DNA of 64,000 nucleotides from an uncultured delta proteobacterium. Its GTDB lineage: Bacteria; Myxococcota; Myxococcia; SLRQ01. The translations under genes were made by a program, and so were the position numbers. The stretch covers positions 576,001 through 640,000 of the forward strand of contig CAVSGM010000003.1 of NCBI GenBank assembly GCA_963727485.1. Direction: 5' to 3'. This document shows, piece after piece, positions 1 through 64,000 of the stretch. The notes beneath the pieces were generated by a model. The model was given only the letters and a program-made list of their open reading frames with translations, did no database searches and was not told the origin of the DNA. Positions within the stretch are counted from its first letter, which is position 1; each line of letters opens with the position of its first letter.

Positions 1-129
1 CGACTCCGACCGGGCGTTCTAGGCGACCGGCCAGCCGTCAGAGCCGCCGCCGGGCCCGGGTCGGTGAAATCGCCCGGGCGGGCCCGCGTATCCGAGGATG
101 CGCACCTTCCCACCCCCCTGGAGGCTCTC

Positions 130-510
130 ATGGCCAAGCACGTCGCGATTCTCGGCTTCATCTACGGCATCTTCGGGGTCTTCGCCGCCCTGGCGGGGGT
201 CACGGTGATGCTCTTCGGTTGGGGCGCGGGCCTCGCGGTGTGGATCGGCGGCCACGATCACGCCGGGGCCGCCGGAGCCGTGGCGGCGATGGCCGGCAGC
301 GGCATCGGGCTGATGCTCCTCTTCGGCGGGGTCCTCAACGGCCTCACGGCCATCGGGCTCTGGGGCCGGCGCCGCTGGGGAAGGATCCTGGGGATCGTCG
401 CCTCCATCCTCAACATCCTCCCCCTCACCTGGATGAGCCTCTTCGGCGTCTACGGCCTCTGGGTGCTCTTCTCGGAAGAGGGCAAGCGCGAGTTCGCCGT
501 CGCGCGTTGA
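130..510 (+). CDS. small multi-pass membrane protein, unknown function
   Basis: ATG at 130 after GGAGG; 3-4 hydrophobic segments (MAKHVAILGFIYGIFGVF...; ...YGLWVLFSEEGKREF). Confidence 0.7.
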   Translation: MAKHVAILGFIYGIFGVFAALAGVTVMLFGWGAGLAVWIGGHDHAGAAGAVAAMAGSGIGLMLLFGGVLNGLTAIGLWGRRRWGRILGIVASILNILPLTWMSLFGVYGLWVLFSEEGKREFAVAR

Positions 511-540
511 GCGCGGCTCCCAGCGCCCTAGAGTCCGGCC

Positions 541-885
541 ATGCGCGACTGCATCTTCTGCCAGATCCGCGACGGCAAGGCCCACGCCCAGGTGGTCTAC
601 CAGGACGACGAGGTCCTCGCCTTCGACGACATCAACCCCAAGGCCCCGACCCACGTGGTCATCATCCCCAAGCGGCACATCGCCACCCTCAACGACCTCG
701 CGCCCGGTGACGCCGAGCTGGTGGGCCGGCTCCACCTGGTGGCGAGGGGCATCGCCGCCGACCGGGGCCACGCCGAGCCCGGCTACCGGGTGGTGATGAA
801 CTGCAACCGGGCGGCCGGCCAGTCGGTCTTCCACATCCACCTGCACCTCCTGGGCGGCCGGCCCCTGGCCTGGCCACCGGGGTAG
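541..885 (+). CDS. hinT: histidine triad (HIT) nucleotide-binding protein
   Basis: DCIFC N-terminus, AFDDINPKAPTHVVIIPKRHI, GQSVFHIHLHLLGG histidine triad. Confidence 0.95.
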   Translation: MRDCIFCQIRDGKAHAQVVYQDDEVLAFDDINPKAPTHVVIIPKRHIATLNDLAPGDAELVGRLHLVARGIAADRGHAEPGYRVVMNCNRAAGQSVFHIHLHLLGGRPLAWPPG

Positions 886-891
886 ATCGCC

Positions 892-1086
892 ATGCTGAAG
901 CTCCTCCTCTGGTGCCTCCTCTTCGTGGCCTGCTGGCCGCTGGCCCTCTTCGCCCTGGTCCTGTGGCCGTTGGCCTGGCTGGTGCTCCTGCCCTTCCGGC
1001 TCCTGGGCATCGCCGTCGACGGCGTCCTGGCGTTCATCCGGGCGGTGGTGATGCTCCCGGCGCGGCTCCTGGGCGCCCGGGCCTGA
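892..1086 (+). CDS. small hydrophobic membrane protein
   Basis: 64-aa Leu-rich ORF starting 6 nt after hinT, host-like codon usage. Confidence 0.65.
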   Translation: MLKLLLWCLLFVACWPLALFALVLWPLAWLVLLPFRLLGIAVDGVLAFIRAVVMLPARLLGARA

Positions 1087-1108
1087 GGCGGCCGGGGCGC
1101 CCGGTGGC

Positions 1109-2215
1109 CTACTTGCGCTGCGCCTCCACCTGGGAGGAGGTGGCGTAGATGTCGGGCCGGGGATCGCCTTTGACCACCAGCTGCCCCAGCGCCCCCTGCT
1201 CCACGCGGAAGATCGCGTGGTCCACCAGCTTGTAGGTCCCGGGGACGGTGAGCCCGAAGTCCACCACCGTGGCCCCGCCGGCGGGGACCAGGGTGGTCTG
1301 GAGGTCGTGGGCCGGCGGGCTCACCAGGTCGCCCTCCCGGTACACGTGGTCGAAGTGCTCGCCGATCACGTGGAAGGAGGAGATGAGGTTGGGGCCGATG
1401 TCCCCGAAGAAGATCCGCACCGTCTCCCCGGTCTTGGCGTGGAGGGCGCCGGCGCCGGTGAGCGCCCCGACCTTCCCGTCGAACACCACGTAGCGGGGCC
1501 GCTCGGCGAGGCCGGCGGCGTGGTCGAAGGGCAGCACCTTGGACCCGGGCTTCGGGTCCCCGGCGTAGAGCTCGGACTGCATCACGTAGAACTCGTGGTC
1601 CACGTGGGGCAGCCCGCCCTTGGGCTCCACCAGGATGAGGCCGTACATCCCGTTGGCGATGTGGGTCGCCACCGGCGGCACGGCGCAGTGGTAGACGAAG
1701 AGCCCGGGGTAGAGGAGCCGGAAGCGCACGGTCTTCGGGTGCCCCGGGACCACGATGGTCGCCGCCGACCCGCCGCCGGGGCCGGTGACCGCGTGGAGGT
1801 CGATGTCGTGGGGCATCCCGGTGGCGTCGGCGTTGGTCAGCGTCAGCTCCAGGACGTCGCCGACCCGGGCGCGGATGAACGGCCCCGGGGTGTGCCCGTT
1901 GAAGGTCCAGTAGGTGTAGGCGTAGTCGTGGTCGCCCACCGGGAGGGTCACCCGGCTGGTGGTCAGGTGGACCTGGAGGATCACCGGGTGGTCCCGGTGG
2001 ATTGGCGGCGGCACCTTGGGGGCGAAGGTGAGCTTCGCCTTCACCGTCTCGGAGGGCTCGGGCAGGGGCGTCGTCGAGGGCCGGGTGACCGGCTCCAGAT
2101 GGGTGGCGCGGGCCGGGCCCTGGGCCGGAGACGGCGCGGCCTGGCAGCCGGCGCCGAGGGCGACGAGGCCGGCGGTGGCGAGGGTGAGGGCGAGGCGGTC
2201 GAGGGTGTGGTGCAT
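1109..2215 (-). CDS. nirK: copper-containing nitrite reductase (AniA/class II type), predicted lipoprotein
   Basis: WTFNG-PGP, PHDIDLHAVTG, YHCAVPPVATHIANGMYGLILVEP (type 1/type 2 Cu ligands), SSFHVIGE, LVDHAIFR; signal peptide ending LGAGC; GGAGA RBS before ATG at 2215. Confidence 0.93.
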   Translation of the reverse strand: MHHTLDRLALTLATAGLVALGAGCQAAPSPAQGPARATHLEPVTRPSTTPLPEPSETVKAKLTFAPKVPPPIHRDHPVILQVHLTTSRVTLPVGDHDYAYTYWTFNGHTPGPFIRARVGDVLELTLTNADATGMPHDIDLHAVTGPGGGSAATIVVPGHPKTVRFRLLYPGLFVYHCAVPPVATHIANGMYGLILVEPKGGLPHVDHEFYVMQSELYAGDPKPGSKVLPFDHAAGLAERPRYVVFDGKVGALTGAGALHAKTGETVRIFFGDIGPNLISSFHVIGEHFDHVYREGDLVSPPAHDLQTTLVPAGGATVVDFGLTVPGTYKLVDHAIFRVEQGALGQLVVKGDPRPDIYATSSQVEAQRK

Positions 2216-2255
2216 GGCGGGTCTCCAGGGGTGCGGGGGGTTCGCCCGCCCGCAC

Positions 2256-2271
2256 TGCATCGCACGTGCCT
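2256..2271 (-). promoter_or_regulatory. sigma54 (-24/-12) promoter for nirK
   Basis: Minus strand aGGCACGtgcgaTGCA = GG-N10-GC, close to TGGCACG-N4-TTGCW, about 40 nt upstream of the start. Confidence 0.6.
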
Positions 2272-2463
2272 CGGCCAGCCGCCAGCCTTGCCTGGCGCCA
2301 ATTATGGACAAATTGGTCCGTTATCGGGATCCGGACCGTGATCCGCCCGCGACGGGGCCCCCGCGCCCCCGCGCGCCCTGCGCGGCGACCGGGGATGGTG
2401 CGCAAGCCATGCGTTGCTGGCGGCCTTGGTGCCTCCCTCCAGACCCCTCGCAGCGACACACGT

Positions 2464-2503
2464 TGGGATACGTTGGGGCGGATCGCCCCAATGGGATACG
2501 TTG
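2464..2503. promoter_or_regulatory. repeat element, candidate enhancer-binding-protein site upstream of nirK
   Basis: 12-bp direct repeat TGGGATACGTTG at 2464 and 2492 flanking the palindrome TTGGGGCG-gat-CGCCCCAA. Confidence 0.4.
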
Positions 2504-2599
2504 TGACGCGTTCCGAGGGGGCCGGGAGGGGACCCAGGAGGCTGCCGCGATCCCGCCCGCCGCGCGCGCGGCCCCCGCGGCCCCCACCCACGGCCCGGA

Positions 2600-4501
2600 T
2601 CAGACCCCGGGGCGGGACACCGCGGCGTCGAGGAGCCGCTCGGTGAAGTCGTAGGCGCCCGGCCGGGGGAGCTCGCCGCGCCGGCCCGCCGAGAGGTGGG
2701 CGCTCGAGGTCACCAGGGCCATGTGGGTGAAGGCCTGGGGGAAGTTTCCCAGCGCCTCGCCGGTCGCCGGGTCCGCCTCCTCGGCGTAGAGGCCCACGTC
2801 GTTGGCGAGCCCCAGGAGCCGGTCGAAGATGGCCTCGGCCTCGGGGAGGCGGCCGGCGTGGGCCAGGGCGTCGACCAGCCAGAAGGAGCACAGGAGGAAC
2901 GCCCCCTCGCCCCCGGAGAGCCCGTCCTCGGCGCGGTAGCGGTGGAGCAGGCCGCCGCCCCCGTCCTCGAGCTCGGCGCGGACCCGGTCGAGGGTCGCGA
3001 GCACCCGGGGGTCGTCCGGGGGGAGCAGGCCCATGGCCGGGACCAGGAGCACCGAGGCGTCGGCGACCTCGTGGCCGAGGGCCTGGGGGAACCAGCCGAC
3101 CCGGTCGGCCTCGGCGAGCAGCGCGTCCCGGACGGCGTCCCGCTCGGTGACCCACCGGCCCGGGGCCGGGAGGCCGTGGTCCTTGGCGATGCGCAGCGCG
3201 CGGTCGAGGGCCACCCAGCAGTGGAGCTTGGAGTGGACGAAGTGCCGTGGGGTGTCGCGGATCTCCCAGATCCCGTGGTCGGCGTCATGCCAGCGCTCGG
3301 CGACGAGGTCGGTGAGGTGCCGGAGGAACTTCCAGTTGGCGCTCACGTCGCCGCCGAGCTTGGGGTAGAGCCAGGCCGCCTCCATGAACTGGCCGTAGGC
3401 GTCGAGCTGCATCTGCTTCACCGCGCCGTTGCCGATGCGCACCGGGCGTGAGCCCCGGTGGCCGGCGAGGTGGCCGAGCTCCACCTCCGGGAGCGAGCGG
3501 CGGCCGTCGATGCCGTACATGATCTGGATGTCCTCGGGGCGGCCGGCGCCGGTGCGCTGGATCCAGCGCTTGAAGGCGTCGGCCTCGGCCCGGTAGCCGA
3601 GGACGTAGAGCGAGGTGAGGGTGAGGGTGGCGTCGCGGATCCAGGTGTAGCGGTAGTCCCAGTTGCGGCCGCCGCCGACGGCCTCGGGGAGCGAGGTGGT
3701 GGGCGCGGCGACCACCGCGCCGGTGGGGGCATAGGTCAGCGCCTTGAGGACCAGGGCCGAGCGGCGGACCTGCCCGGGATGGTCGCCGTCGTAGCGGCCC
3801 CGGGCGCTCCAGGCCTGCCAGTAGCCGATGGTGGTCTCGAGGCGCCGGGCGAGCTCGGCGGCCCCGGCGACGGGCTCGGCCTCGAGGTGGGCCCGGTGCC
3901 AGGCACACTGGACGTAGGCCTCCTCCCCGGCGGCGAGGCTCCACCGCGCCTTGAGGCGTTCGCGCGTCGCCTCCAGGGGGCGGGTGGCGACCACCCGGAG
4001 GGCGTCGGCGCCGCCCACGATGTCGGCAGCGCCGACGATGCCCGCCCCGCCGCGGGAGCCGGCCGCGGCGCCGGGATCGACGAGGCGGAAGCGGGGCACG
4101 AAGGCGCCGTACTCGAAGCGGGGCGCCACCGTGACCCGGACCTCCACCTCGCCCTCGAGGCAGCGCACCCGCCGGAGGAGGGCGTGGTGGGAGGTGAGGG
4201 TCGACGGCCGCGCCGGGTCCCCGGGCTCCAGCGGCATGCAGTCGGTGACCTCGAGGACCCCACCGGCGCACTCGAAGGTGGTGGCCAGCACGTTGGTCCC
4301 CTCGAGGTAGGCGCGGTGGCTCTTGAACCGGCTCCGGGGCTGGACGGTGAACGAGCCGCCGTGGTCGGCGTCGAGGATCCGGGCGAAGACCGCCGGGCTG
4401 TCGAAGGCCGGGAAGCAGGCCCAGTCGACCGAGCCGTCGAGGGAGACCAGGGCGGCGCTGTGGCAGTCGCCGAGGAGGGCGTAGTCGGCGATGCGGCGCA
4501 C
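2600..4501 (-). CDS. glycoside hydrolase family 15 (trehalase/glucoamylase-like)
   Basis: IADYALLGDCHSAALV, APTTSLPE..GG.RNWDYRYTWIRDA, GIWEIR, EGAFLLCSFW, GNFPQAFTH. Confidence 0.93.
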   Translation of the reverse strand: MRRIADYALLGDCHSAALVSLDGSVDWACFPAFDSPAVFARILDADHGGSFTVQPRSRFKSHRAYLEGTNVLATTFECAGGVLEVTDCMPLEPGDPARPSTLTSHHALLRRVRCLEGEVEVRVTVAPRFEYGAFVPRFRLVDPGAAAGSRGGAGIVGAADIVGGADALRVVATRPLEATRERLKARWSLAAGEEAYVQCAWHRAHLEAEPVAGAAELARRLETTIGYWQAWSARGRYDGDHPGQVRRSALVLKALTYAPTGAVVAAPTTSLPEAVGGGRNWDYRYTWIRDATLTLTSLYVLGYRAEADAFKRWIQRTGAGRPEDIQIMYGIDGRRSLPEVELGHLAGHRGSRPVRIGNGAVKQMQLDAYGQFMEAAWLYPKLGGDVSANWKFLRHLTDLVAERWHDADHGIWEIRDTPRHFVHSKLHCWVALDRALRIAKDHGLPAPGRWVTERDAVRDALLAEADRVGWFPQALGHEVADASVLLVPAMGLLPPDDPRVLATLDRVRAELEDGGGGLLHRYRAEDGLSGGEGAFLLCSFWLVDALAHAGRLPEAEAIFDRLLGLANDVGLYAEEADPATGEALGNFPQAFTHMALVTSSAHLSAGRRGELPRPGAYDFTERLLDAAVSRPGV

Positions 4502-4567
4502 CGGTCGAGTATAGCCGGGGCCGACGCGCGTTGCCCGGGCCGCGGGCGCGTGTTACCCGTCGGCGCC

Positions 4568-5533
4568 ATGGACGAGACCGGCAAGGCCACGCTCCGCGAG
4601 GGCAATCCCATCATGCTGGTGGACTGGAAGGCGCGCAGCTACTTCGCCACCCTCAAGGCCGGCGGCCGCACCGACATCCGCGGCCACCAGTTCGCCCACG
4701 ACGACATCCTCGGGCGGCCCGAGGGCTTCCGCCTCGACTCCAGCCGGGGCAAGCCCTTCTTCATCCTCCGGCCGACCCTCGGCGAGTACGTGCCCAAGAT
4801 GCCGCGCCACGCCACGGTCATCTACCCCAAGGATCTCGGCACCATCCTGGTCTACGCCGACATCTTCCCCGGGGCGAAGGTCCTGGAGGCGGGCATCGGC
4901 TCGGCGGGGCTGTCGCTGGCGCTGCTCCGCGCCATCGGGCCGGCCGGGCACCTGACGAGCTACGAGATCCGCACCGAGGCCATCAACCGCGGGGAGAAGA
5001 ACATCGCCGCCTACCTCGGCGAGGTCGAGAACCACACCATCAAGGTCGCCGACGTCTACGCGGGCATCGACGAGACCGGGCTCGACCGGATCGTCCTCGA
5101 CGTCCCCGAGCCCTGGCAGGTGGTGCCCCACGCCATCCACGCCCTGCGCGACGGCGGCGGGTTCTGCGCCTACTCGCCCACGACCCTCCAGGTCCAGGAG
5201 ACGGTGGCGGCCCTGAAGAAGAGCCACGCCTTCGTCCGGGTCGAGACCTGGGAGTCGCTCCAGCGCGGGTGGCACGTGGCGCCGATGAGCGTGCGCCCGG
5301 ACCTCAACATGGTCGGGCACACGGGCTTCCTCACCTTCGCCCGGAAGGTGCGCGGGGGGCCGGAGCCGGGGACGCCGGTGACCGCGCCGAGGCCCGGCGA
5401 GGGCGCCTGGGAGGATCCCAAGCACCCGGGCAAGGCGGCGCCGGGCGAGGGCGGCTCGGAAGCGACGGACGGCGCGGGTACCGACGACGGGCACGACGAC
5501 CCGGAGGAGACCGGATGGCCGACTACGACGTGA
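4568..5533 (+). CDS. trmI: tRNA (adenine-N1)-methyltransferase (GCD14/TrmI)
   Basis: MPRHATVIYPKD, VLEAGIGSAGLS, SYEIR, LDVPEPW, GHTGFL; acidic low-complexity tail. Confidence 0.9.
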   Translation: MDETGKATLREGNPIMLVDWKARSYFATLKAGGRTDIRGHQFAHDDILGRPEGFRLDSSRGKPFFILRPTLGEYVPKMPRHATVIYPKDLGTILVYADIFPGAKVLEAGIGSAGLSLALLRAIGPAGHLTSYEIRTEAINRGEKNIAAYLGEVENHTIKVADVYAGIDETGLDRIVLDVPEPWQVVPHAIHALRDGGGFCAYSPTTLQVQETVAALKKSHAFVRVETWESLQRGWHVAPMSVRPDLNMVGHTGFLTFARKVRGGPEPGTPVTAPRPGEGAWEDPKHPGKAAPGEGGSEATDGAGTDDGHDDPEETGWPTTT

Positions 5534-7510
5534 AGCGGATGCTCTCCCTGTCCCGGGTGTCGGCGGTGGCGCCGTCGCCCGACGGAACCTGGGCGGCGGT
5601 GCAGGTCGCCCGCCTCGACACCGACGGGGGCAAGCTCGTCTCCGACCTCTGGAAGCTGCCGCTCGCCGATCGCGCGCAGCCGGCGGTGCGGCTGACCTGG
5701 GGCGACTTCGACGACACCGCGCCGTGCTTCCGCGCCGACGGGGCCCTGGGCTTCCGCTCCAACCGCCCCCGGCGCCCGGACAAGCCCGAGCCCGGCGAGG
5801 ACAAGCGCACCCAGGTGTGGCTCCTCGGTGCGGGCGGGGGCGAGCCCCGGCCCCTGACCGACGAGCCCCTCGGCGTCAGCGCCTTCCGCTTCGCCCGGCG
5901 CGGCGACGTCCTGGCGATGATCTGCCCGGTGCTCCCGGAGGTGCCCCACGCCGAGCAGCGCGAACGGGCCAAGGCGCTCGCCGAGCAGGGCCCCTCGGCG
6001 CTCCACTTCAAGCGGATGCCGGTGCGCTACTGGGACCACTGGTTCGGGCCCACGGTGCCCCACCTGGTGGTGAGCGACCAGGACGGCCGCGGGCGCACCG
6101 ACCTCACGCCGGACGCCGACCACCGCGCCTACCGGGAGGCGGCGTTCGACGTCTCCGACGACGGGCGCTTCGTGGTGATCACCGCCGCCCGCCCGGGCCC
6201 GGACCGGGTCGACGACCGGGGCCTCGAGGTCTTCGAGGTGGCCACCGGCCAGAAGGCGCCTGCTCCCCGGTGACCCCCGCACCGAGTACGCGAGCCCGGT
6301 GCTCTCGCCGGACGGCACCCAGGTGGTCTCCGCCCGCGAGCAGCGCTTCGACGACCGGGCGCCGGAGGTGACCCTCTTCGTCCAGCCCACCGCCGGCGGC
6401 GAAGGTCACGCGCTGGCGCCGGAGTGGGACGTGTGGCCCGCGGCCTCGGCGTTCACCGAGGACGGCCAGGCGGTGCTGTGCACCGCGAGCCTCATGGGCG
6501 AGGTGCCGGTGTTCCGGGTGCCGCTGGGCGGCGGTGACCCGGTGCGCGTCACCGCGGCCTCGGCCCCGGGGACCCACGAGGGCGTGCGCCCCCTGCCGGG
6601 CACCGGGCGCCTGATCGGCCTCCGGCACCGCCAGCTCCACCCGCCCGAGGTCTTCCTCGTCGACGACGCCGAGGGCGCCCTCCCCGAGCTCGCCTCGTCC
6701 CTCTCCGGGTTCACCGAGGCCGACGGCGCCAACCTGGCCACCCTCGAGCGCTTCACCGTCGACGGCGCCGGGGGCGCCAAGGTGGAGACCCTGCTCCTCA
6801 AGCCCGCGGTGACCACGGAGAGGCCCCCGACCCTCCTGTGGATCCACGGGGGCCCGATCATGGCCTCGGGCGACGGCTGGCACTGGCGGTGGAACCCGCT
6901 CATCCCCGTGGCCGCCGGCTACGCGGTGGCGCTCCCCAACCCCCGGGGCTCCACCGGCTACGGCCAGGCGTTCATCGAGGGCATCTGGCGCAACCGCTAC
7001 GGCGCCGAGTGCTACGAGGACCTCATGGCCGTCACCGACGCCCTCGAGGCCCGGCCCGACCTGGACGAGACGCGCATCGCCGCCATGGGCGGGAGCTTCG
7101 GCGGCTACATGTCCAACTGGATCGGCGGGAGCACCGACCGCTTCCGGGCCCTCGTCACCCACGCCAGCCTCTTCGACTTCCGGGCCTTCTACGGGGTCAC
7201 CGACCTGCCGGCCTTCTGGGCCCTGGAGCTCGACGGGACGCCCTACGCCGACCCCGACGCCTTCGAGCGCTACTCGCCCCACACGCGGGTCCACAAGTGG
7301 AAGACCCCGACGCTGGTGATCCACGGCGAGCGCGACTACCGGGTGCCGCTGGGCGAGGGGCTGGCGCTCTTCGAGGCCCTGCAGCTCCACGGGGTGGACA
7401 GCGAGCTGCTCGTCTTCCCCGACGAGAACCACTCGATCCTGGGGCCGAAGAACGCCGAGGTCTGGTACGGGAAGGTCCTGGAGTTCCTCGGGCGGCACCT
7501 GGCGGCCTGA
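5515..7510 (+). CDS. S9 family (prolyl oligopeptidase/acylaminoacyl) peptidase; one frameshift near 6256
   Basis: N-terminal propeller (SPDG repeats) 5515-~6256, then IHGGP, NPRGSTGYG, GGSFGG, HGERDYRVP, FPDENH in the next frame; removing one G in aaggcgcc restores ...QKRLLPGDPRTEY... Confidence 0.88.
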
Positions 7511-7525
7511 CCCGGCGCGTCGGCG

Positions 7526-10500
7526 TCAGGCGATCGTCAGCCCCAGCTTCCGGCGCAGGGCCCCGTGGGCGGGGTCGATGGCGAAGCGCACCAGCTCGCG
7601 GAGCGCCTGGCGCGCCACCTCGCCCTCGATCCGCAGCGCCTCCACCGCCGCCTGGGGCGTGCCCGCGAGGAGCAGCCCGGCGCGCACCGCGCTGTGCTCC
7701 ACCGCCTCGGCGAAGGTGATCAGGTCGCCGACCCGGCGGGCCTCGGCGAAGCGCCGGGCGGCGTCGCCCACCCCCGGCCGGCGCTCGGCGGGGAGGGCCT
7801 TCTCCAGGCGGGCGGCCAGCGGCCTCGCGGCGGCCTCGGCCTCGGCGCCCAGGGTCTCGGCGGCGCCGCCGAAGATCACCGCGGCGTCCACCAGCTGCTT
7901 GAGCTCGGCCAGCGAGAGCACCCGGGCGGCGACCCAGCCGGGGCGCATCCCCATCAGCGCCCGGGCGGCGTGGAAGCGCAGGGCGGCGGCGTCGAGCGCC
8001 CGGTGGCCGGCGACGACCTCCGGGGCCACGGTGAGCACGGGCTTCGGCGCCAGCACCGGCGCGAAGACCGCCTCGCCGCCGGCGGGGGCCAGGTGGAGGT
8101 CGGCGGCGGGGATCCCCAGGGTCCGCACCGCCAGGAGCAGCGCCTCGGCCACCCGCTCGGCGAAGGGCCCGGCGCTGGTGGTGAACGAGCCGCCGGTGCG
8201 CAGCCGCGCCGCCCGGCCCGTGGGGGCGAAGAGGGACGCGCCCTCGGCGCCCAGCGCCGCCACCAGGTCCGCGGCGGGGCCCCGGGTCCCCGGGTGGTCG
8301 AGGAGGGTCTCCCGGGCGCTGGGGGTCAGGGCCCGGGCGGGCCGGGGCCCCGCGTCCAGGGCCTCGGCGAGGCGCCGGGTGGGGCCGTCGGCCTCGTCGA
8401 CCAGCACCAGGAGCGAGGCCACCATCGCCGCCGCGTCACGATCACCGGCGGCGTCCCGGAGGCGCAAAAGCGCCCGGTAGGCGTCGACGTCGAAGGGCGA
8501 GGCGGTGAGCACCCGGCGCCAGGCGGCGTCGGCGTCGTCCTTGCGGCCGGTGCGCTCGGCGAGGCGGGCGAGGTCCTCGGCGGCCTTGAGGTCGTCAGGC
8601 TCGAGGTCCAGGAGCCGCGAGAGGGCGGCCATGGCCCCGGCGAGGTCCCCGAGCTGGTACCGCCGGACCTCGGCGAGCTCGCGCACCAGCGCCGCCTCGG
8701 TGGGCCCGGTCTCCCGGCGCCCGGCGAGCCACGCCAGGCCCGCGGCCAGGGGCGCCGCGTCGCGGGTGCGCGCCGCCAGCTCCCGGAGCCCCGAGAGGGC
8801 CGCCTCCACGGCGGGGCCTTCGCCCGCGAGCTCCAGGGCCCCCTGGTAGCACTCGGCGGCGGTCACCGGATCGTCGAGGTGGTCCCGGAGGAGGTCGGCG
8901 AGGCGGAGCTGGAGCTGCCCCCGAAGCGCCGGATCGGGCTCCCCGGCGAGGCGCCGGCGCAGGCTCCCCGCCGCCTCGAGGAAGGCGCCGAGCTTGCGCT
9001 GCTCCCGGGCCAGGGCGTCGAGGACCGCCGGGTCGTCGGGGTGCTCGGCCAGGGCCCGCTCCAGGACCTCGGCGGCCCGGCCGGCGTCGTGGAGGTGCTC
9101 GGCCCACACCGAGGCGATGTCCAGGTCGAGGCGCCGCCGGGTCTCCGGGTCGGAGGCCTGATGGCGGAGCCGCTCGCGGACCTCGACCACCTCGGCCCAG
9201 CGGCCGGTGGCGGAGAAGACCGTGGCCAGATCCGAGAGCACCCGCCGGTCGCCCGGGGCCAGGACCTGGGCCTGCTCCAGGAGGCTCGCCGCGTCGCCCG
9301 GGCGGCCCATGGCCGAGAGGCAGGCGGCGGTGCGCCGGAGGAGGTCCGCGCGGTCCACCGCCTCGAGGTCGTCGGCGTGATCGGCGAAGGTGCGCAGGAC
9401 CTCGTAGGCCCGCGGGGCATCCCCCCGGGCCTCCAGGAGCCGGGCCAGGGCGTCGAGGGTCGCCGGCCGGGTGGGCCCCAGGCGCAGGGCCTCCTCGAGG
9501 TGGCCGGTGGCCGCCGCCTGGCGCCCGAGGATCTCCGACGCGGTCGCCGCCTGGGCCAGCACCCCGGCCAGGGTCTCCCGGTCGGCGTCCGGGGAGAGCC
9601 CCCGGGCCGCCCGCTCCAGGAGCGCCGACGCGGCCTCGGCGTCGCCGCGGGCGAGATGGATGGCGGCGAGGGCGGCGCCGGCGGTGGGGTGGTCCGGGTC
9701 GGCGTCGAGGGCGGCGGCGAAGGCCTCGGCGGCCCCGGTCTCGTCGTCGGCGGCCTCGAGGCGCTCGCCCACCTCGGTGAGCAGCGCCGCGCGCTCGCCG
9801 CCGGAGCGGGCCCGGGCGGCGAGGATCCGGGCGACCTCGATGATCCCCGCGTCGTCCCCGGTGAGGCGCAGGAGCCGGAGCAGGGCCCGGCGCGCGGGCA
9901 GGGCGCCGGGGTCGGCCTCGGCGGCGGCGCGGTAGGCGGCGAGGGCCTCGGCGTCGTCGCCCCGGGCCTCGAGGAGCCGCCCCACCTGGGTGAGGCGCCC
10001 GGCCTGGGCTTCACCGCCGAGGGCCAGGGACGCCTCCTGGCGCCGCATCTCGATGGCGGTGTCCAGGTCGTCGGCGGCCTCGGCGAGGCGCGCCACCCCG
10101 TCGAGGGCGGCGGTGTTGTCCGGGTCGACCGCGAGGGCCGCGCGGTAGGCGGCGAGCGCCGCGGCCTCGTCGTGGAGCTGCTCCTCCTGGACCAGGCCCA
10201 GGATCACCCGGAGGTCGCCTTGGACCTCCGGGTCCCCGGTGGCCGCGGCGAGGCCCTCGTAGAGCTTCGCCAGATCGGCGTAGGCGGCCATCGCCGAGAG
10301 GAGGCGCACCAGCCCGGCCACGGCCTCCTCGGCCACCGGCGGCGACACCTCGGGCAGCGCCATCACCGCCTCGAGGTCGGCCCGGGCGCCGGCGAGATCG
10401 CCGAGGGTGGTCTCCTTGATCCCCGCGGCCCGGAGCAGAAGCGTCCCCCGGCGGTCGTCGTCGTCGACGCGCCGGGCGGCGTCCCCGAGGATCGCCGCCA

Positions 10501-13500
10501 GCTCCCCGTGGCGCCCGCTGGCGAGGCAGGCGCGCTCCAGGCGCGCCAGGACGTCCTCGTCGCCGGGGAGGCGGGCCAGGGCCGCCCGGAGATGGGCGAC
10601 CGCCCGGTCGGGGTCGCCGATGCGCCGCTCGGCGATGGTGGCCGCGGCGAGGCGCAGCACCCCCTCCCGGCGGCTGCCCCGGTGGAGGCGGATCTGCCGC
10701 TCGAGGATCTCGAGGGCCTTCGGCCAGTCGCCCAGGCGCCCGTGGAGATCGGCGAGGCGGCTCAAGAGCGCGTCCTTGGCCTCGGGCTCGGCGTCGAGGT
10801 CGACCATCGCGGTCTCGACCCGCGCCGCCTCCTCGGGGCGGCCGAGGCGCTGCTCCAGGATGTGGGCGAGCTCGTCGAGGAGGGCGAAGCGCCGCGACGG
10901 GTCGGGGGTGTGCACCGGGTCGGCGAGGTCCTCGAGGATCGCCGCCAGGGCCTCCCACGCCGCGGCGGCGGTGTAGGCGGCGCGGAGCTGGCCGAGGATC
11001 TCCCCGAGGATCCCGGCGCCGGGCTCGGCGGCGTCCCGGGCCCGCTCCAGGCACCGGCGCGCCCGCTCCCGGCCCCGGAGGTCCTCGGGTCCCGAGGCCT
11101 GGTGGTGGGCCAGGGCCGCCCGGAGCAGGGCCTCGGCCCGGGCGCTCCCCTCGAGGCGGGCGGCCCGGGCCTCGAGGAGGCCGGCGAGATCCGCGGCGCG
11201 GCCGGCGGCCTCGAGGTGCGAGGTGAGCTCGGCCCAGAGCCCGTCGTCCTCGGGGGCGAGGAGGCAGGCCTCCTCGAGGGCCTCGCCGGCCCGGGCGGCC
11301 GCGGCGTCGTCCCCGGCGCCGGCCAGCCGGCGCCCCACCTCGTGGATCTCCTGGAGGGCCGCGGCCCGCTCCCTGGGATCGGCGAGGCGCCGGGCCCGGC
11401 GCTCCATCAGGGGGAAGGCCTTGGCGTCCTCGCCGGCGTCCCGGTAGAGGTCGAGGAGGGCCGCCTGGGCCCCGGGGTGGTCGGGGACCAGCTGGAGGGC
11501 CTTCTCGTAGGCGGCCACCGCGCCCTCGGTGTCGCCCTGCTGGTGCCGGGCCACCTCCGCGAGGCGGACGTAGAGGTCGGCCTTCTCCGGACGGCCGGTG
11601 GAGGCGGCGATCCAGTGGCGCAGGGCCCGGGCCACCTGGGGCCAGTTGCGGCGCGCGGTGTGGAAGGCGCAGAGCTCGCGGATGGCCTCGGTGTCCGCGG
11701 GGTCGGCCTCCACGGCGGCGGCCCACTCGGCGCCGACCTCGTCGCCCCGGCCGAGGCTGGCGAGGGCGTCGATGAGCTCCCGGCGCCAGAGGGGCGCGTC
11801 GGTGTGGTGCCGCGGCTCGGCGGCGAGGCGCTCGCGGAGGATGCGCACCAGGGCCAGGGCGTCGTCCTTCTGGTGGTAGAGGGCCCGCAGCCGGGCGAAG
11901 GCCTCGGCGTCGCCCGGGGCCTCGGCGAGGACCTCCTCCCAGGCCATCCGCGCCCGGGCCGGGTGCCCGAGCTGGTCGCCGAGGAGGCGGGCCAGGCGCC
12001 GGTAGCCGTCGGCGCGGCCGGGGGCCCCGGGGCCGAGGGCGCCGAGGCTCTCCTGGAGGGCGGTGGCGGTCTCCCGGGCGTCGCCCTCCTCCTCGGTGGT
12101 GTCCGCCAGGCCCTGGAGGGCCTCGACGCATCCGGGCTCGAGCGCCAGGACCCGCTGCCAGTCCTGGCGCGCGGACCGGGGATCCTGGAGGCGGGTGGCG
12201 GCAATCTCGGCGCGCTTGAGGAGGGCGGCCTTCTTCTCGCCGAGGTCGGTGGCCCCGGTCACCGCCCGCTCCAGGGCCTCGACCAGGCCCTTCCAGTCCC
12301 GGCGCTTCTCCAGGAGCCGGCACAGCGCCGCCAGGGCCTCGGCGCTCCCGCCCCGGAGGATGACGATCTCCTCGTAGACCTTGGCGGCGCCGGCGAGGTC
12401 GGCGAGCTCGGTCTCCTTCAGCTCGGCGAGGCGGAAGAGAAGCTCGCACCGCGCCTCCACCTCGTCGAGGCGGCCGGCCCGGGCCCGGTAGAAGTCGGCG
12501 AGCTCGCGCCAGGCGCCCCGGGAGACGTAGAGGGCCTCGAGGCGTGACTCCAGGGCCGGGTCGTTCCCGGAGAGGGTCACCGCCCGGGCGAGGCGGCTGG
12601 CGGCGCGGCCGGCCTCGCCGAGGTCCTCGAGGTCGACCTCGGCGATGCGCACCAGGATCGCCGCCCCGGCGCCGGCGCCGAGGCGCAGGGCCAGGTCCTC
12701 GGCGACGGCGGCGAGCTGGGCGTGGGAGCGCGAGGCGCGGCCGGTGCGGAAGAGGACCTCGAGGAGGCCGTCGGTGGCGCCCCGGGCGGCCTCGGCCTCG
12801 GGCCCAACCTGGGGCAGGATCTGGATCGCCCGCACCGCCTCGATGAACGCCCGGCCCGGGTCCTCGAGGTGGGTCTCGTAGACCTCCGCGGCCTCGGCGT
12901 GGAGGCCGGCGGCGGCCAGGGCCCGGCCCTCCTTGAGGGCGGTGCGCGCCCCCTCGGCGAGGAGGTCGGCGAGGCGGGCGTAGGCGCCCTGGCGCCGGTA
13001 GAGGTCCCGGAGGGTCTCGAAGGCCTCCCGGGCGGTCTCGCCACCGCCGGGATCGCCGAGGCGCTCCAGCGACGCGATGGCCGCGGGGTTGCCCGGGGTG
13101 AGGTCGAGGAGCTCCCGGTAGTGGACCAGGGCCGCGGCCCGGTCGTCGAGGCGGTCCTCGCAGATCCGCGCCAGCTCCCGCTTGACCGCCGCCGCCCGGG
13201 CCACGTCGCGGGTGGTGCGCCACACCGCCTCGAGCTCCTGCTGCTTGAGCCGCGCCACCTCCCGCCACCGGTTCTCGCGGCCGTGGAGCTCCCCGAGGCG
13301 CCGGAGGGCCTCGAGGTTGTCGGGGTCGACGGTGACCACCCGCTGGTAGTGGTTCACCGCCGCCTGGGGTCGCGCCAGCTCCCGGCCGTAGAGGTGGCCG
13401 AGCTTGAGGTGGAGGTAGATGCGGTCGGCGGGGGGCAGGGCCCCGGCCAGCGCCGACTCGTAGACCTGGGCCAGCTCGGCGAAGGTGCCGGTGAGCACCG

Positions 13501-14188
13501 CGAGGCGGAAGAGCTCGTCGAGGAGCTCCCGGTCCGGCGAGGCGAGGCGGGCGGCGCGGACCAGGGCGAAGAAGGCGCGGTCCCGGTCGCCGGCGGCCTC
13601 CCGGGTGCGGCTCTCGGCCCGGAGGACGGCGCGCTCGTCGGCGTCGCTCTCGCAGTCGGCGGCGAGGGCCTCGAGGGCCTCGAGCACCACCTCCGGGGGC
13701 AGGCCCCGCCCCACGAGGGCCTCACACTGGCGGATCACCGGGGACGCCGGCGCCGCGCCCGGGGCCGCGCCCGCGCCCGGGCCCGCGCCCGGGGTCCCGG
13801 TGGCCCCGGCCGGCGCCGCCGGGGTTCCGCCCCTCGTCGTCCCGGGCGTCGCCGCGCCGGTCCCGGGATCGGTCACGGCGCCGTCGTCGAGGGGCGGCGC
13901 GGCCACGGGCATCGGCTCCCCGCGCCCGCGCCGGGCCCGGCGCCCGCCGGGGAGGACCGGGACCTTCACCGTGGCCTCGCGCCCGCCGTCGGGGTCGTCG
14001 GGGCGATCGCCCCGCACCCGCCGGAAGGCCTCCTCGGCCCGGAGCCCGGCGGGGATGGTGATCTCGCCGGTGGGGATGTCGTCGAGGAAGCGCGCCTCGC
14101 CGAGGGTCTTCACCCCCAGCTCGAGGTCGCCCTCGGGGTCGGTCCCCTTCTGGGGCTCGTCCCCCTTGCCCTCGGTCTTGCCACCCAC
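7526..14188 (-). CDS. giant (2220 aa) tetratricopeptide-repeat protein, myxobacterial AgmK-like
   Basis: Dozens of TPR-like helical repeats (e.g. AVNHYQRVVTVDPDNLEALRRLGELH); C-terminal RAGLLLAG...LRELVRF...LRRKLG tail. Confidence 0.8.
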   Translation of the reverse strand: MGGKTEGKGDEPQKGTDPEGDLELGVKTLGEARFLDDIPTGEITIPAGLRAEEAFRRVRGDRPDDPDGGREATVKVPVLPGGRRARRGRGEPMPVAAPPLDDGAVTDPGTGAATPGTTRGGTPAAPAGATGTPGAGPGAGAAPGAAPASPVIRQCEALVGRGLPPEVVLEALEALAADCESDADERAVLRAESRTREAAGDRDRAFFALVRAARLASPDRELLDELFRLAVLTGTFAELAQVYESALAGALPPADRIYLHLKLGHLYGRELARPQAAVNHYQRVVTVDPDNLEALRRLGELHGRENRWREVARLKQQELEAVWRTTRDVARAAAVKRELARICEDRLDDRAAALVHYRELLDLTPGNPAAIASLERLGDPGGGETAREAFETLRDLYRRQGAYARLADLLAEGARTALKEGRALAAAGLHAEAAEVYETHLEDPGRAFIEAVRAIQILPQVGPEAEAARGATDGLLEVLFRTGRASRSHAQLAAVAEDLALRLGAGAGAAILVRIAEVDLEDLGEAGRAASRLARAVTLSGNDPALESRLEALYVSRGAWRELADFYRARAGRLDEVEARCELLFRLAELKETELADLAGAAKVYEEIVILRGGSAEALAALCRLLEKRRDWKGLVEALERAVTGATDLGEKKAALLKRAEIAATRLQDPRSARQDWQRVLALEPGCVEALQGLADTTEEEGDARETATALQESLGALGPGAPGRADGYRRLARLLGDQLGHPARARMAWEEVLAEAPGDAEAFARLRALYHQKDDALALVRILRERLAAEPRHHTDAPLWRRELIDALASLGRGDEVGAEWAAAVEADPADTEAIRELCAFHTARRNWPQVARALRHWIAASTGRPEKADLYVRLAEVARHQQGDTEGAVAAYEKALQLVPDHPGAQAALLDLYRDAGEDAKAFPLMERRARRLADPRERAAALQEIHEVGRRLAGAGDDAAAARAGEALEEACLLAPEDDGLWAELTSHLEAAGRAADLAGLLEARAARLEGSARAEALLRAALAHHQASGPEDLRGRERARRCLERARDAAEPGAGILGEILGQLRAAYTAAAAWEALAAILEDLADPVHTPDPSRRFALLDELAHILEQRLGRPEEAARVETAMVDLDAEPEAKDALLSRLADLHGRLGDWPKALEILERQIRLHRGSRREGVLRLAAATIAERRIGDPDRAVAHLRAALARLPGDEDVLARLERACLASGRHGELAAILGDAARRVDDDDRRGTLLLRAAGIKETTLGDLAGARADLEAVMALPEVSPPVAEEAVAGLVRLLSAMAAYADLAKLYEGLAAATGDPEVQGDLRVILGLVQEEQLHDEAAALAAYRAALAVDPDNTAALDGVARLAEAADDLDTAIEMRRQEASLALGGEAQAGRLTQVGRLLEARGDDAEALAAYRAAAEADPGALPARRALLRLLRLTGDDAGIIEVARILAARARSGGERAALLTEVGERLEAADDETGAAEAFAAALDADPDHPTAGAALAAIHLARGDAEAASALLERAARGLSPDADRETLAGVLAQAATASEILGRQAAATGHLEEALRLGPTRPATLDALARLLEARGDAPRAYEVLRTFADHADDLEAVDRADLLRRTAACLSAMGRPGDAASLLEQAQVLAPGDRRVLSDLATVFSATGRWAEVVEVRERLRHQASDPETRRRLDLDIASVWAEHLHDAGRAAEVLERALAEHPDDPAVLDALAREQRKLGAFLEAAGSLRRRLAGEPDPALRGQLQLRLADLLRDHLDDPVTAAECYQGALELAGEGPAVEAALSGLRELAARTRDAAPLAAGLAWLAGRRETGPTEAALVRELAEVRRYQLGDLAGAMAALSRLLDLEPDDLKAAEDLARLAERTGRKDDADAAWRRVLTASPFDVDAYRALLRLRDAAGDRDAAAMVASLLVLVDEADGPTRRLAEALDAGPRPARALTPSARETLLDHPGTRGPAADLVAALGAEGASLFAPTGRAARLRTGGSFTTSAGPFAERVAEALLLAVRTLGIPAADLHLAPAGGEAVFAPVLAPKPVLTVAPEVVAGHRALDAAALRFHAARALMGMRPGWVAARVLSLAELKQLVDAAVIFGGAAETLGAEAEAAARPLAARLEKALPAERRPGVGDAARRFAEARRVGDLITFAEAVEHSAVRAGLLLAGTPQAAVEALRIEGEVARQALRELVRFAIDPAHGALRRKLGLTIA

Positions 14189-14195
14189 CGGCCGA

Positions 14196-15389
14196 TCAGC
14201 TCTCTGCCCCGAAGGCGTCCTGGCCGGTGATGTAGCGGCCGAGGGCGAGGGTGTGGATGTCGTGGGTGCCCTCGTAGGTGCGCACCGTCTCCAGGTTGCA
14301 CAGGTGGCGCATGACGCCGTAGTCGAGGGTGATGCCGTTGGCGCCCATGATGTCCCGGGCGCTTCGGGCGCAGAGCAGCGCGGTGTCCACGCAGTCGCGC
14401 TTGGCGAAGCTGACCATCATCGGCGACAGCCGCCCCTCCTCCTTGAGCTTGCCGAGGCGCAGCATCAGGTGCTGGGCGTGGGTGAGCCGGGTGTGCATGT
14501 CCACGAGCTTCTGCTGCACCAGCTGGAAGGCGCCGATGGGCTTGCCGAACTGGGTGCGCTCCCCGGCGTAGTCCCGGGCCCGGGCGAAGCAGTCGATGGC
14601 GGCGCCCACCACCCCGAAGGCGATGCCGAAGCGCGCCTGGTTGAGGGTCTTCAGGGGCGCCCGCAGGCCCTCGGCCCCGGGGAGGATCGCGGTCTCGGGG
14701 ACCTCGCAGTCGTCGAGGTGCAGGGAGCTGGTGACCGAGCAGCGCATCGAGAGCTTGCCGTGGATGTCGGTGGCCTCGAAGCCCGGGGTCCCCTTCTCCA
14801 CCAGGAACCCCCGGATGCTCTCCGGCCCCTCGCCGGCGCCCTCGAGCTTGGCCCAGACGATGGCCACGTCGGCGATGGAGCCGTTGGTGATCCAGGTCTT
14901 CTCGCCCGAGAGCACGTAGCCGCCATCGGTCTTCCGCGCCCGGGTGCGCATGCCCCCGGGGTTGGAGCCGAAGTCGGGCTCGGTGAGGCCGAAGCAGCCC
15001 ACGGCCTTGCCCTCGCGCAGGGCGGGGAGCCACTGCTGCTTCTGCGCCTCGGTGCCGAAGGTGAAGATGGGCCACATGGCGAGCATCCCCTGGACGCTGG
15101 CCATGGAGCGCAATCCGCTGTCGCCGCGCTCGAGCTCCATCATCATCACCCCGTAGGTGAGCGGCGAGGCCCCGGGGCAGCCGTAGCCGTCGAGGGTGGC
15201 GCCGAAGAGGCCGAGCTCGGCCATCTTGGGGATGAGCTCGGTGGGGAAGGTGCCGGCCTCGTAGTGCCGGTCCACCCGCGGCAGGAACTCCCGGTCCACG
15301 AACTGGGCGACGGCCTCCCGGGCCGCGCGGGCCTCGTCGGGGAGCAGCTCGTCGAGGAGGAGGAAGTCGGTGAGGGCGCCGCAGTGCAT
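14196..15389 (-). CDS. gcdH: acyl-CoA dehydrogenase, glutaryl-CoA dehydrogenase-like
   Basis: ELERGDSGLRS, GCFGLTEPDFGSNPGGM, KTWITNG, LNQARFGI, RTQFGKPIG, TYEGTHDIH. Confidence 0.85.
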   Translation of the reverse strand: MHCGALTDFLLLDELLPDEARAAREAVAQFVDREFLPRVDRHYEAGTFPTELIPKMAELGLFGATLDGYGCPGASPLTYGVMMMELERGDSGLRSMASVQGMLAMWPIFTFGTEAQKQQWLPALREGKAVGCFGLTEPDFGSNPGGMRTRARKTDGGYVLSGEKTWITNGSIADVAIVWAKLEGAGEGPESIRGFLVEKGTPGFEATDIHGKLSMRCSVTSSLHLDDCEVPETAILPGAEGLRAPLKTLNQARFGIAFGVVGAAIDCFARARDYAGERTQFGKPIGAFQLVQQKLVDMHTRLTHAQHLMLRLGKLKEEGRLSPMMVSFAKRDCVDTALLCARSARDIMGANGITLDYGVMRHLCNLETVRTYEGTHDIHTLALGRYITGQDAFGAES

Positions 15390-15406
15390 GTCGGCCTCGC
15401 TAGAGT

Positions 15407-15853
15407 TCAGGGAGCGGGCAGCTCCAGGGTGACGTCCACGACCTCGCCCGCCTTGAAGGTGACCTTCGCGTCCGCCGACTGCACCACACTTCCGTACTGG
15501 TCTTCGGCGTCCGCGGTGACGGTGATCTCGTCGCCGGGGCCCGTCTTCTGGCCGGGGAGGATGCTGAGGGTCTGGGGGAAGGTCTCGCCGATCTGGAAGG
15601 GCTTGGTCGTCTGGGCGATGGGCTGGCCCCCCTGGGTGACGATGATGACCATCGAGGTGAAGTCGGTGCCCGGGGTCAGGGGCCGGTCCTTGGGGGTGGT
15701 GAGGTGTACCATCACCGCCGTGGCGCCGCCGCAGGATATCGACCCGGCGACGAGGCCACCGGCAAGCGCCAGGGCGGCGAGGGTCCGCAGGGGAGGGTAG
15801 CCGCGGATCCGGGACCGCGCCCGGCCCCGGGCCACAGGTAAGCAGGCGCTCAT
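15407..15853 (-). CDS. hypothetical exported/lipoprotein with a beta-rich domain
   Basis: Hydrophobic segment ending GSISC, then a beta-strand-like domain; ATGA overlap with the upstream gene. Confidence 0.6.
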   Translation of the reverse strand: MSACLPVARGRARSRIRGYPPLRTLAALALAGGLVAGSISCGGATAVMVHLTTPKDRPLTPGTDFTSMVIIVTQGGQPIAQTTKPFQIGETFPQTLSILPGQKTGPGDEITVTADAEDQYGSVVQSADAKVTFKAGEVVDVTLELPAP

Positions 15854-16781
15854 GGGCGGCGCTCCGGGAGCTGGACGGTGCCCAGGCTCCCCTCGGGGAT
15901 GGGGACCGGCCTCGTGGCCGCGTAGGTCCCGGCGCCGGCGCCCACCACCACCGCCCCGGCGATGGCCCACACCCACCAGTGCTGGTACCACTTGGGCGGC
16001 ACCGGCTTCGGCTGCGGCTTCGGGGGCGGCGGCGGGATGTCCACGGCCTCGAGGCGCGAGGCGGGGACCACCTGGAGGCGGTGGGGGTGGGCGGGGGTGC
16101 CGCTCTGGTCGAGGACGGTGCCGTCGGCGCCGGCGGCGGCGACGTAGTAGTCGAGCTCGTAGCCCACCGGATCGGTGCCCGGGTCGGGGACGGTGAGGTA
16201 GGCCTGGAGGCCGCCGCCGATCCCCGGGTGCAGCCGCTGCTCGGTGTAGGGGCGGTCCGGGTCGAGGCGCCAGGCGACGTAGAGCTGGGCCACCCGGTGC
16301 TCGGGGTCGATGACCCGGGCGGCGATGCGCACCGGGCGGTTCCCGGCGGCGCGGAACACCGGGGTGTGGACCACCCGGACGGTCTTGGCCTTGAGGTGGG
16401 CGGCCAGCGCCCTCGCCACCGCGTCGGGGACCCAGTCAGGCGGCCGCCACGACGGGTCGATGCGCAACGCGGCGTCGAGGGCGGCGTCGGAGGCGGCGGG
16501 CCTGGGCGGGTCGACCCCGCGGAGGCAGACGGCGCGCATCCCCTGGATGTCCCGGAGGATGTCCTTGGGGTTGCCGGGGAAGCGGGCGGCGCCGTCGAGG
16601 TACTCGAGGCACTTGTCGTACTGCCCCGCCCGGGCCCGCTTGACGGCCTCGAGGAGGTACTGGTTCTTCGGAGCGGGCGCGGGCGCGGGCGGCGCGGCGC
16701 CTGGGCCCACGCCGCCGGGACGACCGCCCCGAGGGCGAGGGCCAGGACGATCCCCCGGCGAAGCTTCCCCGCGTGCACCAC
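15850..16781 (-). CDS. exported protein with TPR-like N-domain and C-terminal TM anchor; frameshift near 16697
   Basis: Signal peptide (LALALGAVVPAAWAQ) in one frame, mature part (KNQYLLEAV...KWYQHWWVWAIAGAVVVGAG) in the next frame. Confidence 0.6.
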
Positions 16782-16810
16782 CCCCCGAGACTAGCGCGTC
16801 ACCAGGCGGC

Positions 16811-17764
16811 CTAGAAGCCCTCCGGGGCCGGGCCCCCGAGGGCGTCGACCACCGAGGCGAGGTCGCCGGGGATGGGGGCCACGAGGACCATCGGCCGGCC
16901 GGTCCGGGGGTGGTCGAGGGCGAGGCGGCCGGCGTGGAGGAGGGTGCGGCCGGGCTCGAGGCGCCGGCCGTCGGGGAAGGTGAGGGCCGCGGGGCCGCCG
17001 TAGCGGGTGTCGCCGAGGATCGGGGCGCCGAGGTGGGCGAGGTGGGCCCGGAGCTGGTGGGTGCGCCCGGTCTCGGGGTGGAGGCGCACCAGGGCGATGC
17101 CCCGGGGGTCGACCTCGCGGCCGAAGACCGCCTCCACCCGCCAGCCGGTCACCGCCGGGACCCCGCCCTCCTCCACCACCCGGAACCGGGCCTGCATCGC
17201 CGGGTCCCGGGCGAGGCGGGCCTCGAGGCGGCCCTCGGCGGGCTCGGGGACCCCGAGGGTCACCGCCAGGTACGTCTTGTCCACCCGGCCGGCGCGGAAG
17301 GCCTCGTTGAGCGCCGCGGTGGCGCGCCGGGTCCGGGCGAGGACGGTGACCCCGCTGGTCTCGAGATCGAGGCGGTGGACCAGGTGCACCGGGCGCCGGA
17401 GCGCGGCGGCGACCCGGTCGGGGAGGGCGTCGCCGGCGCGGGTCCGGGTGGCCTGGGCCGGGACGCCCGGGGGCTTGTCCACGGCCACCAGGTCCGCGTC
17501 CTTGTAGAGGAAGCGGTCCCGGGGGAGGGGCTCGGCGGGGGTGGCCCCGGGGGCCCGGCCGGCCTCCTCGAGGGTCACCTCGATCCGCTGGCCGGCGCGC
17601 AGGGGCCGGCTGGCCACCTTCACCCGATGGCCGTCGACGAAGACCGCCCCGGACGCCAGCGCCCGGCGCGCCTCGCCCCGGGACACGTCGCCCCGGGCGG
17701 CGATGACCTTGTCGAGGCGACCGCCGGCGTCGGCGTCGACGGTCTGGAACGCGAGGCGCCTCAG
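16811..17764 (-). CDS. RluA family pseudouridine synthase with S4 domain
   Basis: RLDKVI..SR..ARRAL..GAVFVDG (S4), VDKPPG, VHRLDLETSG, TGRTHQLRAH, ILGDTRYG, LHA; start uncertain (CTG at 17764). Confidence 0.9.
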   Translation of the reverse strand: MRRLAFQTVDADAGGRLDKVIAARGDVSRGEARRALASGAVFVDGHRVKVASRPLRAGQRIEVTLEEAGRAPGATPAEPLPRDRFLYKDADLVAVDKPPGVPAQATRTRAGDALPDRVAAALRRPVHLVHRLDLETSGVTVLARTRRATAALNEAFRAGRVDKTYLAVTLGVPEPAEGRLEARLARDPAMQARFRVVEEGGVPAVTGWRVEAVFGREVDPRGIALVRLHPETGRTHQLRAHLAHLGAPILGDTRYGGPAALTFPDGRRLEPGRTLLHAGRLALDHPRTGRPMVLVAPIPGDLASVVDALGGPAPEGF

Positions 17765-18051
17765 GCCGCGGACGCCTTGGAGCCCGAGGAGCCGGACCCG
17801 GAGGAGCTGCCGCCGGAGCCGGAGCCCGAGGCGGAGCCCGAGCCGGAGGACGAGGAGCCGCCGCCGCCCTTGAGGCCGTAGTGGTCCTTGTACCAACCGC
17901 CGCCCTTGAGGGTGAACGACGTGGCCGAGATGACCCGGCGCACCGGGCCGCCGCACTCGCCCTCGTGGGTCTCCAGGGCGTCCTCGCTCATCTTCTGCCA
18001 GACCTCGAAGGACTGCCCGCACTTGTCGCAGACGTACTCGTAGATGGGCAT
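17761..18051 (-). CDS. FmdB family zinc-ribbon protein
   Basis: MPIYEYVCDKCG...ECGGPVRRVIS..F.LKGGGWY; Gly/Ser-rich tail. Confidence 0.9.
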   Translation of the reverse strand: MPIYEYVCDKCGQSFEVWQKMSEDALETHEGECGGPVRRVISATSFTLKGGGWYKDHYGLKGGGGSSSSGSGSASGSGSGGSSSGSGSSGSKASAA

Positions 18052-18351
18052 CTCGTGCTCCTTGACCCCGATAGGGTAAGCAGGAACCGGCGACGTCAAC
18101 CCCGGCTTCCCCGCGGGCGAGCCAGGCCGGTTCCGAGCGTATCGCCGACCATTCTACCGGGGCCGGGGCGGGTGGGTCCATGCCCCTTCGCGGGCGCGGT
18201 CCGGCGACGGCCTCCGGGCCCGCCCGGGATGATTCCGGCCACCTCGCTGTTGAGGGGGGCGAGCGAAGGTGATCCGGACCACGTGGGCTTGCCCGAAATG
18301 GCCCCCGGGCTACCTTCCGCAACGATTGGACCCCAGCCGGAGAGGTGGAAG

Positions 18352-19845
18352 ATGTCGCATCGACAGGATGGTGGAAGAAGGTGGAACCCGGTGCTGGCCG
18401 CGCTGCTCGTGGCCCCCCTGCTCACCCTGGTGACCTGCCTGGGCGGCACCCCCCAGGGCGCGGCGATGGCCGAGTCCGACGCCGCCGGCTCCGGGGGCAC
18501 CGCCGCCGCGGCCCCGGCGACCGCGAAGGTCAGCGGGCTGCCGAGCTTCGCGAACCTGGCCCAGGCCCTGACCCCCTCGGTGGTCAACGTCTCGACCACC
18601 CGGATCATCCGGCCCAAGCTGCCCCCGGGCCATCCCTACGGCGGCCAGGGCTTCGGTCCCTTCTGGCGCTTCTTCGGCCAGCCCCAGCAGCAGGGCCCCC
18701 AGAAGGTCCAGAGCCTGGGCTCGGGCTACGTCATCGACACCCAGGGCCACATCGTCACCAACAACCACGTGGTCGCCCACGCCGACAAGATCTTCGTCAC
18801 CTTCGTCGGCGACGATCACCAGTACCAGGCGAAGATTGTCGGGACCGACAAGCTCACCGACATCGCGGTGATCAAGGTCGAGCACCCGCCCAAGGACCTC
18901 AAGCCGGTGTCCTTCGGTGACTCGTCGAAGATGCGCGTCGGCGACTGGGTGGTCGCCATCGGCAACCCCTTCGGGCTGAACTCCACGGTGACCGCCGGGA
19001 TCATCAGCGCCAAGGGCCGCCACCTCGGCAGCTCCAGCTACGAGGACTTCCTCCAGACCGACGCCTCGATCAACCCCGGCAACTCCGGCGGCCCGCTGGT
19101 GGACCTCGAGGGCCAGGTCATCGGGATGAACTCGGCGATCTACAGCCGCAGCGGTGGCAACATCGGCATCGGCTTCGCCATCCCCAGCAACATCATCCAG
19201 AAGATCGTCCCCCAGCTCGAGCAGCACGGGAAGGTGACCCGGGGCTGGCTCGGCGTCTACATCCAGAAGGTCACCCACGACATGGCCGGAGCGCTCGGCC
19301 TGAAGGCCCCCGAGGGCGCCCTCATCGCCCAGGTGGTCGACGGCGGCCCGGCGTCGAAGGCCGGGATCAAGTCGGGCGACGTGATCCTCGCCTGGAACGG
19401 CGAGGCGGTGAAGGCCTCCGACGACCTGCCCTTCCTGGTGGCCCGGACCGCGCCGGGGACCAAGGCCAAGGTCACCCTGCTGCGCGACGGCAAGAAGAAG
19501 ACCCTCACCGTGAAGGTCGAGGCCCTGCCGGCCAACGGGAAGGTCTCGGCGAAGGGCGGGAGCCAGGGCGACCTGGGGCTCTCGGTGCAGCCGGTGACCC
19601 CCGACGTGGCGCGGCAGCTCGGCCTCGATCACGCCCGGGGCGTGGTGGTCACCCGCGTCGATCCGGGGAGCCCCGCCGACCAGGCGGGCCTCGACCAGGG
19701 CGACGTCATCCTGCGCATCGGCGACCGGGACATCCGGAACCAGGGCGACTACCAGGCGGCCATCGCCGGGGCCAAGAAGGGCAAGACGGTCCTGGTCCGG
19801 GCCTGGCGCGACGGGCACACGCTCTTCTTCGCCCTGCGCCCGTGA
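18352..19845 (+). CDS. degP: Do/DegP/HtrA serine endopeptidase with two PDZ domains
   Basis: TNNHVV, DIAVIK, QTDASINPGNSGGPL, RGWLGV, second PDZ LGLSVQ. Confidence 0.93.
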   Translation: MSHRQDGGRRWNPVLAALLVAPLLTLVTCLGGTPQGAAMAESDAAGSGGTAAAAPATAKVSGLPSFANLAQALTPSVVNVSTTRIIRPKLPPGHPYGGQGFGPFWRFFGQPQQQGPQKVQSLGSGYVIDTQGHIVTNNHVVAHADKIFVTFVGDDHQYQAKIVGTDKLTDIAVIKVEHPPKDLKPVSFGDSSKMRVGDWVVAIGNPFGLNSTVTAGIISAKGRHLGSSSYEDFLQTDASINPGNSGGPLVDLEGQVIGMNSAIYSRSGGNIGIGFAIPSNIIQKIVPQLEQHGKVTRGWLGVYIQKVTHDMAGALGLKAPEGALIAQVVDGGPASKAGIKSGDVILAWNGEAVKASDDLPFLVARTAPGTKAKVTLLRDGKKKTLTVKVEALPANGKVSAKGGSQGDLGLSVQPVTPDVARQLGLDHARGVVVTRVDPGSPADQAGLDQGDVILRIGDRDIRNQGDYQAAIAGAKKGKTVLVRAWRDGHTLFFALRP

Positions 19846-19867
19846 CCGGATCCGTCGCAGGTATCCG

Positions 19868-19896
19868 TTGACGGGGCCGCCGTCCTTCCCTAGGTT
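19868..19896 (+). promoter_or_regulatory. sigma70-type promoter for the response regulator
   Basis: TTGACG-17 nt-TAGGTT. Confidence 0.45.
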
Positions 19897-19921
19897 CGAT
19901 CCGGGGGAGGGCGGAGGCCCC

Positions 19922-20314
19922 ATGGGCTTGCGCGTCCTGATCATCGAGGACAACCCGGATCACGCACTGCTGACGCGGTGGGCGCTGGAGCGCGACGGCC
20001 ATGTGGCGGCCGTGGAGGTCGCCGACGACGCCGTCGCGGTGGTCGACGGGCTCCGGGCCCGGGCCGCGGGCGACCGCCCGGACCTGGTGCTCGTGGACCT
20101 GAAGCTCCCCGGCGTCTCGGGCTTCGAGATCCTGGAGGCCCTCAAGGCCGAGGTGGCGACCCGGGAGATCCCGGTGGTCATCCTCTCGACCTCGGCGCGG
20201 GAAGAGGAGATTGCCCAGGGGATGCGCCGGGGGGCGCGGGCGTTCCTCACCAAGCCCCTCCAGGTGCCGGCGCTCCTCGAGGCCCTCGGGGTGCCCGGCG
20301 CGCCGGCGGGGTGA
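19922..20314 (+). CDS. single-domain response regulator (CheY-like receiver)
   Basis: VLIIEDN, LVLVDLKLPGVSG, VILST, FLTKP. Confidence 0.92.
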   Translation: MGLRVLIIEDNPDHALLTRWALERDGHVAAVEVADDAVAVVDGLRARAAGDRPDLVLVDLKLPGVSGFEILEALKAEVATREIPVVILSTSAREEEIAQGMRRGARAFLTKPLQVPALLEALGVPGAPAG

Positions 20315-20352
20315 CGGCGGGCGCGCCGCCGGCGTGAGGCCCGCCCGGCGCG

Positions 20353-20691
20353 CTAGCGCTTCTTGCGCAGGGCCCGCATGATCTTGGACTTGGTCGCCGA
20401 GTCCACCGGACGGGCGACCTCGTCCATCTCCTGGGTGTCCTCTTCGAGCTCGAGCCCCGCCTGGTGACGGCGCACCCGGCCGAGGAGTCGGGCCTCGAGC
20501 TCCTGGAGGGCCACGGCGGTGTCGGTGCCGGCCTCGGCCTTCAGGGGCAGGGCGGCGTCCGGGGCAAGGGCCGTTCCGGTCCGCATCCGCAGCGCGCGCT
20601 CCTCCTCGGGGGTGAGCTCCGGGGCGCTCCGGGTGCCGGGAAGCTCCGTCTCGGTGACGGTGCCGACGGGCCGCTTGCGATCGTGGGACAT
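20353..20691 (-). CDS. small hypothetical protein with a sigma70 region-4.1-like segment
   Basis: LTPEEERALRMRTG; basic C-terminus KSKIMRALRKKR; GAGG RBS; own promoter. Confidence 0.7.
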   Translation of the reverse strand: MSHDRKRPVGTVTETELPGTRSAPELTPEEERALRMRTGTALAPDAALPLKAEAGTDTAVALQELEARLLGRVRRHQAGLELEEDTQEMDEVARPVDSATKSKIMRALRKKR

Positions 20692-20754
20692 TTGGAAGAC
20701 CTCGCTGAAACCGCGTTCATGTGCGCGGATGACCACATCCGCCTCTCACCCTGG

Positions 20755-20783
20755 AGTCTACGAGGGGATGGCCGAGTGATCAA
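20755..20783 (-). promoter_or_regulatory. sigma70-type promoter
   Basis: Minus strand TTGATC-17 nt-TAGACT in an AT-rich intergenic region. Confidence 0.55.
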
Positions 20784-20892
20784 ATTTTCGACCGCTTTGG
20801 ATGTGCTCGGAATCACGAAAGAATTCCGATCCGCGGCAGAAAATCGACCGGGCCGGGGTGAACGGATGTCCCGTGGCGCGCCGGGCCGCCGC

Positions 20893-21939
20893 CTACTGGC
20901 CGTTGTCCGGCGGGGCCTCGGCGCCGGGGGTGCCGCCGTCGGGGTGCTCCGCGGCCTTCCTGGCCTCCTCGGCGGCGTAGGGCGGCCACCAGCCCATGGG
21001 ATTGATGATCGCCTTGGGCCGGTCCTCGAGGGGCCGGTGCTCGGGGACGTCGATGGGGTGGGGCGCGCCGATGCCGGTGAGGTTCCGGGTGCTCTCGAAG
21101 TGGAGCGTCGCGGCGCCGCCGCTGTCCTTCCCCGGGGGCACGGCGATCTCGGCCCGGAGGTCGAAGTGGGTGACCACGCCGGTGTTCTGGTCGACCCAGA
21201 TCTCCCCGGAGGCCATCTCGGGCTTGCCGCGCTTCCACACCGCCTCGCGGTGGACCAGGGTCTCGTCGGGCCCGCCCTTGGGGTAGACCGGCGGCCGCGC
21301 CCAGGGGGGCTTCGGCGGCGGGGCCACCGCGGGGTCGGCCTTCGGCGCCAGCGCCACCGCGTAGCGGACCACCGGGCGGCCGTCCTCGGTGCCGGTGCCC
21401 ACCTTGGCCAGCGCCAGCCGGTCGTGGATGAGCCTGAGCCACACCGGGAGCTGCGCCAGGGCCGCCTGCCGCCACTTCTCGTACTCGGCCTCGTCGGAGC
21501 GCCGCTCCAGGAACTTCCCGTGGCGGTTCTTCACGTAGGCGATGCGGTTCACCCAGCGAAGCTCCATCCCGAAGTCGTGGTCGTTGTCCACCGAGGTGCG
21601 GAAGTCGCCGCCGCGCGCCTGGTCGAGGGTGGCGGTCTCCTTGAGGGCCACCTGGTCGTCGCCGTGGGTCCAGGTGAAGGAGGTCCTGGTGACCGCGACG
21701 TAGCTCCCCAGGCGGTAGCGCATCTCGGCGGCGGGCATCCGGAGGATGTCGTGGCGGACCTTGGCGTCGCTGGCCAGCGCCCCGGCGTCGAGGGCCTTCT
21801 TGGCCTCGCGCTCGGCCTTGGGCGGCTCCTGGGGCGAGAAGATCCGCGCCTTGGCCCGGGCGTCGGCGGCGGTGGGGCAGGAGCCGAAGCAGCCGGGGAG
21901 GGCGGAGATGAGGACGAGGAGGAGGGTTGAGCGTCGCAT
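20893..21939 (-). CDS. hypothetical lipoprotein
   Basis: MRRSTLLLVLISALPGC lipoprotein signal; AKARIFSPQEPP; beta-rich body. Confidence 0.7.
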   Translation of the reverse strand: MRRSTLLLVLISALPGCFGSCPTAADARAKARIFSPQEPPKAEREAKKALDAGALASDAKVRHDILRMPAAEMRYRLGSYVAVTRTSFTWTHGDDQVALKETATLDQARGGDFRTSVDNDHDFGMELRWVNRIAYVKNRHGKFLERRSDEAEYEKWRQAALAQLPVWLRLIHDRLALAKVGTGTEDGRPVVRYAVALAPKADPAVAPPPKPPWARPPVYPKGGPDETLVHREAVWKRGKPEMASGEIWVDQNTGVVTHFDLRAEIAVPPGKDSGGAATLHFESTRNLTGIGAPHPIDVPEHRPLEDRPKAIINPMGWWPPYAAEEARKAAEHPDGGTPGAEAPPDNGQ

Positions 21940-21959
21940 GGTGCGGGAGATGGACCCTA

Positions 21960-24188
21960 CTACAAGAGCGGCGTGAGCGACTTGCCGGTCAGAAGCTGGA
22001 AGACCGCCGGGATCCCCAGGAGCAGCGCCGGCACCAGGGCGAAGAGCTCGGCCCGGCCGCCGAGCATGTCGAGGAGCGCCAGGGTGAGCAGGGCGGCGGC
22101 CCCGAGGAGGATGGCCCCGACCATGCGCCCCACCTGCCGCGGCCCCGACTCGGCGTGGGCGGGCCGCACCCCGGCGACGTAGGCCATCCACACCGCCAGG
22201 AGGTAGAAGGGCACGAGCGCCACCAGGTCCGCGTGGGTCCCGAGGTCGACCGAGAGCCGGTGGCCGATGCCCTGGGTCCAGGCGAGCGCCGACGCGAGCC
22301 AGGGGAGGGTGTGCCCGTCGCCGAGGCCCGCGAGGTAGACGAGCAGCGCCACCGCCACCCCCGCCAGGGCCCCGCCGGCGATGAGCCCCGAGCCCGCGAG
22401 CACCCCGGCCTCGCGCTGGGCCTGCCGGCTCTCGCCGGTGAAGGCCTTCTCCACCACCAGGCGGATGAGGCCGCCGACCATGATCGGCGTGGAGAGCTCC
22501 AGGGGCAGGTAGAGGCCCACGGCGAGCGCCAGGGTGGGCAGGCCGAGCATCTCCACCACCGCGGCGATGAACACCCCGGTGAGCACCAGCGCCCAGGGCA
22601 GCTTGCCCCCGAGGACCCCCTCGATGACCAGCTTCATCAACGTGGCCTGGGGGGCCGGGAGCTGGCCGGGGCCCGCGCCGAAGCCGTAGGTCTTGGCCAG
22701 CACCAGGAGCACCCCGCCCATGACCATGGCGCTGGTGGCCACGCCCACCAGCTCGCCGATCTGCTGGCTTCTGGGGGTGGCGCCGAGGAGGAAGCCGGTC
22801 TTGAGGTCCTGGGAGGTGTCGCCGGCGATGGCGGCGGCGACGCAGACGATGCCGCCGATGATGAGCACCGGGACCTTGGACTCGAGGCCGTGACCCATGG
22901 CCACGAACACCAGCGCCGCGAGGAGGATGGTGGCGATGGTCATCCCCGAGACCGGGTTCGAGGAGCTGCCCACCAGGCCCACGATCCGGCTGGAGACGGT
23001 GACGAAGAAGAAGGCGGCGATGGTGACGATGATCGCCCCGAGGAGGCCCACCGGGACGAAGCGCTCGGGGAGCACCGCCATCACCACGATGAGGACCAGC
23101 AGGCCCAGGCCCACCGAGCGCATGGTGAGGTCGCGCTGGGTGCGGCCGCCTGCCTGCTCCCCGGCGTCCTTCATGCCCCCGACCCCGGCGCGGAAGCTCT
23201 GCCAGATGGTGGGCAGGCTCTTGATGAGGGTGAACACCCCGCCGAAGGCCACGGCGCCGGCGCCGATGTAGCGCACGTACCGGCTCCAGATCTCGGCCGG
23301 CCCCATGTTGCGGATGAGCTGCACCGTCTCCGGGTACACCGGGGCGGTGAGCCCGGCGCCGAACAGCTTGATGAGCGGGATGAGCACCAGCCACCCGAGC
23401 ACGCCGCCGGCGAGCATCAGCGCCGCGATCCGTGGGCCGATGATGTAGCCGACGCCGAGGAGCTCGGGGGTGACCTCCATGCCCACCTCGGCCCCGGGGA
23501 GGAAGCCGAGCTTCGCCGACGGGTTCTCCTTCCACAGGCCGAAGAGGCGGCCATTCATCAGGAGCATGTAGAGGCCGCCGAGGCCCAGCCCCCCGAAGAG
23601 GAGCTGGGCCCGGCCGCCGCCGGTCTCGCCGGAGACCAGGACCTCGGCGCAGGCGGTGCCCTCGGGGTAGGGCAGGCGCCCGTGCTCCTTGACGATGAGG
23701 AAGCGCCGCAGCGGGATCATGAACAGCACCCCGAGGCCGCCGCCGATGAGGGCGAGGCAGGCGATCTCGAAGTGCTTCGGCGCCACCCCCCACATGAACA
23801 GCGCCGGGAAGGTGAAGATCACGCCCGCGGCCAGCGACTCCCCGGCGGAGCCGATGGTCTGGATGATGTTGCCCTCGAGGATGGTCCCGGAGCGCACCAG
23901 CCGGAAGAAGGCGAGGCCCATGACCGCCGCGGGGATCGAGGCGCTCACCGTGAGCCCGACCTTCAGCCCCAGGTAGGCGTTGGCGGCGCCGAAGACGATG
24001 CCGACGATCACGCCGAAGACCACCGACTTCACGGTGAGCTCGGGGATGGTCTTCGCGCCCGGGACGTAGGGCGGGTACTCGGCCCCGTCCACCTCCTCGT
24101 AGGCGAGGGGCGAGAGCCCCTTGGGCGTGGGCCCGGTCTCGGCGGGCACCTGGGCCCGCCCCTCTCCCTGCGTCGGCTTCCCGGCCAT
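21960..24188 (-). CDS. OPT family oligopeptide transporter
   Basis: [66 protein letters not shown]. Confidence 0.95.
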
Positions 24189-24236
24189 CCCGGGCCTCTA
24201 CCATCCGAAGCCACGGGGATCTAGCCTGGGACCGCC

Positions 24237-25133
24237 ATGGCCGAGCCCTTCGACGCGTCCCACCTGACCCACGGCGAGGCCGACGTCGGCGACGGGGTGC
24301 GCCTCCACTACGTCTCCGCCGGCGAGGGGCCCCTGGTCCTGCTCCTCCACGGGTTCCCCGAGAGCTGGTACGCGTGGCGGCACCGAATCCCGGCGCTCGC
24401 CGCCGCGGGCCTGCGGGTCGTGGCCCCGGACCTGCGGGGCTACGGCACCTCGGACAAGCCGCGGCGGGTGCGCGACTACGCCCCGGAGATCCTGGCCCGG
24501 GACGTGGCCCGCCTGGTCCACGCCCTCGGCGCCGAGCGGGCGGCGGTGGTGGGCCACGACTGGGGCGGTGGCGTGGCCTGGCTGGCGGCGATGCAGCACC
24601 CCGAGGAGGTCGAGCGCCTCGCGGTCCTCAACTGCCCCCACCCGGGGCGGCTGCTGCGCGCCCTCACCGACCCGGCCCAGCTCCGGCGCAGCTGGTACAT
24701 GTTCTTCTTCCAGCTCCCGGGGCTGCCCGAGCGCCTGCTCCGGGCCCGGGGCCACGCGGCCATCCGCCGGATCCTCCTGCGCGAGGCCACCCACCCCGAG
24801 GCCTTCACCCCCGAGGACATCGAGCGCTACGTCGAGGCGGCGGCCCGCCCCGGGGCGCTCACCGGCGGCGTCAACTACTACCGGGCCATCCTCCGGACGA
24901 ACCCCTGGCGGCTCCAGCGGACCTTCCGCCCGGTGGTGGCGCCGACCCTGGTCATCTGGGGCGAGCGCGACTCGGCGCTGGGGCCCGAGCTCGCCGAGCC
25001 CGACCCGGGGTGGGTGAGGGATCTGTGGGTGGAGCGGATCCCCGAGGCGGCCCACTTCGTCCAGGCCGACGCCCCGGACCGGGTGAATGCCCTCCTCCTC
25101 GACTTCCTCGGGGGCGCCCCTCCCAATCGGTAG
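24237..25133 (+). CDS. alpha/beta hydrolase, epoxide-hydrolase-like
   Basis: LLHGFPE, DLRGYG, GHDWGG, SWYMFFFQ, NYYRA, AAHFVQ. Confidence 0.92.
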   Translation: MAEPFDASHLTHGEADVGDGVRLHYVSAGEGPLVLLLHGFPESWYAWRHRIPALAAAGLRVVAPDLRGYGTSDKPRRVRDYAPEILARDVARLVHALGAERAAVVGHDWGGGVAWLAAMQHPEEVERLAVLNCPHPGRLLRALTDPAQLRRSWYMFFFQLPGLPERLLRARGHAAIRRILLREATHPEAFTPEDIERYVEAAARPGALTGGVNYYRAILRTNPWRLQRTFRPVVAPTLVIWGERDSALGPELAEPDPGWVRDLWVERIPEAAHFVQADAPDRVNALLLDFLGGAPPNR

Positions 25134-25202
25134 CTTGCCCGTTTCCTTCATCAGGCGCAGACTTGCGCGCTACCCGGGCGTCCGGAGTGTGCTTGGGGGA
25201 AA

Positions 25203-26343
25203 ATGCCCATGATCGGGATCGACTACGGGACCAGCACCACGGAGGTCGCCCTCTGCGAGGGGCCCACGCCTCGCCTCCTCGCCGACTCGGAGGGCCGGGA
25301 GACCATGCCCTCGGTGGTCGCCTACCTGCCCCGGGGCCAGCGCCTGGTGGGGACGGCCGCGGAGGCCCGGCGTCTCATCGATCCCGCCAACACCCTCCAC
25401 TCCGTCAAGCGCATCATCGGCCTCAAGTGGTTCGACCAGACCGTGGCCGAGTTCCGGGACGGCCACGCCTTCGACATGGAGGCCGGGGACGACGGGCTGC
25501 CGCGCTTCGTCACCCGGGAGGGCAAGCTCTCCGCCACCCAGGTCGCCAGCCACCTCCTCGAGACCCTCCGCGCCGATCCGCGGCTCCCGAAGACCGAGCA
25601 GGTCATCGTCACCGCCCCGCCGTCCTTCGAGCGGGAGCAGCGGATGGCGGTCACCGTGGCGGCGATCAAGGCGGGGTTCGAGCGGGTCAACGTCATCGAC
25701 GAGCCCTACGCCGCGGTGCTCCCCTACCTCGGCCGGGGGGGCGATCGCCGGACCGTCGCCGTCTACGACCTCGGCGGGGGCACCTTCGACATCGCGGTGA
25801 TGCGGGTCAGCGGCCTGTCCCACCAGAATCCTCGCCTCCGGCGGCGACCCCTACCTCGGGGGCGACGACCTCGACCGGGTGCTCGCGGAGCTGGTGAACC
25901 GGAAGGTCCTGGAGCAGCACCAGTGGGACGTGCGCACCAGCCGCGAGGCCTGGCACGCCCTCCTCGGGTCCGCCCGCCAGGCCAAGGAGCGCCTGTCCCG
26001 GATCACCGAGACCCGGATCCCCCTGGCCCTGGTGGAGCCGGTCCTCGCGGGCAAGGACGTGACCGTCACCCAGGACAATCTCCACCAGGCGATCCACGAG
26101 CTCATCCAACGCACCTTCGCCATCTGCGACGACGTCCTCCTCCAGGCGGGGGTGGTGGCCCAGCAGATCGACCAGGTGATCCTCGCCGGGGGCAGCACCT
26201 ACCTGCCGGCGATCCGCCAGGGGGTGGAGCTCTACTTCGGCAAGCCCCCCACCGCCACCGTCGCCCCGGACAAGGTGGTGGCCATGGGGGCGGCGATCTC
26301 CGCGGCGGTGCGGGGCAACGACCGGGCGCGCCAGGACGCCTGA
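25203..26343 (+). CDS. Hsp70-family protein, ATPase domain only; frameshift near 25827
   Basis: IGIDYGTS, TMPSVV, IDEPYAA, VYDLGGGTFD, then GGDPYLGGDDLD, ILAGGSTYLP and PDKVVAMGAA in the next frame; stop right after the NBD. Confidence 0.85.
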
Positions 26344-26434
26344 AGCGCGCCGGGGCCACGCCTCGGTCCGGCCGCCGACTCCGCGGCGCGAAAGGCGAGC
26401 CGTCCGCCCGCCGACCTGTGGTAGGAGGCCGGCG

Positions 26435-27214
26435 ATGACGCGCGTGTTCGAGACCCGGGACCCGGCCCGGCTCCGGGCCCTCCTCGGGCGCGACCCGGTC
26501 GCCGGGGCCTACCTCCTCGGGGACCTCGACCCCCGCTACCTGGGCGCCTGCCGGTTCTTCGTCGCCGAGGCCGGGGACGCCGCCGCGGTGGCCCTGGTCT
26601 ACCTGGGCCTCTCGGTCCCGGCGCTCCTCACCTTCGGTGACGCCGCCCTCGCCGCGGCCCTCCTCGCCGACCCGGCGGTGGCCCTCCCGGCGACCTGCCA
26701 CGTCCACCTGCCGGAGGCCCACCGGGAGGCGGTGGAGTCCCGCTACACCCTCGAGGCCGAGCGGCGGATGCTGCGCATGGCGCTGGCCCCCGGGGCCCTG
26801 CGCCCCCAGGCCGCCGACGGCCTCGTGGTGCGACCCCTGGCCTCCGCCGACGCCCCGCGCCTGGCGCCGGTCTACGCCGACTACCCGGGGCACTTCTACG
26901 AGCCCAGCCAGCTCGCCACCGGGGTCTACCTCGGGGGCTTCGAGGGTGAGCGGCTGGTGACCGTCGCCGGGACCCACGTCCACGCCCCGGGGGAGGGGGT
27001 CTGCGCCCTGGGGAACATCGTCACCGCCGCCGACCGCCGGGGGCGGGGCTACGCGGCGGCGGCGGTCTCGGCCCTGGTGGCGGCGGTGCGGCCGCCCTGC
27101 GAGGTGGTGGTCCTCAACGTCCGGGAGGCCAACGCCCCGGCCCGGGCCTGCTACCGCCGGGTGGGGTTCGAGGCCGTCTTCCCCTACCTCGAGGGGCGGG
27201 CAACCCGCCGGTAG
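26435..27214 (+). CDS. GNAT family N-acetyltransferase
   Basis: GNIVT...RRGRGYA, N..ARACYRRVGF. Confidence 0.85.
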   Translation: MTRVFETRDPARLRALLGRDPVAGAYLLGDLDPRYLGACRFFVAEAGDAAAVALVYLGLSVPALLTFGDAALAAALLADPAVALPATCHVHLPEAHREAVESRYTLEAERRMLRMALAPGALRPQAADGLVVRPLASADAPRLAPVYADYPGHFYEPSQLATGVYLGGFEGERLVTVAGTHVHAPGEGVCALGNIVTAADRRGRGYAAAAVSALVAAVRPPCEVVVLNVREANAPARACYRRVGFEAVFPYLEGRATRR

Positions 27215-27266
27215 GCCGGGGCCCCGCTTTCCGCGGCGGCCCCGGGCGGCGTAGGCTGGATCCGGG

Positions 27267-28814
27267 ATGCATGGTTGGGACGAGCTGCTCACCCTGCGGG
27301 TCGTCCGTCGCCTCGGGGAGATCGTGAACCGGCGATGGGGCCTCGCGGTGGGCGTGGTGGACGCCGCGGGCCAGCCGGTGGCCAGCGGGGCCTTCGAGGT
27401 GCCCAGGCCCCTGTGCGACCTCCTCCGGGCCCACCCCGCCGGGGGCCCCTCCTGCGGGAGCACCCCGGCGCTCCTGGTCGAGCTCCTCCAGCGGCGCGAG
27501 GACGCCGAGGACCCGGCGCCGGTGGTCTGGCGCTGCCACGCCGGGCTCACGGTGGTGGCGGCGCCGATCCGCGTCGACGGCGAGCTCCTCGGGGCGGTCT
27601 ACGCCGCCGGCGCGCTCTCTGCCGAGGAGGGCGAGGCCGCGCGGGCGGCCGTGACCGACGACGTCGCCCGCTTCGGCCTCCCGGTGGCGCAGGTGGAGGC
27701 GGCGGTGGCGGCGACCCCGGCGCTCACCGCCGAGGCCCGGGACTACCTGCGGGAGCTGGTGGCCCTGGTGGTCCGGGAGATCCTCGAGTACCGCGCCGAG
27801 GCGGCGCGCCGGGCCCGGACCCTGGCCGCGGCCACCGGCCCCAGGCGCCCGGGCTTCGAGGCCCTGGTGGGCCACAGCGACGCCATGCACCGGCTCTTCG
27901 CCCTGGTGGAGAAGGTCAGCCGCGCCGACACCACGGTGCTGGTCACCGGGGAGAACGGCACCGGCAAGGAGCTGGTGGCCCGGGCGATCCACGACAACGG
28001 GCCCCGGGCGCTGGGGCCCTTCGTGGTCCTCAACTGCTCGGCCCTGGCGCCGACCCTCCTGGAGAGCGAGCTCTTCGGCCACCGCAAGGGGAGCTTCACC
28101 GGCGCCGTCGCCGACAAGAAGGGCCTCTTCGAGGTCGCCGACGGGGGCACCCTCTTCCTCGACGAGATCGGCGACACGCCGCCGAGCCTCCAGGTGCGCC
28201 TGCTGCGGGTGCTCCAGGAGGGCGTCTTGATGCCCGTGGGCGACACCCGGCCGGTGTCGGTGGACGTGCGCATCGTCGCCGCCACCCACCGGGACCTCGC
28301 GGAGCGGGTCGCCACCGGCGCCTTCCGCGAGGACCTCTTCTACCGCCTCAACGTCATCACCCTGCGCCTGCCGCCCCTGCGCGAGCGCCTCGAGGACCTG
28401 CCGGTGCTGGTGGACCACTTCCTCGAGGGCCACGCCGCCGGCGGCCGGGGGCGCAAGCGCCTCACCGAGCGGGCGCTCGGGCGCCTGAACGCCTACCCCT
28501 GGCCCGGGAACGTCCGGGAGCTCCAGAACGAGATCGAGCGGCTGGTGGTCCTCTCCGGCGACGAGGCGACCATCGACGAGCAGCTCCTCTCGCCGAGGAT
28601 CCGCGGCGCCGGGCGCGGTCGCCGCCGGAGCGCCGCGGGTCGGAGCCTCCCGGAGGCGGTGGCCGAGCTGGAGCGGCGGATGCTCGCCGAGGCCCTCGAG
28701 ACCCACCGGGGCAACCGCACCCGGGCGGCGCGGGCCCTGGGGATCTCCCGGCGCAACCTCATCCGCAAGATCCAGCGCTTCGACCTCGAGGGCGACGGGG
28801 AGACCGCCACGTGA
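27267..28814 (+). CDS. sigma54-dependent Fis-family activator with N-terminal PocR-like sensor
   Basis: LC...C...RCHAGL..APIRVDGELLG (PocR), GENGTGKE, ESELFGHRKGSFTGA, LFLDEIG, WPGNVREL, C-terminal HTH. Confidence 0.9.
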   Translation: MHGWDELLTLRVVRRLGEIVNRRWGLAVGVVDAAGQPVASGAFEVPRPLCDLLRAHPAGGPSCGSTPALLVELLQRREDAEDPAPVVWRCHAGLTVVAAPIRVDGELLGAVYAAGALSAEEGEAARAAVTDDVARFGLPVAQVEAAVAATPALTAEARDYLRELVALVVREILEYRAEAARRARTLAAATGPRRPGFEALVGHSDAMHRLFALVEKVSRADTTVLVTGENGTGKELVARAIHDNGPRALGPFVVLNCSALAPTLLESELFGHRKGSFTGAVADKKGLFEVADGGTLFLDEIGDTPPSLQVRLLRVLQEGVLMPVGDTRPVSVDVRIVAATHRDLAERVATGAFREDLFYRLNVITLRLPPLRERLEDLPVLVDHFLEGHAAGGRGRKRLTERALGRLNAYPWPGNVRELQNEIERLVVLSGDEATIDEQLLSPRIRGAGRGRRRSAAGRSLPEAVAELERRMLAEALETHRGNRTRAARALGISRRNLIRKIQRFDLEGDGETAT

Positions 28815-29542
28815 GCGCCCCGGAGGCCGCCGCCGTCGGCGCCAAGTCGCCCGCCGGGCCGGGGGACGACGCCCGCCGGGCCCGCCTCCTCGAAGCCGAG
28901 CTGGCGGCCATCCCCCGGTGGTACAGCCCCTGGGGCCACCTGGCGGTGACCAGCGTCTTCGGCCTGGGGATGGTGGTGGCGAGCCTCCTGCTGCTGCGGG
29001 GGGCGACCCTCGACGCCTGGCTCACCGTGCCGGTGGCCTTCGTGGTCGCCAACGCCACCGAGTGGTGGGCCCACAAGCACCTCCTCCACCACCGCAGCCG
29101 CCTGGCCCCGGTGCTCTACGACCGGCACACCCCGGTGCACCACGTGATCTACGTGGACGGCGCCATGGCGATGCGCGGCTGGCAGGAGATGCGCCTGGTG
29201 CTCATCCCCGCCTACGGCATCCTGCTGGTGGCGCTGGGGACCCTGCCGGTGGCGGTGGGCCTGTGGTGGCTGGGGTGGCGCAACGTGGGGCTCCTGTGGC
29301 TCGCGACCACCGTGGGCTACGTGGTGCTCTACGAGTGGCTCCACCTCTGCTACCACCTCCCCGAGGGCCACCCCCTCGGGCGCCTGGGGATCCTCAGGCG
29401 CCTGGCCCGGCACCACTCGGTCCACCACGATCCCCGGAAGATGCAGCGGTACAACTTCAACGTCACCGTGCCGCTCTGGGACCTGGTCCGGGGCACCCTG
29501 GCCCCCGAGGACGCGCCGGCCGACGGGGACGAGGTGGTATGA
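28811..29542 (+). CDS. sterol desaturase / fatty acid hydroxylase family protein
   Basis: His boxes EWWAHKHLLH, HTPVHH, YEWLHLCYH, RHHSVHH; NFNVT..WD; GTGA overlap with the upstream gene. Confidence 0.85.
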   Translation: MSAPEAAAVGAKSPAGPGDDARRARLLEAELAAIPRWYSPWGHLAVTSVFGLGMVVASLLLLRGATLDAWLTVPVAFVVANATEWWAHKHLLHHRSRLAPVLYDRHTPVHHVIYVDGAMAMRGWQEMRLVLIPAYGILLVALGTLPVAVGLWWLGWRNVGLLWLATTVGYVVLYEWLHLCYHLPEGHPLGRLGILRRLARHHSVHHDPRKMQRYNFNVTVPLWDLVRGTLAPEDAPADGDEVV

Positions 29543-29549
29543 TCCCCGC

Positions 29550-31091
29550 ATGATCCGTGGCCGCCTGCTGGTGCTCCTCGCGCCCCTGGCCGTCGTCGCC
29601 TGCGCGCCGGCGCCGACCACGCAGAAGGGCTTCGGCAAGGGGTTTCTCTTCGGGACCGCCACCGCGGGCTTCCAGGTGGACATGGGCTGCCCCACGCTCC
29701 CGGAAAGCGAGTGCGCCGACAAGAACTCCGACTGGTACGCCTTCGTCACCGACCCGGCGATGGTGGCCGACTCCGCCAACCACCTGGTGGGCCAGGACCC
29801 GGCGGTGGTGGGCCCCGGAGAGTGGGAGCTCTACGAGAGCGACTTCGACCTGGCGAAGAACCAGCTCCACGACAACGCCTTCCGGATGAGCCTCGAGTGG
29901 AGCCGCATCTTCCCCACCCCCACCGTGGGGGTGAGCGGCTACGACGCGCTGAAGCAGATCGCCAACCCCAAGGCCCTGGCCCACTACCACGCGGTCTTCG
30001 CCGCCCTGAAGGCCCGGGGCCTCACCCCCCTGGTGACCCTCAACCACTACACCCTGCCCCTGTGGATCCACGACGGCGTCGGCTGCCACACCGACTTCGC
30101 CCACTGCTCGCCGCGGGGCTGGCTCGACCACGACACCATCGTCCACGAGATCGCCAAGTACGCCGGCTTCGTGGCCCGGGAGTTCGGGGGCGAGGTGGAC
30201 CTGTGGGCGACCCTCAACGAGCCGTTCGCGGTGCTCCTCTCCGGCTACGTCGAGCCCTCGGCCCAGCGGACCAACCCCCCGGCGGTGTTCCTCCAGAGCG
30301 CCGCGGCGAAGCAGGTGTTCACCTCGATGATCGACGCCCACGCGGCGATGTACGACGCGGTGAAGGCGAACGACACCGTGGACGCCGACGGCGACGGGAC
30401 GGCGGCGAAGGTGGGCCTCGTCTACAACATGTCCCCGGTGGCCCCCGCCGACCCCAGCTCCAAGCTCGACCAGGAGGCGGCGCAGAACGTCTTCTACCTG
30501 TGGAACCTGGCGTTCCTCGACGCGGTGGCGAAGGGCGAGTACGACCCGACCCTCTCCAACCAGCCGACGCTGAAGCCGTCCCTCGCCGGGCGCATGGACT
30601 TCATCGGCATCAACTACTACGTGCGCATCGTCGTCGAGGGCACCCCCGAGGCGGCGCTCCCGGACCTCTCGCCCCTGAGCACCTTCAACCCGCTCAGCCT
30701 CAAGACCGACGTCTACCCCGAGGGGATCTACGACATGGTGAAGCTGGTCCACGACCGCTACCACCTGCCGTCGATCATCACCGAGAACGACGGGACCCAC
30801 GTCGCCGACGGGGACCTGAACGCGGAGATCTCCAACCAGGTCCAGGAGCTCCAGTGGCTCCAGAAGGCCCGGGAGGACGGGCTCGGGGTCCAGGGGTGGT
30901 TCTACTGGTCCCTGATGGACAACTACGAGTGGAACCACGGGATGGACATGCACTTCGGGCTCTACGCGGTGGATCCGGGCGATCCGCAGAAGACCCGGAC
31001 GCCCCGGGAGACGGTGCCCATCGTCGCGCGCATCGACGCCGCCGGCGAGGTCCCCGCGGACCTGGCGGCGAAGTACCCCATTTCCAGGTAG
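29550..31091 (+). CDS. glycoside hydrolase family 1, predicted lipoprotein
   Basis: FLFGTATAGFQ, FRMSLEWSRIFP, TLNEP, GINYY, ITEND, WSLMDNYEW; VVAC lipobox. Confidence 0.9.
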   Translation: MIRGRLLVLLAPLAVVACAPAPTTQKGFGKGFLFGTATAGFQVDMGCPTLPESECADKNSDWYAFVTDPAMVADSANHLVGQDPAVVGPGEWELYESDFDLAKNQLHDNAFRMSLEWSRIFPTPTVGVSGYDALKQIANPKALAHYHAVFAALKARGLTPLVTLNHYTLPLWIHDGVGCHTDFAHCSPRGWLDHDTIVHEIAKYAGFVAREFGGEVDLWATLNEPFAVLLSGYVEPSAQRTNPPAVFLQSAAAKQVFTSMIDAHAAMYDAVKANDTVDADGDGTAAKVGLVYNMSPVAPADPSSKLDQEAAQNVFYLWNLAFLDAVAKGEYDPTLSNQPTLKPSLAGRMDFIGINYYVRIVVEGTPEAALPDLSPLSTFNPLSLKTDVYPEGIYDMVKLVHDRYHLPSIITENDGTHVADGDLNAEISNQVQELQWLQKAREDGLGVQGWFYWSLMDNYEWNHGMDMHFGLYAVDPGDPQKTRTPRETVPIVARIDAAGEVPADLAAKYPISR

Positions 31092-31143
31092 GCCCGGGCG
31101 CCTAGGTTCCCCTCGGCCGGCCCACGCCGGCGGGGAGGCGACC

Positions 31144-31518
31144 ATGCCCACGGATTTACAGGCGGTGGTGAAGCAGGCGGCCGAGGCCCTGGAGAAGACC
31201 GGCAACGCCCGGGCGGTCTTCGGCGACCCGGTGAAGCTCGACACCCGGACCATCGTCCCGGTGGCGGCGGTGCTCACCAACCTCGGGATTGGGGGCGGCC
31301 AGGCGACGATCCTCGGGATTGGGGGTGGCGGGGGCCTCAACCTCCGGGTGGTGCCGCTGGGCTACGTCCACGAGACCGACGAGGGCATCGCCTTCACCCG
31401 CATCGAGATCCCCGAGCTCGACAAGCTCCTCGAGGCCGAGGAGCAGCGCGGGCGCCGGGGGGGCGACGGCAAGCGCAAGGGCCTCACCGATCAGCTCCGC
31501 AGCCGCATCGGCCGCTAG
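31144..31518 (+). CDS. YtfJ/GerW-like family protein
   Basis: AVFGDPV....TIVPVA, Gly-rich GIGGG repeats, VVPLGY. Confidence 0.7.
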   Translation: MPTDLQAVVKQAAEALEKTGNARAVFGDPVKLDTRTIVPVAAVLTNLGIGGGQATILGIGGGGGLNLRVVPLGYVHETDEGIAFTRIEIPELDKLLEAEEQRGRRGGDGKRKGLTDQLRSRIGR

Positions 31519-32048
31519 CCCCAGAACAGGCGCACCAGGACGATGGCGGCGATCATCCCGGCGATGTCGGCGGTGAGCGCCGCCGGCAGGGTGTGGCGCA
31601 CCTTCTTGACGCCCACGGCGCCGAAGTAGACGGCGAGGACGTAGAAGGTGGTCTCGGTGGAGCCGGCCATGACGCTGACCATGCGTCCGGCCAGCGAGCC
31701 CGGGCCGTCGGCCTTGAGGACCTCGGCGACCACCCCGTTGGCGGCGCCGCCGGACAGGGGCCGCACCAGGGCCATGGGCAGCACGTCCACGGGGATGCCC
31801 AGGGCCGCGAGCACCGGGTGGAGGGCGCTTGCCACCGCGCCCATGGCCCCGCTCGCCCGGAACATCCCCACCGCCACCAGGATCGCGACCAGGTAGGGGA
31901 TGATGCGCACCCCGATCTCGAAGCCCTCCTTGGCGCCCTCGACAAAGGCCTCGTAGACCCGGACCTTCCGGAGGAGCCCGTAGCCGAGGATCCCCGCGAG
32001 GAGCAGGGGGATGGTCCAGGCGGCGACGGCGTTGACCACCTCACGCAT
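31515..32048 (-). CDS. spmB: spore maturation protein B-like (nucleoside recognition gate)
   Basis: VYEAFVEGAKEGF, RPLSG, GSTETTFYVLAVYFG. Confidence 0.92.
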   Translation of the reverse strand: MREVVNAVAAWTIPLLLAGILGYGLLRKVRVYEAFVEGAKEGFEIGVRIIPYLVAILVAVGMFRASGAMGAVASALHPVLAALGIPVDVLPMALVRPLSGGAANGVVAEVLKADGPGSLAGRMVSVMAGSTETTFYVLAVYFGAVGVKKVRHTLPAALTADIAGMIAAIVLVRLFWG

Positions 32049-32646
32049 CGCGGCGGGCCTCGGGGATGCGGTAGCGCCGCCACCGGGAGAGGACCTTGGC
32101 CAGGACGATGGCCACGGTGGTGCTCACGGTGGTGGCGAGCAGGGTGGGCAGCACGATGTCCGCGGGCTGGGTGGCGCCGGCGGCGGCGCGCAGGGCGATG
32201 ACCGTCGCCGGGACCAGCTGCACCGAGGAGGTGTTGATGGCGAGGAAGAGGGCCATGGCGTCGGTGGCGACCTCCTGCTCGGGGTTGAGGGTCTGGAGGT
32301 CCTGCATCGCCTTGAGGCCCAGCGGGGTGGCGGCGTTGCCCAGGCCCAGCATGTTGGCGGCGATGTTCATCACCATCGAGGCCATGGCCGGGTGGTCGGC
32401 GGGGACGTCGGGGAAGAGCCGGGTCATCACCGGGCGCACCACCCGGCCCAGGGTCTTCACCAGCCCGGCCTCCTCGGCGACCCGCATGATCCCCAGCCAC
32501 AGGGCCATGACCCCCACCAGGCCGATGGAGAGGGTGACCGCGGCCCCGGCGGAGGTCATCGCCGAGGTGCCCACCTGGTCCATGTGGCCGGTGAAGGCGG
32601 CGAAGACCACGGCGACGACCACCAGCGCGACGAAGACGACGTTCAT
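32041..32646 (-). CDS. spmA: spore maturation protein A-like
   Basis: LWLGIM, LFPDVP, ANMLGLGNAATPLGLKAM, INTSSV. Confidence 0.92.
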   Translation of the reverse strand: MNVVFVALVVVAVVFAAFTGHMDQVGTSAMTSAGAAVTLSIGLVGVMALWLGIMRVAEEAGLVKTLGRVVRPVMTRLFPDVPADHPAMASMVMNIAANMLGLGNAATPLGLKAMQDLQTLNPEQEVATDAMALFLAINTSSVQLVPATVIALRAAAGATQPADIVLPTLLATTVSTTVAIVLAKVLSRWRRYRIPEARRDA

Positions 32647-32770
32647 GGGCGTCAAAGGCTAGCCCCGGATCCCGGGGCCCGGAAGTTTCCGGCCGGTTGG
32701 GGGTTCACGGCCCCGTGGCCATGGGCGGGCGGCGCCGGGCAGGCTAGGATGCGCCGCCGAGGAGGGGACG

Positions 32771-33571
32771 ATGAGGGTCTACGTCAGCGCCGACATCGAG
32801 GGGATCGTCGGGTCGGCCGCCTGGTCCCAGGCGACGGTCGGCACCCCCGAGTACCCCGAGCTCGCCGCCCGGATGACCCGGATGGTCGCCGCGGTCTGCG
32901 AGGGGGCGCTCGCCGCCGGGGCCACCGAGGTCCGGGTCCGGGACGCCCACGCCACCGGCCGGAACCTGGTGCCCGAACACCTCCCCGCCGGCGTCGGCCT
33001 CACCCGGGGCTGGAGCGGCCACCCCCTGTCGATGGTCGAGGGCGTGGAGGAGGGCTTCGACGCGGCGATGTTCGTCGGCTACCACGCCCGGGCCGGGTCC
33101 GGGGGCAACCCGCTGGCCCACACCCACTCCTGGTCCCAGGTGATGGAGCTGCGCCTCGACGGCCGGCCGGTCTCCGAGATGGACCTCTACGCCCGGGCTG
33201 CCGCCCTCTTCGAGGTCCCGGTGGTGCTGGTCAGCGGCGACGAGGCGGTGTGCGCCGAGGCCAAGGCGCTCATCCCCGAGGTGACGACCGTCCCGGTGCT
33301 CCGGGGGGTGGGGGCGGCGTCGGTGAGCGTCCACCCGGCGGACGCCGCCGCGGCCCTGCGCGAAGGGGCCCGGGCCGCGCTCACCGCCGGCCCCGACCGC
33401 TGCCGCTTCCCCATTCCGGGTCACACGCGGCTGGAAGTGCGATACAAGGACCCCGCCCGGGCCTTCCAGGCCGGGTTCTACCCCGGAGCGCGCCTGGTGG
33501 ACGACACCACGGTGGCCTTCGAGGCCGACGACTACTTCGAGATCCTCCGCGCCCGGGCCTTCCTGGTGTAG
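32771..33571 (+). CDS. dppA: M55 family D-aminopeptidase (DppA-like)
   Basis: VSADIEG, VRDAH, FVGYHA, LAHT, VSGD. Confidence 0.9.
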   Translation: MRVYVSADIEGIVGSAAWSQATVGTPEYPELAARMTRMVAAVCEGALAAGATEVRVRDAHATGRNLVPEHLPAGVGLTRGWSGHPLSMVEGVEEGFDAAMFVGYHARAGSGGNPLAHTHSWSQVMELRLDGRPVSEMDLYARAAALFEVPVVLVSGDEAVCAEAKALIPEVTTVPVLRGVGAASVSVHPADAAAALREGARAALTAGPDRCRFPIPGHTRLEVRYKDPARAFQAGFYPGARLVDDTTVAFEADDYFEILRARAFLV

Positions 33572-33601
33572 GGCGGGACACCGCCAACGATCCCGCGCGG
33601 T

Positions 33602-33630
33602 TTGACCAGCCGGGGGTGGCGGGCTACAAA
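33602..33630 (+). promoter_or_regulatory. sigma70-type promoter
   Basis: TTGACC-17 nt-TACAAA upstream of the ATG at 33666. Confidence 0.4.
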
Positions 33631-33665
33631 ACGCGCCGACTCGGATTCCCATCTCCGGAGGGGAC

Positions 33666-35648
33666 ATGCTCCACGTGCACAGCGCCAAGCGCCCGGCTTC
33701 CCGGGCCCTGCTCCTCGCCCTCGCGGCCCTCCTCGTGCCCGGTGCGGCGTTCGCCGCCGGGCCGAAGGCCGCCGGTGCCACCGTGGCCCAGGCCACGCCG
33801 ACGAAGGACGCGGCCGCGAAGCCGACACCCGCGGCTCCGGCCAGGTCCACCGCCCCGGCCAAGGACGAGCCGGCGGCCCAGGACGCGGCGGCCCAGGAGA
33901 AGCCCGCCCCCGCCGCCGGGACCCCGAGCCTCTCCGAGGTGGAGAAGAACCTCTCCCCCGGCCTCCGGGCGGCCCTCCACGCCGCGGTGAGCCAGGCGGT
34001 GGACACCCAGGTGAAGGCGGCCCTCGAGAAGCAGAAGGCCGAGATGCAGGCCCAGGTGCGGGCGGCGGTGGCCGCGTCCATGGCCGCCGAGGCCTGGCAG
34101 CCCGAGAAGTGGCAGGTGGAGCCCAAGAAGAAGCTCGACTTCTTCGAGATGCACGGCTACTTCCGCGGCCGCGGCGACGCCTTCGTCAACTTCGACCTCA
34201 ACGAGGGCACCGATCCCCACGGTCAGCCCCTCTTCCCCCGGCCGGCGTGGAGCCACGCCAACGCCGACACCCTGGCCACCGGGAACCAGCGCCTCCGCCT
34301 CGATCCCACCCTCAACGTCTCCGAGGACATCCAGGTCAAGGCCACCGTCGACGTCCTCGACAACCTGGTCTGGGGCTCGACGCCGGACACCTTCCCGGCG
34401 AACCCCAACACCCAGACCGAGCCGCTGCTGGCCTTCACCAACTCCGCGGTACCCCCCGAGGCGGGGGTCAACGCGGCGATCAACTCCATCAGCGTCAAGC
34501 GGGTGTGGGCCCGGATCCGCACCCCGGTGGGCGTGCTCCGCTTCGGCCGGATGCCCAGCAACTGGGGCCTCGGCGTGCTCACCAACGACGGCAACTGCCT
34601 CGACTGCGACTATGGCGACACCGTCGACCGGGTGATGTTCGTCACCAAGATCGGCGACTACTACGTGGCGCCGATGCTCGACACCCCGGCCACCGGGCCG
34701 ATCCTCCAGCGCCAGGACACCTACCAGGGCCAGCCCTTCGACCTCGCCCAGCGCGACGACGTGCAGCAGTACGTCCTGGCGGTGAAGAAGTACGACGCCC
34801 CCGAGGACATCAACAAGATGGTCCTCGACGGCAAGGTGGTCGTGGACTACGGCCTCTACAACGTCCTGCGGGTGCAGAACATCGCCCCCAAGAACGCCCA
34901 GATCTACAACAACGGTGAGCTCAACCGGTCCGACTTCGTGCTGCGCAACATGTGGGCCTACATCCCCGACGCCTGGGTCCGGGTGAACGCCGGGAAGCTG
35001 CGGATCGAGGCCGAGGCGGTGGGCGTGTTCGGGCACATCGGCAACGCCGCCAACACCAACCTCACCGACGCCGCCGTGAGCGTCACCCAGTTCGGCGCCG
35101 TGGCCCAGGCCGAGTACAAGGCGGTCCACGACCGGCTGCACCTCCAGCTCGAGCTCGGCTTCGCCTCCGGCGACAGCGCCCCGGGCATGGGGATCCGCGG
35201 GGCCGGCCTCCCGGTCTCCGCCGGCACCATCGACGGCCCCCAGTACAACGTCGATCCCACCCGCGGGCCCATCGACCACACCTGGAACAACTTCAAGTTC
35301 AACCGGGACTACCACGTCGACCTGATCCTCTGGCGGGAGATCCTGGGCCAGCTCACCGACGCGATGTACATCAAGCCCCAGCTCTCCTACGACCTCACGG
35401 ACACCGGGAGCTTCAGCTTCCTGGTCTCGGCCATCTACAGCCGCACCGTCTTTGCCTCGAGCACCCCGGGCAACGCCAACGACCTGGGCATCGAGGTCGA
35501 CGGCACCCTGCGCTACAAGGCCTCCGACGGCTTCTACGCCCAGGCGCAGTACGGCATCCTCTTCCCCCTGGCGGGGCTCACGGTGACCACCGGTCAGAGC
35601 CCGGCCATCGCCCAGACCGTCCAGGGGATGCTGGCGGTGGAGTTCTAG
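33666..35648 (+). CDS. myxobacterial outer-membrane beta-barrel protein (TIGR04551-like)
   Basis: Signal peptide, HGYFR.R, FGRMPSNWGLG, CLDCDYGDTVDR, DYHVDLILWRE, terminal Phe. Confidence 0.8.
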   Translation: MLHVHSAKRPASRALLLALAALLVPGAAFAAGPKAAGATVAQATPTKDAAAKPTPAAPARSTAPAKDEPAAQDAAAQEKPAPAAGTPSLSEVEKNLSPGLRAALHAAVSQAVDTQVKAALEKQKAEMQAQVRAAVAASMAAEAWQPEKWQVEPKKKLDFFEMHGYFRGRGDAFVNFDLNEGTDPHGQPLFPRPAWSHANADTLATGNQRLRLDPTLNVSEDIQVKATVDVLDNLVWGSTPDTFPANPNTQTEPLLAFTNSAVPPEAGVNAAINSISVKRVWARIRTPVGVLRFGRMPSNWGLGVLTNDGNCLDCDYGDTVDRVMFVTKIGDYYVAPMLDTPATGPILQRQDTYQGQPFDLAQRDDVQQYVLAVKKYDAPEDINKMVLDGKVVVDYGLYNVLRVQNIAPKNAQIYNNGELNRSDFVLRNMWAYIPDAWVRVNAGKLRIEAEAVGVFGHIGNAANTNLTDAAVSVTQFGAVAQAEYKAVHDRLHLQLELGFASGDSAPGMGIRGAGLPVSAGTIDGPQYNVDPTRGPIDHTWNNFKFNRDYHVDLILWREILGQLTDAMYIKPQLSYDLTDTGSFSFLVSAIYSRTVFASSTPGNANDLGIEVDGTLRYKASDGFYAQAQYGILFPLAGLTVTTGQSPAIAQTVQGMLAVEF

Positions 35649-35653
35649 ACGCC

Positions 35654-37054
35654 TTGCCTCGGAAGAGACAGCCGGACCTCCTGCGGGGGCGCTTCGGTGC
35701 CGCCCTCGACGCGGTGGTGGCGCGGCTGAACGCCTCCATCGCCTTCGATCGGCGCCTGGCCCCCGAGGACGCCGAGGGCTCCATCGCCCACGCGCGGATG
35801 CTCGCCGCCCGGGGCGTGATCCCCAAGCAGGATGCGAAGGCCATCGCCCGGGCCCTGCCGGGGGTCCTCGCCGACCTCCTCGCCGGGCGGATCCACGAGG
35901 ACCCGGCCCTCGAGGACGTGCACATGCACCTGGAGTCGGCCCTCACCGCCCGGATCGGCGACGCGGGCCGGCGCCTCCACACCGGTCGCTCCCGCAACGA
36001 CCAGGTGGCCCTCGACCTGCGCCTCTACCTGGTGCGCCGGGGGATCCCCGAGGTCGACCAGGCGATCCGGGCGCTGATGGCCGCCCTGGTGGCCAGGGCC
36101 GCCGACCACGCGGACACGGTGATGCCCGGCTACACCCACCTCCAGCGGGCCCAGCCGGTCACCCTGGGGCACCACCTGCTGGCCTACGTGGAGATGCTCC
36201 ACCGGGACCGGGGGCGGCTGGCCGACGCCAAGGGCCGGACCGACGTCTCGCCCCTGGGGAGCGGGGCGCTGGCGGCGACGCCGTTTCCCGTGGACCGGCA
36301 GGCGGTGGCGCGCGACCTGGGGCTGGCGGGGGTCACCCGCAACTCCATGGACGCGGTGGCCAGCCGGGACTTCGCCCTGGAGACCCTGGCGGCCATCGCC
36401 ATCGCCATGACCCACCTCTCGCGGCTCAGCGAGGAGCTGGTGATGTGGAGCTCGGCGGAGTTCGGGTTCGTGGAGCTCGACGACGCCTTCTGCACCGGCT
36501 CCAGCATCATGCCCCAGAAGAAGAACCCCGACGTCGCCGAGCTCTGCCGGGGCAAGGCCGGGCGCACCTACGGCAACCTCATGGCGCTGCTGGCCACCCT
36601 GAAGGGCCTGCCGCTGGCCTACGACAAGGACCTCCAGGAGGACAAGGAGCCGCTCTTCGACTCCATCGACACCGCTCGCGACTGCTTCACCGCCACCGCC
36701 GGGCTCGTCCGCACCGCCCGCTTCGACACCGAGCGGATGCACGCGGCGCTCCGGGGGGCCTACCTCTCGGCCACCGACGTCGCCGACTTCCTGGTGGAGC
36801 AGGGGGTGCCCTTCCGGGACGCCCACCGGGTGGTCGGGGGGATGGTCGCCGAGTGCAGCCGCCGGGGGATCGAGCTCGACGCGCTCACCGACGCCGAGCT
36901 GAAGGGCTTCCACGGGAAGCTCGGGCCGGCGGTGCGGGCGGTCCTCGACCCGGTGAAGAGCATCCGCCGCCGGTCGGTCGTCGGGGGCCCGGCGCCGAGG
37001 CGGGTGCGCGCCGAGGTCAGGCGCTGGCAGCGGCGCCTGGAGGCCGAGGGGTGA
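35654..37054 (+). CDS. argH: argininosuccinate lyase
   Basis: EDVH, HTGRSRNDQV, MPGYTHLQRAQP, GSSIMPQKKNPD; TTG start assumed. Confidence 0.96.
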   Translation: MPRKRQPDLLRGRFGAALDAVVARLNASIAFDRRLAPEDAEGSIAHARMLAARGVIPKQDAKAIARALPGVLADLLAGRIHEDPALEDVHMHLESALTARIGDAGRRLHTGRSRNDQVALDLRLYLVRRGIPEVDQAIRALMAALVARAADHADTVMPGYTHLQRAQPVTLGHHLLAYVEMLHRDRGRLADAKGRTDVSPLGSGALAATPFPVDRQAVARDLGLAGVTRNSMDAVASRDFALETLAAIAIAMTHLSRLSEELVMWSSAEFGFVELDDAFCTGSSIMPQKKNPDVAELCRGKAGRTYGNLMALLATLKGLPLAYDKDLQEDKEPLFDSIDTARDCFTATAGLVRTARFDTERMHAALRGAYLSATDVADFLVEQGVPFRDAHRVVGGMVAECSRRGIELDALTDAELKGFHGKLGPAVRAVLDPVKSIRRRSVVGGPAPRRVRAEVRRWQRRLEAEG

Positions 37055-37209
37055 GGCGCCGGGTCGCCCTCACCGCCCTCGCGGCGGTGCTCTGTCTTGC
37101 GGGGTGCGGGGTCAAGGCGCCGCCCCGGCCGCCGGTGACCCAGCCCGGCCCGCAGCCGGCGCCCAAGGGCGTCAAGAAGGCCGCCAAGGCCGACTGCCCC
37201 CCGAACTGA
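37051..37209 (+). CDS. lptM: small lipoprotein, LptM/YifL-like
   Basis: RRRVALTALAAVLCLAG-CGVKAPPRPP, located between argH and lysA as is typical for this family. Confidence 0.7.
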   Translation: MRRRVALTALAAVLCLAGCGVKAPPRPPVTQPGPQPAPKGVKKAAKADCPPN

Positions 37210-38475
37210 ATGCACCACTTCGACTACACGGAGGGACGCCTCCACGCCGAGGGCGTCCCCCTCGCGCGCCTCGCCCAGGAGGTGGGCACGCCGGCCTACG
37301 TCTACAGCCGCGCCACCCTCACCCGGCACTTCCGGGTCGTCGACGCCGCGCTTTCGGGCCACCCGCACCTGGTGTGCTTCGCGGTGAAGGCCAACTCCAA
37401 CCTCGCGGTCCTGGGGCTCCTCGCCGAGCTCGGCGCCGGCTTCGACATCGTCTCCGGAGGCGAGCTCGCCCGGGTGCTCAAGGCCGGGGGCGATCCGGCC
37501 AAGGTCACCTTCTCCGGGGTGGGCAAGACCGAGGACGAGCTGACCCTCGCCCTCGAGGCGGGGGTCCGCAGCTTCAACGTGGAGAGCGAGGGCGAGCTCG
37601 AGGCCCTCGACCGGGTCGCCGGGCGCCTGGGGAAGCGGGCGCCGGTGAGCCTCCGGGTGAACCCCGACGTCGACCCCAAGACCCACCCCTACATCGCCAC
37701 CGGCCTCGAGGCGCACAAGTTCGGGATCCCCAGGGACCGGGCCCGGGCGCTCTACGGGAAGGCGGCGGCCCTGGGGCACCTGGAGGTCTGCGGCGTCGAC
37801 TGCCACATCGGCTCCCAGCTCACCGACCTTTCGCCCTTCGTCGACGCCGCCGAGCGGATGCTCGAGCTGGTGCGGGACCTGCGCGCCGACGGACACCCCA
37901 TCCGCCACCTGGACATGGGCGGGGGCCTGGGCATCCCCTACGACGGCGAGACCCCGCCGCTCCCCGACGCCTGGGGGGCGGCCCTCAAGGACGCCGTCGC
38001 CCCGGTCCCCGACCTCGAGCTGGTGGTCGAGCCCGGCCGGGTCATCGCCGGGAACGCGGGGATCCTGCTCACCCGGGTGCTCTATCTCAAGGAGACCGGG
38101 CGCAAGACCTTCGTCATCGTCGACGCCGGGATGAACGACCTCGCCCGGCCGTCCCTCTACCAGGCGCACCACGCCATCTGGCCCGTGGACGCGCCGGCCC
38201 ACGACGCCCCCGAGGTGGTCTGCGACGTGGTCGGCCCGGTCTGCGAGAGCGGGGACTTCTTCGCCCGGGACCGGGCGCTGCCCAAGGTGCGAGCCGGCGA
38301 CCTGGTGGCGGTGATGTCGGCCGGGGCCTACGGCTTCACGATGGCCAGCAACTACAACTCGCGTCCGCGGCCCCCAGAGGTGCTGGTCGACGGTGGTGAC
38401 TACCTTGTGGTCCGCCGCCGGGAATCGATCGCCGATCTCATGCGTGGCGAGCGGACCCTCACCGGCGGCGGCTGA
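37210..38475 (+). CDS. lysA: diaminopimelate decarboxylase
   Basis: [47 protein letters not shown]. Confidence 0.97.
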
Positions 38476-38511
38476 CGCCCGCGCCGGCCCCCACGACCCC
38501 AAGGAGGACCC

Positions 38512-39393
38512 ATGGCCCGTTTCACCGGAGCGTTCCCCGCCATCGTCACCCCCATGAAGAATGGCGAGATCGACGTCCCCGCCCTCAAGGACCTCGCCGC
38601 CTGGCAGGTGGCCGAGGGGATGACCGGCATCGTGCCCTGCGGCACCACCGGCGAGGGCGCCACCCTCACCCCCGACGAGACCCTCACCGTGGTCCGGGCG
38701 GTGAAGGACGCCGTCGGCGACGGGGTGCCCCTCATCGTCGGCACCGGGAGCAACGACACCGCCCGCACCATCGAGCTGACGAAGAAGGTCGCCGAGCTCG
38801 GCGTCGACGCGGCGCTGGTGGTCACGCCCTACTACAACAAGCCCAGCGCCGAGGGCCTCTTCCTCCACTACCAGGCGGTGGCGAAGGAGGGCGGGCTGCC
38901 GGTGGTGATGTACAACGTCCCCGGCCGCACCGGCACCGACATGAGCCTCGAGAGCATCGTCCGCTGCGCCGGGATCGACGGGGTGGTGGGCATCAAGGAC
39001 GCCTCCAAGACCATGGAGAAGGACCTGGAGATCCGGATGCAGGTCCCGGACGACTTCTCGCTGCTCTCCGGCGACGACTTCACCATCCTGCCCTTCGTCG
39101 CCTGCGGCGGGGACGGGGTGGTCACGGTGGTGGGCAACGTCGCGCCCAAGGACACCGCTTCGGTGGTCAGCGCCTTCGCCCAGGGCGACGTCGCCGAGGC
39201 CCGGCGCCTCCAGGCAAAGCTGTTGCCCCTGACCCGGGCGCTCTTCGCCGAGTCCAACCCCATCCCGGTGAAGGCGGCCCTGGCGATGATGGGGCGCATC
39301 ACCGAGGAGTACCGCATGCCCCTGTGCCCGCCCTCGGACGCGGCCCGGGCGGGGCTGAAGCAGGCGATGCAGGCCTACGGGGGGCTGCTCTGA
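38512..39393 (+). CDS. dapA: 4-hydroxy-tetrahydrodipicolinate synthase
   Basis: CGTTGE, VTPYYNKP, YNVPGRT, GIKDAS, SNPIPVK. Confidence 0.97.
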   Translation: MARFTGAFPAIVTPMKNGEIDVPALKDLAAWQVAEGMTGIVPCGTTGEGATLTPDETLTVVRAVKDAVGDGVPLIVGTGSNDTARTIELTKKVAELGVDAALVVTPYYNKPSAEGLFLHYQAVAKEGGLPVVMYNVPGRTGTDMSLESIVRCAGIDGVVGIKDASKTMEKDLEIRMQVPDDFSLLSGDDFTILPFVACGGDGVVTVVGNVAPKDTASVVSAFAQGDVAEARRLQAKLLPLTRALFAESNPIPVKAALAMMGRITEEYRMPLCPPSDAARAGLKQAMQAYGGLL

Positions 39394-40217
39394 TGGCGAA
39401 GACCCGGGTGGTGGTCACCGGCGCCTCCGGGCGCATGGGCGCGCGGATCATCCACATGGTCCGCGAGGATCCGGGCACCGAGCTGGTGGGCTCCACCGAG
39501 CGGCCGGGGACGGCGGCGGTGGGCCTCGACGCCGGGCTGGCGGCGGGCCTCGGGGCCCTGGAGGTCCCGGTGAGCGAGGGCCTGGAGAAGTCCTTCGAGA
39601 CCGCCGGCGCGGCCCCGGAGGTGGTCATCGACTTCACCCACGCCGACGCCTCCGCCGAGCACGCGCGGATCTGCGCCGAGCACGGGGTGGCGCTGGTGGT
39701 CGGGAGCACCGGCTTCGACGACGAGACCCGCGCCAAGGTCGAGGCCGCGGCGACGAAGATCCCGGTGGTGATGGCGCCGAACATGAGCGTGAGCGTGAAC
39801 CTCATGTTCCTCCTGGCCCGGCAGGCCGCGGCGATCCTCGGTGAGGGCTACGACGCCGAGATCTTCGAGATCCACCACCGGATGAAGAAGGACGCCCCCT
39901 CGGGGACGGCGCTGCGCCTCGGGGAGGTGGTCGCCGAGGCCACCGGCAAGGACCTCCGGGAGGTCGGGGTCTACAACCGCCACGGGATGACCGGGCCCCG
40001 CACCGACGCCGAGATTGGCATCCAGTCGGCGCGGGGGGGCGACGTGGTCGGGGAGCACACGGTGTTCTTCTTCGGCGACGGAGACCGGGTGGAGCTGACC
40101 CACCGGGCCACCAGCCGGGCGACCTTCGCCCGGGGGGCGGTGCGGGCGGCGCGGTGGGTGGTGGGCCGCGCGCCGGGGCTCTACGGGATGGCCGAGGTGC
40201 TCGGCTTCGAGGGATGA
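39393..40217 (+). CDS. dapB: 4-hydroxy-tetrahydrodipicolinate reductase
   Basis: [39 protein letters not shown]. Confidence 0.97.
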
Positions 40218-40218
40218 G

Positions 40219-40996
40219 GTGAGCGCGCGCTACCTGCGATATCTCGACGAGGGGGCGGCCCGCTTCGGCCGCCTCGAGGACGACGGCCGGGTCACCGCCC
40301 TCACCGCGGCCCCCTGGCTCGGGGGCGAAGCCGACGGCCGGCCCCAGGCGGTGGCCGCGTCGGCCTGGCTCGCCCCGGTGACCCCCACCAAGGTGGTCTG
40401 CGTGGGCCGGAACTACGGCGCCCACGCCCGGGAGCTGGGCAACGAGGTCCCCACCGAGCCCCTCATCTTCCTCAAGCCCCCCAGCGGCGTCGTCGGGCCC
40501 GGCGCGGCCATCGAGATCCCCGACGGGGTCGGCGAGGTCCACCACGAGGCGGAGCTCGGCGTGGTCGTGGGCCGGCGGCTCCGGGGCGCGGGTGAGCGAG
40601 GCCGAGGCCCTGGCGGCGGTCTTCGGGCTCACCTGCGTCGACGACGTCACCGCCCGGACCCTCCAGCGCGCCGAGAAGCACTTCACCCGGGCCAAGGGCT
40701 TCGACACCTTCTGCCCGGTGGGGCCGGTGGTGGTCGAAGGCGCCGATCCCGCCGCCGACCGGGCGGTGCGCTGTACCGTCGACGGGGCGGTGCGCCAGGA
40801 CGGCCGCACCGGCGACATGATCTTCGGGGTGGCGGCGCTGCTCGCCTTCATCGCCTCGGTGATGACCCTGGAGCCTGGCGACCTGGTGTCCACGGGCACG
40901 CCCGAGGGGGTGGGGCCCATCGAGGTGGGGCAGACGGTCACCGTCGAGGTCGAGGGGGTGGGGACCCTGGTGTCCCCGGTGGTCCGCCGAAGGTGA
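40219..40996 (+). CDS. fumarylacetoacetate hydrolase family protein; frameshift near 40590
   Basis: [21 protein letters not shown], then [15 protein letters not shown] and TGTPEGVG in the next frame. Confidence 0.88.
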
Positions 40997-41403
40997 CCAC
41001 CGCCTACCTGGCCCTGGGGACGAACCTCGGTCCGCGCCGGGCGATCCTCGCGCGGGCGCTGGCGCTCCTCGAGGCGGACCCCCGGGTGACCGTGGCCGCG
41101 GTCTCGCCCTTCGAGGAGACGGCGCCCCTGGGTCCCACGCAGCCGCCGTTTCTCAACGCGGTGGCGCGCCTTCAGACGACGCTCCCGCCGGAGGTGCTCC
41201 TGGCCCTGTGCCACCGGGTGGAGCGGATCCTGGGGCGGGTGCGCAGCCGCCGGCGCTGGGGGCCGCGCACCCTCGACCTCGACCTCCTCGCCTACGACGA
41301 TCGGGTGATCCGCCGGGCCGGGCTCACGGTGCCGCACCCGGGGGTGACCCGGCCCTTCGTCGCCGGGCCGCTGGCCGCCCTGCGCCCGGAGGCGCGGCCG
41401 TGA
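40993..41403 (+). CDS. folK: 2-amino-4-hydroxy-6-hydroxymethyldihydropteridine pyrophosphokinase
   Basis: [37 protein letters not shown] overlap. Confidence 0.92.
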
Positions 41404-42320
41404 GCCAGCCGCTGGGCCGCCCGCTCCTGCGCACCTGGGTCGGCGTGGTGCTCATCAGCTTCAGCGGGGTCTTCGTGCGCCTCGCCCACACCGAGCCCGC
41501 CCGGGCGGCGCTCCTGCGCTGCGCCTACGCGCTGCCCTTCCTGGTGCCGCTCGCCCTCTGGGCCAACCACCGCGCGGGCCGCGGGTGGCGGCGGGCGATC
41601 TTCCCCCTGGCGCTGGTCGCCGGCGGGCTCCTCGGCGCCGATCTGCTCGTCTGGCACCGGTCCATCGGCATCATCGGGGTGGGGCTGGCCACGGTGCTCC
41701 CGAACCTCCAGGTGGTCATCGTCGGGGTGCTGGGGATCCTCCTGTTCCGGGAGCGGCCGAAGGTGACCTTCTGGCTGGCCCTCCCGGTGGTCCTCGGGGG
41801 CGTGTGGCTGCTCGCGGTCTTCGGCCGCCCGATCCGCGCCGGCGGGGTGGTGGTCGTGGGCGTGCTCCTGGGGGTGCTCACCGCCGGCTTCTACTCCGGG
41901 TACCTGGTGCTGCTGCGCGTGGCGCGCCTCCGGCGTCCCGAGCTCGGGGCCTTCGAGACCATGGCCGCCGCCACCCTCGGGGGCGCGATCGTCGCCGGGA
42001 CCTTCGCCGGGCTCGAGGGGGTGGCGGGGCCGGCGCCGACCCTCCAGGCGAACCTCTGGCTGCTCGCCCTGGCGGTGGGCTCCCAGGTCATCGGCTGGGT
42101 GCTCCTCTCGTCGTCGATCCACCGGCTGCCGGCGGCGCTGACCAGCGTGGCGCTGCTCCTCCAGCCGGTGCTCGCCATGATCTGGGGCGCGGTGATCTTC
42201 GCCGAGCCCCTGGGCGCGCCCCAGGTCGGGGGCGCGGTCCTCATCCTCGCCGGGGTGGCCCTGGCGCACCGGGCGGTGGTCCAGGGGACCCGGGCCCCTT
42301 CGCCGCCGGCCACCTCGTGA
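41400..42320 (+). CDS. DMT/EamA family transporter
   Basis: Ten TM segments with two EamA-like halves, LQPV, FAEPL. Confidence 0.88.
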
Positions 42321-42334
42321 TATAGGGGGCCCCG

Positions 42335-43594
42335 ATGTCCCGCCGAGCCGCTTCCGTCCTCCTGGTCCTCCTCCTCGCCGCCGCCGGCTGCGACGCCCCC
42401 AAGGTGATCTCCCGGCAGGCGCCCAAGGACGACAACCTCATCGACACCGGCGCCGCGCCGCAGGTGCCCTCGGGCAACGCCGACCTCCTCCAGAAGGTCG
42501 ACGCCATGAAGGCCCGGCTGGCCAAGATGCACAAGCCGGTGGCGATCCTCCTGGCGCTGGGGAACCTCTACTACGACAACGACCGGTGGCCCGACGCCAT
42601 CGACGCCTACCGCCAGGCCATCGAGAAGGCCGAGCCGGCGATCAAGGCGCGGGAGGCCCTGGTGGCCCGGAAGGTGCGGCCGGCGAAGACCCCGCCGGAC
42701 GCCTGCACCGGCCGGGACGACGGCGACTTCACCAAGGGCGTGGCCGAGGCCGAGGCCCTGGCGAAGCGCGGACGCCGCGGCGAGGCGCTCGCCTGCTACG
42801 ACGCGACCCTCAATCCCATCGCCACCGCGCTCGCCCGGCGCGGGGCGGCGTGGTCCATGCTCGACCGGGAGTCCGCCGCCCAGGCCGATCTCGACCAGGC
42901 GCTCAAGCTCCAGCCCCGGCGCCCGGAGATCCTCTACCTCCTGGGGGCGGTGATCTTCCAGAACCTGGGGGCCCAGCCCGACCCGGCGCAGGTGAAGGCC
43001 GGGCAGAAGGCGTGGGAGCAGTTCCTGAAGGTGGCGCCCAGCAACCCCCGGGCGCCCCAGGTGCGCCAGGCCCTGGCACAGGTCAAGCAGATGCTCGCCC
43101 AGCAGTCCGGGGCGGCGCAGCCGGCGGCCGCGGCCCCGGCGGCCGGCGGTGCGCCCGCAGGTGGCGGTGCGCCCATGGCCGGTGGCGGGGCCCCGCCCAT
43201 GGCGGGCGGCGGCGCACCCATGGCGGGCGGCGGGGGCGGCGGGATGCCCCCGGTCCTCGCCATGGCCGAGCAGCAGCTCGACAGCGGCAACGCCCAGGCG
43301 GCGCTGGGCATCTGCAACCAGTTCCTCCAGGTGGCCACCGGCTTCCCGGCGGCCCTGGTGATGAAGGCCCGGGCGCTGATGGCGCTGGGCCGCGGCACCG
43401 AGGCGGGCCCGCTCCTCGACCAGGCGCTGCAGAAGGACCAGAGCGGCCGGACGCTGGCGGCCATGGCCGAGTACCAGGCCACGGTGAACAAGGACGTGGC
43501 CAAGGCCCGTGCCGACTACCAGAAGGCCATCGCCGCCGACCCGGCCTACGCCAAGCAGGCGGGGCTGAAGAAGAAGCTCGCGGCGCTGAAGTAG
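42335..43594 (+). CDS. TPR-repeat lipoprotein
   Basis: LLLAAAGC lipobox, LGNLYYD..AIDAYRQA TPRs, GGAPMAG low-complexity linker. Confidence 0.8.
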   Translation: MSRRAASVLLVLLLAAAGCDAPKVISRQAPKDDNLIDTGAAPQVPSGNADLLQKVDAMKARLAKMHKPVAILLALGNLYYDNDRWPDAIDAYRQAIEKAEPAIKAREALVARKVRPAKTPPDACTGRDDGDFTKGVAEAEALAKRGRRGEALACYDATLNPIATALARRGAAWSMLDRESAAQADLDQALKLQPRRPEILYLLGAVIFQNLGAQPDPAQVKAGQKAWEQFLKVAPSNPRAPQVRQALAQVKQMLAQQSGAAQPAAAAPAAGGAPAGGGAPMAGGGAPPMAGGGAPMAGGGGGGMPPVLAMAEQQLDSGNAQAALGICNQFLQVATGFPAALVMKARALMALGRGTEAGPLLDQALQKDQSGRTLAAMAEYQATVNKDVAKARADYQKAIAADPAYAKQAGLKKKLAALK

Positions 43595-43602
43595 GCCCCG
43601 GC

Positions 43603-44607
43603 CTAGAGCACCTTGGCCGCGAGCAGGTCCTGGACGTCCAGGAGCCCCACCAGCTTGCCCCGGGCGTCGACCACCGGGAGCTGGTCGATCTTCGCCTCGC
43701 CGAGGAGCTCGGCGGCCTCGGACACCAGGTCGTCCGGCGACACGGTCCGCGGCCGGTGGCCCATGACCTCGGCCACGGGCTGGTCGAAGTCCGGGGTGCC
43801 GTGCTCCACCAGCCGGCGCAGGTCGCCGTCGGTGAAGATGCCCACGAGCTTGCCATGGCCGTCGACGACGCTGGTGGCGCCGGGGCGGCCCGGGGTCCGG
43901 GTCATCACCGCCACCGCCTCGCGCACCGGGGCGTCCCGGCGGACCACCGGGGAGGCGTCGCCCACGCGCATCACCTCCGAGACCTTCATCAGCTTGCGGC
44001 CCAGCGACCCGCCGGGGTGGAGCCGGGCGTAGGCCTCGGGGGTGAAGTCGCGGGCCTTGCTCACCGCCATGGCCACCGCGTCGCCGAGGGCGAGCAACGC
44101 GATGGACGAGGCGGTGGGCGCGAGCCCCATGGGGCAGGCCTCCGCGACCGGGCCGATGGAGAGGACCTCGTCGGCGAGGGTCGCCAGGGTCGAGGCCGGG
44201 GCGCCGGTCAGCGCCACCACCGAGGCGCCGAAGGTCTTCACCGCCTCGACCAGGCGGACCACCTCGTCGGTCTCGCCCGAGTGGGAGAGCGCCAGGACCA
44301 GGTCCTCGGCCAGCACCCGGCCGAGGTCGCCGTGGAGGGCCTCGGCGGGGTGGAGGTAGAGGGACGGGGTGCCGGTGGAGGCGAGGGTGGCCGAGAGCTT
44401 CTGGGCCACGAACCCGGGCTTCCCGAGGCCCGTGACCACCACCCGGCCCCGGCAGTCGAGGAGGCGCGCCACCGTGCGGGAGAAGGCGCCGTCGAGGTGG
44501 GCGGCGATCCCGGCGACCGCGGCGGCCTCGGCCTCGAGGACCGTGCGGGCGTAGTCCAGGTGGGGATCGGCCGGCGGTTGGCGCCGGGGTTTCTTGGCGG
44601 TGGCCAC
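43603..44607 (-). CDS. kdsD: arabinose-5-phosphate isomerase (KpsF/GutQ, SIS + 2 CBS)
   Basis: TGLGKPG, STGTP, EALHGDLG, SHSGET, APTAS, HPGGSLG, CBS pair; GGAGGG RBS. Confidence 0.92.
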   Translation of the reverse strand: MATAKKPRRQPPADPHLDYARTVLEAEAAAVAGIAAHLDGAFSRTVARLLDCRGRVVVTGLGKPGFVAQKLSATLASTGTPSLYLHPAEALHGDLGRVLAEDLVLALSHSGETDEVVRLVEAVKTFGASVVALTGAPASTLATLADEVLSIGPVAEACPMGLAPTASSIALLALGDAVAMAVSKARDFTPEAYARLHPGGSLGRKLMKVSEVMRVGDASPVVRRDAPVREAVAVMTRTPGRPGATSVVDGHGKLVGIFTDGDLRRLVEHGTPDFDQPVAEVMGHRPRTVSPDDLVSEAAELLGEAKIDQLPVVDARGKLVGLLDVQDLLAAKVL

Positions 44608-44731
44608 GGCCCCTCCATACCACCAAACCCCCTGGATCCCCACGGCGTGCGGGCCCCCGGATTGACCCCGGGCCCCCGGGCCCGCTACATGAGCGGGGCC
44701 CCGCCAACCCCCGCTGCAGGAGACACGACCC

Positions 44732-45380
44732 ATGAAGCTGTTCATCGACACCGCCGACGTCGAGGAGATCCGCTCGGCCAACGACATGGGCCTCCTCGAC
44801 GGAGTGACCACCAACCCCACCCTCATCGCCCGGACCGGCCGGCCCTTCGAGGAGGTCATCCAGGAGATCTGCGGCATCGTCAACGGCCCGGTCTCCGCCG
44901 AGTGCCTCTCCACCGAGGCGGACGCCATGATCGCCGAGGGCCGCAAGGTCGCGAAGCTCGCCGACAACGTGGTGGTGAAGATCCCGCTGACCATGGACGG
45001 CCTCAAGGCCACCAAGGCCCTGTCCACCGATGGCATCAAGGTCAACGTGACCCTGTGCTTCCACCCGGTGCAGGCGCTCATGGCCGCCAAGGCCGGCGCC
45101 ACGTTCATCTCGCCCTTCGTGGGCCGCCTCGACGACATCGCCACCGACGGGATGGCCATGGTCGCCGACATCGTGAGCATCTACGACAACTACCTCTTCG
45201 ACACCGAGGTCCTCGTCGCCAGCGTCCGCCACCCCATGCACGTCCTCGACGCGGCGCGGATGGGCGCCCACGTGGCCACGGTGCCCTACAAGGTGATCTG
45301 CGCAGCTGGTGAAGCACCCGCTCACCGACATCGGCCTCGAGCGCTTCCTCGCCGACGCACGGAAGGCCCAGGGCAAGTAG
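44732..45380 (+). CDS. tal: transaldolase / fructose-6-phosphate aldolase family; frameshift near 45298
   Basis: [39 protein letters not shown]; the tail [18 protein letters not shown] continues in another frame to TAG 45380. Confidence 0.92.
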
Positions 45381-45384
45381 GGCG

Positions 45385-46811
45385 TCAGGGCGTCTTGGCC
45401 TCGGGACCGCCCTCGCCGGCGGGCCCGAGGACCGCGAAGTAGTAGAGCTCGAAGAGCGGGTCGTCGCTCGGCCGGTAGTGGTTGGACCGGGCCACCGTCT
45501 CCACCGCCAGGCCGTGGCCCGCGAAGAGGGCCCCGGGGTCCCCGTGGCCGAAGACGAAGGGCTCGCCCATCTTCGCCATGCCCTCCACGAAGGACCGCGC
45601 CGCCTCGGGGGCGTCCCGGCCCACGACCTCGGGGGTGACGAGGTCGAGCCACAGGCGGCTCGCGGGGTGCCGGCGGACCAGGCGGGCGAGGCGCCCGAAG
45701 ATGTCGTGGGCCCGCGGCGCCTCGAAGTACATGGAGCACCCCTCGTAGACCACGAAGACCGGGGCGGCGGGGTCGAAGCCCCCGGTGCCCGCGAGGACCT
45801 CGGCGGGATCGTCGAAGTCGAGGTTCAGGGGCACCGCCATCCGGTCGCAGGCCGGCAGCGCGTGGCCCGCCAGGACCCGGGCGCGCTCCTCGAGCATCTC
45901 CGGGAGGTCGAGCTCGAACCACCTCACCCCGGCGCGGTCGGCGAAGCGGAACGGCCGGAAGTCGAGGCCCGCACCGACCAGCACCACCTGGGTGACGCCG
46001 GCGTCGAGGGCCGCGGCCAGCGACGCGTCGGCGTGGGCGGTGCGCGCCTCGACCATGGGGGCCAGGGGCGGGAGCACCTCCAGGAAGCGGTCGCCGAGGA
46101 GCTCGCCGTGGCGCCCGGCGGCGGCCCGGGACCAGGGGTCGTCGTAGAGGCGGTCCGGCCGCCCGGCCTCGCGCCCCCGCACGTGGGCGATGAGCCGCGC
46201 CGAGCTCTTGAGGAGGTGGCGGTACATGGTGCTCCCGCGCTTCTCCGGGGCGCTCGGGCGCAGGCTCGCCGCGTGCTTGAAGTAGTAGGTGAGCCGCCCG
46301 ACGGCGACCGGGGTGCCCGACCTATCCCCTGGAAGCGCACCTCCAGGGGGACGAGCTGGGTCTCGCCGGCCCAGAACCGGTCGCGGATCCCGGCGCGCGC
46401 CTCCTCGGGGACCACGCACACCGCCTCCAGGTCCTCGCAGCTCGGCTCCAGGTACTTGAGCTCCGCGCTCACCAGCCACAGGAGGATCGCCTCTGTGCCG
46501 AAGACCGGGTGGATGCCCACCACCGGCACCCCGCGCACCAGGCTCGCCAGCGCGCTGCCCCCGATGTAGTCCCCGAGCATCCCCACCAGGAGGGCCTGGT
46601 GGGTGCCGTGCTGGTTGGTGTTCTCCCGGGTGAGGGGGAGCACGCCCCGGCAGCCCCCGTCGGTGACCTCGGTGAGGTGGATGCCCGAGCGGGCCACCGC
46701 GGGGATGGCCTCGGCGAGGAGCTCGGAGACCAGCTCCGGGGCCATGCGCTGGGCGAGGTCGTCGGCGAAGGGCAGGGCCTCGGAGGCGGCGCGCCCGGTA
46801 TCGTGTCCCAT
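45385..46811 (-). CDS. hotdog-fold (YiiD/PaaI-like) domain + leucine-carboxyl-type SAM methyltransferase, probable fusion with frameshift near 46330
   Basis: [10 protein letters not shown] and LKYLEP in the first frame; [25 protein letters not shown] and YEGCSMYF in the second. Confidence 0.7.
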
Positions 46812-46955
46812 GTGGGTCCCCCTGGTGATCGTGGCGTGGGTGCCCGGGTGCACCGGGTCCAGGGGAGCGTGCCAGGGGCCCCGGGCGCCGGCAATCCCCG
46901 GCCCTGGGTGCGGGTCGGCCCCGATCCCCTTGACAGAAATCGCCCGGGGCGCGAC

Positions 46956-46973
46956 TGAATGGGCGCTCATTCG
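46956..46973. promoter_or_regulatory. palindromic TetR/FadR-type operator
   Basis: TGAATGGGCGCTCATTCG resembles the B. subtilis FadR(YsiA) box TGAATGANTANTCATTCA; perfect TTGACA at 46930-46935. Confidence 0.65.
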
Positions 46974-46975
46974 TT

Positions 46976-47695
46976 ATGGCCCACCGCGTCACAACGCCCC
47001 TCGAGGGCCCCCGGGACGACGCCGACGCGTCGCCGGCGCGCACCGACGCCCCGGTCGCCGCCCCCGCCCCCGAGCCCGCCGCCGATCGCCGCAAGGGCGA
47101 CAAGGGCCGGCGCATCCTCGACGCCGCCATCGACGTCTTCGCCGAGAAGGGCTTCTTCAACGCCACCGTGGCCGAGGTCGCCCGCCGCGCCGGCGTCGCC
47201 GACGGCACCATCTACCTCTACTACAAGGGCAAGGACGATCTCCTCATCCGCCTCTTCGAGGAGATCATGGCCAACATCAACGGCACCTTGCGCCGGGCCA
47301 TCGCCGGCACCGAGGGCGCCGCCGATCGCCTCCGGGCCGTGGCCGCCGCCCAGGCCGAGCTGGTCATCGAGACCCCGGCCATCGCCGAGGTCATCTGCGT
47401 CGAGCTCCGCCAGTCGTCGAAGTTCGTGAAGGAGTACGACAACCCCGGGTTCCGCGAGTACCTGGGGATCCTCGCCGAGGTCATCGCCGAGGGGCAGGCG
47501 GCGGGCGAGCTCGCCGACGGGCCCGCGGCCCAGGTCGCCGCCCGGTCGTTCTTCGGCGCCCTCGACGAGCTTCACCTCTCCTGGTGCCTAGCCAGGAAAC
47601 ACCATTTTGACCTGAGGCAGGCCTCCCGGGAGATCACCGAGATCTTCGTCCGGGGCCTGCTCACGAACCCCCCACCGCAGAGGAGCACCGAATGA
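46976..47695 (+). CDS. TetR/AcrR family regulator, FadR(YsiA)-like
   Basis: [36 protein letters not shown]. Confidence 0.92.
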
Positions 47696-48846
47696 TCGAC
47701 TTCGAGATCACCGAGGAGCAGAAGGCGCTGCAGGACACCGCGCGCCGCTTCGCCCAGAACGAGATCATCCCCGTCGCCGCCGCCCACGACGAGTCCGGCG
47801 AGTTCCCGGTGGAGGTCTACAAGAAGGCCCACGAGGTGGGCCTGATGAACCTGTGCATCCCCGAGGCCAACGGGGGCCTCGGCGCCAGCTTCCTCGACAC
47901 CTACCTGGTGGTCGAGGAGATCGCCTACGGCTGCGTGGGCATGGGCACCTCGATGATGGCCAACGAGCTGGCCCTGATGCCCATCGTCCTCGACGGCACC
48001 GAGGAGCAGAAGAAGCGCTTCCTCGAGCCGATGACCGAGCGCCTGAAGTTCGCCGCCTTCGGGCTCTCCGAGCCCAACGCCGGCTCCGACGTCGCCGGGC
48101 TCCAGACCACCGTGAAGCGCGAGGGCGACTACTACATCGTCAACGGCGCCAAGCAGTGGATCACCAACGCCGGCCACGCCGAGCTGTTCACCGTGTTCAC
48201 CACCCTGGAGCGGGGCAAGACCCACAAGGCCGGCGTGGCCCTGGTCATCGAGGCCCCGGACGGCAAGCTCCCCGAGGGCATGACCGTCCTCAAGAAGGAG
48301 AACAAGATGGGCCAGCGGGCCAGCGACACCCGCGCCATCACCTTCGACAACGTGAAGGTCCCGGTGCAAAACCGCCTCGGCGAGGAGGGCCAGGGCTTCA
48401 TGGTCGCCATGCGCACCCTGGACCACACCCGGCCCATGATCAGCGCCAGCGCCGTGGGCGTGAGCCGCCGGGCCCTCGACGAGTCGGTGGCCTACGCCAA
48501 GGACAGAAAGCAGTTCGGCCAGCCCATCGCCAACTTCCAGGGCATCCAGTTCATGCTCGCCGACATGGCCAAGGCCACCCACGCCTCGCGGCTGCTGGGC
48601 TACCAGTCGGCCTGGGCCCTCGACAAGAAGAAGCCCTCGCCGCTGGTCAGCTCGTTCGCCAAGTGCTTCGGCGCCGACACCGCCATGGAGGTCACCACCA
48701 ACGCGGTGCAGATCTTCGGCGGCTACGGCTACACCAAGGACTACCCGGTGGAGAAGCTGATGCGCGACGCCAAGCTCCTGCAGATCTACGAAGGCACCAA
48801 CCAGATCCAGCGGGTGGTCATCGCCCGCGAGCTGCTCCGCGACTGA
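47692..48846 (+). CDS. acyl-CoA dehydrogenase
   Basis: [49 protein letters not shown]. Confidence 0.95.
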
Positions 48847-48888
48847 CGCGGACGGCATTTCCCCAACTGCAACGAAAGGTAGACGGTC

Positions 48889-49680
48889 GTGAAGATCCTG
48901 GTGACCGTGAAGCGGGTCGAAGACCCGGAGTCCAAGATCAAGGTGAAGCCCGACGGCTCGGGCATCGTCACCGAGGGCGTCAACTACAAGGTGAACCCCT
49001 TCGACGAGATTGCCGTCGAGGAGGCCCTGCGGCTGCGCGACGCGCACCAGGGCGAGGTGATCGTGGTGTCCGTGGGCACCGACGCCTCGACCACCGAGAT
49101 CCGCTCGGCGCTCGCGATGGGCGCCGACCGCGGGGTGCTGGTGAAGACCGAGGGCATGGTCGACTCCGACGCCGCCGCCCGGCTCATCGTCAAGGTCATC
49201 GAGTCCGAGAGCCCGGACCTGGTGATCATGGGCAAGCAGGCCGTCGACGACGACCAGGGCCAGGCGGGCCAGCTCGTCGCCGAGTACCTCGGCTGGGGCC
49301 AGGCCACCCAGGCCTCCAAGCGCGCCAGCCTCGAGTCCGACGACGAGAAGGGCAAGGTCCCGGCGCTGGTCTTCGAGGACGGCAAGCTCACCGTGACCCG
49401 TGAGGTCGACGGCGGCCTCGAGGACCTCAAGGTCACCCTCCCCGGGCTGGTCACCGCCGACCTGCGCCTCAACCTCCCCCGCTACGCCTCCCTGCCCGGG
49501 ATCATGAAGGCGAAGAAGAAGGAGGTGAAGGAGGTCACCCCCGCGGACCTCGGCGTCGACGTGGCCCCCAAGGTCAAGGTCGTCACCATGAAGCCGCCTC
49601 CGGTGCGCCAGGGCGGTGAGATCGTCCCCGACGTCCAGACCCTCGTCACCAAGCTTCGGACCGAGGCCAAGGTCCTCTAG
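48889..49680 (+). CDS. etfB: electron transfer flavoprotein beta subunit
   Basis: [50 protein letters not shown]. Confidence 0.96.
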
Positions 49681-49689
49681 GAGATCGTC

Positions 49690-50649
<960 letters not shown>

Positions 50650-50655
50650 CCGGAG

Positions 50656-51753
50656 ATGAACGCGTCACCGCTCGAGGTGAACGCCGGGGGCAAGACGAGC
50701 CCCGAGGAGGCCCAGGCGCAGATGCGGCGTCTGGGCCTTCGGCGCATCGTGGTGCCCATCCCCTTCGAGGAGGAGGGGCCGGTCAACGTCTTCGTCCTGG
50801 AGAACGGGCCGGAGCTCGGCGGGGTCACCCTCTTCGACACCGGGGTGCTCACCCCCGAGGGCCAGGCGGCCCTGGACGGAGGGCTCACCGCGCTGGGGCT
50901 CGAGGCCCGGGACGTGCGCCGGGTGGTGGTCTCCCACGGCCACCTGGATCACCTGGGCAATGCCCACCGCTTCCCCGAGGCGACCCTCCACGTCCACCCC
51001 GGGGACCGGGCGAAGCTCGTCCCCGATCCGGCGGCGGTCGCCGGGCTCGATCGGCGGTGGCGGGGCCTCTACCGGGCGCTGGGGCTCTCGGACGGTGCCA
51101 TCGACGGGCTGGAGCGCCGGCGCCGGTGGCTTGAGACCATGCAGGTGGCGCCCCCGGCCGACCGGGTGCGGGACCTCGCCGACGGCGAGCGCCTCGCCTT
51201 CGCCCAGGTTGAGGCCGAGGTCCTCCACGTCCCCGGTCACACCCCGGGCCTCTGCGTGCTCTGGTTCGCCGACGCCGGGGTGATGCTCACCGCCGATCAC
51301 CTCCTTCAGCACACCTCGCCCAACCCGGTGATGGAGCCGGGCCCCGGGGGACCCGGCGCCCTCGGTGGCAAGGACCGGTCGCTGGTGCGCTACCTCGAGA
51401 GCCTCGCCCGGGTCCGGGCCCTGCCCATCCGGTGGGTGGCCCCGGGGCACGGGCCGCTCTTCGAGGGCGCCGACGCCCTCATCGACCGGCTGCTGGGCTT
51501 CTACGACCGGCGCCAGGATCGGCTGGTGGACTTCCTCCGGGCCCACCCCGGGGCGAGCACCCGGGAGGTCGCCGCCGAGGTCTTCGCCCGGGCCTACGAC
51601 AAGGCCCTGTTCCTGGTGCTCTCGGAGGTGCTGGGGAACCTCGAGGTCCTCGCCGGCCTGGGGCGCATCCGGGGGGCGCTGGACGACGCCGACGTGCTGA
51701 AGATGGTGGGCCGACGTCGGGGCGCCGGGATAGGGAAAGACCCGGAGCCTTGA
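50656..51753 (+). CDS. MBL-fold metallo-hydrolase
   Basis: [27 protein letters not shown]. Confidence 0.9.
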
Positions 51754-51778
51754 CGGCCCCCGCCGGCCGCGGTCCAAT
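51750..51778 (+). promoter_or_regulatory. sigma70-type promoter upstream of the pqqD-like gene
   Basis: TTGACG-17 nt-TCCAAT. Confidence 0.4.
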
Positions 51779-51804
51779 CGGCGAAGACCTGGGAATTCCT
51801 GTCG

Positions 51805-52104
51805 ATGCGCGACCTCCTGAAGCTCTATCCCCGCCACCACCCCGAGTCCGCCGGCCGTGTCCTCGACGGCGAGGCGGTGGTGGTGACCCCGGCGGACAGC
51901 CGGATGCACACCCTCAACGAGGTGGGCACCTTCCTCTGGGATTGGGCGGACGGGGCGCGGAGCGTGGCCGAGCTCGCCGAGGCGGTGGAGACCCGGTTCG
52001 AGGTCGACGCCCAGACGGCCCGGAGCGACACCGCGCAGTTCGTCGCCGACCTGGAGGCCCTGGGCATCCTGGTCCTCGACGAGGCGCCGGGGAGCCCGGG
52101 GTGA
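51805..52104 (+). CDS. PqqD family peptide-modification chaperone (stand-alone RiPP recognition element)
   Basis: GRVLDGEAVVV....MHTLNEVGTFLW..DG.RSV.E.......F.VD...A..D...F...L...GIL. Confidence 0.9.
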   Translation: MRDLLKLYPRHHPESAGRVLDGEAVVVTPADSRMHTLNEVGTFLWDWADGARSVAELAEAVETRFEVDAQTARSDTAQFVADLEALGILVLDEAPGSPG

Positions 52105-52246
52105 CGGGGCTCACGGTGGCCGAACGCCCGGGATGGTTGTCTGGTAGGCTGAACGCGGGGCCGGCGCCTGGGCTCGGAGGCGCACGGCTCGACCCGAGAC
52201 GGCGGACGGTTGGGGTGTCCAAGGCCGCTGGATGCACGGAGGGGCG

Positions 52247-55200
52247 ATGAGAAGCACCTGGAAGCACGCGGCTGCGGGCCTGGCCCTGGTGACGCTGGCC
52301 GTCACCGGTGGTTGCGACTGTGGCAAACAGACGAACACCTGCAGCCGGCCCACGGTGACCATCACCTCGCCGAAGGACGGGACCACCCTCTCGGCGGCCG
52401 ACGACAGCAACGCCAGCCTCGCCGGGGTGCAGGTGACCGTGAAGGCCACCACCGACACCTGCGTCCAGAACGACTCCACCGCCACCCTGGTGGTGAACGA
52501 CGACACCAACCTCGCCCGGTCGGCCTTCGTGACCGCCGGGAAGGTGAGCTTCCAGAACGTCACCCTGGTGCCCGCCGACGCCGCCGGCGACCTCACGATC
52601 ACCGTGAGCATCCGGGACAAGGGCACCGGGCTGGTGGCCAAGAGCACGGTGAACCTGGTGCTCCAGACCTCCGGGGGCCCGGTGTGCCGGTTCACGGCGC
52701 CCACCGACGGCCAGACCCTCGGCGCCTCCGACGACGCCGACGCCAACACCCCCGGCTTCCAGCACGACGTCACCGTCACCTGCGACACGGATCTCACCGG
52801 GACCCCGGCGAACCTCACCATCGACGGGGCGCCGGTGCCCTCGGCGATCTTCGCCGGGCAGACCGTGACCTTCCCCAAGGAGACCTTCTCCGAGGGGCAG
52901 AACGTCCTCTCGGCCTCGGTGGCCACCGGCGCCGGCACCTGGAACGGGAAGGCGAACGTCACCGTCGACACCCCCGCCTGCGAGATCCACCTCTCGCCCG
53001 CCGGGGCCAAGGTCTTCAACCTCGACGGCGACCCGCCCCGGCTCCCCGGGCGCCAGGCCATCGCCGACGCCGACGCCACCGCGCCGGGGATCCAGGCGGC
53101 GTTCACCGCCACCAGCCCCGACTGCCAGGGGAGCGACGCGGTGCTGGTGGTCGACGGCACCGACGCCAAGACGGTGAGCGTGACCGGGACGTCGGTGGAC
53201 TTCGGCACCGTGGATCTCCCGGATGGCACCGACGTCCCGGTGTGGATCGACGTGCGCCAGGCCACCGGGGGCACCGGGCCCACGGGTCGCTCGGTGACCC
53301 AGAGCTTCGTGGTCTCCTCGGCCCGGCCGTCGCCGGTGGTGACCTTCCCCGCCCAGAACGGGACCCTCGGGCCCGCCGCCGACACCGACGGCGATCCCTC
53401 CAACGGGATCCAGGCCGACCTCTTGGTCGAGGCGCCGAACCTCGCGGCGAACAGCAGCCAGACCGCAGGCGATGGCGCCCTCATCGAGGCGACCCTCACC
53501 GAGGTGTCCACGGGCACCCAGACCACCCTCACCTGCCTGGTGGGCGTGGACCACTGCGTCGACGCCACCGACCCCAACGTCTACCACCTGCCCCTGGACC
53601 TCGCGACCGACGGAGCCTGGAAGGTCACGGTGAAGGTGACGGGGCCCGCGGGGAACGTGGGCACCGCCGGCCCGGTGGACTTCGCCTCGAACGCCAACGC
53701 GGTGGGGGTCTCCATCGACTCGCCGGCGGCGGGGGCGAGCGTGAGCCTGGCCACCGCCGGGGTCACCGGGACCACGGTGCCGGTGCAGGTCTCCGCCCAG
53801 GGCGTGGCCGCGGGGGCGCCGGTGACGGTGCTGTGCACCGGGGCCACGGCGCCGGCCCAGGGCACCCTCGACGCCAGCGGCACCGCCACGGTCCCGGTGG
53901 ACTTCGGCAGCGCGCCCTGTGACGGGGTGCAGACCAGCTGCACCGCCACGGTGACCACCGGGGGCTCGGACCTCACCAGCGCCAAGGTCGACTTCCACGT
54001 GGACCTCACGGCGCCGACGCTGGCCATCGTGGCGCCGGCGGACGGGGCCACGGTCTTCGACTCCTCGGTCTCGGTGGAGGTGGTCAGCCAGTGCCTCGAG
54101 GACGGGCAGACCATCACCGTGACCAGCGACGGCGGCGCCACCGGGAGCGCCAAGGCGTCGGGGAACGCCGCGGTGGTGCCCCTGACCCTCCCCAGCGGCA
54201 CCCACGTGCTCACCGCCGCCGCCACCGACCAGGCGGGCAACCCGGCGACCAGCTCGCCTTCGAGCCTCACCGTCGACGCCAACCCCCCGAGCGTGGTCTT
54301 CGTGGCGCCCACCGACGCCCTGGTGCTCACCGGCGCCGACGACGCCGACACCTCGAAGGCCGGGTTCCAGCACGACGTGACCGTCCAGGTGGCCAACAAG
54401 CCCGCGGGCACCGAGGTGGTGCTCCTGGTGGGCTACGACGACGGGGGCCAGACCGTGTGGCGCGCGCCCCTGGGGCCGGTGGCCACCTCGGGGGCCAGCC
54501 TCAAGGCGACCTTCCCGGCGGTGGATCTCCCGGAGGGGGCGTTCCAGCTCGAGGCGGTGGCGACGGGTCCCTCGGGGCTCAAGGGCCAGAAGACCATCGG
54601 GCTCACGGTGAACACGGGGCTGCCCAGCTGCAACATCGTGGCGCCCACCGACGGCGCCTCCCTGGGGCTCCCCGCCGACGCCAACGCCAATCCCTCGGAC
54701 GGGATCCAGACCGACGTCCGGGTGCGGACCTCGGCGGCCGACGGCAAGACGGTCTCCCTGACCCTGGTCGACGGGACGGGGACCAGCCACACCCTCACCG
54801 GGACGGTGAGCGGCGGCGAGGCGGTGTTCTCCTCGGTGTCGTTCACCACGGCGACCGGGTCGCAGACCGGGCAGAACACCCTGGACGCGGTGTGTGACGC
54901 CGGGAGCGCCAGCCCCGGCCACGCCCTGACCAACCAGGTCGACGTGGACCTCGAGCCGCCGGCGGCGGCGCTGGTGACCCCGGTGGACGGCACGGTGTTC
55001 AACGCCGCCAGCCTCGACCAGAGCGCCGACCCCGGGTTCCAGGTGGACGTGGTGGCCAAGGCCACCAACCCCTCCAGTGGCCAGAGCGTGAAGGTGGGCG
55101 CCACCGGGACGTTGTCGGTGACCTGCGGGGGCCAGGCGCAGGCGCCGCAGACCACGACCTTCGACACCTGGCAGGGCCAGATCGAGGCGCGGTTCAAGGC

Positions 55201-58200
55201 GACCCTGGTGGACCAGCAGAGCTGCACCTTGAGCTTCGTGGCCACGGACCTCGCCGGCAACAAGAGCGCCCCGGCGACGGCGACGGTGGCGGTGGACCGG
55301 GTGCCGCCGACGGTGGCGATCTCGGCGCCGGCGGACGGGACCCTCTTCGGGGCGGTGGACGACGCCTCGGCGGGGACCGCCGGGTTCCAGCACGACGTGA
55401 CGGTGACCTACTCGGGGGTGGAGAGCGGTCAGCCGGTGCACCTGTTCTTCACCCGGCTCTCCGCCGGGGGCACTGCGGTGGAGGATCCCGGCAGCCCGCA
55501 CACGGTGGGGTCGGGGTCGCTGACCGGCTACACCTTCCCGGCGGTCACCTACACGCCGAACACCGATGACCAGGTGACGATCCAGGTGACGGTGACCGAC
55601 GCCGCCGGGAACCAGGCCTCGGCGTCGGTGGGGGTCACGGTGGACATGACGGCGCCGCAGGTGGCCATCACCCGGCCCACCAGCGGGGGCGCGTGCATCA
55701 ACGTGTTCAACGACTTCGACTTCTCCAAGCCGGGGATCCAGACCCAGGTGAACGTCGACACCTCGGGGGTGGCCAACGGGCTGCCGCTGACCTTGTGCAG
55801 CACCACGGGGACGGGGACGGCCTGCGGGACCAGCGGCTTCTTCCAGGTGGCCCAGAGCACGGTGAGCGGGAACACGGTGTTCTTCCAGTCCATCGACCTC
55901 ACCGAGGGCAGCCAGCAGCTCGAGGCCGAGAGCGCCGACCAGGCCGGCAACACCGCGGCCTCGGCGCCGGTGACGGTGTGCGCCGACTCCATTCCCCCGG
56001 TGGTCACGGCGCTGACGGTGCCCGCGGACACCAACGGGGACGGGTCGGTGAGCGCCGCCGAGCTCCAGGCGGCCGGCGGCCAGCTCTGCTTCGACGCCGC
56101 GGTGACCGGGGCCGACGGGCGGACCCTGACGATCTACACGAACAACCCGGCGGCCAAGACGGTGGTGGGCACGGGGACGGTGTCGGGTGGCGCGGTGCAG
56201 GTGTGCGGGAGCGTGCCCGAGGGCGGGCAGCAGATCACCGCCTATGTCACCGACGTCAACGGCAACCCCAACCTCAACGCCTCGAACCCGACCATCACCG
56301 ATCCGGCGGCGGTGATCCCGCTGGTGAAGGACACGGTGCCGCCGACCCTCACGGTGACGGCGCCCAGCGGCACGGTGCTCAACGGGACCACGGACGGGAA
56401 CACGGCGACGCCCGCGTGGGACGGGGCGTTCACGGTCGCGAGTGACGCCGAGGGCCAGACGGTCACCTTCACGGTGGACGGGGCCGCGGCGGGCACGGCG
56501 GTGGTCACGGGGGGCACGGCGAGCGTGAACGTGTCGCTCGGGAACAACACCAGCCACACCCTGGCGGCGGTGGTCACGGACGCGGCGGGGAACCAGAGCA
56601 CGGTGTCCCAGACGGTGCAGGTGGACACCACGCCGCCGACGGTGACGATCACCTCGCCGACGGGCGGGAGCTTCGTGAACACCAACTCGGTGGCGGTGAC
56701 GGTGAACGTGACCGGCTCCTCGGCGGGGAGCCCGCTGACGATCACGCGGACGGACACCTCGACCCAGCTCGCCAGCACCACGGTGGCGGCGACCCAGCCG
56801 CAGACGGTGACGGTGAACATCGCCGACGGGACGCCCACCCTGGTGGCCACGGCCCAGGACTCGGCGGGCAACGTCGGGACCTCGAGCCCGGTGAGCTTCA
56901 CGGTGAAGACCACCGGCTGCTCCATCGTGTTCGTGACGCCGTCGACGGCGACGGTCACCTGGAACGCCTCGGACGACGCCGACCCGGCGACGCCGGGCCT
57001 CCAGACGACCCTGGTCGCCGAGACCAGCAACTGCCAGGGCCGGACCATCACCCTCCTGAAGAACGGCACCCAGGTGGCGGCGACCGCCTCGGCCGCGGGC
57101 ACCGGCCAGGCCTCGTTCCCGGTGACCCTGAACGACGGCGAGACCGGGACCTTCACCGCCCAGATGACCGACCAGGCGAACAACGTCACCTCGTCGAGCT
57201 TCACCTTCACGGTGGACATCACCGCGCCGACCCTGGCGTGGACCGCGCCGACGGCCACCAAGCTCGCCTACGTGACGGCCACCAACCCCACGGTGGGCAC
57301 GGTGGTGAACGGGTACCTGCGCATCGCCGACACCGGCGCCGCGCCGGGGGCCCAGGCGTCGTTGTCCTTCGACGCGACGGGCGCGCAGGGTGGGACCCTG
57401 GTGATCACCCTGGGCGCCACCACGGTCTACTCGGCCTCGGTGACCGCCGACCCCCAGACCGTGACGCAGACGGTGACCCTGCCCCAGGACGCGGCGGGGA
57501 CCCTCACCGCGACGCTGACCGACGCCGCCGGGAACGCGGTCAGCGTGACCCGCGACGTCCTGGTGGACGTGGTGGCGCCGGCCGCCCCGACGGTGACGAC
57601 GTCACTGGTGAACGACCGGACGGCGACGGTGGGCGTGACCTGGACCGCGGTCGGCGACGACGGGGCCGCCACCGGCACCCCGGCGGGCTACGAGGTCCGC
57701 TGGGCTACGTCCCCGATCACCGACGACGCCACGTTCTCCACCGCGACCCTGGCGACCACCGCGGCGCCCACGGCCACGTCGTACTCCCTGACGCCGCTGC
57801 CGCCGCTGAACACCTACTCGGTGGCGGTGCGGGCCAAGGACGAGCTGGACAACATGTCCCCGGTGACCGTGGGGACCGACGTGGCCAGCCAGGCGAACAT
57901 GTGGACCGAGCAGCTGATCAATGGCGAAGGCGGGTACTTTGCCTTCGGCATGACAAGTCGAGGTGCAGACCTCAACCATGACGGCTACGACGACCTTGTC
58001 GTCGGTGCCTACAACTACACGGTCTCCAATCCGTCGTCTGGAACGGGGGCGGGCCGTGGCGCCGTCTACATCGTCTACGGGGGACCGGATCCGACCAATC
58101 TCACCGTGCAGAAGATCGTCGGCCAGACCGACGGTGAGAACTTCGGATACCGGATCGACACCGGCGACGTGAACGGCGACGGCATCCCCGATCTCATCGT

Positions 58201-59194
58201 TGGTGGCGCCGGCTACAACTCGGGCCAGGGTCGCGCCTTCATCTACTTCGGCGTGGACAGCACCAAGGGCGTGACCCAGATCAATTCCGCCAGTGCCATC
58301 GAGCTCCGCGGCACCAACGCCACCACCGGACAGTTCGGGCGGTCGTTCGCGGTCGTCGGTGACGTGAACGGCGATGGCATCCAGGACCTGGCGGTATCCG
58401 CCCGGCAGGAGGGGCCGAACAAGGAAGGCAAGGTCTACGTCTTCTACGGGCGCTCGGCGGCCACATGGCAGTCGGACGCCACGGCGAAGGGCTACCTGGA
58501 CACCAGCGATGCCAACCTGAGCTTCATCGGGACCACCACGGACGGCAACTTCGGCTACCGCTTCGGCCTCGCCGGCATTGGGGACATCGACGGTGACGGC
58601 AAGAGCGACCTGGTAATTCCGCAGTACTACACGGACCCGTCCAGCGTCGCGAGCAACAGCCTCTACGTGTTCCGCAGCTCGGACTTCCTGACCGCGGCCC
58701 AACCGGTGCCGGCGAGCGCGGCATTCCAGCATCTGGTGCCGACCGGATCGAGTCGCATCGGGTTCGATGGCCTGACCCTCTCACCGGACGGTACCTCCAA
58801 CTACCTCGTCGAGACGGACATCGCGGCAGCCACGGCGCGGCTCTACTCCATCGGGAGCAGTGGTCTGGCGACGCCTCCCGCCGAGTCCCTCGCCGCGCCG
58901 CCAGTCACGACCAACTACGGATACAGCGTCGCAGCCGGGGACTTGAACGGAGACGGCCGAACCGACCTCGTCCTGGGGAGCAATGGCTCGGCTACCAACA
59001 AGGTCTACCTTTATTTCAATCGCGGACAGAGCCCATTCTTCGGCAACGGTGCTCCTGATACAACTCTCCAGCGTACTGGCTTCTTCGGGACCAGCGTCTG
59101 GGTGGGTGACATCAACGGGGACGGCAAGCTGGACCTTGCAGCGGGCGCCGTGAACGACAATGGGGGCTTGGGCTACGTTCATATCTGGTACTAG
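52247..59194 (+). CDS. giant surface lipoprotein: tandem Ig-like repeats, FN3 domain, C-terminal FG-GAP beta-propeller
   Basis: Signal ending TGGCDCG; many TDxAGN / VDxxxP Ig repeats; WTAVGDDG..GYEVRW FN3; six clear DxNGDG..DL FG-GAP repeats; GGAGG RBS before the ATG at 52247. Confidence 0.88.
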   Translation: MRSTWKHAAAGLALVTLAVTGGCDCGKQTNTCSRPTVTITSPKDGTTLSAADDSNASLAGVQVTVKATTDTCVQNDSTATLVVNDDTNLARSAFVTAGKVSFQNVTLVPADAAGDLTITVSIRDKGTGLVAKSTVNLVLQTSGGPVCRFTAPTDGQTLGASDDADANTPGFQHDVTVTCDTDLTGTPANLTIDGAPVPSAIFAGQTVTFPKETFSEGQNVLSASVATGAGTWNGKANVTVDTPACEIHLSPAGAKVFNLDGDPPRLPGRQAIADADATAPGIQAAFTATSPDCQGSDAVLVVDGTDAKTVSVTGTSVDFGTVDLPDGTDVPVWIDVRQATGGTGPTGRSVTQSFVVSSARPSPVVTFPAQNGTLGPAADTDGDPSNGIQADLLVEAPNLAANSSQTAGDGALIEATLTEVSTGTQTTLTCLVGVDHCVDATDPNVYHLPLDLATDGAWKVTVKVTGPAGNVGTAGPVDFASNANAVGVSIDSPAAGASVSLATAGVTGTTVPVQVSAQGVAAGAPVTVLCTGATAPAQGTLDASGTATVPVDFGSAPCDGVQTSCTATVTTGGSDLTSAKVDFHVDLTAPTLAIVAPADGATVFDSSVSVEVVSQCLEDGQTITVTSDGGATGSAKASGNAAVVPLTLPSGTHVLTAAATDQAGNPATSSPSSLTVDANPPSVVFVAPTDALVLTGADDADTSKAGFQHDVTVQVANKPAGTEVVLLVGYDDGGQTVWRAPLGPVATSGASLKATFPAVDLPEGAFQLEAVATGPSGLKGQKTIGLTVNTGLPSCNIVAPTDGASLGLPADANANPSDGIQTDVRVRTSAADGKTVSLTLVDGTGTSHTLTGTVSGGEAVFSSVSFTTATGSQTGQNTLDAVCDAGSASPGHALTNQVDVDLEPPAAALVTPVDGTVFNAASLDQSADPGFQVDVVAKATNPSSGQSVKVGATGTLSVTCGGQAQAPQTTTFDTWQGQIEARFKATLVDQQSCTLSFVATDLAGNKSAPATATVAVDRVPPTVAISAPADGTLFGAVDDASAGTAGFQHDVTVTYSGVESGQPVHLFFTRLSAGGTAVEDPGSPHTVGSGSLTGYTFPAVTYTPNTDDQVTIQVTVTDAAGNQASASVGVTVDMTAPQVAITRPTSGGACINVFNDFDFSKPGIQTQVNVDTSGVANGLPLTLCSTTGTGTACGTSGFFQVAQSTVSGNTVFFQSIDLTEGSQQLEAESADQAGNTAASAPVTVCADSIPPVVTALTVPADTNGDGSVSAAELQAAGGQLCFDAAVTGADGRTLTIYTNNPAAKTVVGTGTVSGGAVQVCGSVPEGGQQITAYVTDVNGNPNLNASNPTITDPAAVIPLVKDTVPPTLTVTAPSGTVLNGTTDGNTATPAWDGAFTVASDAEGQTVTFTVDGAAAGTAVVTGGTASVNVSLGNNTSHTLAAVVTDAAGNQSTVSQTVQVDTTPPTVTITSPTGGSFVNTNSVAVTVNVTGSSAGSPLTITRTDTSTQLASTTVAATQPQTVTVNIADGTPTLVATAQDSAGNVGTSSPVSFTVKTTGCSIVFVTPSTATVTWNASDDADPATPGLQTTLVAETSNCQGRTITLLKNGTQVAATASAAGTGQASFPVTLNDGETGTFTAQMTDQANNVTSSSFTFTVDITAPTLAWTAPTATKLAYVTATNPTVGTVVNGYLRIADTGAAPGAQASLSFDATGAQGGTLVITLGATTVYSASVTADPQTVTQTVTLPQDAAGTLTATLTDAAGNAVSVTRDVLVDVVAPAAPTVTTSLVNDRTATVGVTWTAVGDDGAATGTPAGYEVRWATSPITDDATFSTATLATTAAPTATSYSLTPLPPLNTYSVAVRAKDELDNMSPVTVGTDVASQANMWTEQLINGEGGYFAFGMTSRGADLNHDGYDDLVVGAYNYTVSNPSSGTGAGRGAVYIVYGGPDPTNLTVQKIVGQTDGENFGYRIDTGDVNGDGIPDLIVGGAGYNSGQGRAFIYFGVDSTKGVTQINSASAIELRGTNATTGQFGRSFAVVGDVNGDGIQDLAVSARQEGPNKEGKVYVFYGRSAATWQSDATAKGYLDTSDANLSFIGTTTDGNFGYRFGLAGIGDIDGDGKSDLVIPQYYTDPSSVASNSLYVFRSSDFLTAAQPVPASAAFQHLVPTGSSRIGFDGLTLSPDGTSNYLVETDIAAATARLYSIGSSGLATPPAESLAAPPVTTNYGYSVAAGDLNGDGRTDLVLGSNGSATNKVYLYFNRGQSPFFGNGAPDTTLQRTGFFGTSVWVGDINGDGKLDLAAGAVNDNGGLGYVHIWY

Positions 59195-59202
59195 GTGAGA
59201 AC

Positions 59203-59364
59203 ATGGAAGAGTCGCGCAACAAGGAGCAGCGTCGGCGGTACGCGCCTCCGGCGGTCTCCACCGAGAGCCTGCCGCTGCTGCCGCTCGTGGAGTTGACCTC
59301 GGGCGGCACGGGCATCGGTGGCAACAGTCTGCCGAAGAAGCCAGGGCAACCACCCCCGCAGTAA
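59203..59364 (+). CDS. 53-aa putative RiPP precursor with lasso-type leader (not in ORF track)
   Basis: MEESRNKEQRRRYAPPAVSTESLPLLPLVELTSGGTGIGGNSLPKKPGQPPPQ*; AGGTGA SD overlapping the upstream stop; YxxPxV and T-x|G motifs. Confidence 0.7.
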   Translation: MEESRNKEQRRRYAPPAVSTESLPLLPLVELTSGGTGIGGNSLPKKPGQPPPQ

Positions 59365-59413
59365 CGCTGGGTGACGTCCGCGAGGCTCGCTACGTGTCTC
59401 CCGATCTTGAGCC

Positions 59414-60070
59414 ATGGACTGCCGCCGGTCCCTGGGGGCTCGTGCGGGTCGAGCGCGGTCGCCCAGACGTGGTGGACTGCGGATCGCAGTAGGCACCGCC
59501 AGACCAGTTGGAGTGGAGGTTTCTGGCGAACGGTACTTGGTGGCGCCCTGTCCCGATGGGGTCATGGGGCTGGTCCAACGCGCCATCCTGGCCGCGCATG
59601 TTGAATCGAGCGGGGGCTTTGTACTTCACGCCTCGGCGGTCGTCTCCGAGGGCGTTGACGCAACCCTCTTTCTGGGGCGGAGCGGGTCGGGCAAGACCAC
59701 GGTCTCCACCCAGGCGAAGGGCGCCCTTCTTGGGGACGACACCGTCGTCATCTGGCGCGGCGAGAGGGGCCTGGAAGTGGTTTCCACACCCTTTGTGAGC
59801 GATGGCGGGCGCTTGGCGGAGACACGCAGCGGGACGCCGCGCGCCGTGTGTACGCTTCGGTGGGGCACTTCGCCTCGGCTAGATCGCCTTGACGACCGCG
59901 TCGCGTTGCGGGCGCTGGTGGAGAGCATCTATCGTCCACTCGGTCCGACCCTCAACCTGGCGGTCGCCAAGAGCCTCTTGGATCTCGTCGGCATGACCAG
60001 GGCGTACCGGCTCACCTTCCCTCGCGAGTACCGCTTCGATCCATCGATTTTCGAGACCGAGGCAGGGTGA
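59414..60070 (+). CDS. HPr kinase-like P-loop protein (N-terminus uncertain)
   Basis: GGFVLHASAV, FLGRSGSGKTT, LLGDD, STPF. Confidence 0.8.
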   Translation: MDCRRSLGARAGRARSPRRGGLRIAVGTARPVGVEVSGERYLVAPCPDGVMGLVQRAILAAHVESSGGFVLHASAVVSEGVDATLFLGRSGSGKTTVSTQAKGALLGDDTVVIWRGERGLEVVSTPFVSDGGRLAETRSGTPRAVCTLRWGTSPRLDRLDDRVALRALVESIYRPLGPTLNLAVAKSLLDLVGMTRAYRLTFPREYRFDPSIFETEAG

Positions 60071-60081
60071 ACGTCGCTCCT

Positions 60082-61176
60082 CTAGAGAAGCAAGGGGAAC
60101 GGGATGGGTGCGCTGAGGGCTGACTCACCTGCGGTCTCGCGCGCCCAGCCCAGGGCGTCGTCAATCTCCCCGCCATGCCGCGACCGAAGCTCGGCCAGCT
60201 CCGTGGCCCTCTCCGTGCGTCCGTAGGTCCGTCCGGACTTGGCATGTCTCCCGAGCAGAGGGGCCAATCGCGTCTCCGCATCCGGGATCGCCTCCAGGCC
60301 GAAGAAGCTGGCCGCGGCGTCGACCGCGGCCCCGACGTCCTGTACCAACCGCTCGGTGGACAGCGTCCGTAGCCGGTCCGCTCCGAGCTTCGCCGAGGCA
60401 TCCCGAATCGCAGACATGTGACTGGTCCAGAGCGCGACCGCGATGCGGCCTGGAGGCATCTGGGGATGGGGCATCTCGGCGCCAGGGACCAGCGGCAAGA
60501 ACCCGCGCTCGAACCACGTGGCCCGTTGTCGGAGCCACTCACGGCGCTCCTCCGACTTGATGGCGGACGCGATGAAGGTGGCGGGGGAGGTGAAGAGGAA
60601 GATGCCCCGGCTCTCGGGCCGGGCACGGAAGAGCTGTTCCAGCCCGAGCGTCGCCGAATCGGACGCCTTGACGATGGTCGCTACCTGGCCGGTTCGGTGG
60701 CGCGCCAGGAGATGGAGAACCAGCCGCAGGGCCTCGATGGCCTCTTGGCGGCGGGTCGGCTCGCTCGCCGTCTTGGCGAGGGCCTTCACGGCGCCGTGGA
60801 GCCCCTCCGGTTCTCGGCGAGCCAGCGAGCGCGTTGTTGCCGCGAGGGCTCGAGACATCAGCGTGGACCCGCAAAACGCGTGGTGAAGGATGAAGTGCAG
60901 GGGGTCCGAAGGGGGCCTCGCCTGTGCGAATCGTCTGAGGAGGTAGGGGAGCGGTAGAAGGATCGCGTCTGGCGTCGCCTCTCGAATGGCCACCACGCCA
61001 TGGAAGGCCAGGGCGGCATGACGCGCCCAGTCTGCCGGCACGAAACCCATCGTGCCCTCCTCGAGGTCGACCGTGACCGGCTCGAGATCGGGCGACTCGA
61101 AGAGGTGAGCGAGCTGGGCGACCAACCGCTGCGCAGCTTCGGGGTCGTTGATCGCTGGACGGCCAGGCTTCTCCAC
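60082..61176 (-). CDS. sulfotransferase-like P-loop protein
   Basis: FILHHAFCGSTLMSRAL (PAPS 5'-binding-loop-like), REP, IVKAS, IFLFTSP..FIAS, RHAK; GTG start at 61176 assumed. Confidence 0.65.
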   Translation of the reverse strand: MEKPGRPAINDPEAAQRLVAQLAHLFESPDLEPVTVDLEEGTMGFVPADWARHAALAFHGVVAIREATPDAILLPLPYLLRRFAQARPPSDPLHFILHHAFCGSTLMSRALAATTRSLARREPEGLHGAVKALAKTASEPTRRQEAIEALRLVLHLLARHRTGQVATIVKASDSATLGLEQLFRARPESRGIFLFTSPATFIASAIKSEERREWLRQRATWFERGFLPLVPGAEMPHPQMPPGRIAVALWTSHMSAIRDASAKLGADRLRTLSTERLVQDVGAAVDAAASFFGLEAIPDAETRLAPLLGRHAKSGRTYGRTERATELAELRSRHGGEIDDALGWARETAGESALSAPIPFPLLL

Positions 61177-61252
61177 GGCGCAAGTGTAGGCGAGCACCCT
61201 CGGCGCCACCAATCGCTGGCTTGGCGTGCTAGCCTCGGGGCCAGGCAACTCC

Positions 61253-62081
61253 ATGGAGTCACACCTGGAAGGACTGTCGGTTGGCCGCTCCCTTTGGCCA
61301 GTCGCTGCGGGCGGTTCCCGGCTGCGGGCGGTCGGGCAATCCCCCAAGGTGGGCGAGGTGGTGGTCTATCGGCTGGGGCAGGGGCTGCGAGCACACCGGG
61401 TGCTGGCGGTGTCACAGGGGAGCCTCCTGGTCCGTGGTGACAACCCCATGGTGCCGCTTGAGCGCGTCTCGGCGGACCAGGTCGTCGGGGTCTGGCAGCC
61501 AGAGGGTCTCCGATCCCGCTTGACCCTCGGGGCCGTCACCGGCGGCGCCATCGGCACCCTGGCGCTGGCGGCCAGCCGCGTGGCGCGTGTCCGCGGCGCG
61601 CGGGCAATGGCGAACCTGGTGCCGAGGGCGGCCCCCGGCGGGCTCCACGTGGTGGTCGCCACCGAGGACCCCAGCCAGCTGGCCGTGAGCCTCGGTGAGG
61701 TGGGGCTGCTGCGTCCGTTTCGAACGACTGTCGAGGTTCAGTTCGCGTTGCTGACCGGGACGGGCTTCGCGGTGCTGGCTCGGGCCGAGCAGGGCACGGT
61801 AGCGGCACTCCGCGCGCTGCCTCAGGCAGATGCGCTGCTCCTGGGTATCACCGTGAAGCGCCGCTACCGCGGCCAGGGGCTCGGACGCCGGCTCCTCGAC
61901 GCCGCGCTCGCCGAGGCCCGCCGCCGCGAGAGCCCGCAGCCTCCTCGCCGACATCCGCCGCGACAACACCGCCAGCCTCCGCCTCTTCCAGGGCGCCGGG
62001 TTCACGCGCGTCGCCGAGGCCGTCCTGGTGGCCCCGGGCGACGGCGTGCTCTTCGACCGGTACGCTCTCGACCTCGGATGA
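61253..62081 (+). CDS. S24/S26 family peptidase fused to GNAT acetyltransferase; frameshift near 61934
   Basis: GRSLWP, GEVVVY, AHRV, RGDN; then V.RRYRGQGLGRRLL and, after a one-base shift, DNTASLRLFQGAGF...ALDLG*. Confidence 0.75.
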
Positions 62082-62142
62082 CGAGGCGACCGGCGGCCCG
62101 GCGCGCACCACCACCCGGCACCCGGCCCGCACCTGGGTTACA

Positions 62143-63123
62143 GTGGTCCCCGTGCAACCCGCCGCCCAGCCCCAGTCCTCCGATCCGGTCCTCTTCGCCC
62201 GGCGGATGCGCGAGAACATCGCCCGCGCCGTGGTGGGCAAGGACGACGCGGTGGACACCTGCCTCGCCGCCCTGGTGGCCGGGGGGCACATCCTCCTGGA
62301 GGACGTGCCCGGGGTCGGGAAGACCACCCTGGGGCGGGCCGTCGCCGCGAGCCTCGGGGTCAGCTTCGCCCGGGTGCAGTTCACCAGCGACCTGCTCCCG
62401 AGCGACATCGTGGGCAGCGCCATCCCCGACCGGCGGGCCGGGGCGACCCCGGGGCAGCTGGTGTTCCAACAGGGGCCGATCTTCGCCAACGTGGTCCTCG
62501 CCGATGAGCTCAACCGCACCACGCCCCGCACCCAGTCGAGCCTCCTGGAGGCCATGGCCGACGGGAAGGTCACCGTCGACGGGGTGACCCACCCGCTGCC
62601 GTCGCCGTTCCTGGTCATCGCCACCCAGAACCCCCTGGAGCACCACGGGACCTACCCGCTCCCCGAGTCGCAGCTCGACCGGTTCGCCGTGCGCCTGACC
62701 CTCGGCTACCCGGCGCAGGCCGAGGAGCGGCGGCTGCTCCTCGGGCGGGGGCTCGAGGAGCCGGTGGACGCCCTCACCCAGGTGGCCTCCGCCGACGACG
62801 TGGTGCGCCTCCAGGAGGCCGCCACCTCGGTGCGCGTCGATCCCAGCGTCGCCGACTACGCGCTCGCCGTCGTCGCCGCCACCCGGCAGAGCGATCAGCT
62901 CGCCGCCGGCGCCTCCACCCGCGCCGCCCTCGGCCTCATGGCCCTGGCGCGGGCCCGGGCGCTGCTCCAGGGACGCGACTTCGTCAGCCCCGACGACGTC
63001 AAGCGCCTCGCCCGGCCGGCCCTGGCCCACCGCCTGGTGCCCCTCTCCGGCGTCGATCCCAGCCGCGCCGAGACCGCCGCCATCCTCGACGAGATCCTCG
63101 GGCGCGTCCCCGTCCCCGAGTGA
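62143..63123 (+). CDS. moxR: MoxR family AAA+ ATPase
   Basis: LLEDVPGVGKTT, RVQFTSDLLPSD, ADELNR..P.TQS.LLE, ATQNP, LPESQLDRF. Confidence 0.95.
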   Translation: MVPVQPAAQPQSSDPVLFARRMRENIARAVVGKDDAVDTCLAALVAGGHILLEDVPGVGKTTLGRAVAASLGVSFARVQFTSDLLPSDIVGSAIPDRRAGATPGQLVFQQGPIFANVVLADELNRTTPRTQSSLLEAMADGKVTVDGVTHPLPSPFLVIATQNPLEHHGTYPLPESQLDRFAVRLTLGYPAQAEERRLLLGRGLEEPVDALTQVASADDVVRLQEAATSVRVDPSVADYALAVVAATRQSDQLAAGASTRAALGLMALARARALLQGRDFVSPDDVKRLARPALAHRLVPLSGVDPSRAETAAILDEILGRVPVPE

Positions 63124-64000
63124 GAAGCCGGACCGTGGAGGCGACGCGGGACCGAGGCCGGCGGGGCGGCGCCACCGGGCGACAGACGCGACGGCGCTTC
63201 GGCCGCATGCCCCGTACCCTCAAGGTGACCCGCGAGGGCCGGTACTACCTCGCCATCACCCTGGGCATCGGCTTCGCCGCCACCAACACCGGCAACAACC
63301 TGCTCTTCCTCACCCTGGGGATGCTGCTGGCGCTGATCATCCTCTCGGGGCTCCTCTCCGAGGCGGCGCTCCGGCGCCTCGAGGTCGTGCGGGTGCTGCC
63401 TCACGAGGCCCGGGCCGGCGAGCCCGTGCTCGCGGGGATCCGCATCGCCAACGGAAACCGGATGCTCCCCGCCATCGGCCTCGCCGTGGACGAGGTGGAC
63501 CCGGAGAACACCGAGAGCCACCCCGGCCGCCTCTTCCGGATCGCCGCCGGGGGCAACGCCCGCATCGACCTGCGCCTCGTGCCCACCCGCCGCGGTGAGG
63601 TCCACCTCCGCGCCGTCCGCGTCACCACCGCCTACCCCTTCGGGATCTTCGCCAAGACCCGGGAGTTTCCCCTGCCCGGGCGCTTCGTCGCCTGGCCCGG
63701 GCGCACCGAGGTCCACGTCGCCGGCGCCCGCGAGGGCCGGGGCGACGCCGGCCTCGCCCGGGTCTCCCGCGGCGGCGGCGAGGACTTCCACGGCCTCCGG
63801 GAGTTCCGTGAGGGCGACGAGGCCCGGCACATCCACTGGCGCAGCTCCCTTCGCCAGGAGCAGCTCATGGTCGCCGAGCGCGAGGCCCTCCAGGGACGCC
63901 GGGTCACCGTGACCCTGACCCCGGCCGCCGGCGCCGCCTTCGAGCAGGCCGTCCGCGAGGCCGCCGCCCGCGCCGAGGTCCACCTGGCCCGGGGCGACGA
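63120..64000 (+). CDS. DUF58 domain protein (partial, runs off the window)
   Basis: GTGA overlap with moxR; AATNTGNNLLF, YPFGIF, GEDFHGLREFREGDEARHIHWRSS. Confidence 0.88.
   Translation, partial: MRSRTVEATRDRGRRGGATGRQTRRRFGRMPRTLKVTREGRYYLAITLGIGFAATNTGNNLLFLTLGMLLALIILSGLLSEAALRRLEVVRVLPHEARAGEPVLAGIRIANGNRMLPAIGLAVDEVDPENTESHPGRLFRIAAGGNARIDLRLVPTRRGEVHLRAVRVTTAYPFGIFAKTREFPLPGRFVAWPGRTEVHVAGAREGRGDAGLARVSRGGGEDFHGLREFREGDEARHIHWRSSLRQEQLMVAEREALQGRRVTVTLTPAAGAAFEQAVREAAARAEVHLARGD

Follow-up and report, generated by a model that had tools for sequence, protein, structure and literature searches.

Six neighbouring genes at positions 51805..62081 of the window analysed here, a 64-kb stretch of DNA from an uncultured delta proteobacterium (GCA_963727485.1, contig CAVSGM010000003.1, 576,001-640,000, forward strand), raise the question of whether a RiPP is made as the partner of a giant predicted surface protein, and whether such a system belongs to a described class. 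All six genes listed in the first-pass annotation, encoding a stand-alone RRE, a giant predicted lipoprotein, a precursor peptide, an HPrK-like kinase, a sulfotransferase-like protein and an S26-GNAT fusion, were found at the positions claimed. The description of a contiguous array holds for their placement, but the kinase and S26-GNAT frames are broken and the sulfotransferase-like gene lies antisense. Flanked by genes for a metallo-hydrolase and MoxR, the locus is one copy of a gene cassette conserved across myxobacteria.

A myxobacterial cassette with a giant predicted lipoprotein

The cassette opens with the RRE, a PqqD-family protein (51805..52104, + strand, 99 aa; PF05402, E 3.6e-18) whose family profile matches the RRE chains of TbiB1 (5v1u), PbaB1 (9x90), TfuB1 (6jx3) and LppB (9x8z, E 1.4e-8). 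It is followed by the giant protein (52247..59194, + strand, 2315 aa), in which Pfam Big_13 (7 stretches), fn3 and FG-GAP score above cut-off. The open reading frame spans 52232-59194, with GGAGG preceding the ATG at 52247, the start that gives 2315 aa. From the N- to the C-terminus, the protein comprises a signal peptide, a lipobox-like LAVTGGC sequence, a long stalk of Ig-like repeats, an FN3 domain and an FG-GAP propeller; its G-C-x-C-G start is common to relatives, and it is predicted to be lipidated at the N-terminus. The last 450 aa (57842..59191, + strand) contain six DxDGDG-type motifs and constitute a predicted integrin-alpha-like beta-propeller region, whose profile, built from 60 homologues, matches integrin alpha-4, alpha-IIb and alpha-V (best E 6.6e-40); an atlas search returned FG-GAP clusters only. 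The giant shares with integrin alpha subunits the FG-GAP repeats on an Ig-like stalk, but in the reverse layout, with a predicted N-terminal lipid anchor and a C-terminal propeller.

A scan of the genome contigs with a single RRE query found nothing. Sixty relatives were chosen by the giant protein alone, with counts restricted to loci with enough sequence (57 or 51). Their gene order is kept: RRE, giant, peptide, kinase, an optional radical SAM gene and S26, with or without GNAT. The RRE lies upstream of the giant in 59 of the 60 relatives (56 on the same strand, 3 divergent, with 1 cut off). The conserved short YxxP ORF expected for homologous loci follows the giant in 55/57 of them, against a background of 53/682 genes, and an HPrK-like kinase is present in 48/51 and an S26 peptidase in 43/51, fused to GNAT in 28 of these 43. 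The gene set is thus kept in relatives, and the co-occurrence across Myxococcota proposed as a check is far above chance. Radical SAM genes occur in 9/51 relatives and are missing in 42/51, and there were no radical SAM matches in the window, as the earlier reading had stated.

Several loci depart from this order. The giant and the peptide remain adjacent in five loci from which the kinase has moved away and where S26 is not nearby (L082, L087, L091, L095, L097), and two more carry both genes with no enzymes in the 8.6 kb of sequence covered (L278, L279). At L111, the giant and the RRE are present, and peptide, kinase and S26 were not found. Conversely, two loci of the same class (L053, L054) hold RRE-radical SAM-peptide-kinase-S26 cassettes without a giant. 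In a second cassette type (type B), an unrelated PQQ/BamB-type propeller occupies the same slot of the giant; in 3/3 loci from other classes, this propeller is found with neither a peptide nor an RRE. No paper on this cassette was found in a literature search that covered few subscription journals. The window contains no tRNA. FG-GAP coding repeats or chance matches account for the repeats at 57.5-62.2 kb, where no mobile-element ends were seen, and scans for sigma-70 promoters and terminators gave 0 and 2 sites, at the level of shuffled sequence. Among the public runs listed as carrying the sequence, none was an RNA data set.

The precursor and its predicted processing

The precursor (59203..59364, + strand, 53 aa), covered by an X1 contig from public runs with 1 mismatch, consists of a basic run, a Y13-x-x-P-x-V leader (within RRRYAPPAV), an LPLVEL motif, Ser33 and a Gly/Pro-rich core without Cys. 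It is 45% identical to the peptide of a family relative (G002), in which LPLVEL-x-S is kept. Ser or Thr stands at Y+18..20 in 43/46 peptides from radical-SAM-free loci, compared with 235/905 windows placed further along, and Ser33 is the likely phospho-acceptor. The best-conserved Ser/Thr, at Y+7 in the leader (89%), is a possible alternative target of the kinase. Cys numbers are even in 52 of 53 Cys-bearing cores, with up to six residues, as disulfides outside the cytoplasm would require; in three relatives, the cores are just 4-5 residues long. A PDB search with the peptide profile gave 0 matches. A read-through fusion of giant and peptide was ruled out, the relative frames being random (23/20/17).

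The kinase (59367..60070, + strand; start at 59367 CTG or 59394 GTG) is an HPrK/PEPCK-type P-loop protein with the motifs HASAV, GRSGSGKTT and GDD, and its profile matches PEPCK and HPrK (1jb1, E 1.5e-4). TIGR04352 (HprK-related kinase A) matches 14/16 family members at E<=0.01, the window copy not being among them. The S26 peptidase (signal-peptidase-I/SEC11-like) with its fused GNAT (61253..62081, + strand; start at 61226 or 61253; PF00583 above cut-off) carries the putative catalytic Ser in GRSLWP, His in AHRV and Asp in RGDN, as aligned at the motif level; the Ser and His motifs are retained among relatives, and the profile matches SEC11A (E 2.8e-6) and GNATs. Compared with most homologues, S26 of the window copy has a shorter N-terminus; in LppS, contact with the RRE is predicted for the corresponding helix (PMC13381572).

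Both reading frames are interrupted in the assembly. The kinase N-terminus before 59476 lies in another frame, owing to a one-base shift, as does the GNAT tail after ~61929 (to 62081). One X1 contig, at depth 3.3 and with 1 mismatch in 477, has an extra base at 59476, and one X4 contig, which is 91% alike, has a base less at 61929 (depth 3 of 6.1); both restore the frame of the homologues. At 51699, public-run contigs from two studies differ from the assembly by one base, which indicates that indel errors exist in it. These in-frame forms, slender evidence from single low-depth contigs, suggest that both frameshifts are likely assembly errors, but they may be real.

The conserved leader and catalytic motifs support the earlier proposal of a linear precursor subject to RRE binding, S26-type cleavage and HPrK-type phosphorylation. 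The RRE would present the 53-residue precursor to the kinase and the peptidase; in a scheme that the analogy to LPP (see below) makes quite probable, it would bind Y13-x-x-P-x-V, the kinase would phosphorylate Ser33 (Thr32 being less likely) and S26 would cut near residues 29-32. Trimming and phosphorylation would thus yield a short linear phospho-peptide, whose new N-terminus GNAT might cap, at slightly less than even odds. None of the peptides has a strongly hydrophobic stretch, and no ABC exporter was detected among 86 scanned neighbour proteins (102 listed), leaving no known export route; on balance, the core would leave the cytoplasm by an unlinked one.

The sulfation envisaged at first sight did not hold up as a feature of the class. 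The sulfotransferase-like gene (60082..61347, - strand; start between 61050 and 61347) reaches 18.4 bits with PF13469 (cut-off 27) and weakly matches sulfotransferase structures. It is a real gene, with 49 homologues and an invariant H-x-A-x-C-G-S-T motif, and X1 contigs span both of its junctions. It is present in 0/51 cassettes of relatives and gave no match in 4/4 family genomes, making it, among the genomes examined, private to this one. Its homologues adjoin TauD/Asp-hydroxylase genes, and RRE, kinase or S26 genes lie near 0/34 of them. That it modifies the peptide of the window copy is rather unlikely. APS kinase genes are present in the genome.

Relation to known peptide systems

The initial view that no described RiPP class has this architecture falls, since its RRE/kinase/S26 core matches that of a Bacillota class, the Linear Polyphosphorylated Peptides (LPP), encoded by lppA/B/K/S/D/N in Paenibacillus alginolyticus, in which an RRE, an SpI peptidase and an HprK kinase act on a linear peptide (PMC13381572, 2026). 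Both systems have a discrete RRE, a YxxPxV leader, an HprK-like kinase, an SpI/S26 leader peptidase with Ser-His-Asp and a variable core with a Ser close to its beginning, and both lack a macrolactam cyclase. However, the cassette is not an LPP member, because the transporter, the NTP transferase and the full leader consensus are missing. Of the consensus YxxPxVLxHQxIxFETxxS, the window peptide keeps just YxxPxV and, at Y+20, a Ser, and its leader lacks HQxIxFET; type-B peptides come nearer, with Ser at Y+18, the phospho-Ser position of LppA (PMC13381572), in 21/25. LPP clusters encode an NTP transferase as well as an exporter resembling MsbA, whereas the myxobacterial cassette has neither: the sole genome match to PF14907 (NTP transferase) lies ~445 kb away (C3:182288), with none among the 86 neighbours of relatives, and no MsbA-like exporter was detected in the flanks of the locus or among the same neighbours. 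Specific to the cassette, which is found in Myxococcota rather than Bacillota, are the giant Ig/FG-GAP lipoprotein encoded between the RRE and the precursor, the frequent S26-GNAT fusion, the optional radical SAM gene and the often Cys-rich cores. The main text of PMC13381572 does not mention Myxo-, GNAT, FG-GAP, radical SAM or sulfotransferase, and four Myxococcota SpI rows in its data file give the precursor as 'not determined'.

Other systems are more distant. Paeninodin-type lasso peptides (PadeK/ThcoK; PMC9266682) also pair a discrete RRE with an HPrK-like kinase whose target is a Ser of the precursor but require a B2 peptidase and a cyclase. The reported absence of a lasso cyclase was borne out: the cassette has none, and all PF00733 matches lie outside the window. 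In the genome (G000), which is 93% complete, no B2 (PF13471) was found. Moreover, PadeK modifies a C-terminal Ser (PMC9266682), whereas only 1/46 peptides from radical-SAM-free loci end in Ser/Thr. SynChlorMet, GeoRSP and HPr-rel-A (TIGR04248/04249, TIGR04302, TIGR04352/04353) likewise combine a PqqD-family protein with an HprK-related kinase, but the profile matches are weak, with the RRE under the curated cut-offs (TIGR04248, 30.6/100; TIGR04302, 31.8/100; TIGR04353, 27/35 bits), and SynChlorMet and GeoRSP need a radical SAM/SPASM maturase. The term SynChlorMet was not found in the literature searched.

Joint exchange of peptide and propeller

What is new is that the cassette includes the giant Ig/FG-GAP lipoprotein as a fixed component, its body or propeller being exchanged with the peptide. 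In the window, a low-GC3 patch (57810..61930) covers the propeller, peptide, kinase, sulfotransferase-like gene and most of S26-GNAT. GC3 of the giant is 0.98 up to codon 1860 and 0.70-0.92 thereafter, breaking at the FN3/propeller boundary; it is 0.85 in the peptide, 0.77 in the kinase, 0.82 in the sulfotransferase-like gene and 0.84 in S26-GNAT, and returns to 0.96 in the GNAT tail outside the patch, with 0.97 in RRE and MoxR. Judged by this composition, the patch is likely an imported block. The propeller of another genome, G001, also has low GC3 (0.66 vs 0.85). Three loci (L068, L076, L081) are mosaics that combine a native RRE and giant N-terminus with a foreign giant body and the matching peptide type, and at L076, kinase and S26 remained native despite the foreign body. 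Genus g42 forms a single clade in the RRE tree, but a single clade is rejected for the propeller (p-AU 2e-39). The giant body or propeller has thus been swapped between lineages jointly with the peptide gene, and fixed order and co-exchange uphold the suspected tie between the peptide system and the giant. Adjoining genes co-travel regardless of function, which counts against joint exchange as proof of pairing. Core similarity follows the kinase no less than the propeller (partial r 0.62 and 0.56, respectively); with kinase, S26, RRE and stalk held fixed, a core-propeller correlation of 0.28-0.31 is left, among kin that are not independent.

Such linkage would suffice if the peptide were LPP-like and served a purpose of its own (signal, metal binding or matrix component) and the giant a co-transcribed adhesin that never contacts it. 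We consider this unlikely, though it would account for the tracking of kinase and S26 by the core, the type-B propellers known without a peptide and the giant-free cassettes of the same class. It sits poorly with the adjacency of giant and peptide even where the kinase is displaced and S26 is not nearby, with two unrelated propellers in one slot and with the residual core-propeller correlation, non-independence of kin notwithstanding. Alternatively, the peptide could be an intracellular or periplasmic switch or folding plug that controls production, secretion or assembly of the giant rather than a released ligand. The lack of an exporter, the shortest cores and the position of the giant gene, flanked by the RRE and precursor genes within a single tight unit, would fit, but the even Cys numbers suit folded extracellular mini-domains and the random frames exclude a read-through fusion, so that we hold this version to be improbable.

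Least probable of all is that the window copy is decaying, having lost its radical SAM gene, with real frameshifts and an unrelated sulfotransferase insertion breaking the operon. A radical SAM gene does follow the kinase in the family relatives G002 and G003, and its relocation elsewhere in G000 is unsupported, long matches reaching <=31% identity with no close orthologue; the two frameshifts and the antisense insertion point the same way. Yet most relatives also lack radical SAM, public-run contigs are in frame, the difference at 51699 attests to assembly indels, and the kinase and S26 catalytic motifs are intact.

We therefore favour, with a probability of roughly 0.5, a short linear phospho-peptide that is exported and binds the giant at its tip, the integrin-like propeller. 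A type A (integrin-like) or type B (BamB-like) propeller would be displayed on a long stalk; that it is the cognate partner, so that peptide and receptor make up a variable pair at the cell surface, has about even odds. It is tempting to speculate, more doubtfully, on a phylum-wide lock-and-key in which a lineage-specific phosphorylated, often disulfide-looped peptide and a matching propeller of either type are swapped as a unit.

The function of LPP is stated as unknown (PMC13381572, discussion). Here, an LPP-type enzyme trio occurs phylum-wide next to a single obvious partner candidate, swapped along with the peptide, so that the question of LPP function can be put to a direct binding test. 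If the lock-and-key reading is true, a RiPP would serve in cell recognition, adhesion or signalling as the ligand of an integrin-like receptor in bacteria, giving LPP-type peptides their first function. If the pair holds, myxobacterial social biology would gain a peptide-receptor layer. The cores also represent a large untapped collection of short Cys-rich peptides. Cultured carriers include Archangium gephyra, A. minus, A. violaceum, A. lansingense, Vitiosangium sp. and Citreicoccus inhibens, in which the precursors are annotated solely as hypothetical proteins.

A conserved cassette with a variable slot

The giant Ig/FG-GAP predicted lipoprotein of the window belongs to a gene cassette that recurs throughout the Myxococcota. 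A search of 401 genomes of the phylum with an alignment of giant N-termini gave matches in 146 of them, and 60 loci were fetched, picked by score and spread with their neighbours unseen beforehand. They comprise 20 close kin from the same family (f2), 22 other members of the class and 18 from other classes, the kin not being independent of each other, and their genes were called with home-made HMMs. An RRE gene lies directly upstream of the giant on the same strand in 56 of the 60 loci and divergently in three more, while one locus is cut off. A short peptide with the motif [YW]xxPx[VILAT] follows the stop codon of the giant in 55 of the 57 loci with enough sequence (of the three left out, two lie at contig ends and one sits in a wrongly trimmed stretch). 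The same search behind 682 ordinary genes of the window's genome, G000, returned 53 matches, or 14 if a basic run was required, a feature present in 54 of the real peptides. Among the 51 loci with more than 4 kb downstream (nine were left out), 48 contain the HPrK-like kinase, 43 the S26 peptidase (28 of these fused to GNAT), nine a radical SAM gene and none a sulfotransferase. The conserved YxxP reading frame and the gene co-occurrence outside this genome that the first-pass annotation had proposed to look for are thus both present. Four Archangium species, Vitiosangium sp. and Citreicoccus inhibens are among the named carriers, and their precursors are annotated as hypothetical proteins.

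The placing of the six genes in the window was confirmed on re-examination. Membership of the RRE in PF05402 is clear, and the profile built from its family hits RRE chains with solved structures that belong to lasso and LPP (Linear Polyphosphorylated Peptides) pathways. The 2315-aa giant has its start codon at 52247, preceded by a GGAGG site, and shows Pfam matches to Big_13, fn3 and FG-GAP. The profile of its C-terminal 450 residues hits integrin alpha chains (best E 6.6e-40). The S26-GNAT gene lies where it had been noted, but its GNAT tail past ~61929 is in a different frame, as is the kinase N-terminus before 59476 relative to its remainder. At both positions, contigs from public runs differ by one base in a way that restores the frame of the homologues, so that both breaks are likely assembly errors, although each difference comes from one low-depth contig (at 61929, the changed base has a depth of 3 of 6.1). 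Such contigs also run across the boundaries between giant and peptide, kinase and sulfotransferase, and sulfotransferase and S26, which shows that the gene order did not arise by mis-assembly. A third difference concerns position 51699, where contigs of two studies have one base fewer than the assembly, so that the metallo-hydrolase gene at 50656-51753 is probably mis-framed at its 3' end. The S26 N-terminus of the window copy is shorter than in most homologues. The palindrome CTCCATGGAG at 61250-61259 reads ATG on both strands, so that a possible start of the sulfotransferase gene overlaps that of S26-GNAT head to head.

The slot following the kinase holds a radical SAM gene in two genomes of the family (G002 and G003), an empty gap in a third (G001) and the sulfotransferase-like gene in G000, and is therefore variable. 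This last gene is real, as the first-pass annotation had proposed, but it lies on the opposite strand and scores under the Pfam cut-off. Its best relatives (34% identity) come from metagenomes and sphingomonads, and none of 34 metagenomic loci longer than 7 kb has an RRE, kinase or S26 beside it; a scan of 22 loci, covering 66 of 152 listed proteins, found TauD in ten and an Asp/Asn hydroxylase in five. Given its absence from the 51 relatives and from all four family genomes searched, sulfation had to be dropped as a feature of the class. It is possible that the enzyme acts on the window peptide, because it shares its low GC at third codon positions (GC3) with the rest of the probably imported block and G000 has APS kinase genes.

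Precursor peptides and their putative maturation

The leaders follow the pattern YxxPx[VIL]x[ST]E...L, and the highly variable cores comprise 4-37 residues from Y+17 (counted from the leader Tyr). Core Cys residues are absent from 13 of 66 distinct peptides, including that of the window; their number is even (two, four or six) in 52 and odd in one. In loci without radical SAM, 43 of 46 peptides have a Ser/Thr at Y+18 to Y+20, the frequency in three-residue windows located more distally being 235 of 905. The radical-SAM loci have such a residue in 6/10 peptides, and 5/10 end in Ser/Thr. The peptides of the window and G002 are 45% identical and both keep LPLVEL-x-S, which suggests Ser33 as the phosphorylation site. 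An alternative candidate for phosphorylation, judged by conservation, is the Ser/Thr at Y+7, which is more strongly conserved still (89%). In three loci, the core comprises just 4-5 residues (L106:8787-8882, L108:10912-11007, L112:8665-8757), with RRE, giant, kinase and S26 still there. Two giant-free cassettes (L053:2876-5731 and L054:2759-5984) have the order RRE-radical SAM-peptide-kinase-S26 and Cys-rich, Ser-ended precursors, and in four loci from other classes (L102, L103, L109 and L110), a peptidase M1 gene follows the cassette and an Arg-rich YGPxRxxPRR motif terminates the cores.

By analogy with LPP and with Ser33 as the preferred site, the RRE would bind the leader of the precursor, the kinase would phosphorylate Ser33 and S26 would take the leader off, a combination to which our analysis assigns a probability of about 0.8. 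GNAT may then cap the core. The odds appear even that the core is exported from the cell via an unlinked route and binds the propeller that forms the giant's tip, with the caveats that no exporter was found among the 86 neighbouring proteins scanned (of 102 listed) and that the core of the window copy has no Cys. A lock-and-key arrangement, in which each lineage-specific peptide has its matching propeller receptor, is a tentative and rather less likely extension.

This mode of working appears similar to that of LPP, defined by an SpI peptidase, RRE, HprK kinase, NTP transferase and MsbA-like exporter in Popov et al. (2026, PMC13381572), who showed that core Ser3 becomes polyphosphorylated and that cleavage depends on the RRE. 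Their data file has four Myxococcota SpI rows, for which no precursor is given as determined. For paeninodin kinases, PMC9266682 served as the comparison. The window cassette departs from LPP in three defining features, the leader consensus, the NTP transferase and the exporter, and is therefore not classed as a member. However, the initial view that no described RiPP class fits has to be revised, as the RRE, kinase and S26 genes match those of the LPP of PMC13381572. We conclude that the cassette is a real, phylum-wide and unstudied variant of the LPP kind with a co-exchanged surface-receptor candidate; a literature search, with bioRxiv supplements and most subscription journals outside its scope, found no paper on it.

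Joint exchange of peptide and propeller

In the window, GC3 is 0.98 across the stalk and FN3 domain of the giant, falls near codon 1861, at the start of the propeller, and remains at 0.70-0.92 over the genes for peptide, kinase, sulfotransferase and S26-GNAT before it recovers to 0.96 in the GNAT tail. The G001 propeller has a similar drop (0.66 vs 0.85), whereas the other eight relatives checked have none above 0.05 between stalk and propeller. Three of 25 close f2 loci (L068, L076 and L081) have a mosaic make-up, the break falling at residue 150-300 of the giant, in which the RRE and giant N-terminus are native and the giant body is foreign, accompanied by its matching peptide type; in L076, the kinase and S26 are still native. 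The RRE tree unites genus g42 in one clade (SH-aLRT 90), which is rejected for the propeller (p-AU 2e-39), as is a second group chosen after inspection of the RRE tree (p 4e-68). With the RRE held fixed, core similarity across 24 loci follows the kinase (partial r 0.62), propeller (0.56), stalk (0.52) and S26 (0.47), and scarcely follows the giant's N-terminus (0.16); because the kin are related, the permutation p-values exaggerate the significance. Joint exchange thus argues for a matched peptide-propeller pair but falls short of proof, because linkage alone could yield joint transfer.

A second form of the cassette (type B), located between hisS and miaA in many f2 genomes (L033:9392-14792, L034:9859-15035 and L263-L277), comprises S26, RRE, a secreted 700-1200-aa protein with a PQQ/BamB-type propeller, peptide and kinase. 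This propeller protein has matches in 18/18 genomes of genus g13 and 21/21 of g21, and the integrin-like giant in 0/21 g13 genomes. The peptide is present in 25 of 28 type-B loci, with even Cys counts in all 25, a Ser at Y+18 in 21 and an ALA-like triplet ahead of the presumed cut in 23. Two loci have giant and peptide with no enzymes within the stretch fetched. Three loci from other classes have the type-B propeller protein and neither peptide nor RRE, which speaks against the propeller depending strictly on the peptide. In g13 and g21, whose cassettes offer a suitable genetic test bed, the precursor is almost invariant (YxxPAILWEQPFVALA, followed by a CX7C loop).

Other loci in the genome

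The minus strand of the window encodes a 2220-aa repeat-rich protein at 7526-14188 that looks TPR-like by eye. On another G000 contig, a second RRE locus (G000:C2:1830469-1835302), in which no precursor was identified, contains a stand-alone RRE whose N-terminus is twin-arginine-like and a split-looking radical SAM/SPASM + RRE + kinase-like gene. The same contig has ~18 radical SAM matches within 60 kb (G000:C2:1516000-1575000), together with an HExxH-motif protein and FAD-dependent-looking genes, a region that may resemble His-Xaa-Ser systems.

Follow-up and report, generated by a model that had tools for sequence, protein, structure and literature searches.

In the window, by which we mean the whole 64,000-nucleotide stretch of DNA that was analysed, a 53-codon ORF lies between a gene for a giant surface protein and a gene for a kinase-like protein. 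Does this ORF encode a precursor peptide and, if so, of which kind? The first-pass annotation had described a lasso-type leader followed by a core that cannot form a standard lasso ring. The reading that we favour, with a probability of roughly 0.6, is that the gene product is a precursor from which a linear and probably phosphorylated peptide is made, a Myxococcota variant resembling the family of Linear Polyphosphorylated Peptides (LPP; Popov et al., Nat Commun 2026; PMC13381572).

A small conserved gene behind a giant gene

The ORF occupies 59203..59364 on the forward strand, from an ATG at 59203 to a stop codon at 59362–59364. The giant gene ends with a TAG at 59192–59194, which is followed by an 8-nt gap (59195–59202) and then by the ATG of the small ORF. 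A Shine-Dalgarno-like AGGTGA (59193..59198, +) was read from the sequence; it overlaps the giant-gene stop codon, and 4 nt separate its end from the ATG of the small ORF. When the sequence was read again, all that the first-pass annotation had stated about the small ORF (start, Shine-Dalgarno sequence, motif, spacing and core composition) was correct.

GC contents at the three codon positions of the small ORF were 0.68/0.55/0.85, the same pattern as in the adjacent genes, and codon-usage log-odds were best of the six frames in its own frame (−0.5), the other frames giving −13.7 to −72.8. A profile was built from 22 homologous peptides, with the window peptide excluded. Searched against the 67,692 six-frame ORFs in the genome, this profile placed the small ORF first (E 2e-4, 22.7 bits). 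Once the three same-family peptides were removed as well, the ORF came second (E 0.78), the match covering the leader part only. From the coding signature, the leave-one-out profile and the alignment of 23 sequences described below, we conclude that the small ORF is a genuine conserved gene, which we assign as a likely LppA-like precursor-peptide gene.

The window peptide gave zero matches in Pfam or NCBIfam, six homologous peptides gave none in NCBIfam, and the peptide profile gave none in the PDB. A search of Rfam with the region 58900–59700 was also without matches at E ≤ 1. A database search with the single peptide returned only its own near-identical copy. The corresponding profile search returned 24 small proteins at E ≤ 10, seven of them at E < 1e-3. 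Where database copies of the peptide carry a name it is only "hypothetical protein", and the gene adds one previously unannotated small-protein family. The locus was sought among RNA runs and was present in none.

Leader, recognition element and neighbouring enzymes

We searched 401 Myxococcota genomes for the kinase and examined the 30 loci with the best kinase matches. In 26 of the 30, the kinase gene was adjoined by a small ORF that combines a basic stretch with Y-x-x-P-x-[VILA]; this ORF was upstream on the same strand in 24 loci and divergent in two, and such an ORF was not found beside the kinase in four of the loci examined. Three further genera in the family likewise had a syntenic small ORF behind the giant gene. 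The gene order RRE (RiPP recognition element), giant, peptide, kinase was found in the window, in G001 and G003 and, up to the end of the contig, in G002, and it was seen in other families as well. A search of genome contigs with the window kinase alone identified zero relatives; a search with an alignment of closer kinases identified four Archangium loci. Carriers of the cassette thus include cultured, genetically tractable myxobacteria, of which Archangium is an example.

Peptides from the 26 loci with a motif ORF provided an alignment of 23 sequences, including that of the window. The Tyr and Pro of the predicted RRE-binding leader motif, Y13-x-x-P16-x-V18 in the window peptide (59239..59256, +), were invariant (23/23). 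The residue at Tyr+5 was Val, Ile or Leu in 22 of the 23 peptides, that at Tyr+7 was Ser or Thr in 19, and basic residues immediately preceded the motif Tyr. The leader was conserved and the C-terminal tails were variable, the pattern for which the first-pass annotation had proposed that homologues be inspected; its assignment of an RRE-type YxxPxV leader also held. In the window peptide the Tyr is 19 residues from the Thr of E30-L31-T32-S33-G34. The 20 residues from G34 onward contain zero Asp or Glu, and the eighth of them is Asn. Many family members have Cys-rich tails, whereas the window peptide is without Cys. In one sub-group a G-P-[FHE]-R-[DE]-x-P-like motif was weakly conserved at the C-terminus.

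A discrete PqqD-type RRE of 99 aa, which is LppB/B1-like, is encoded at 51805..52104 (+; Pfam PF05402, E 3.6e-18). A profile and an alignment were made from nine syntenic homologues. Against the PDB, the profile matched the lasso RRE TbiB1 (5v1u, E 2.5e-13), LppB (9x8z_B, E 2.5e-11) and PbaB1 (9x90_B, E 2e-10). D75 was the sole invariant residue across the nine RRE sequences and aligned with D70 of LppB, which forms a hydrogen bond to the leader Tyr (PMC13381572). F79, L83 and I88 aligned with F74, M78 and L83 of LppB. A [Y/W]xxPx[L/V/I/F/A] motif is what lasso and LPP RREs bind (PMC13381572). The locus has the feature shared by these two classes, a [Y/W]xxP leader motif together with a discrete PqqD-type RRE, as a predicted pair, and the RRE is, as judged from these alignments, lasso/LPP-like.

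The gene downstream of the precursor (59414..60070, +) encodes a P-loop kinase-like protein with an HprK/PEPCK fold, 218 aa as called and LppK-like. Pfam PEPCK_ATP matched its P-loop region (E 1.4e-9), and Foldseek with an AlphaFold model (pLDDT 82.6) identified the PEPCK nucleotide domain (E 4e-7) and HPrK/P (E 2e-3). The Walker-A sequence G-x-G-K-[ST]-T and a following Asp were conserved. The model and the matches indicate that the neighbour of the precursor is an HprK/PEPCK-fold protein with an intact P-loop, and kinase activity is predicted.

Further downstream, 61253..62081 (+) encodes a fusion (LppS-like plus GNAT) of a putative signal-peptidase-like domain, of SipW type, with a GNAT domain; in this assembly the gene is frameshifted near 61929, downstream of the peptidase-like domain. 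The C-terminal part matched Pfam Acetyltransf_1 (E 2.3e-6). For the N-terminal domain the one family match was to the archaeal-type signal peptidase I model TIGR02228 of NCBIfam, below its cut-off (E 0.0052; 16.7 bits versus 51.85) and given by three of five homologues. Ser, His and Asp followed one another in a conserved order among the five fusion homologues (Ser in four and Cys in one; His and Asp in all five). In structural comparison by VIA-align, SipA (Z 5.4) and E. coli SPase I (Z 4.7) came up amid many SH3-like barrels. Pfam matched nothing in the peptidase-like domain of four of the five homologues and S24 in the fifth (E 0.12), the PDB profile search gave chance-level matches only, and Foldseek gave nothing at E ≤ 1e-3. 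These results weakly suggest a SipW-type, signal-peptidase-like N-terminal domain, and we treat the assignment as putative. The fusion was conserved next to the kinase gene at four other loci, among them those of G001 and G003.

A sulfotransferase-like protein is encoded on the opposite strand (60082..61347, −; start probably at 61254). Its Pfam match, Sulfotransfer_3, was below the cut-off (E 0.0028), and the nearest ESM Atlas clusters carry Sulfotransfer_3 (score 0.98). A homologue was absent from all four same-family genomes (G001–G004), and the gene is therefore not a core part of the cassette; the comparison marks it as a lineage-specific insertion between the kinase and peptidase-GNAT genes. 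The kinase, GNAT and sulfotransferase-like neighbours were put forward as plausible tailoring enzymes in the first-pass annotation, a proposal with which the domain matches agree.

Comparison with LPP and other known systems

LPP loci are reported to encode the precursor LppA, the RRE LppB, the HprK-like kinase LppK, the SipW-type leader peptidase LppS, LppN and LppD, and the peptides share the [Y/W]xxP RRE motif with lasso peptides, yet stay linear (PMC13381572). The published biochemistry describes binding of YxxP by the RRE, polyphosphorylation of core Ser3 by LppK, and cleavage after T-1 by the SipW-like LppS solely when the RRE is present (PMC13381572). The consensus is YxxPxVLxHQxIxFETxxS, with the phosphorylated Ser at Tyr+18 (PMC13381572).

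Among known systems LPP is the closest. As in LPP, the locus encodes a discrete RRE of the PqqD type in which the Tyr-fixing Asp is present, a precursor with an N-terminal YxxPxV and a variable C-terminus, an HprK-like kinase beside the precursor and a putative archaeal-type signal-peptidase-like domain. Also in common are the lack of a macrolactam cyclase and of B2, and a Ser about 18–20 residues after the Tyr. There are also differences. The main text of the LPP paper describes the family as restricted to Bacillota, a restriction on which its supplementary taxa lists may bear (PMC13381572), whereas the host here belongs to the Myxococcota. Here the RRE and precursor genes are separated by a giant Ig/FG-GAP gene, a GNAT is joined to the peptidase-like domain, and the core is about 20 aa in length compared with 45 in LPP. 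The LxHQxIxFETxxS that follows YxxPxV in LPP is unmatched here, and the distance from the Tyr to the candidate Ser is 20 rather than 18. In relatives of the locus a YydG-like radical-SAM enzyme and an M1 peptidase are frequent additions. No LppN (NTP transferase) gene was present at the locus, PF14907 being found only at 182 kb of contig C3, about 450 kb away and split over two frames. A scan of 12 ORFs from 45.4 to 64 kb showed no LppD-type ABC exporter; an EamA-type transporter gene was found nearby in relatives.

On the LPP-like reading, the PqqD-type RRE (51805–52104) would bind Y13-x-x-P16-x-V18 of the leader, and the adjacent HprK-like kinase would phosphorylate a Ser just past the leader. 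The best candidate is Ser33 (59299..59301, +). A Ser was present at Tyr+19 or Tyr+20 in all four same-family peptides, and we favour Ser33 (Tyr+20) because the LPP Ser sits 18 residues after the Tyr. On this comparison it appears a better phospho-acceptor candidate than Thr3 or Ser9 of the core, which had been proposed in the first-pass annotation. Leader removal would fall to the putative SipW-like domain of the peptidase-GNAT fusion, leaving a linear, Gly/Pro-rich product about 20 residues long. Further groups may be attached by the GNAT domain and by the sulfotransferase-like enzyme; as possible GNAT targets the first-pass annotation had suggested the new N-terminal Gly or the Lys-Lys pair.

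Paeninodin-type phosphorylated lasso peptides likewise combine a [Y/W]xxP leader and a discrete RRE with an HprK-like kinase, the latter acting on the linear precursor, and lasso clusters are known to include accessory genes for sulfotransferases and acetyltransferases (PMC8498205). They differ from the locus, which is without B2, cyclase and ring acceptor, and their kinases use a terminal Ser (PMC8498205), whereas the window peptide does not end in Ser. The HPr-rel-A (TIGR04352/TIGR04353), HprK-related kinase B (TIGR04355) and SynChlorMet (ScmC/ScmD) systems also pair a PqqD-family chaperone with an HprK-related P-loop protein, and the weak matches of the kinase homologues and of the PqqD protein were to HPr-rel-A, HprK_rel_B and ScmC-type models. 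However, the kinase homologues scored 16–36 bits against HprK_rel_A/B and ScmC models with cut-offs of 125–200, and the window PqqD protein scored 27 bits against PqqD_rel_X (TIGR04353), for which the cut-off is 35. The window kinase itself gave zero matches to TIGR04352, TIGR04355, TIGR04249 or TIGR04353 at E ≤ 0.01. These systems are without defined precursors.

We found no paper describing a Myxococcota form of the RRE/YxxP-precursor/HprK-like kinase cassette, and term searches of two RRE-mining papers gave no mention of kinases (PMC7470986, PMC12710340). The locus and its relatives show that such a cassette, of LPP-like logic, is common in Myxococcota. It has a build of its own there, with a peptidase-GNAT fusion, an optional radical-SAM enzyme and M1 peptidase, no LppN or LppD found at the locus, and linkage to an FG-GAP giant gene.

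The giant gene and alternative readings

The giant gene (52232..59194, +) encodes a surface protein of 2320 aa with Ig-like, fn3 and FG-GAP repeats (Pfam matches to FG-GAP, E 1.8e-43; Big_13, E 3e-23; FG-GAP_3; and fn3). In 14 of the 16 loci viewed in wide context the ORF immediately before the small one exceeded 1000 aa, and FG-GAP repeats were present in all five giants scanned from other families. This synteny points to a possible role of the giant protein in the peptide system, and the linkage is a testable clue to a cell-surface function such as adhesion, biofilm formation or social behaviour.

The same linkage allows another reading, in which the small ORF encodes a protein that stays unmodified and is a partner of the giant FG-GAP protein, for example in assembly, export or regulation, and the RRE-like protein is merely its chaperone. 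Consistent with this, the small ORF follows the giant gene, starting 8 nt past it, and the C-terminal tail is partly, if weakly, conserved in the one sub-group. However, the constant neighbours, namely an RRE, a kinase and a peptidase-GNAT fusion, read as the parts list of a RiPP pathway. Moreover, the giant gene is absent from G073 and G080, and there the peptide still keeps the company of RRE, kinase and radical-SAM genes. We consider this reading unlikely, although of the alternatives it fares best. A bolder form of the LPP-like reading, which we regard as a long shot, is that the matured (phospho)peptide serves as a dedicated partner (ligand, cofactor or covalent adduct) of the integrin-like beta-propeller of the giant FG-GAP protein. 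Such a partnership would explain the presence of the giant gene inside the cassette across many genera, and would mean that half of a bacterial receptor-ligand or adhesion module is the product of a RiPP pathway in Myxococcota.

A different modification was also considered, in which the gene encodes the precursor of a radical-SAM-modified (epimerised or cross-linked) peptide, the kinase-like protein is otherwise employed, and the window copy has lost its radical-SAM enzyme. G002, G003 and G196 carry a radical-SAM gene directly after the kinase gene, with the YydG peptide-epimerase model TIGR04078 as best match, albeit sub-threshold (E 1.7e-17 to 5.7e-9; 36–64 bits versus a cut-off of 300), and in G073 a radical-SAM/SPASM gene accompanies PqqD and the kinase. 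As many relatives combine a radical-SAM gene with Cys-rich tails, the ancestral chemistry may not have been phosphorylation. The likeness to YydG-type epipeptide maturation is, however, confined to these relatives. The loci of the window and of G001 are without a radical-SAM gene, and the genome of the window contains no close homologue, merely a generic match elsewhere of 28% identity over about 100 residues. At the loci examined the constant partner of the peptide is the kinase rather than a radical-SAM gene, and the window peptide has no Cys to offer. For the window, radical-SAM modification therefore seems improbable to us.

Whether the cassette is functional at all was weighed on the evidence of its reading frames. 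The GNAT C-terminus of the fusion runs on in frame +1 to a stop codon at 62079–62081, and there may be a second indel at 59476, in the kinase N-terminus. The cassette could accordingly be damaged here, or the assembly could be wrong. With the inserted sulfotransferase-like gene, they could be read as signs of a decaying remnant in which the small ORF is intact only by recency of decay. However, a contig from run X3, roughly 91% identical, has one base fewer at 61929, which restores the frame, and in one from run X1 an additional base follows 59476, which would give the kinase a longer N-terminus. Both indels are thus possibly assembly errors, and the kinase N-terminus may be mis-framed in the present assembly. 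The peptide, the RRE, the giant and the core of the kinase are intact and have a normal coding signature. We regard decay as quite improbable.

A lasso precursor with an unusual ring was rejected as highly improbable. The YxxPxV leader motif and the lasso RRE TbiB1 as best PDB relative of the PqqD-type RRE would fit such a precursor, as would Thr at −2 and Gly at +1, the cleavage pattern put forward in the first-pass annotation. The pattern is a property of the window sequence alone and could not be upheld, as three same-family homologues do not keep the Thr, which in G002 is Gln. The B2 transglutaminase-like leader peptidase (PF13471) had 0 matches in the genome, which is 93% complete. Asn-synthase-like cyclases (PF00733) were not present in the window; they were found only on contigs C1 (315 kb), C2, C11 and C3 (172 kb, about 460 kb away). 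A ring-acceptor Asp or Glu is missing from positions 7–9 of the predicted core, position 8 being Asn, and no Asp or Glu occurs anywhere after E30. As the first-pass annotation had recognized, this rules out a standard lasso peptide.

Nor is the ORF likely to be a chance product of GC-rich intergenic DNA: spurious ORFs are abundant in high-GC DNA, two longer antisense ORFs overlap 59203–59364 and protein-family matches are absent (Pfam, NCBIfam), but codon-position GC and codon usage prefer the small-ORF frame, position and motif are kept across genera and families, and the ORF tops the leave-one-out profile ranking, leaving this explanation very improbable. The small ORF was also recovered in metagenome contigs. 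Those from runs X1 and X4 span it whole and that from run X2 covers its first 67 nt, with identical sequence in all, and another contig carries a called 53-aa protein that differs from the window peptide by the single substitution Q49R.

A 53-codon gene directly behind the giant gene

The small ORF begins 8 nt past the stop codon of the giant Ig-like/fn3/FG-GAP gene (52232-59194, + strand), with the TAG at 59192-59194 and the ATG at 59203, and its frame of 53 codons closes at 59364 (+ strand). The first-pass annotation had reported this spacing, an AGGTGA Shine-Dalgarno sequence, a YxxPxV leader motif, an ELT-S-G stretch, and a predicted core lacking Asp and Glu with Asn at position 8. Each of these features was recovered: AGGTGA lies at 59193-59198, overlapping the giant gene's stop; Y13, P16 and V18 form the motif; E30-L31-T32-S33-G34 place the Thr 19 residues after the Tyr; and the last 20 residues contain neither Asp nor Glu and have Asn in eighth place. 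As the window is GC-rich (65-77%) and crowded with spurious ORFs, a chance ORF had to be ruled out. GC content at the three codon positions was 0.68/0.55/0.85, compared to 0.60/0.51/0.83 for the final 900 nt of the giant ORF and 0.69/0.56/0.75 for the kinase gene. In a codon-usage log-odds analysis its frame scored highest of the six (-0.5 versus -13.7 to -72.8). Contigs from metagenome runs X1 and X4 covered the whole ORF with zero differences, and an X2 contig covered its first 67 nt. No Rfam family matched across the region. We conclude that the small ORF is as originally described.

When 61 related genomes were searched in tblastn fashion, the one clear match (E 1.4e-6) was a 57-codon ORF in G002, another genus of the same family, where it lies between a giant ORF and a kinase-like gene. 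The kinase-like protein was also used as a query over 401 Myxococcota genomes, and the best 30 loci returned were read; the count of 174 kinase-positive genomes among the 401 is an over-count, since many rows are PEPCK genes with a match limited to the P-loop. A small ORF encoding Y-x-x-P-x-[V/I/L/A] behind a Lys/Arg-rich segment was present in 26 of these 30 loci; in 24 it precedes the kinase gene on the same strand, and in two (L038 and L054) it lies nearby on the opposite strand. No motif-bearing small ORF was found in the other four (L032, L045, L051 and L055). Alignment of 23 peptides, excluding two that belong to a variant type and lack a clear start (L031 and L037) and one with an unclear start (L054), showed that Tyr and Pro were invariant, that Tyr+5 was V, I or L in 22 and that Tyr+7 was Ser or Thr in 19. 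The C-terminal parts were Gly/Pro-rich, Cys-rich, or carried a terminal G-P-[FHE]-R-[DE]-x-P-R-R-like motif. A homologue search had been suggested by the first-pass annotation, and its outcome is a conserved leader motif with a variable C-terminal part.

A profile built from the remaining 22 peptides ranked the window's ORF first among 67,692 six-frame ORFs of its genome (E 2e-4); with the three same-family peptides also removed it ranked second (E 0.78), matching in the leader only. A profile search against a collection of 5.8 billion proteins returned 24 small proteins at E <= 10, seven of them at E < 1e-3. Where named, these were called only "hypothetical protein", and one was the window's peptide with Q49R. 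Database homologues P0008-P0022 include a metagenomic sub-family of 55-56 aa with the same leader motif and a Pro-Arg-Arg-Ser terminus; a C-terminal Ser is the phosphorylation site of paeninodin-type HprK-like kinases.

Conserved gene neighbourhood

The window carries, in this order, genes for ETF beta, ETF alpha and an MBL-fold protein, a PqqD-type gene (51805-52104; 99 aa; PF05402, E 3.6e-18), the giant gene (2320 aa), the small ORF and a P-loop protein gene (59414-60070; 218 aa) matching the PEPCK_ATP P-loop region, all on the + strand. A sulfotransferase-like gene follows on the minus strand (60082-61347; 390-421 aa; Pfam E 0.0028, below cut-off), and then a putative peptidase-GNAT fusion gene (61253-62081, + strand) with GNAT as its C-terminal half. 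MoxR (AAA_3) and DUF58 genes at 62143-63998 come next.

G001 and G003, which are other genera of the family, show PqqD, giant, small ORF and kinase in the same succession; so does G002 as far as its contig end, and the arrangement is found in other families too. An ORF of >1000 aa immediately preceded the small ORF in 14 of the 16 loci viewed in wide context, and Pfam confirmed that PqqD is encoded upstream of the giant in the window and six other loci. FG-GAP repeats were found in all five giants from other families that were scanned. The gene order suggests that the giant FG-GAP protein may be tied to the peptide system, an intriguing and unexplained association. Archangium violaceum carries one such locus, and the kinase occurs in three further Archangium records.

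Flanking DUF58 and ETF genes recur, indicating that the cassette occupies a conserved chromosomal neighbourhood rather than an island. A DUF58 gene also follows the cassette in G003 (L057:923-1954), and ETF alpha/beta genes precede it in the window and in two loci of other families (L069 and L072). Genes behind the kinase in relatives encode a radical-SAM protein, an M1 peptidase, the GNAT fusion, an EamA transporter and an MBL-fold protein. The best match of the radical-SAM gene was the YydG epimerase family, below threshold; this gene is absent from the locus in the window and G001, with no close homologue in the rest of the window's genome. The sulfotransferase-like protein has nearest ESM Atlas clusters carrying Sulfotransfer_3 (score 0.98), and its gene, which has no homologue in G001-G004, is a local addition.

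RRE, kinase and putative peptidase-GNAT fusion

A profile of nine syntenic PqqD proteins matched TbiB1 (E 2.5e-13), LppB (9x8z_B, E 2.5e-11) and PbaB1 (E 2e-10) in the PDB. As read from the printed alignments, D75, the sole invariant residue among the nine, aligns with LppB D70; F79, L83 and I88 of the window's RRE correspond to LppB F74, M78 and L83, and N38 and V40 to N33 and V35.

The AlphaFold model of the kinase (pLDDT 82.6) matched PEPCK nucleotide-binding domains (E 4e-7, TM ~0.5) and HPrK/P (E 2e-3). The P-loop Gly-Lys-[Ser/Thr]-Thr and a subsequent Asp are conserved, and the kinase and its homologues fell below the cut-offs of HprK_rel_A, HprK_rel_B and ScmC. The start as called, 59414, is without an obvious ribosome-binding site. 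One X1 contig differs by an additional base behind 59476 and by G>A at 59481. The added base leaves the kinase frame uninterrupted as far back as the small ORF's 3' end, and the resulting N-terminus is closer to those of the homologues.

Five loci share a conserved N-terminal part of the GNAT fusion (~110 residues), which contains, in conserved order, Ser (Cys in one), His in an A-H-x-V context and Asp. Its sole family match was NCBIfam TIGR02228 (archaeal-type signal peptidase I), a weak one in three of the five members (E 0.0052, 16.7 bits versus a cut-off of 51.85). No clear match for this domain came from Pfam, Foldseek or a PDB profile search. VIA-align ranked SipA at Z 5.4, E. coli signal peptidase at Z 4.7 and LexA at Z 4.6, amid many unrelated small barrels. 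In the G001 homologue (L056:7082-8008) Cys replaces the putative nucleophile Ser of the other four, and its C-terminal half had no Pfam GNAT match. The GNAT part of the window's gene shifts to frame +1 near 61929 and stops at 62079-62081; an X3 contig (~91% identical) has one base fewer at 61929, which restores the frame. With thin coverage, this change and the base at 59476 could be assembly errors or real lesions; at 61929 a real lesion would be a frameshift specific to the strain.

Lasso peptides, LPP and a possible pathway

The first-pass annotation had judged the core unfit for a standard lasso ring, and the tail indeed has no acidic ring acceptor. The lasso-type Thr at -2 it also noted did not hold up, as same-family homologues do not keep it. 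No PF13471 B2 protease was found in the window's genome (93% complete), and Asn-synthase homologues lie on other contigs or ~460 kb away, leaving no nearby cyclase. On these grounds a lasso peptide was rejected. Two further genes, ~10 kb from each other and some 450 kb upstream of the window (L059, L079 and L080), might form a separate locus for peptide modification: one encodes an Asn-synthase homologue in a 600-aa ORF (G000:C3:172308-173288), and the other is an NTP_transf_5 gene broken across two frames (C3:182154-182743).

The reading that fits best makes this cassette a Myxococcota form of the Linear Polyphosphorylated Peptide (LPP) kind, with clear differences in build. According to the article that describes them (PMC13381572), the LPP gene clusters of Bacillota code for LppS, a SipW-type signal peptidase (catalytic S29, H68, D93); LppB, a discrete RRE; LppK, an HprK-like kinase; LppN, an NTP transferase; and LppD, an MsbA-like pump. 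The precursors share an N-terminal YxxPxVLxHQxIxFETxxS and have variable C-termini; LppB binds the YxxP motif, with D70 hydrogen-bonded to the Tyr (crystal structure 9x8z), LppK adds several phosphates to core Ser3, and LppS cleaves after T-1 only when LppB is present. The product is linear, with no cyclase, and the paper's authors call the system Bacillota-restricted and of unknown function. Measured against that description, the window's precursor has the YxxPxV part and a variable tail, but the rest of the leader consensus is unmatched, the candidate Ser lies at Tyr+20 instead of +18, and LppN is absent from the locus. No ABC exporter was present among the ORFs scanned around it. No publication on the Myxococcota form was found in the literature searched.

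On top of the observed gene, motif, domains and synteny, and the absence of lasso enzymes, the following steps are proposed. The RRE would bind Y13, P16 and V18 of the peptide, after which the kinase would phosphorylate a Ser just past the leader, with S33 as the leading candidate, given that all four same-family peptides have Ser at Tyr+19 or +20. The putative peptidase domain might then remove the leader with assistance from the RRE, and the GNAT and sulfotransferase-like enzymes may decorate the product.

The genome carries a second RRE locus (G000:C2:1830470-1831153; L082:7470-8154), which has no kinase nearby. Its small ORF starts directly after a 643-aa Peptidase_MA_2-like ORF, in divergent orientation to a gene for a PqqD protein (PF05402, E 1.7e-12). 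The encoded peptide combines the leader-like motif K-K-Y-x-x-P-x-I-x-S with a Cys-rich tail; it was the top match of a 19-sequence peptide profile (E 0.022).
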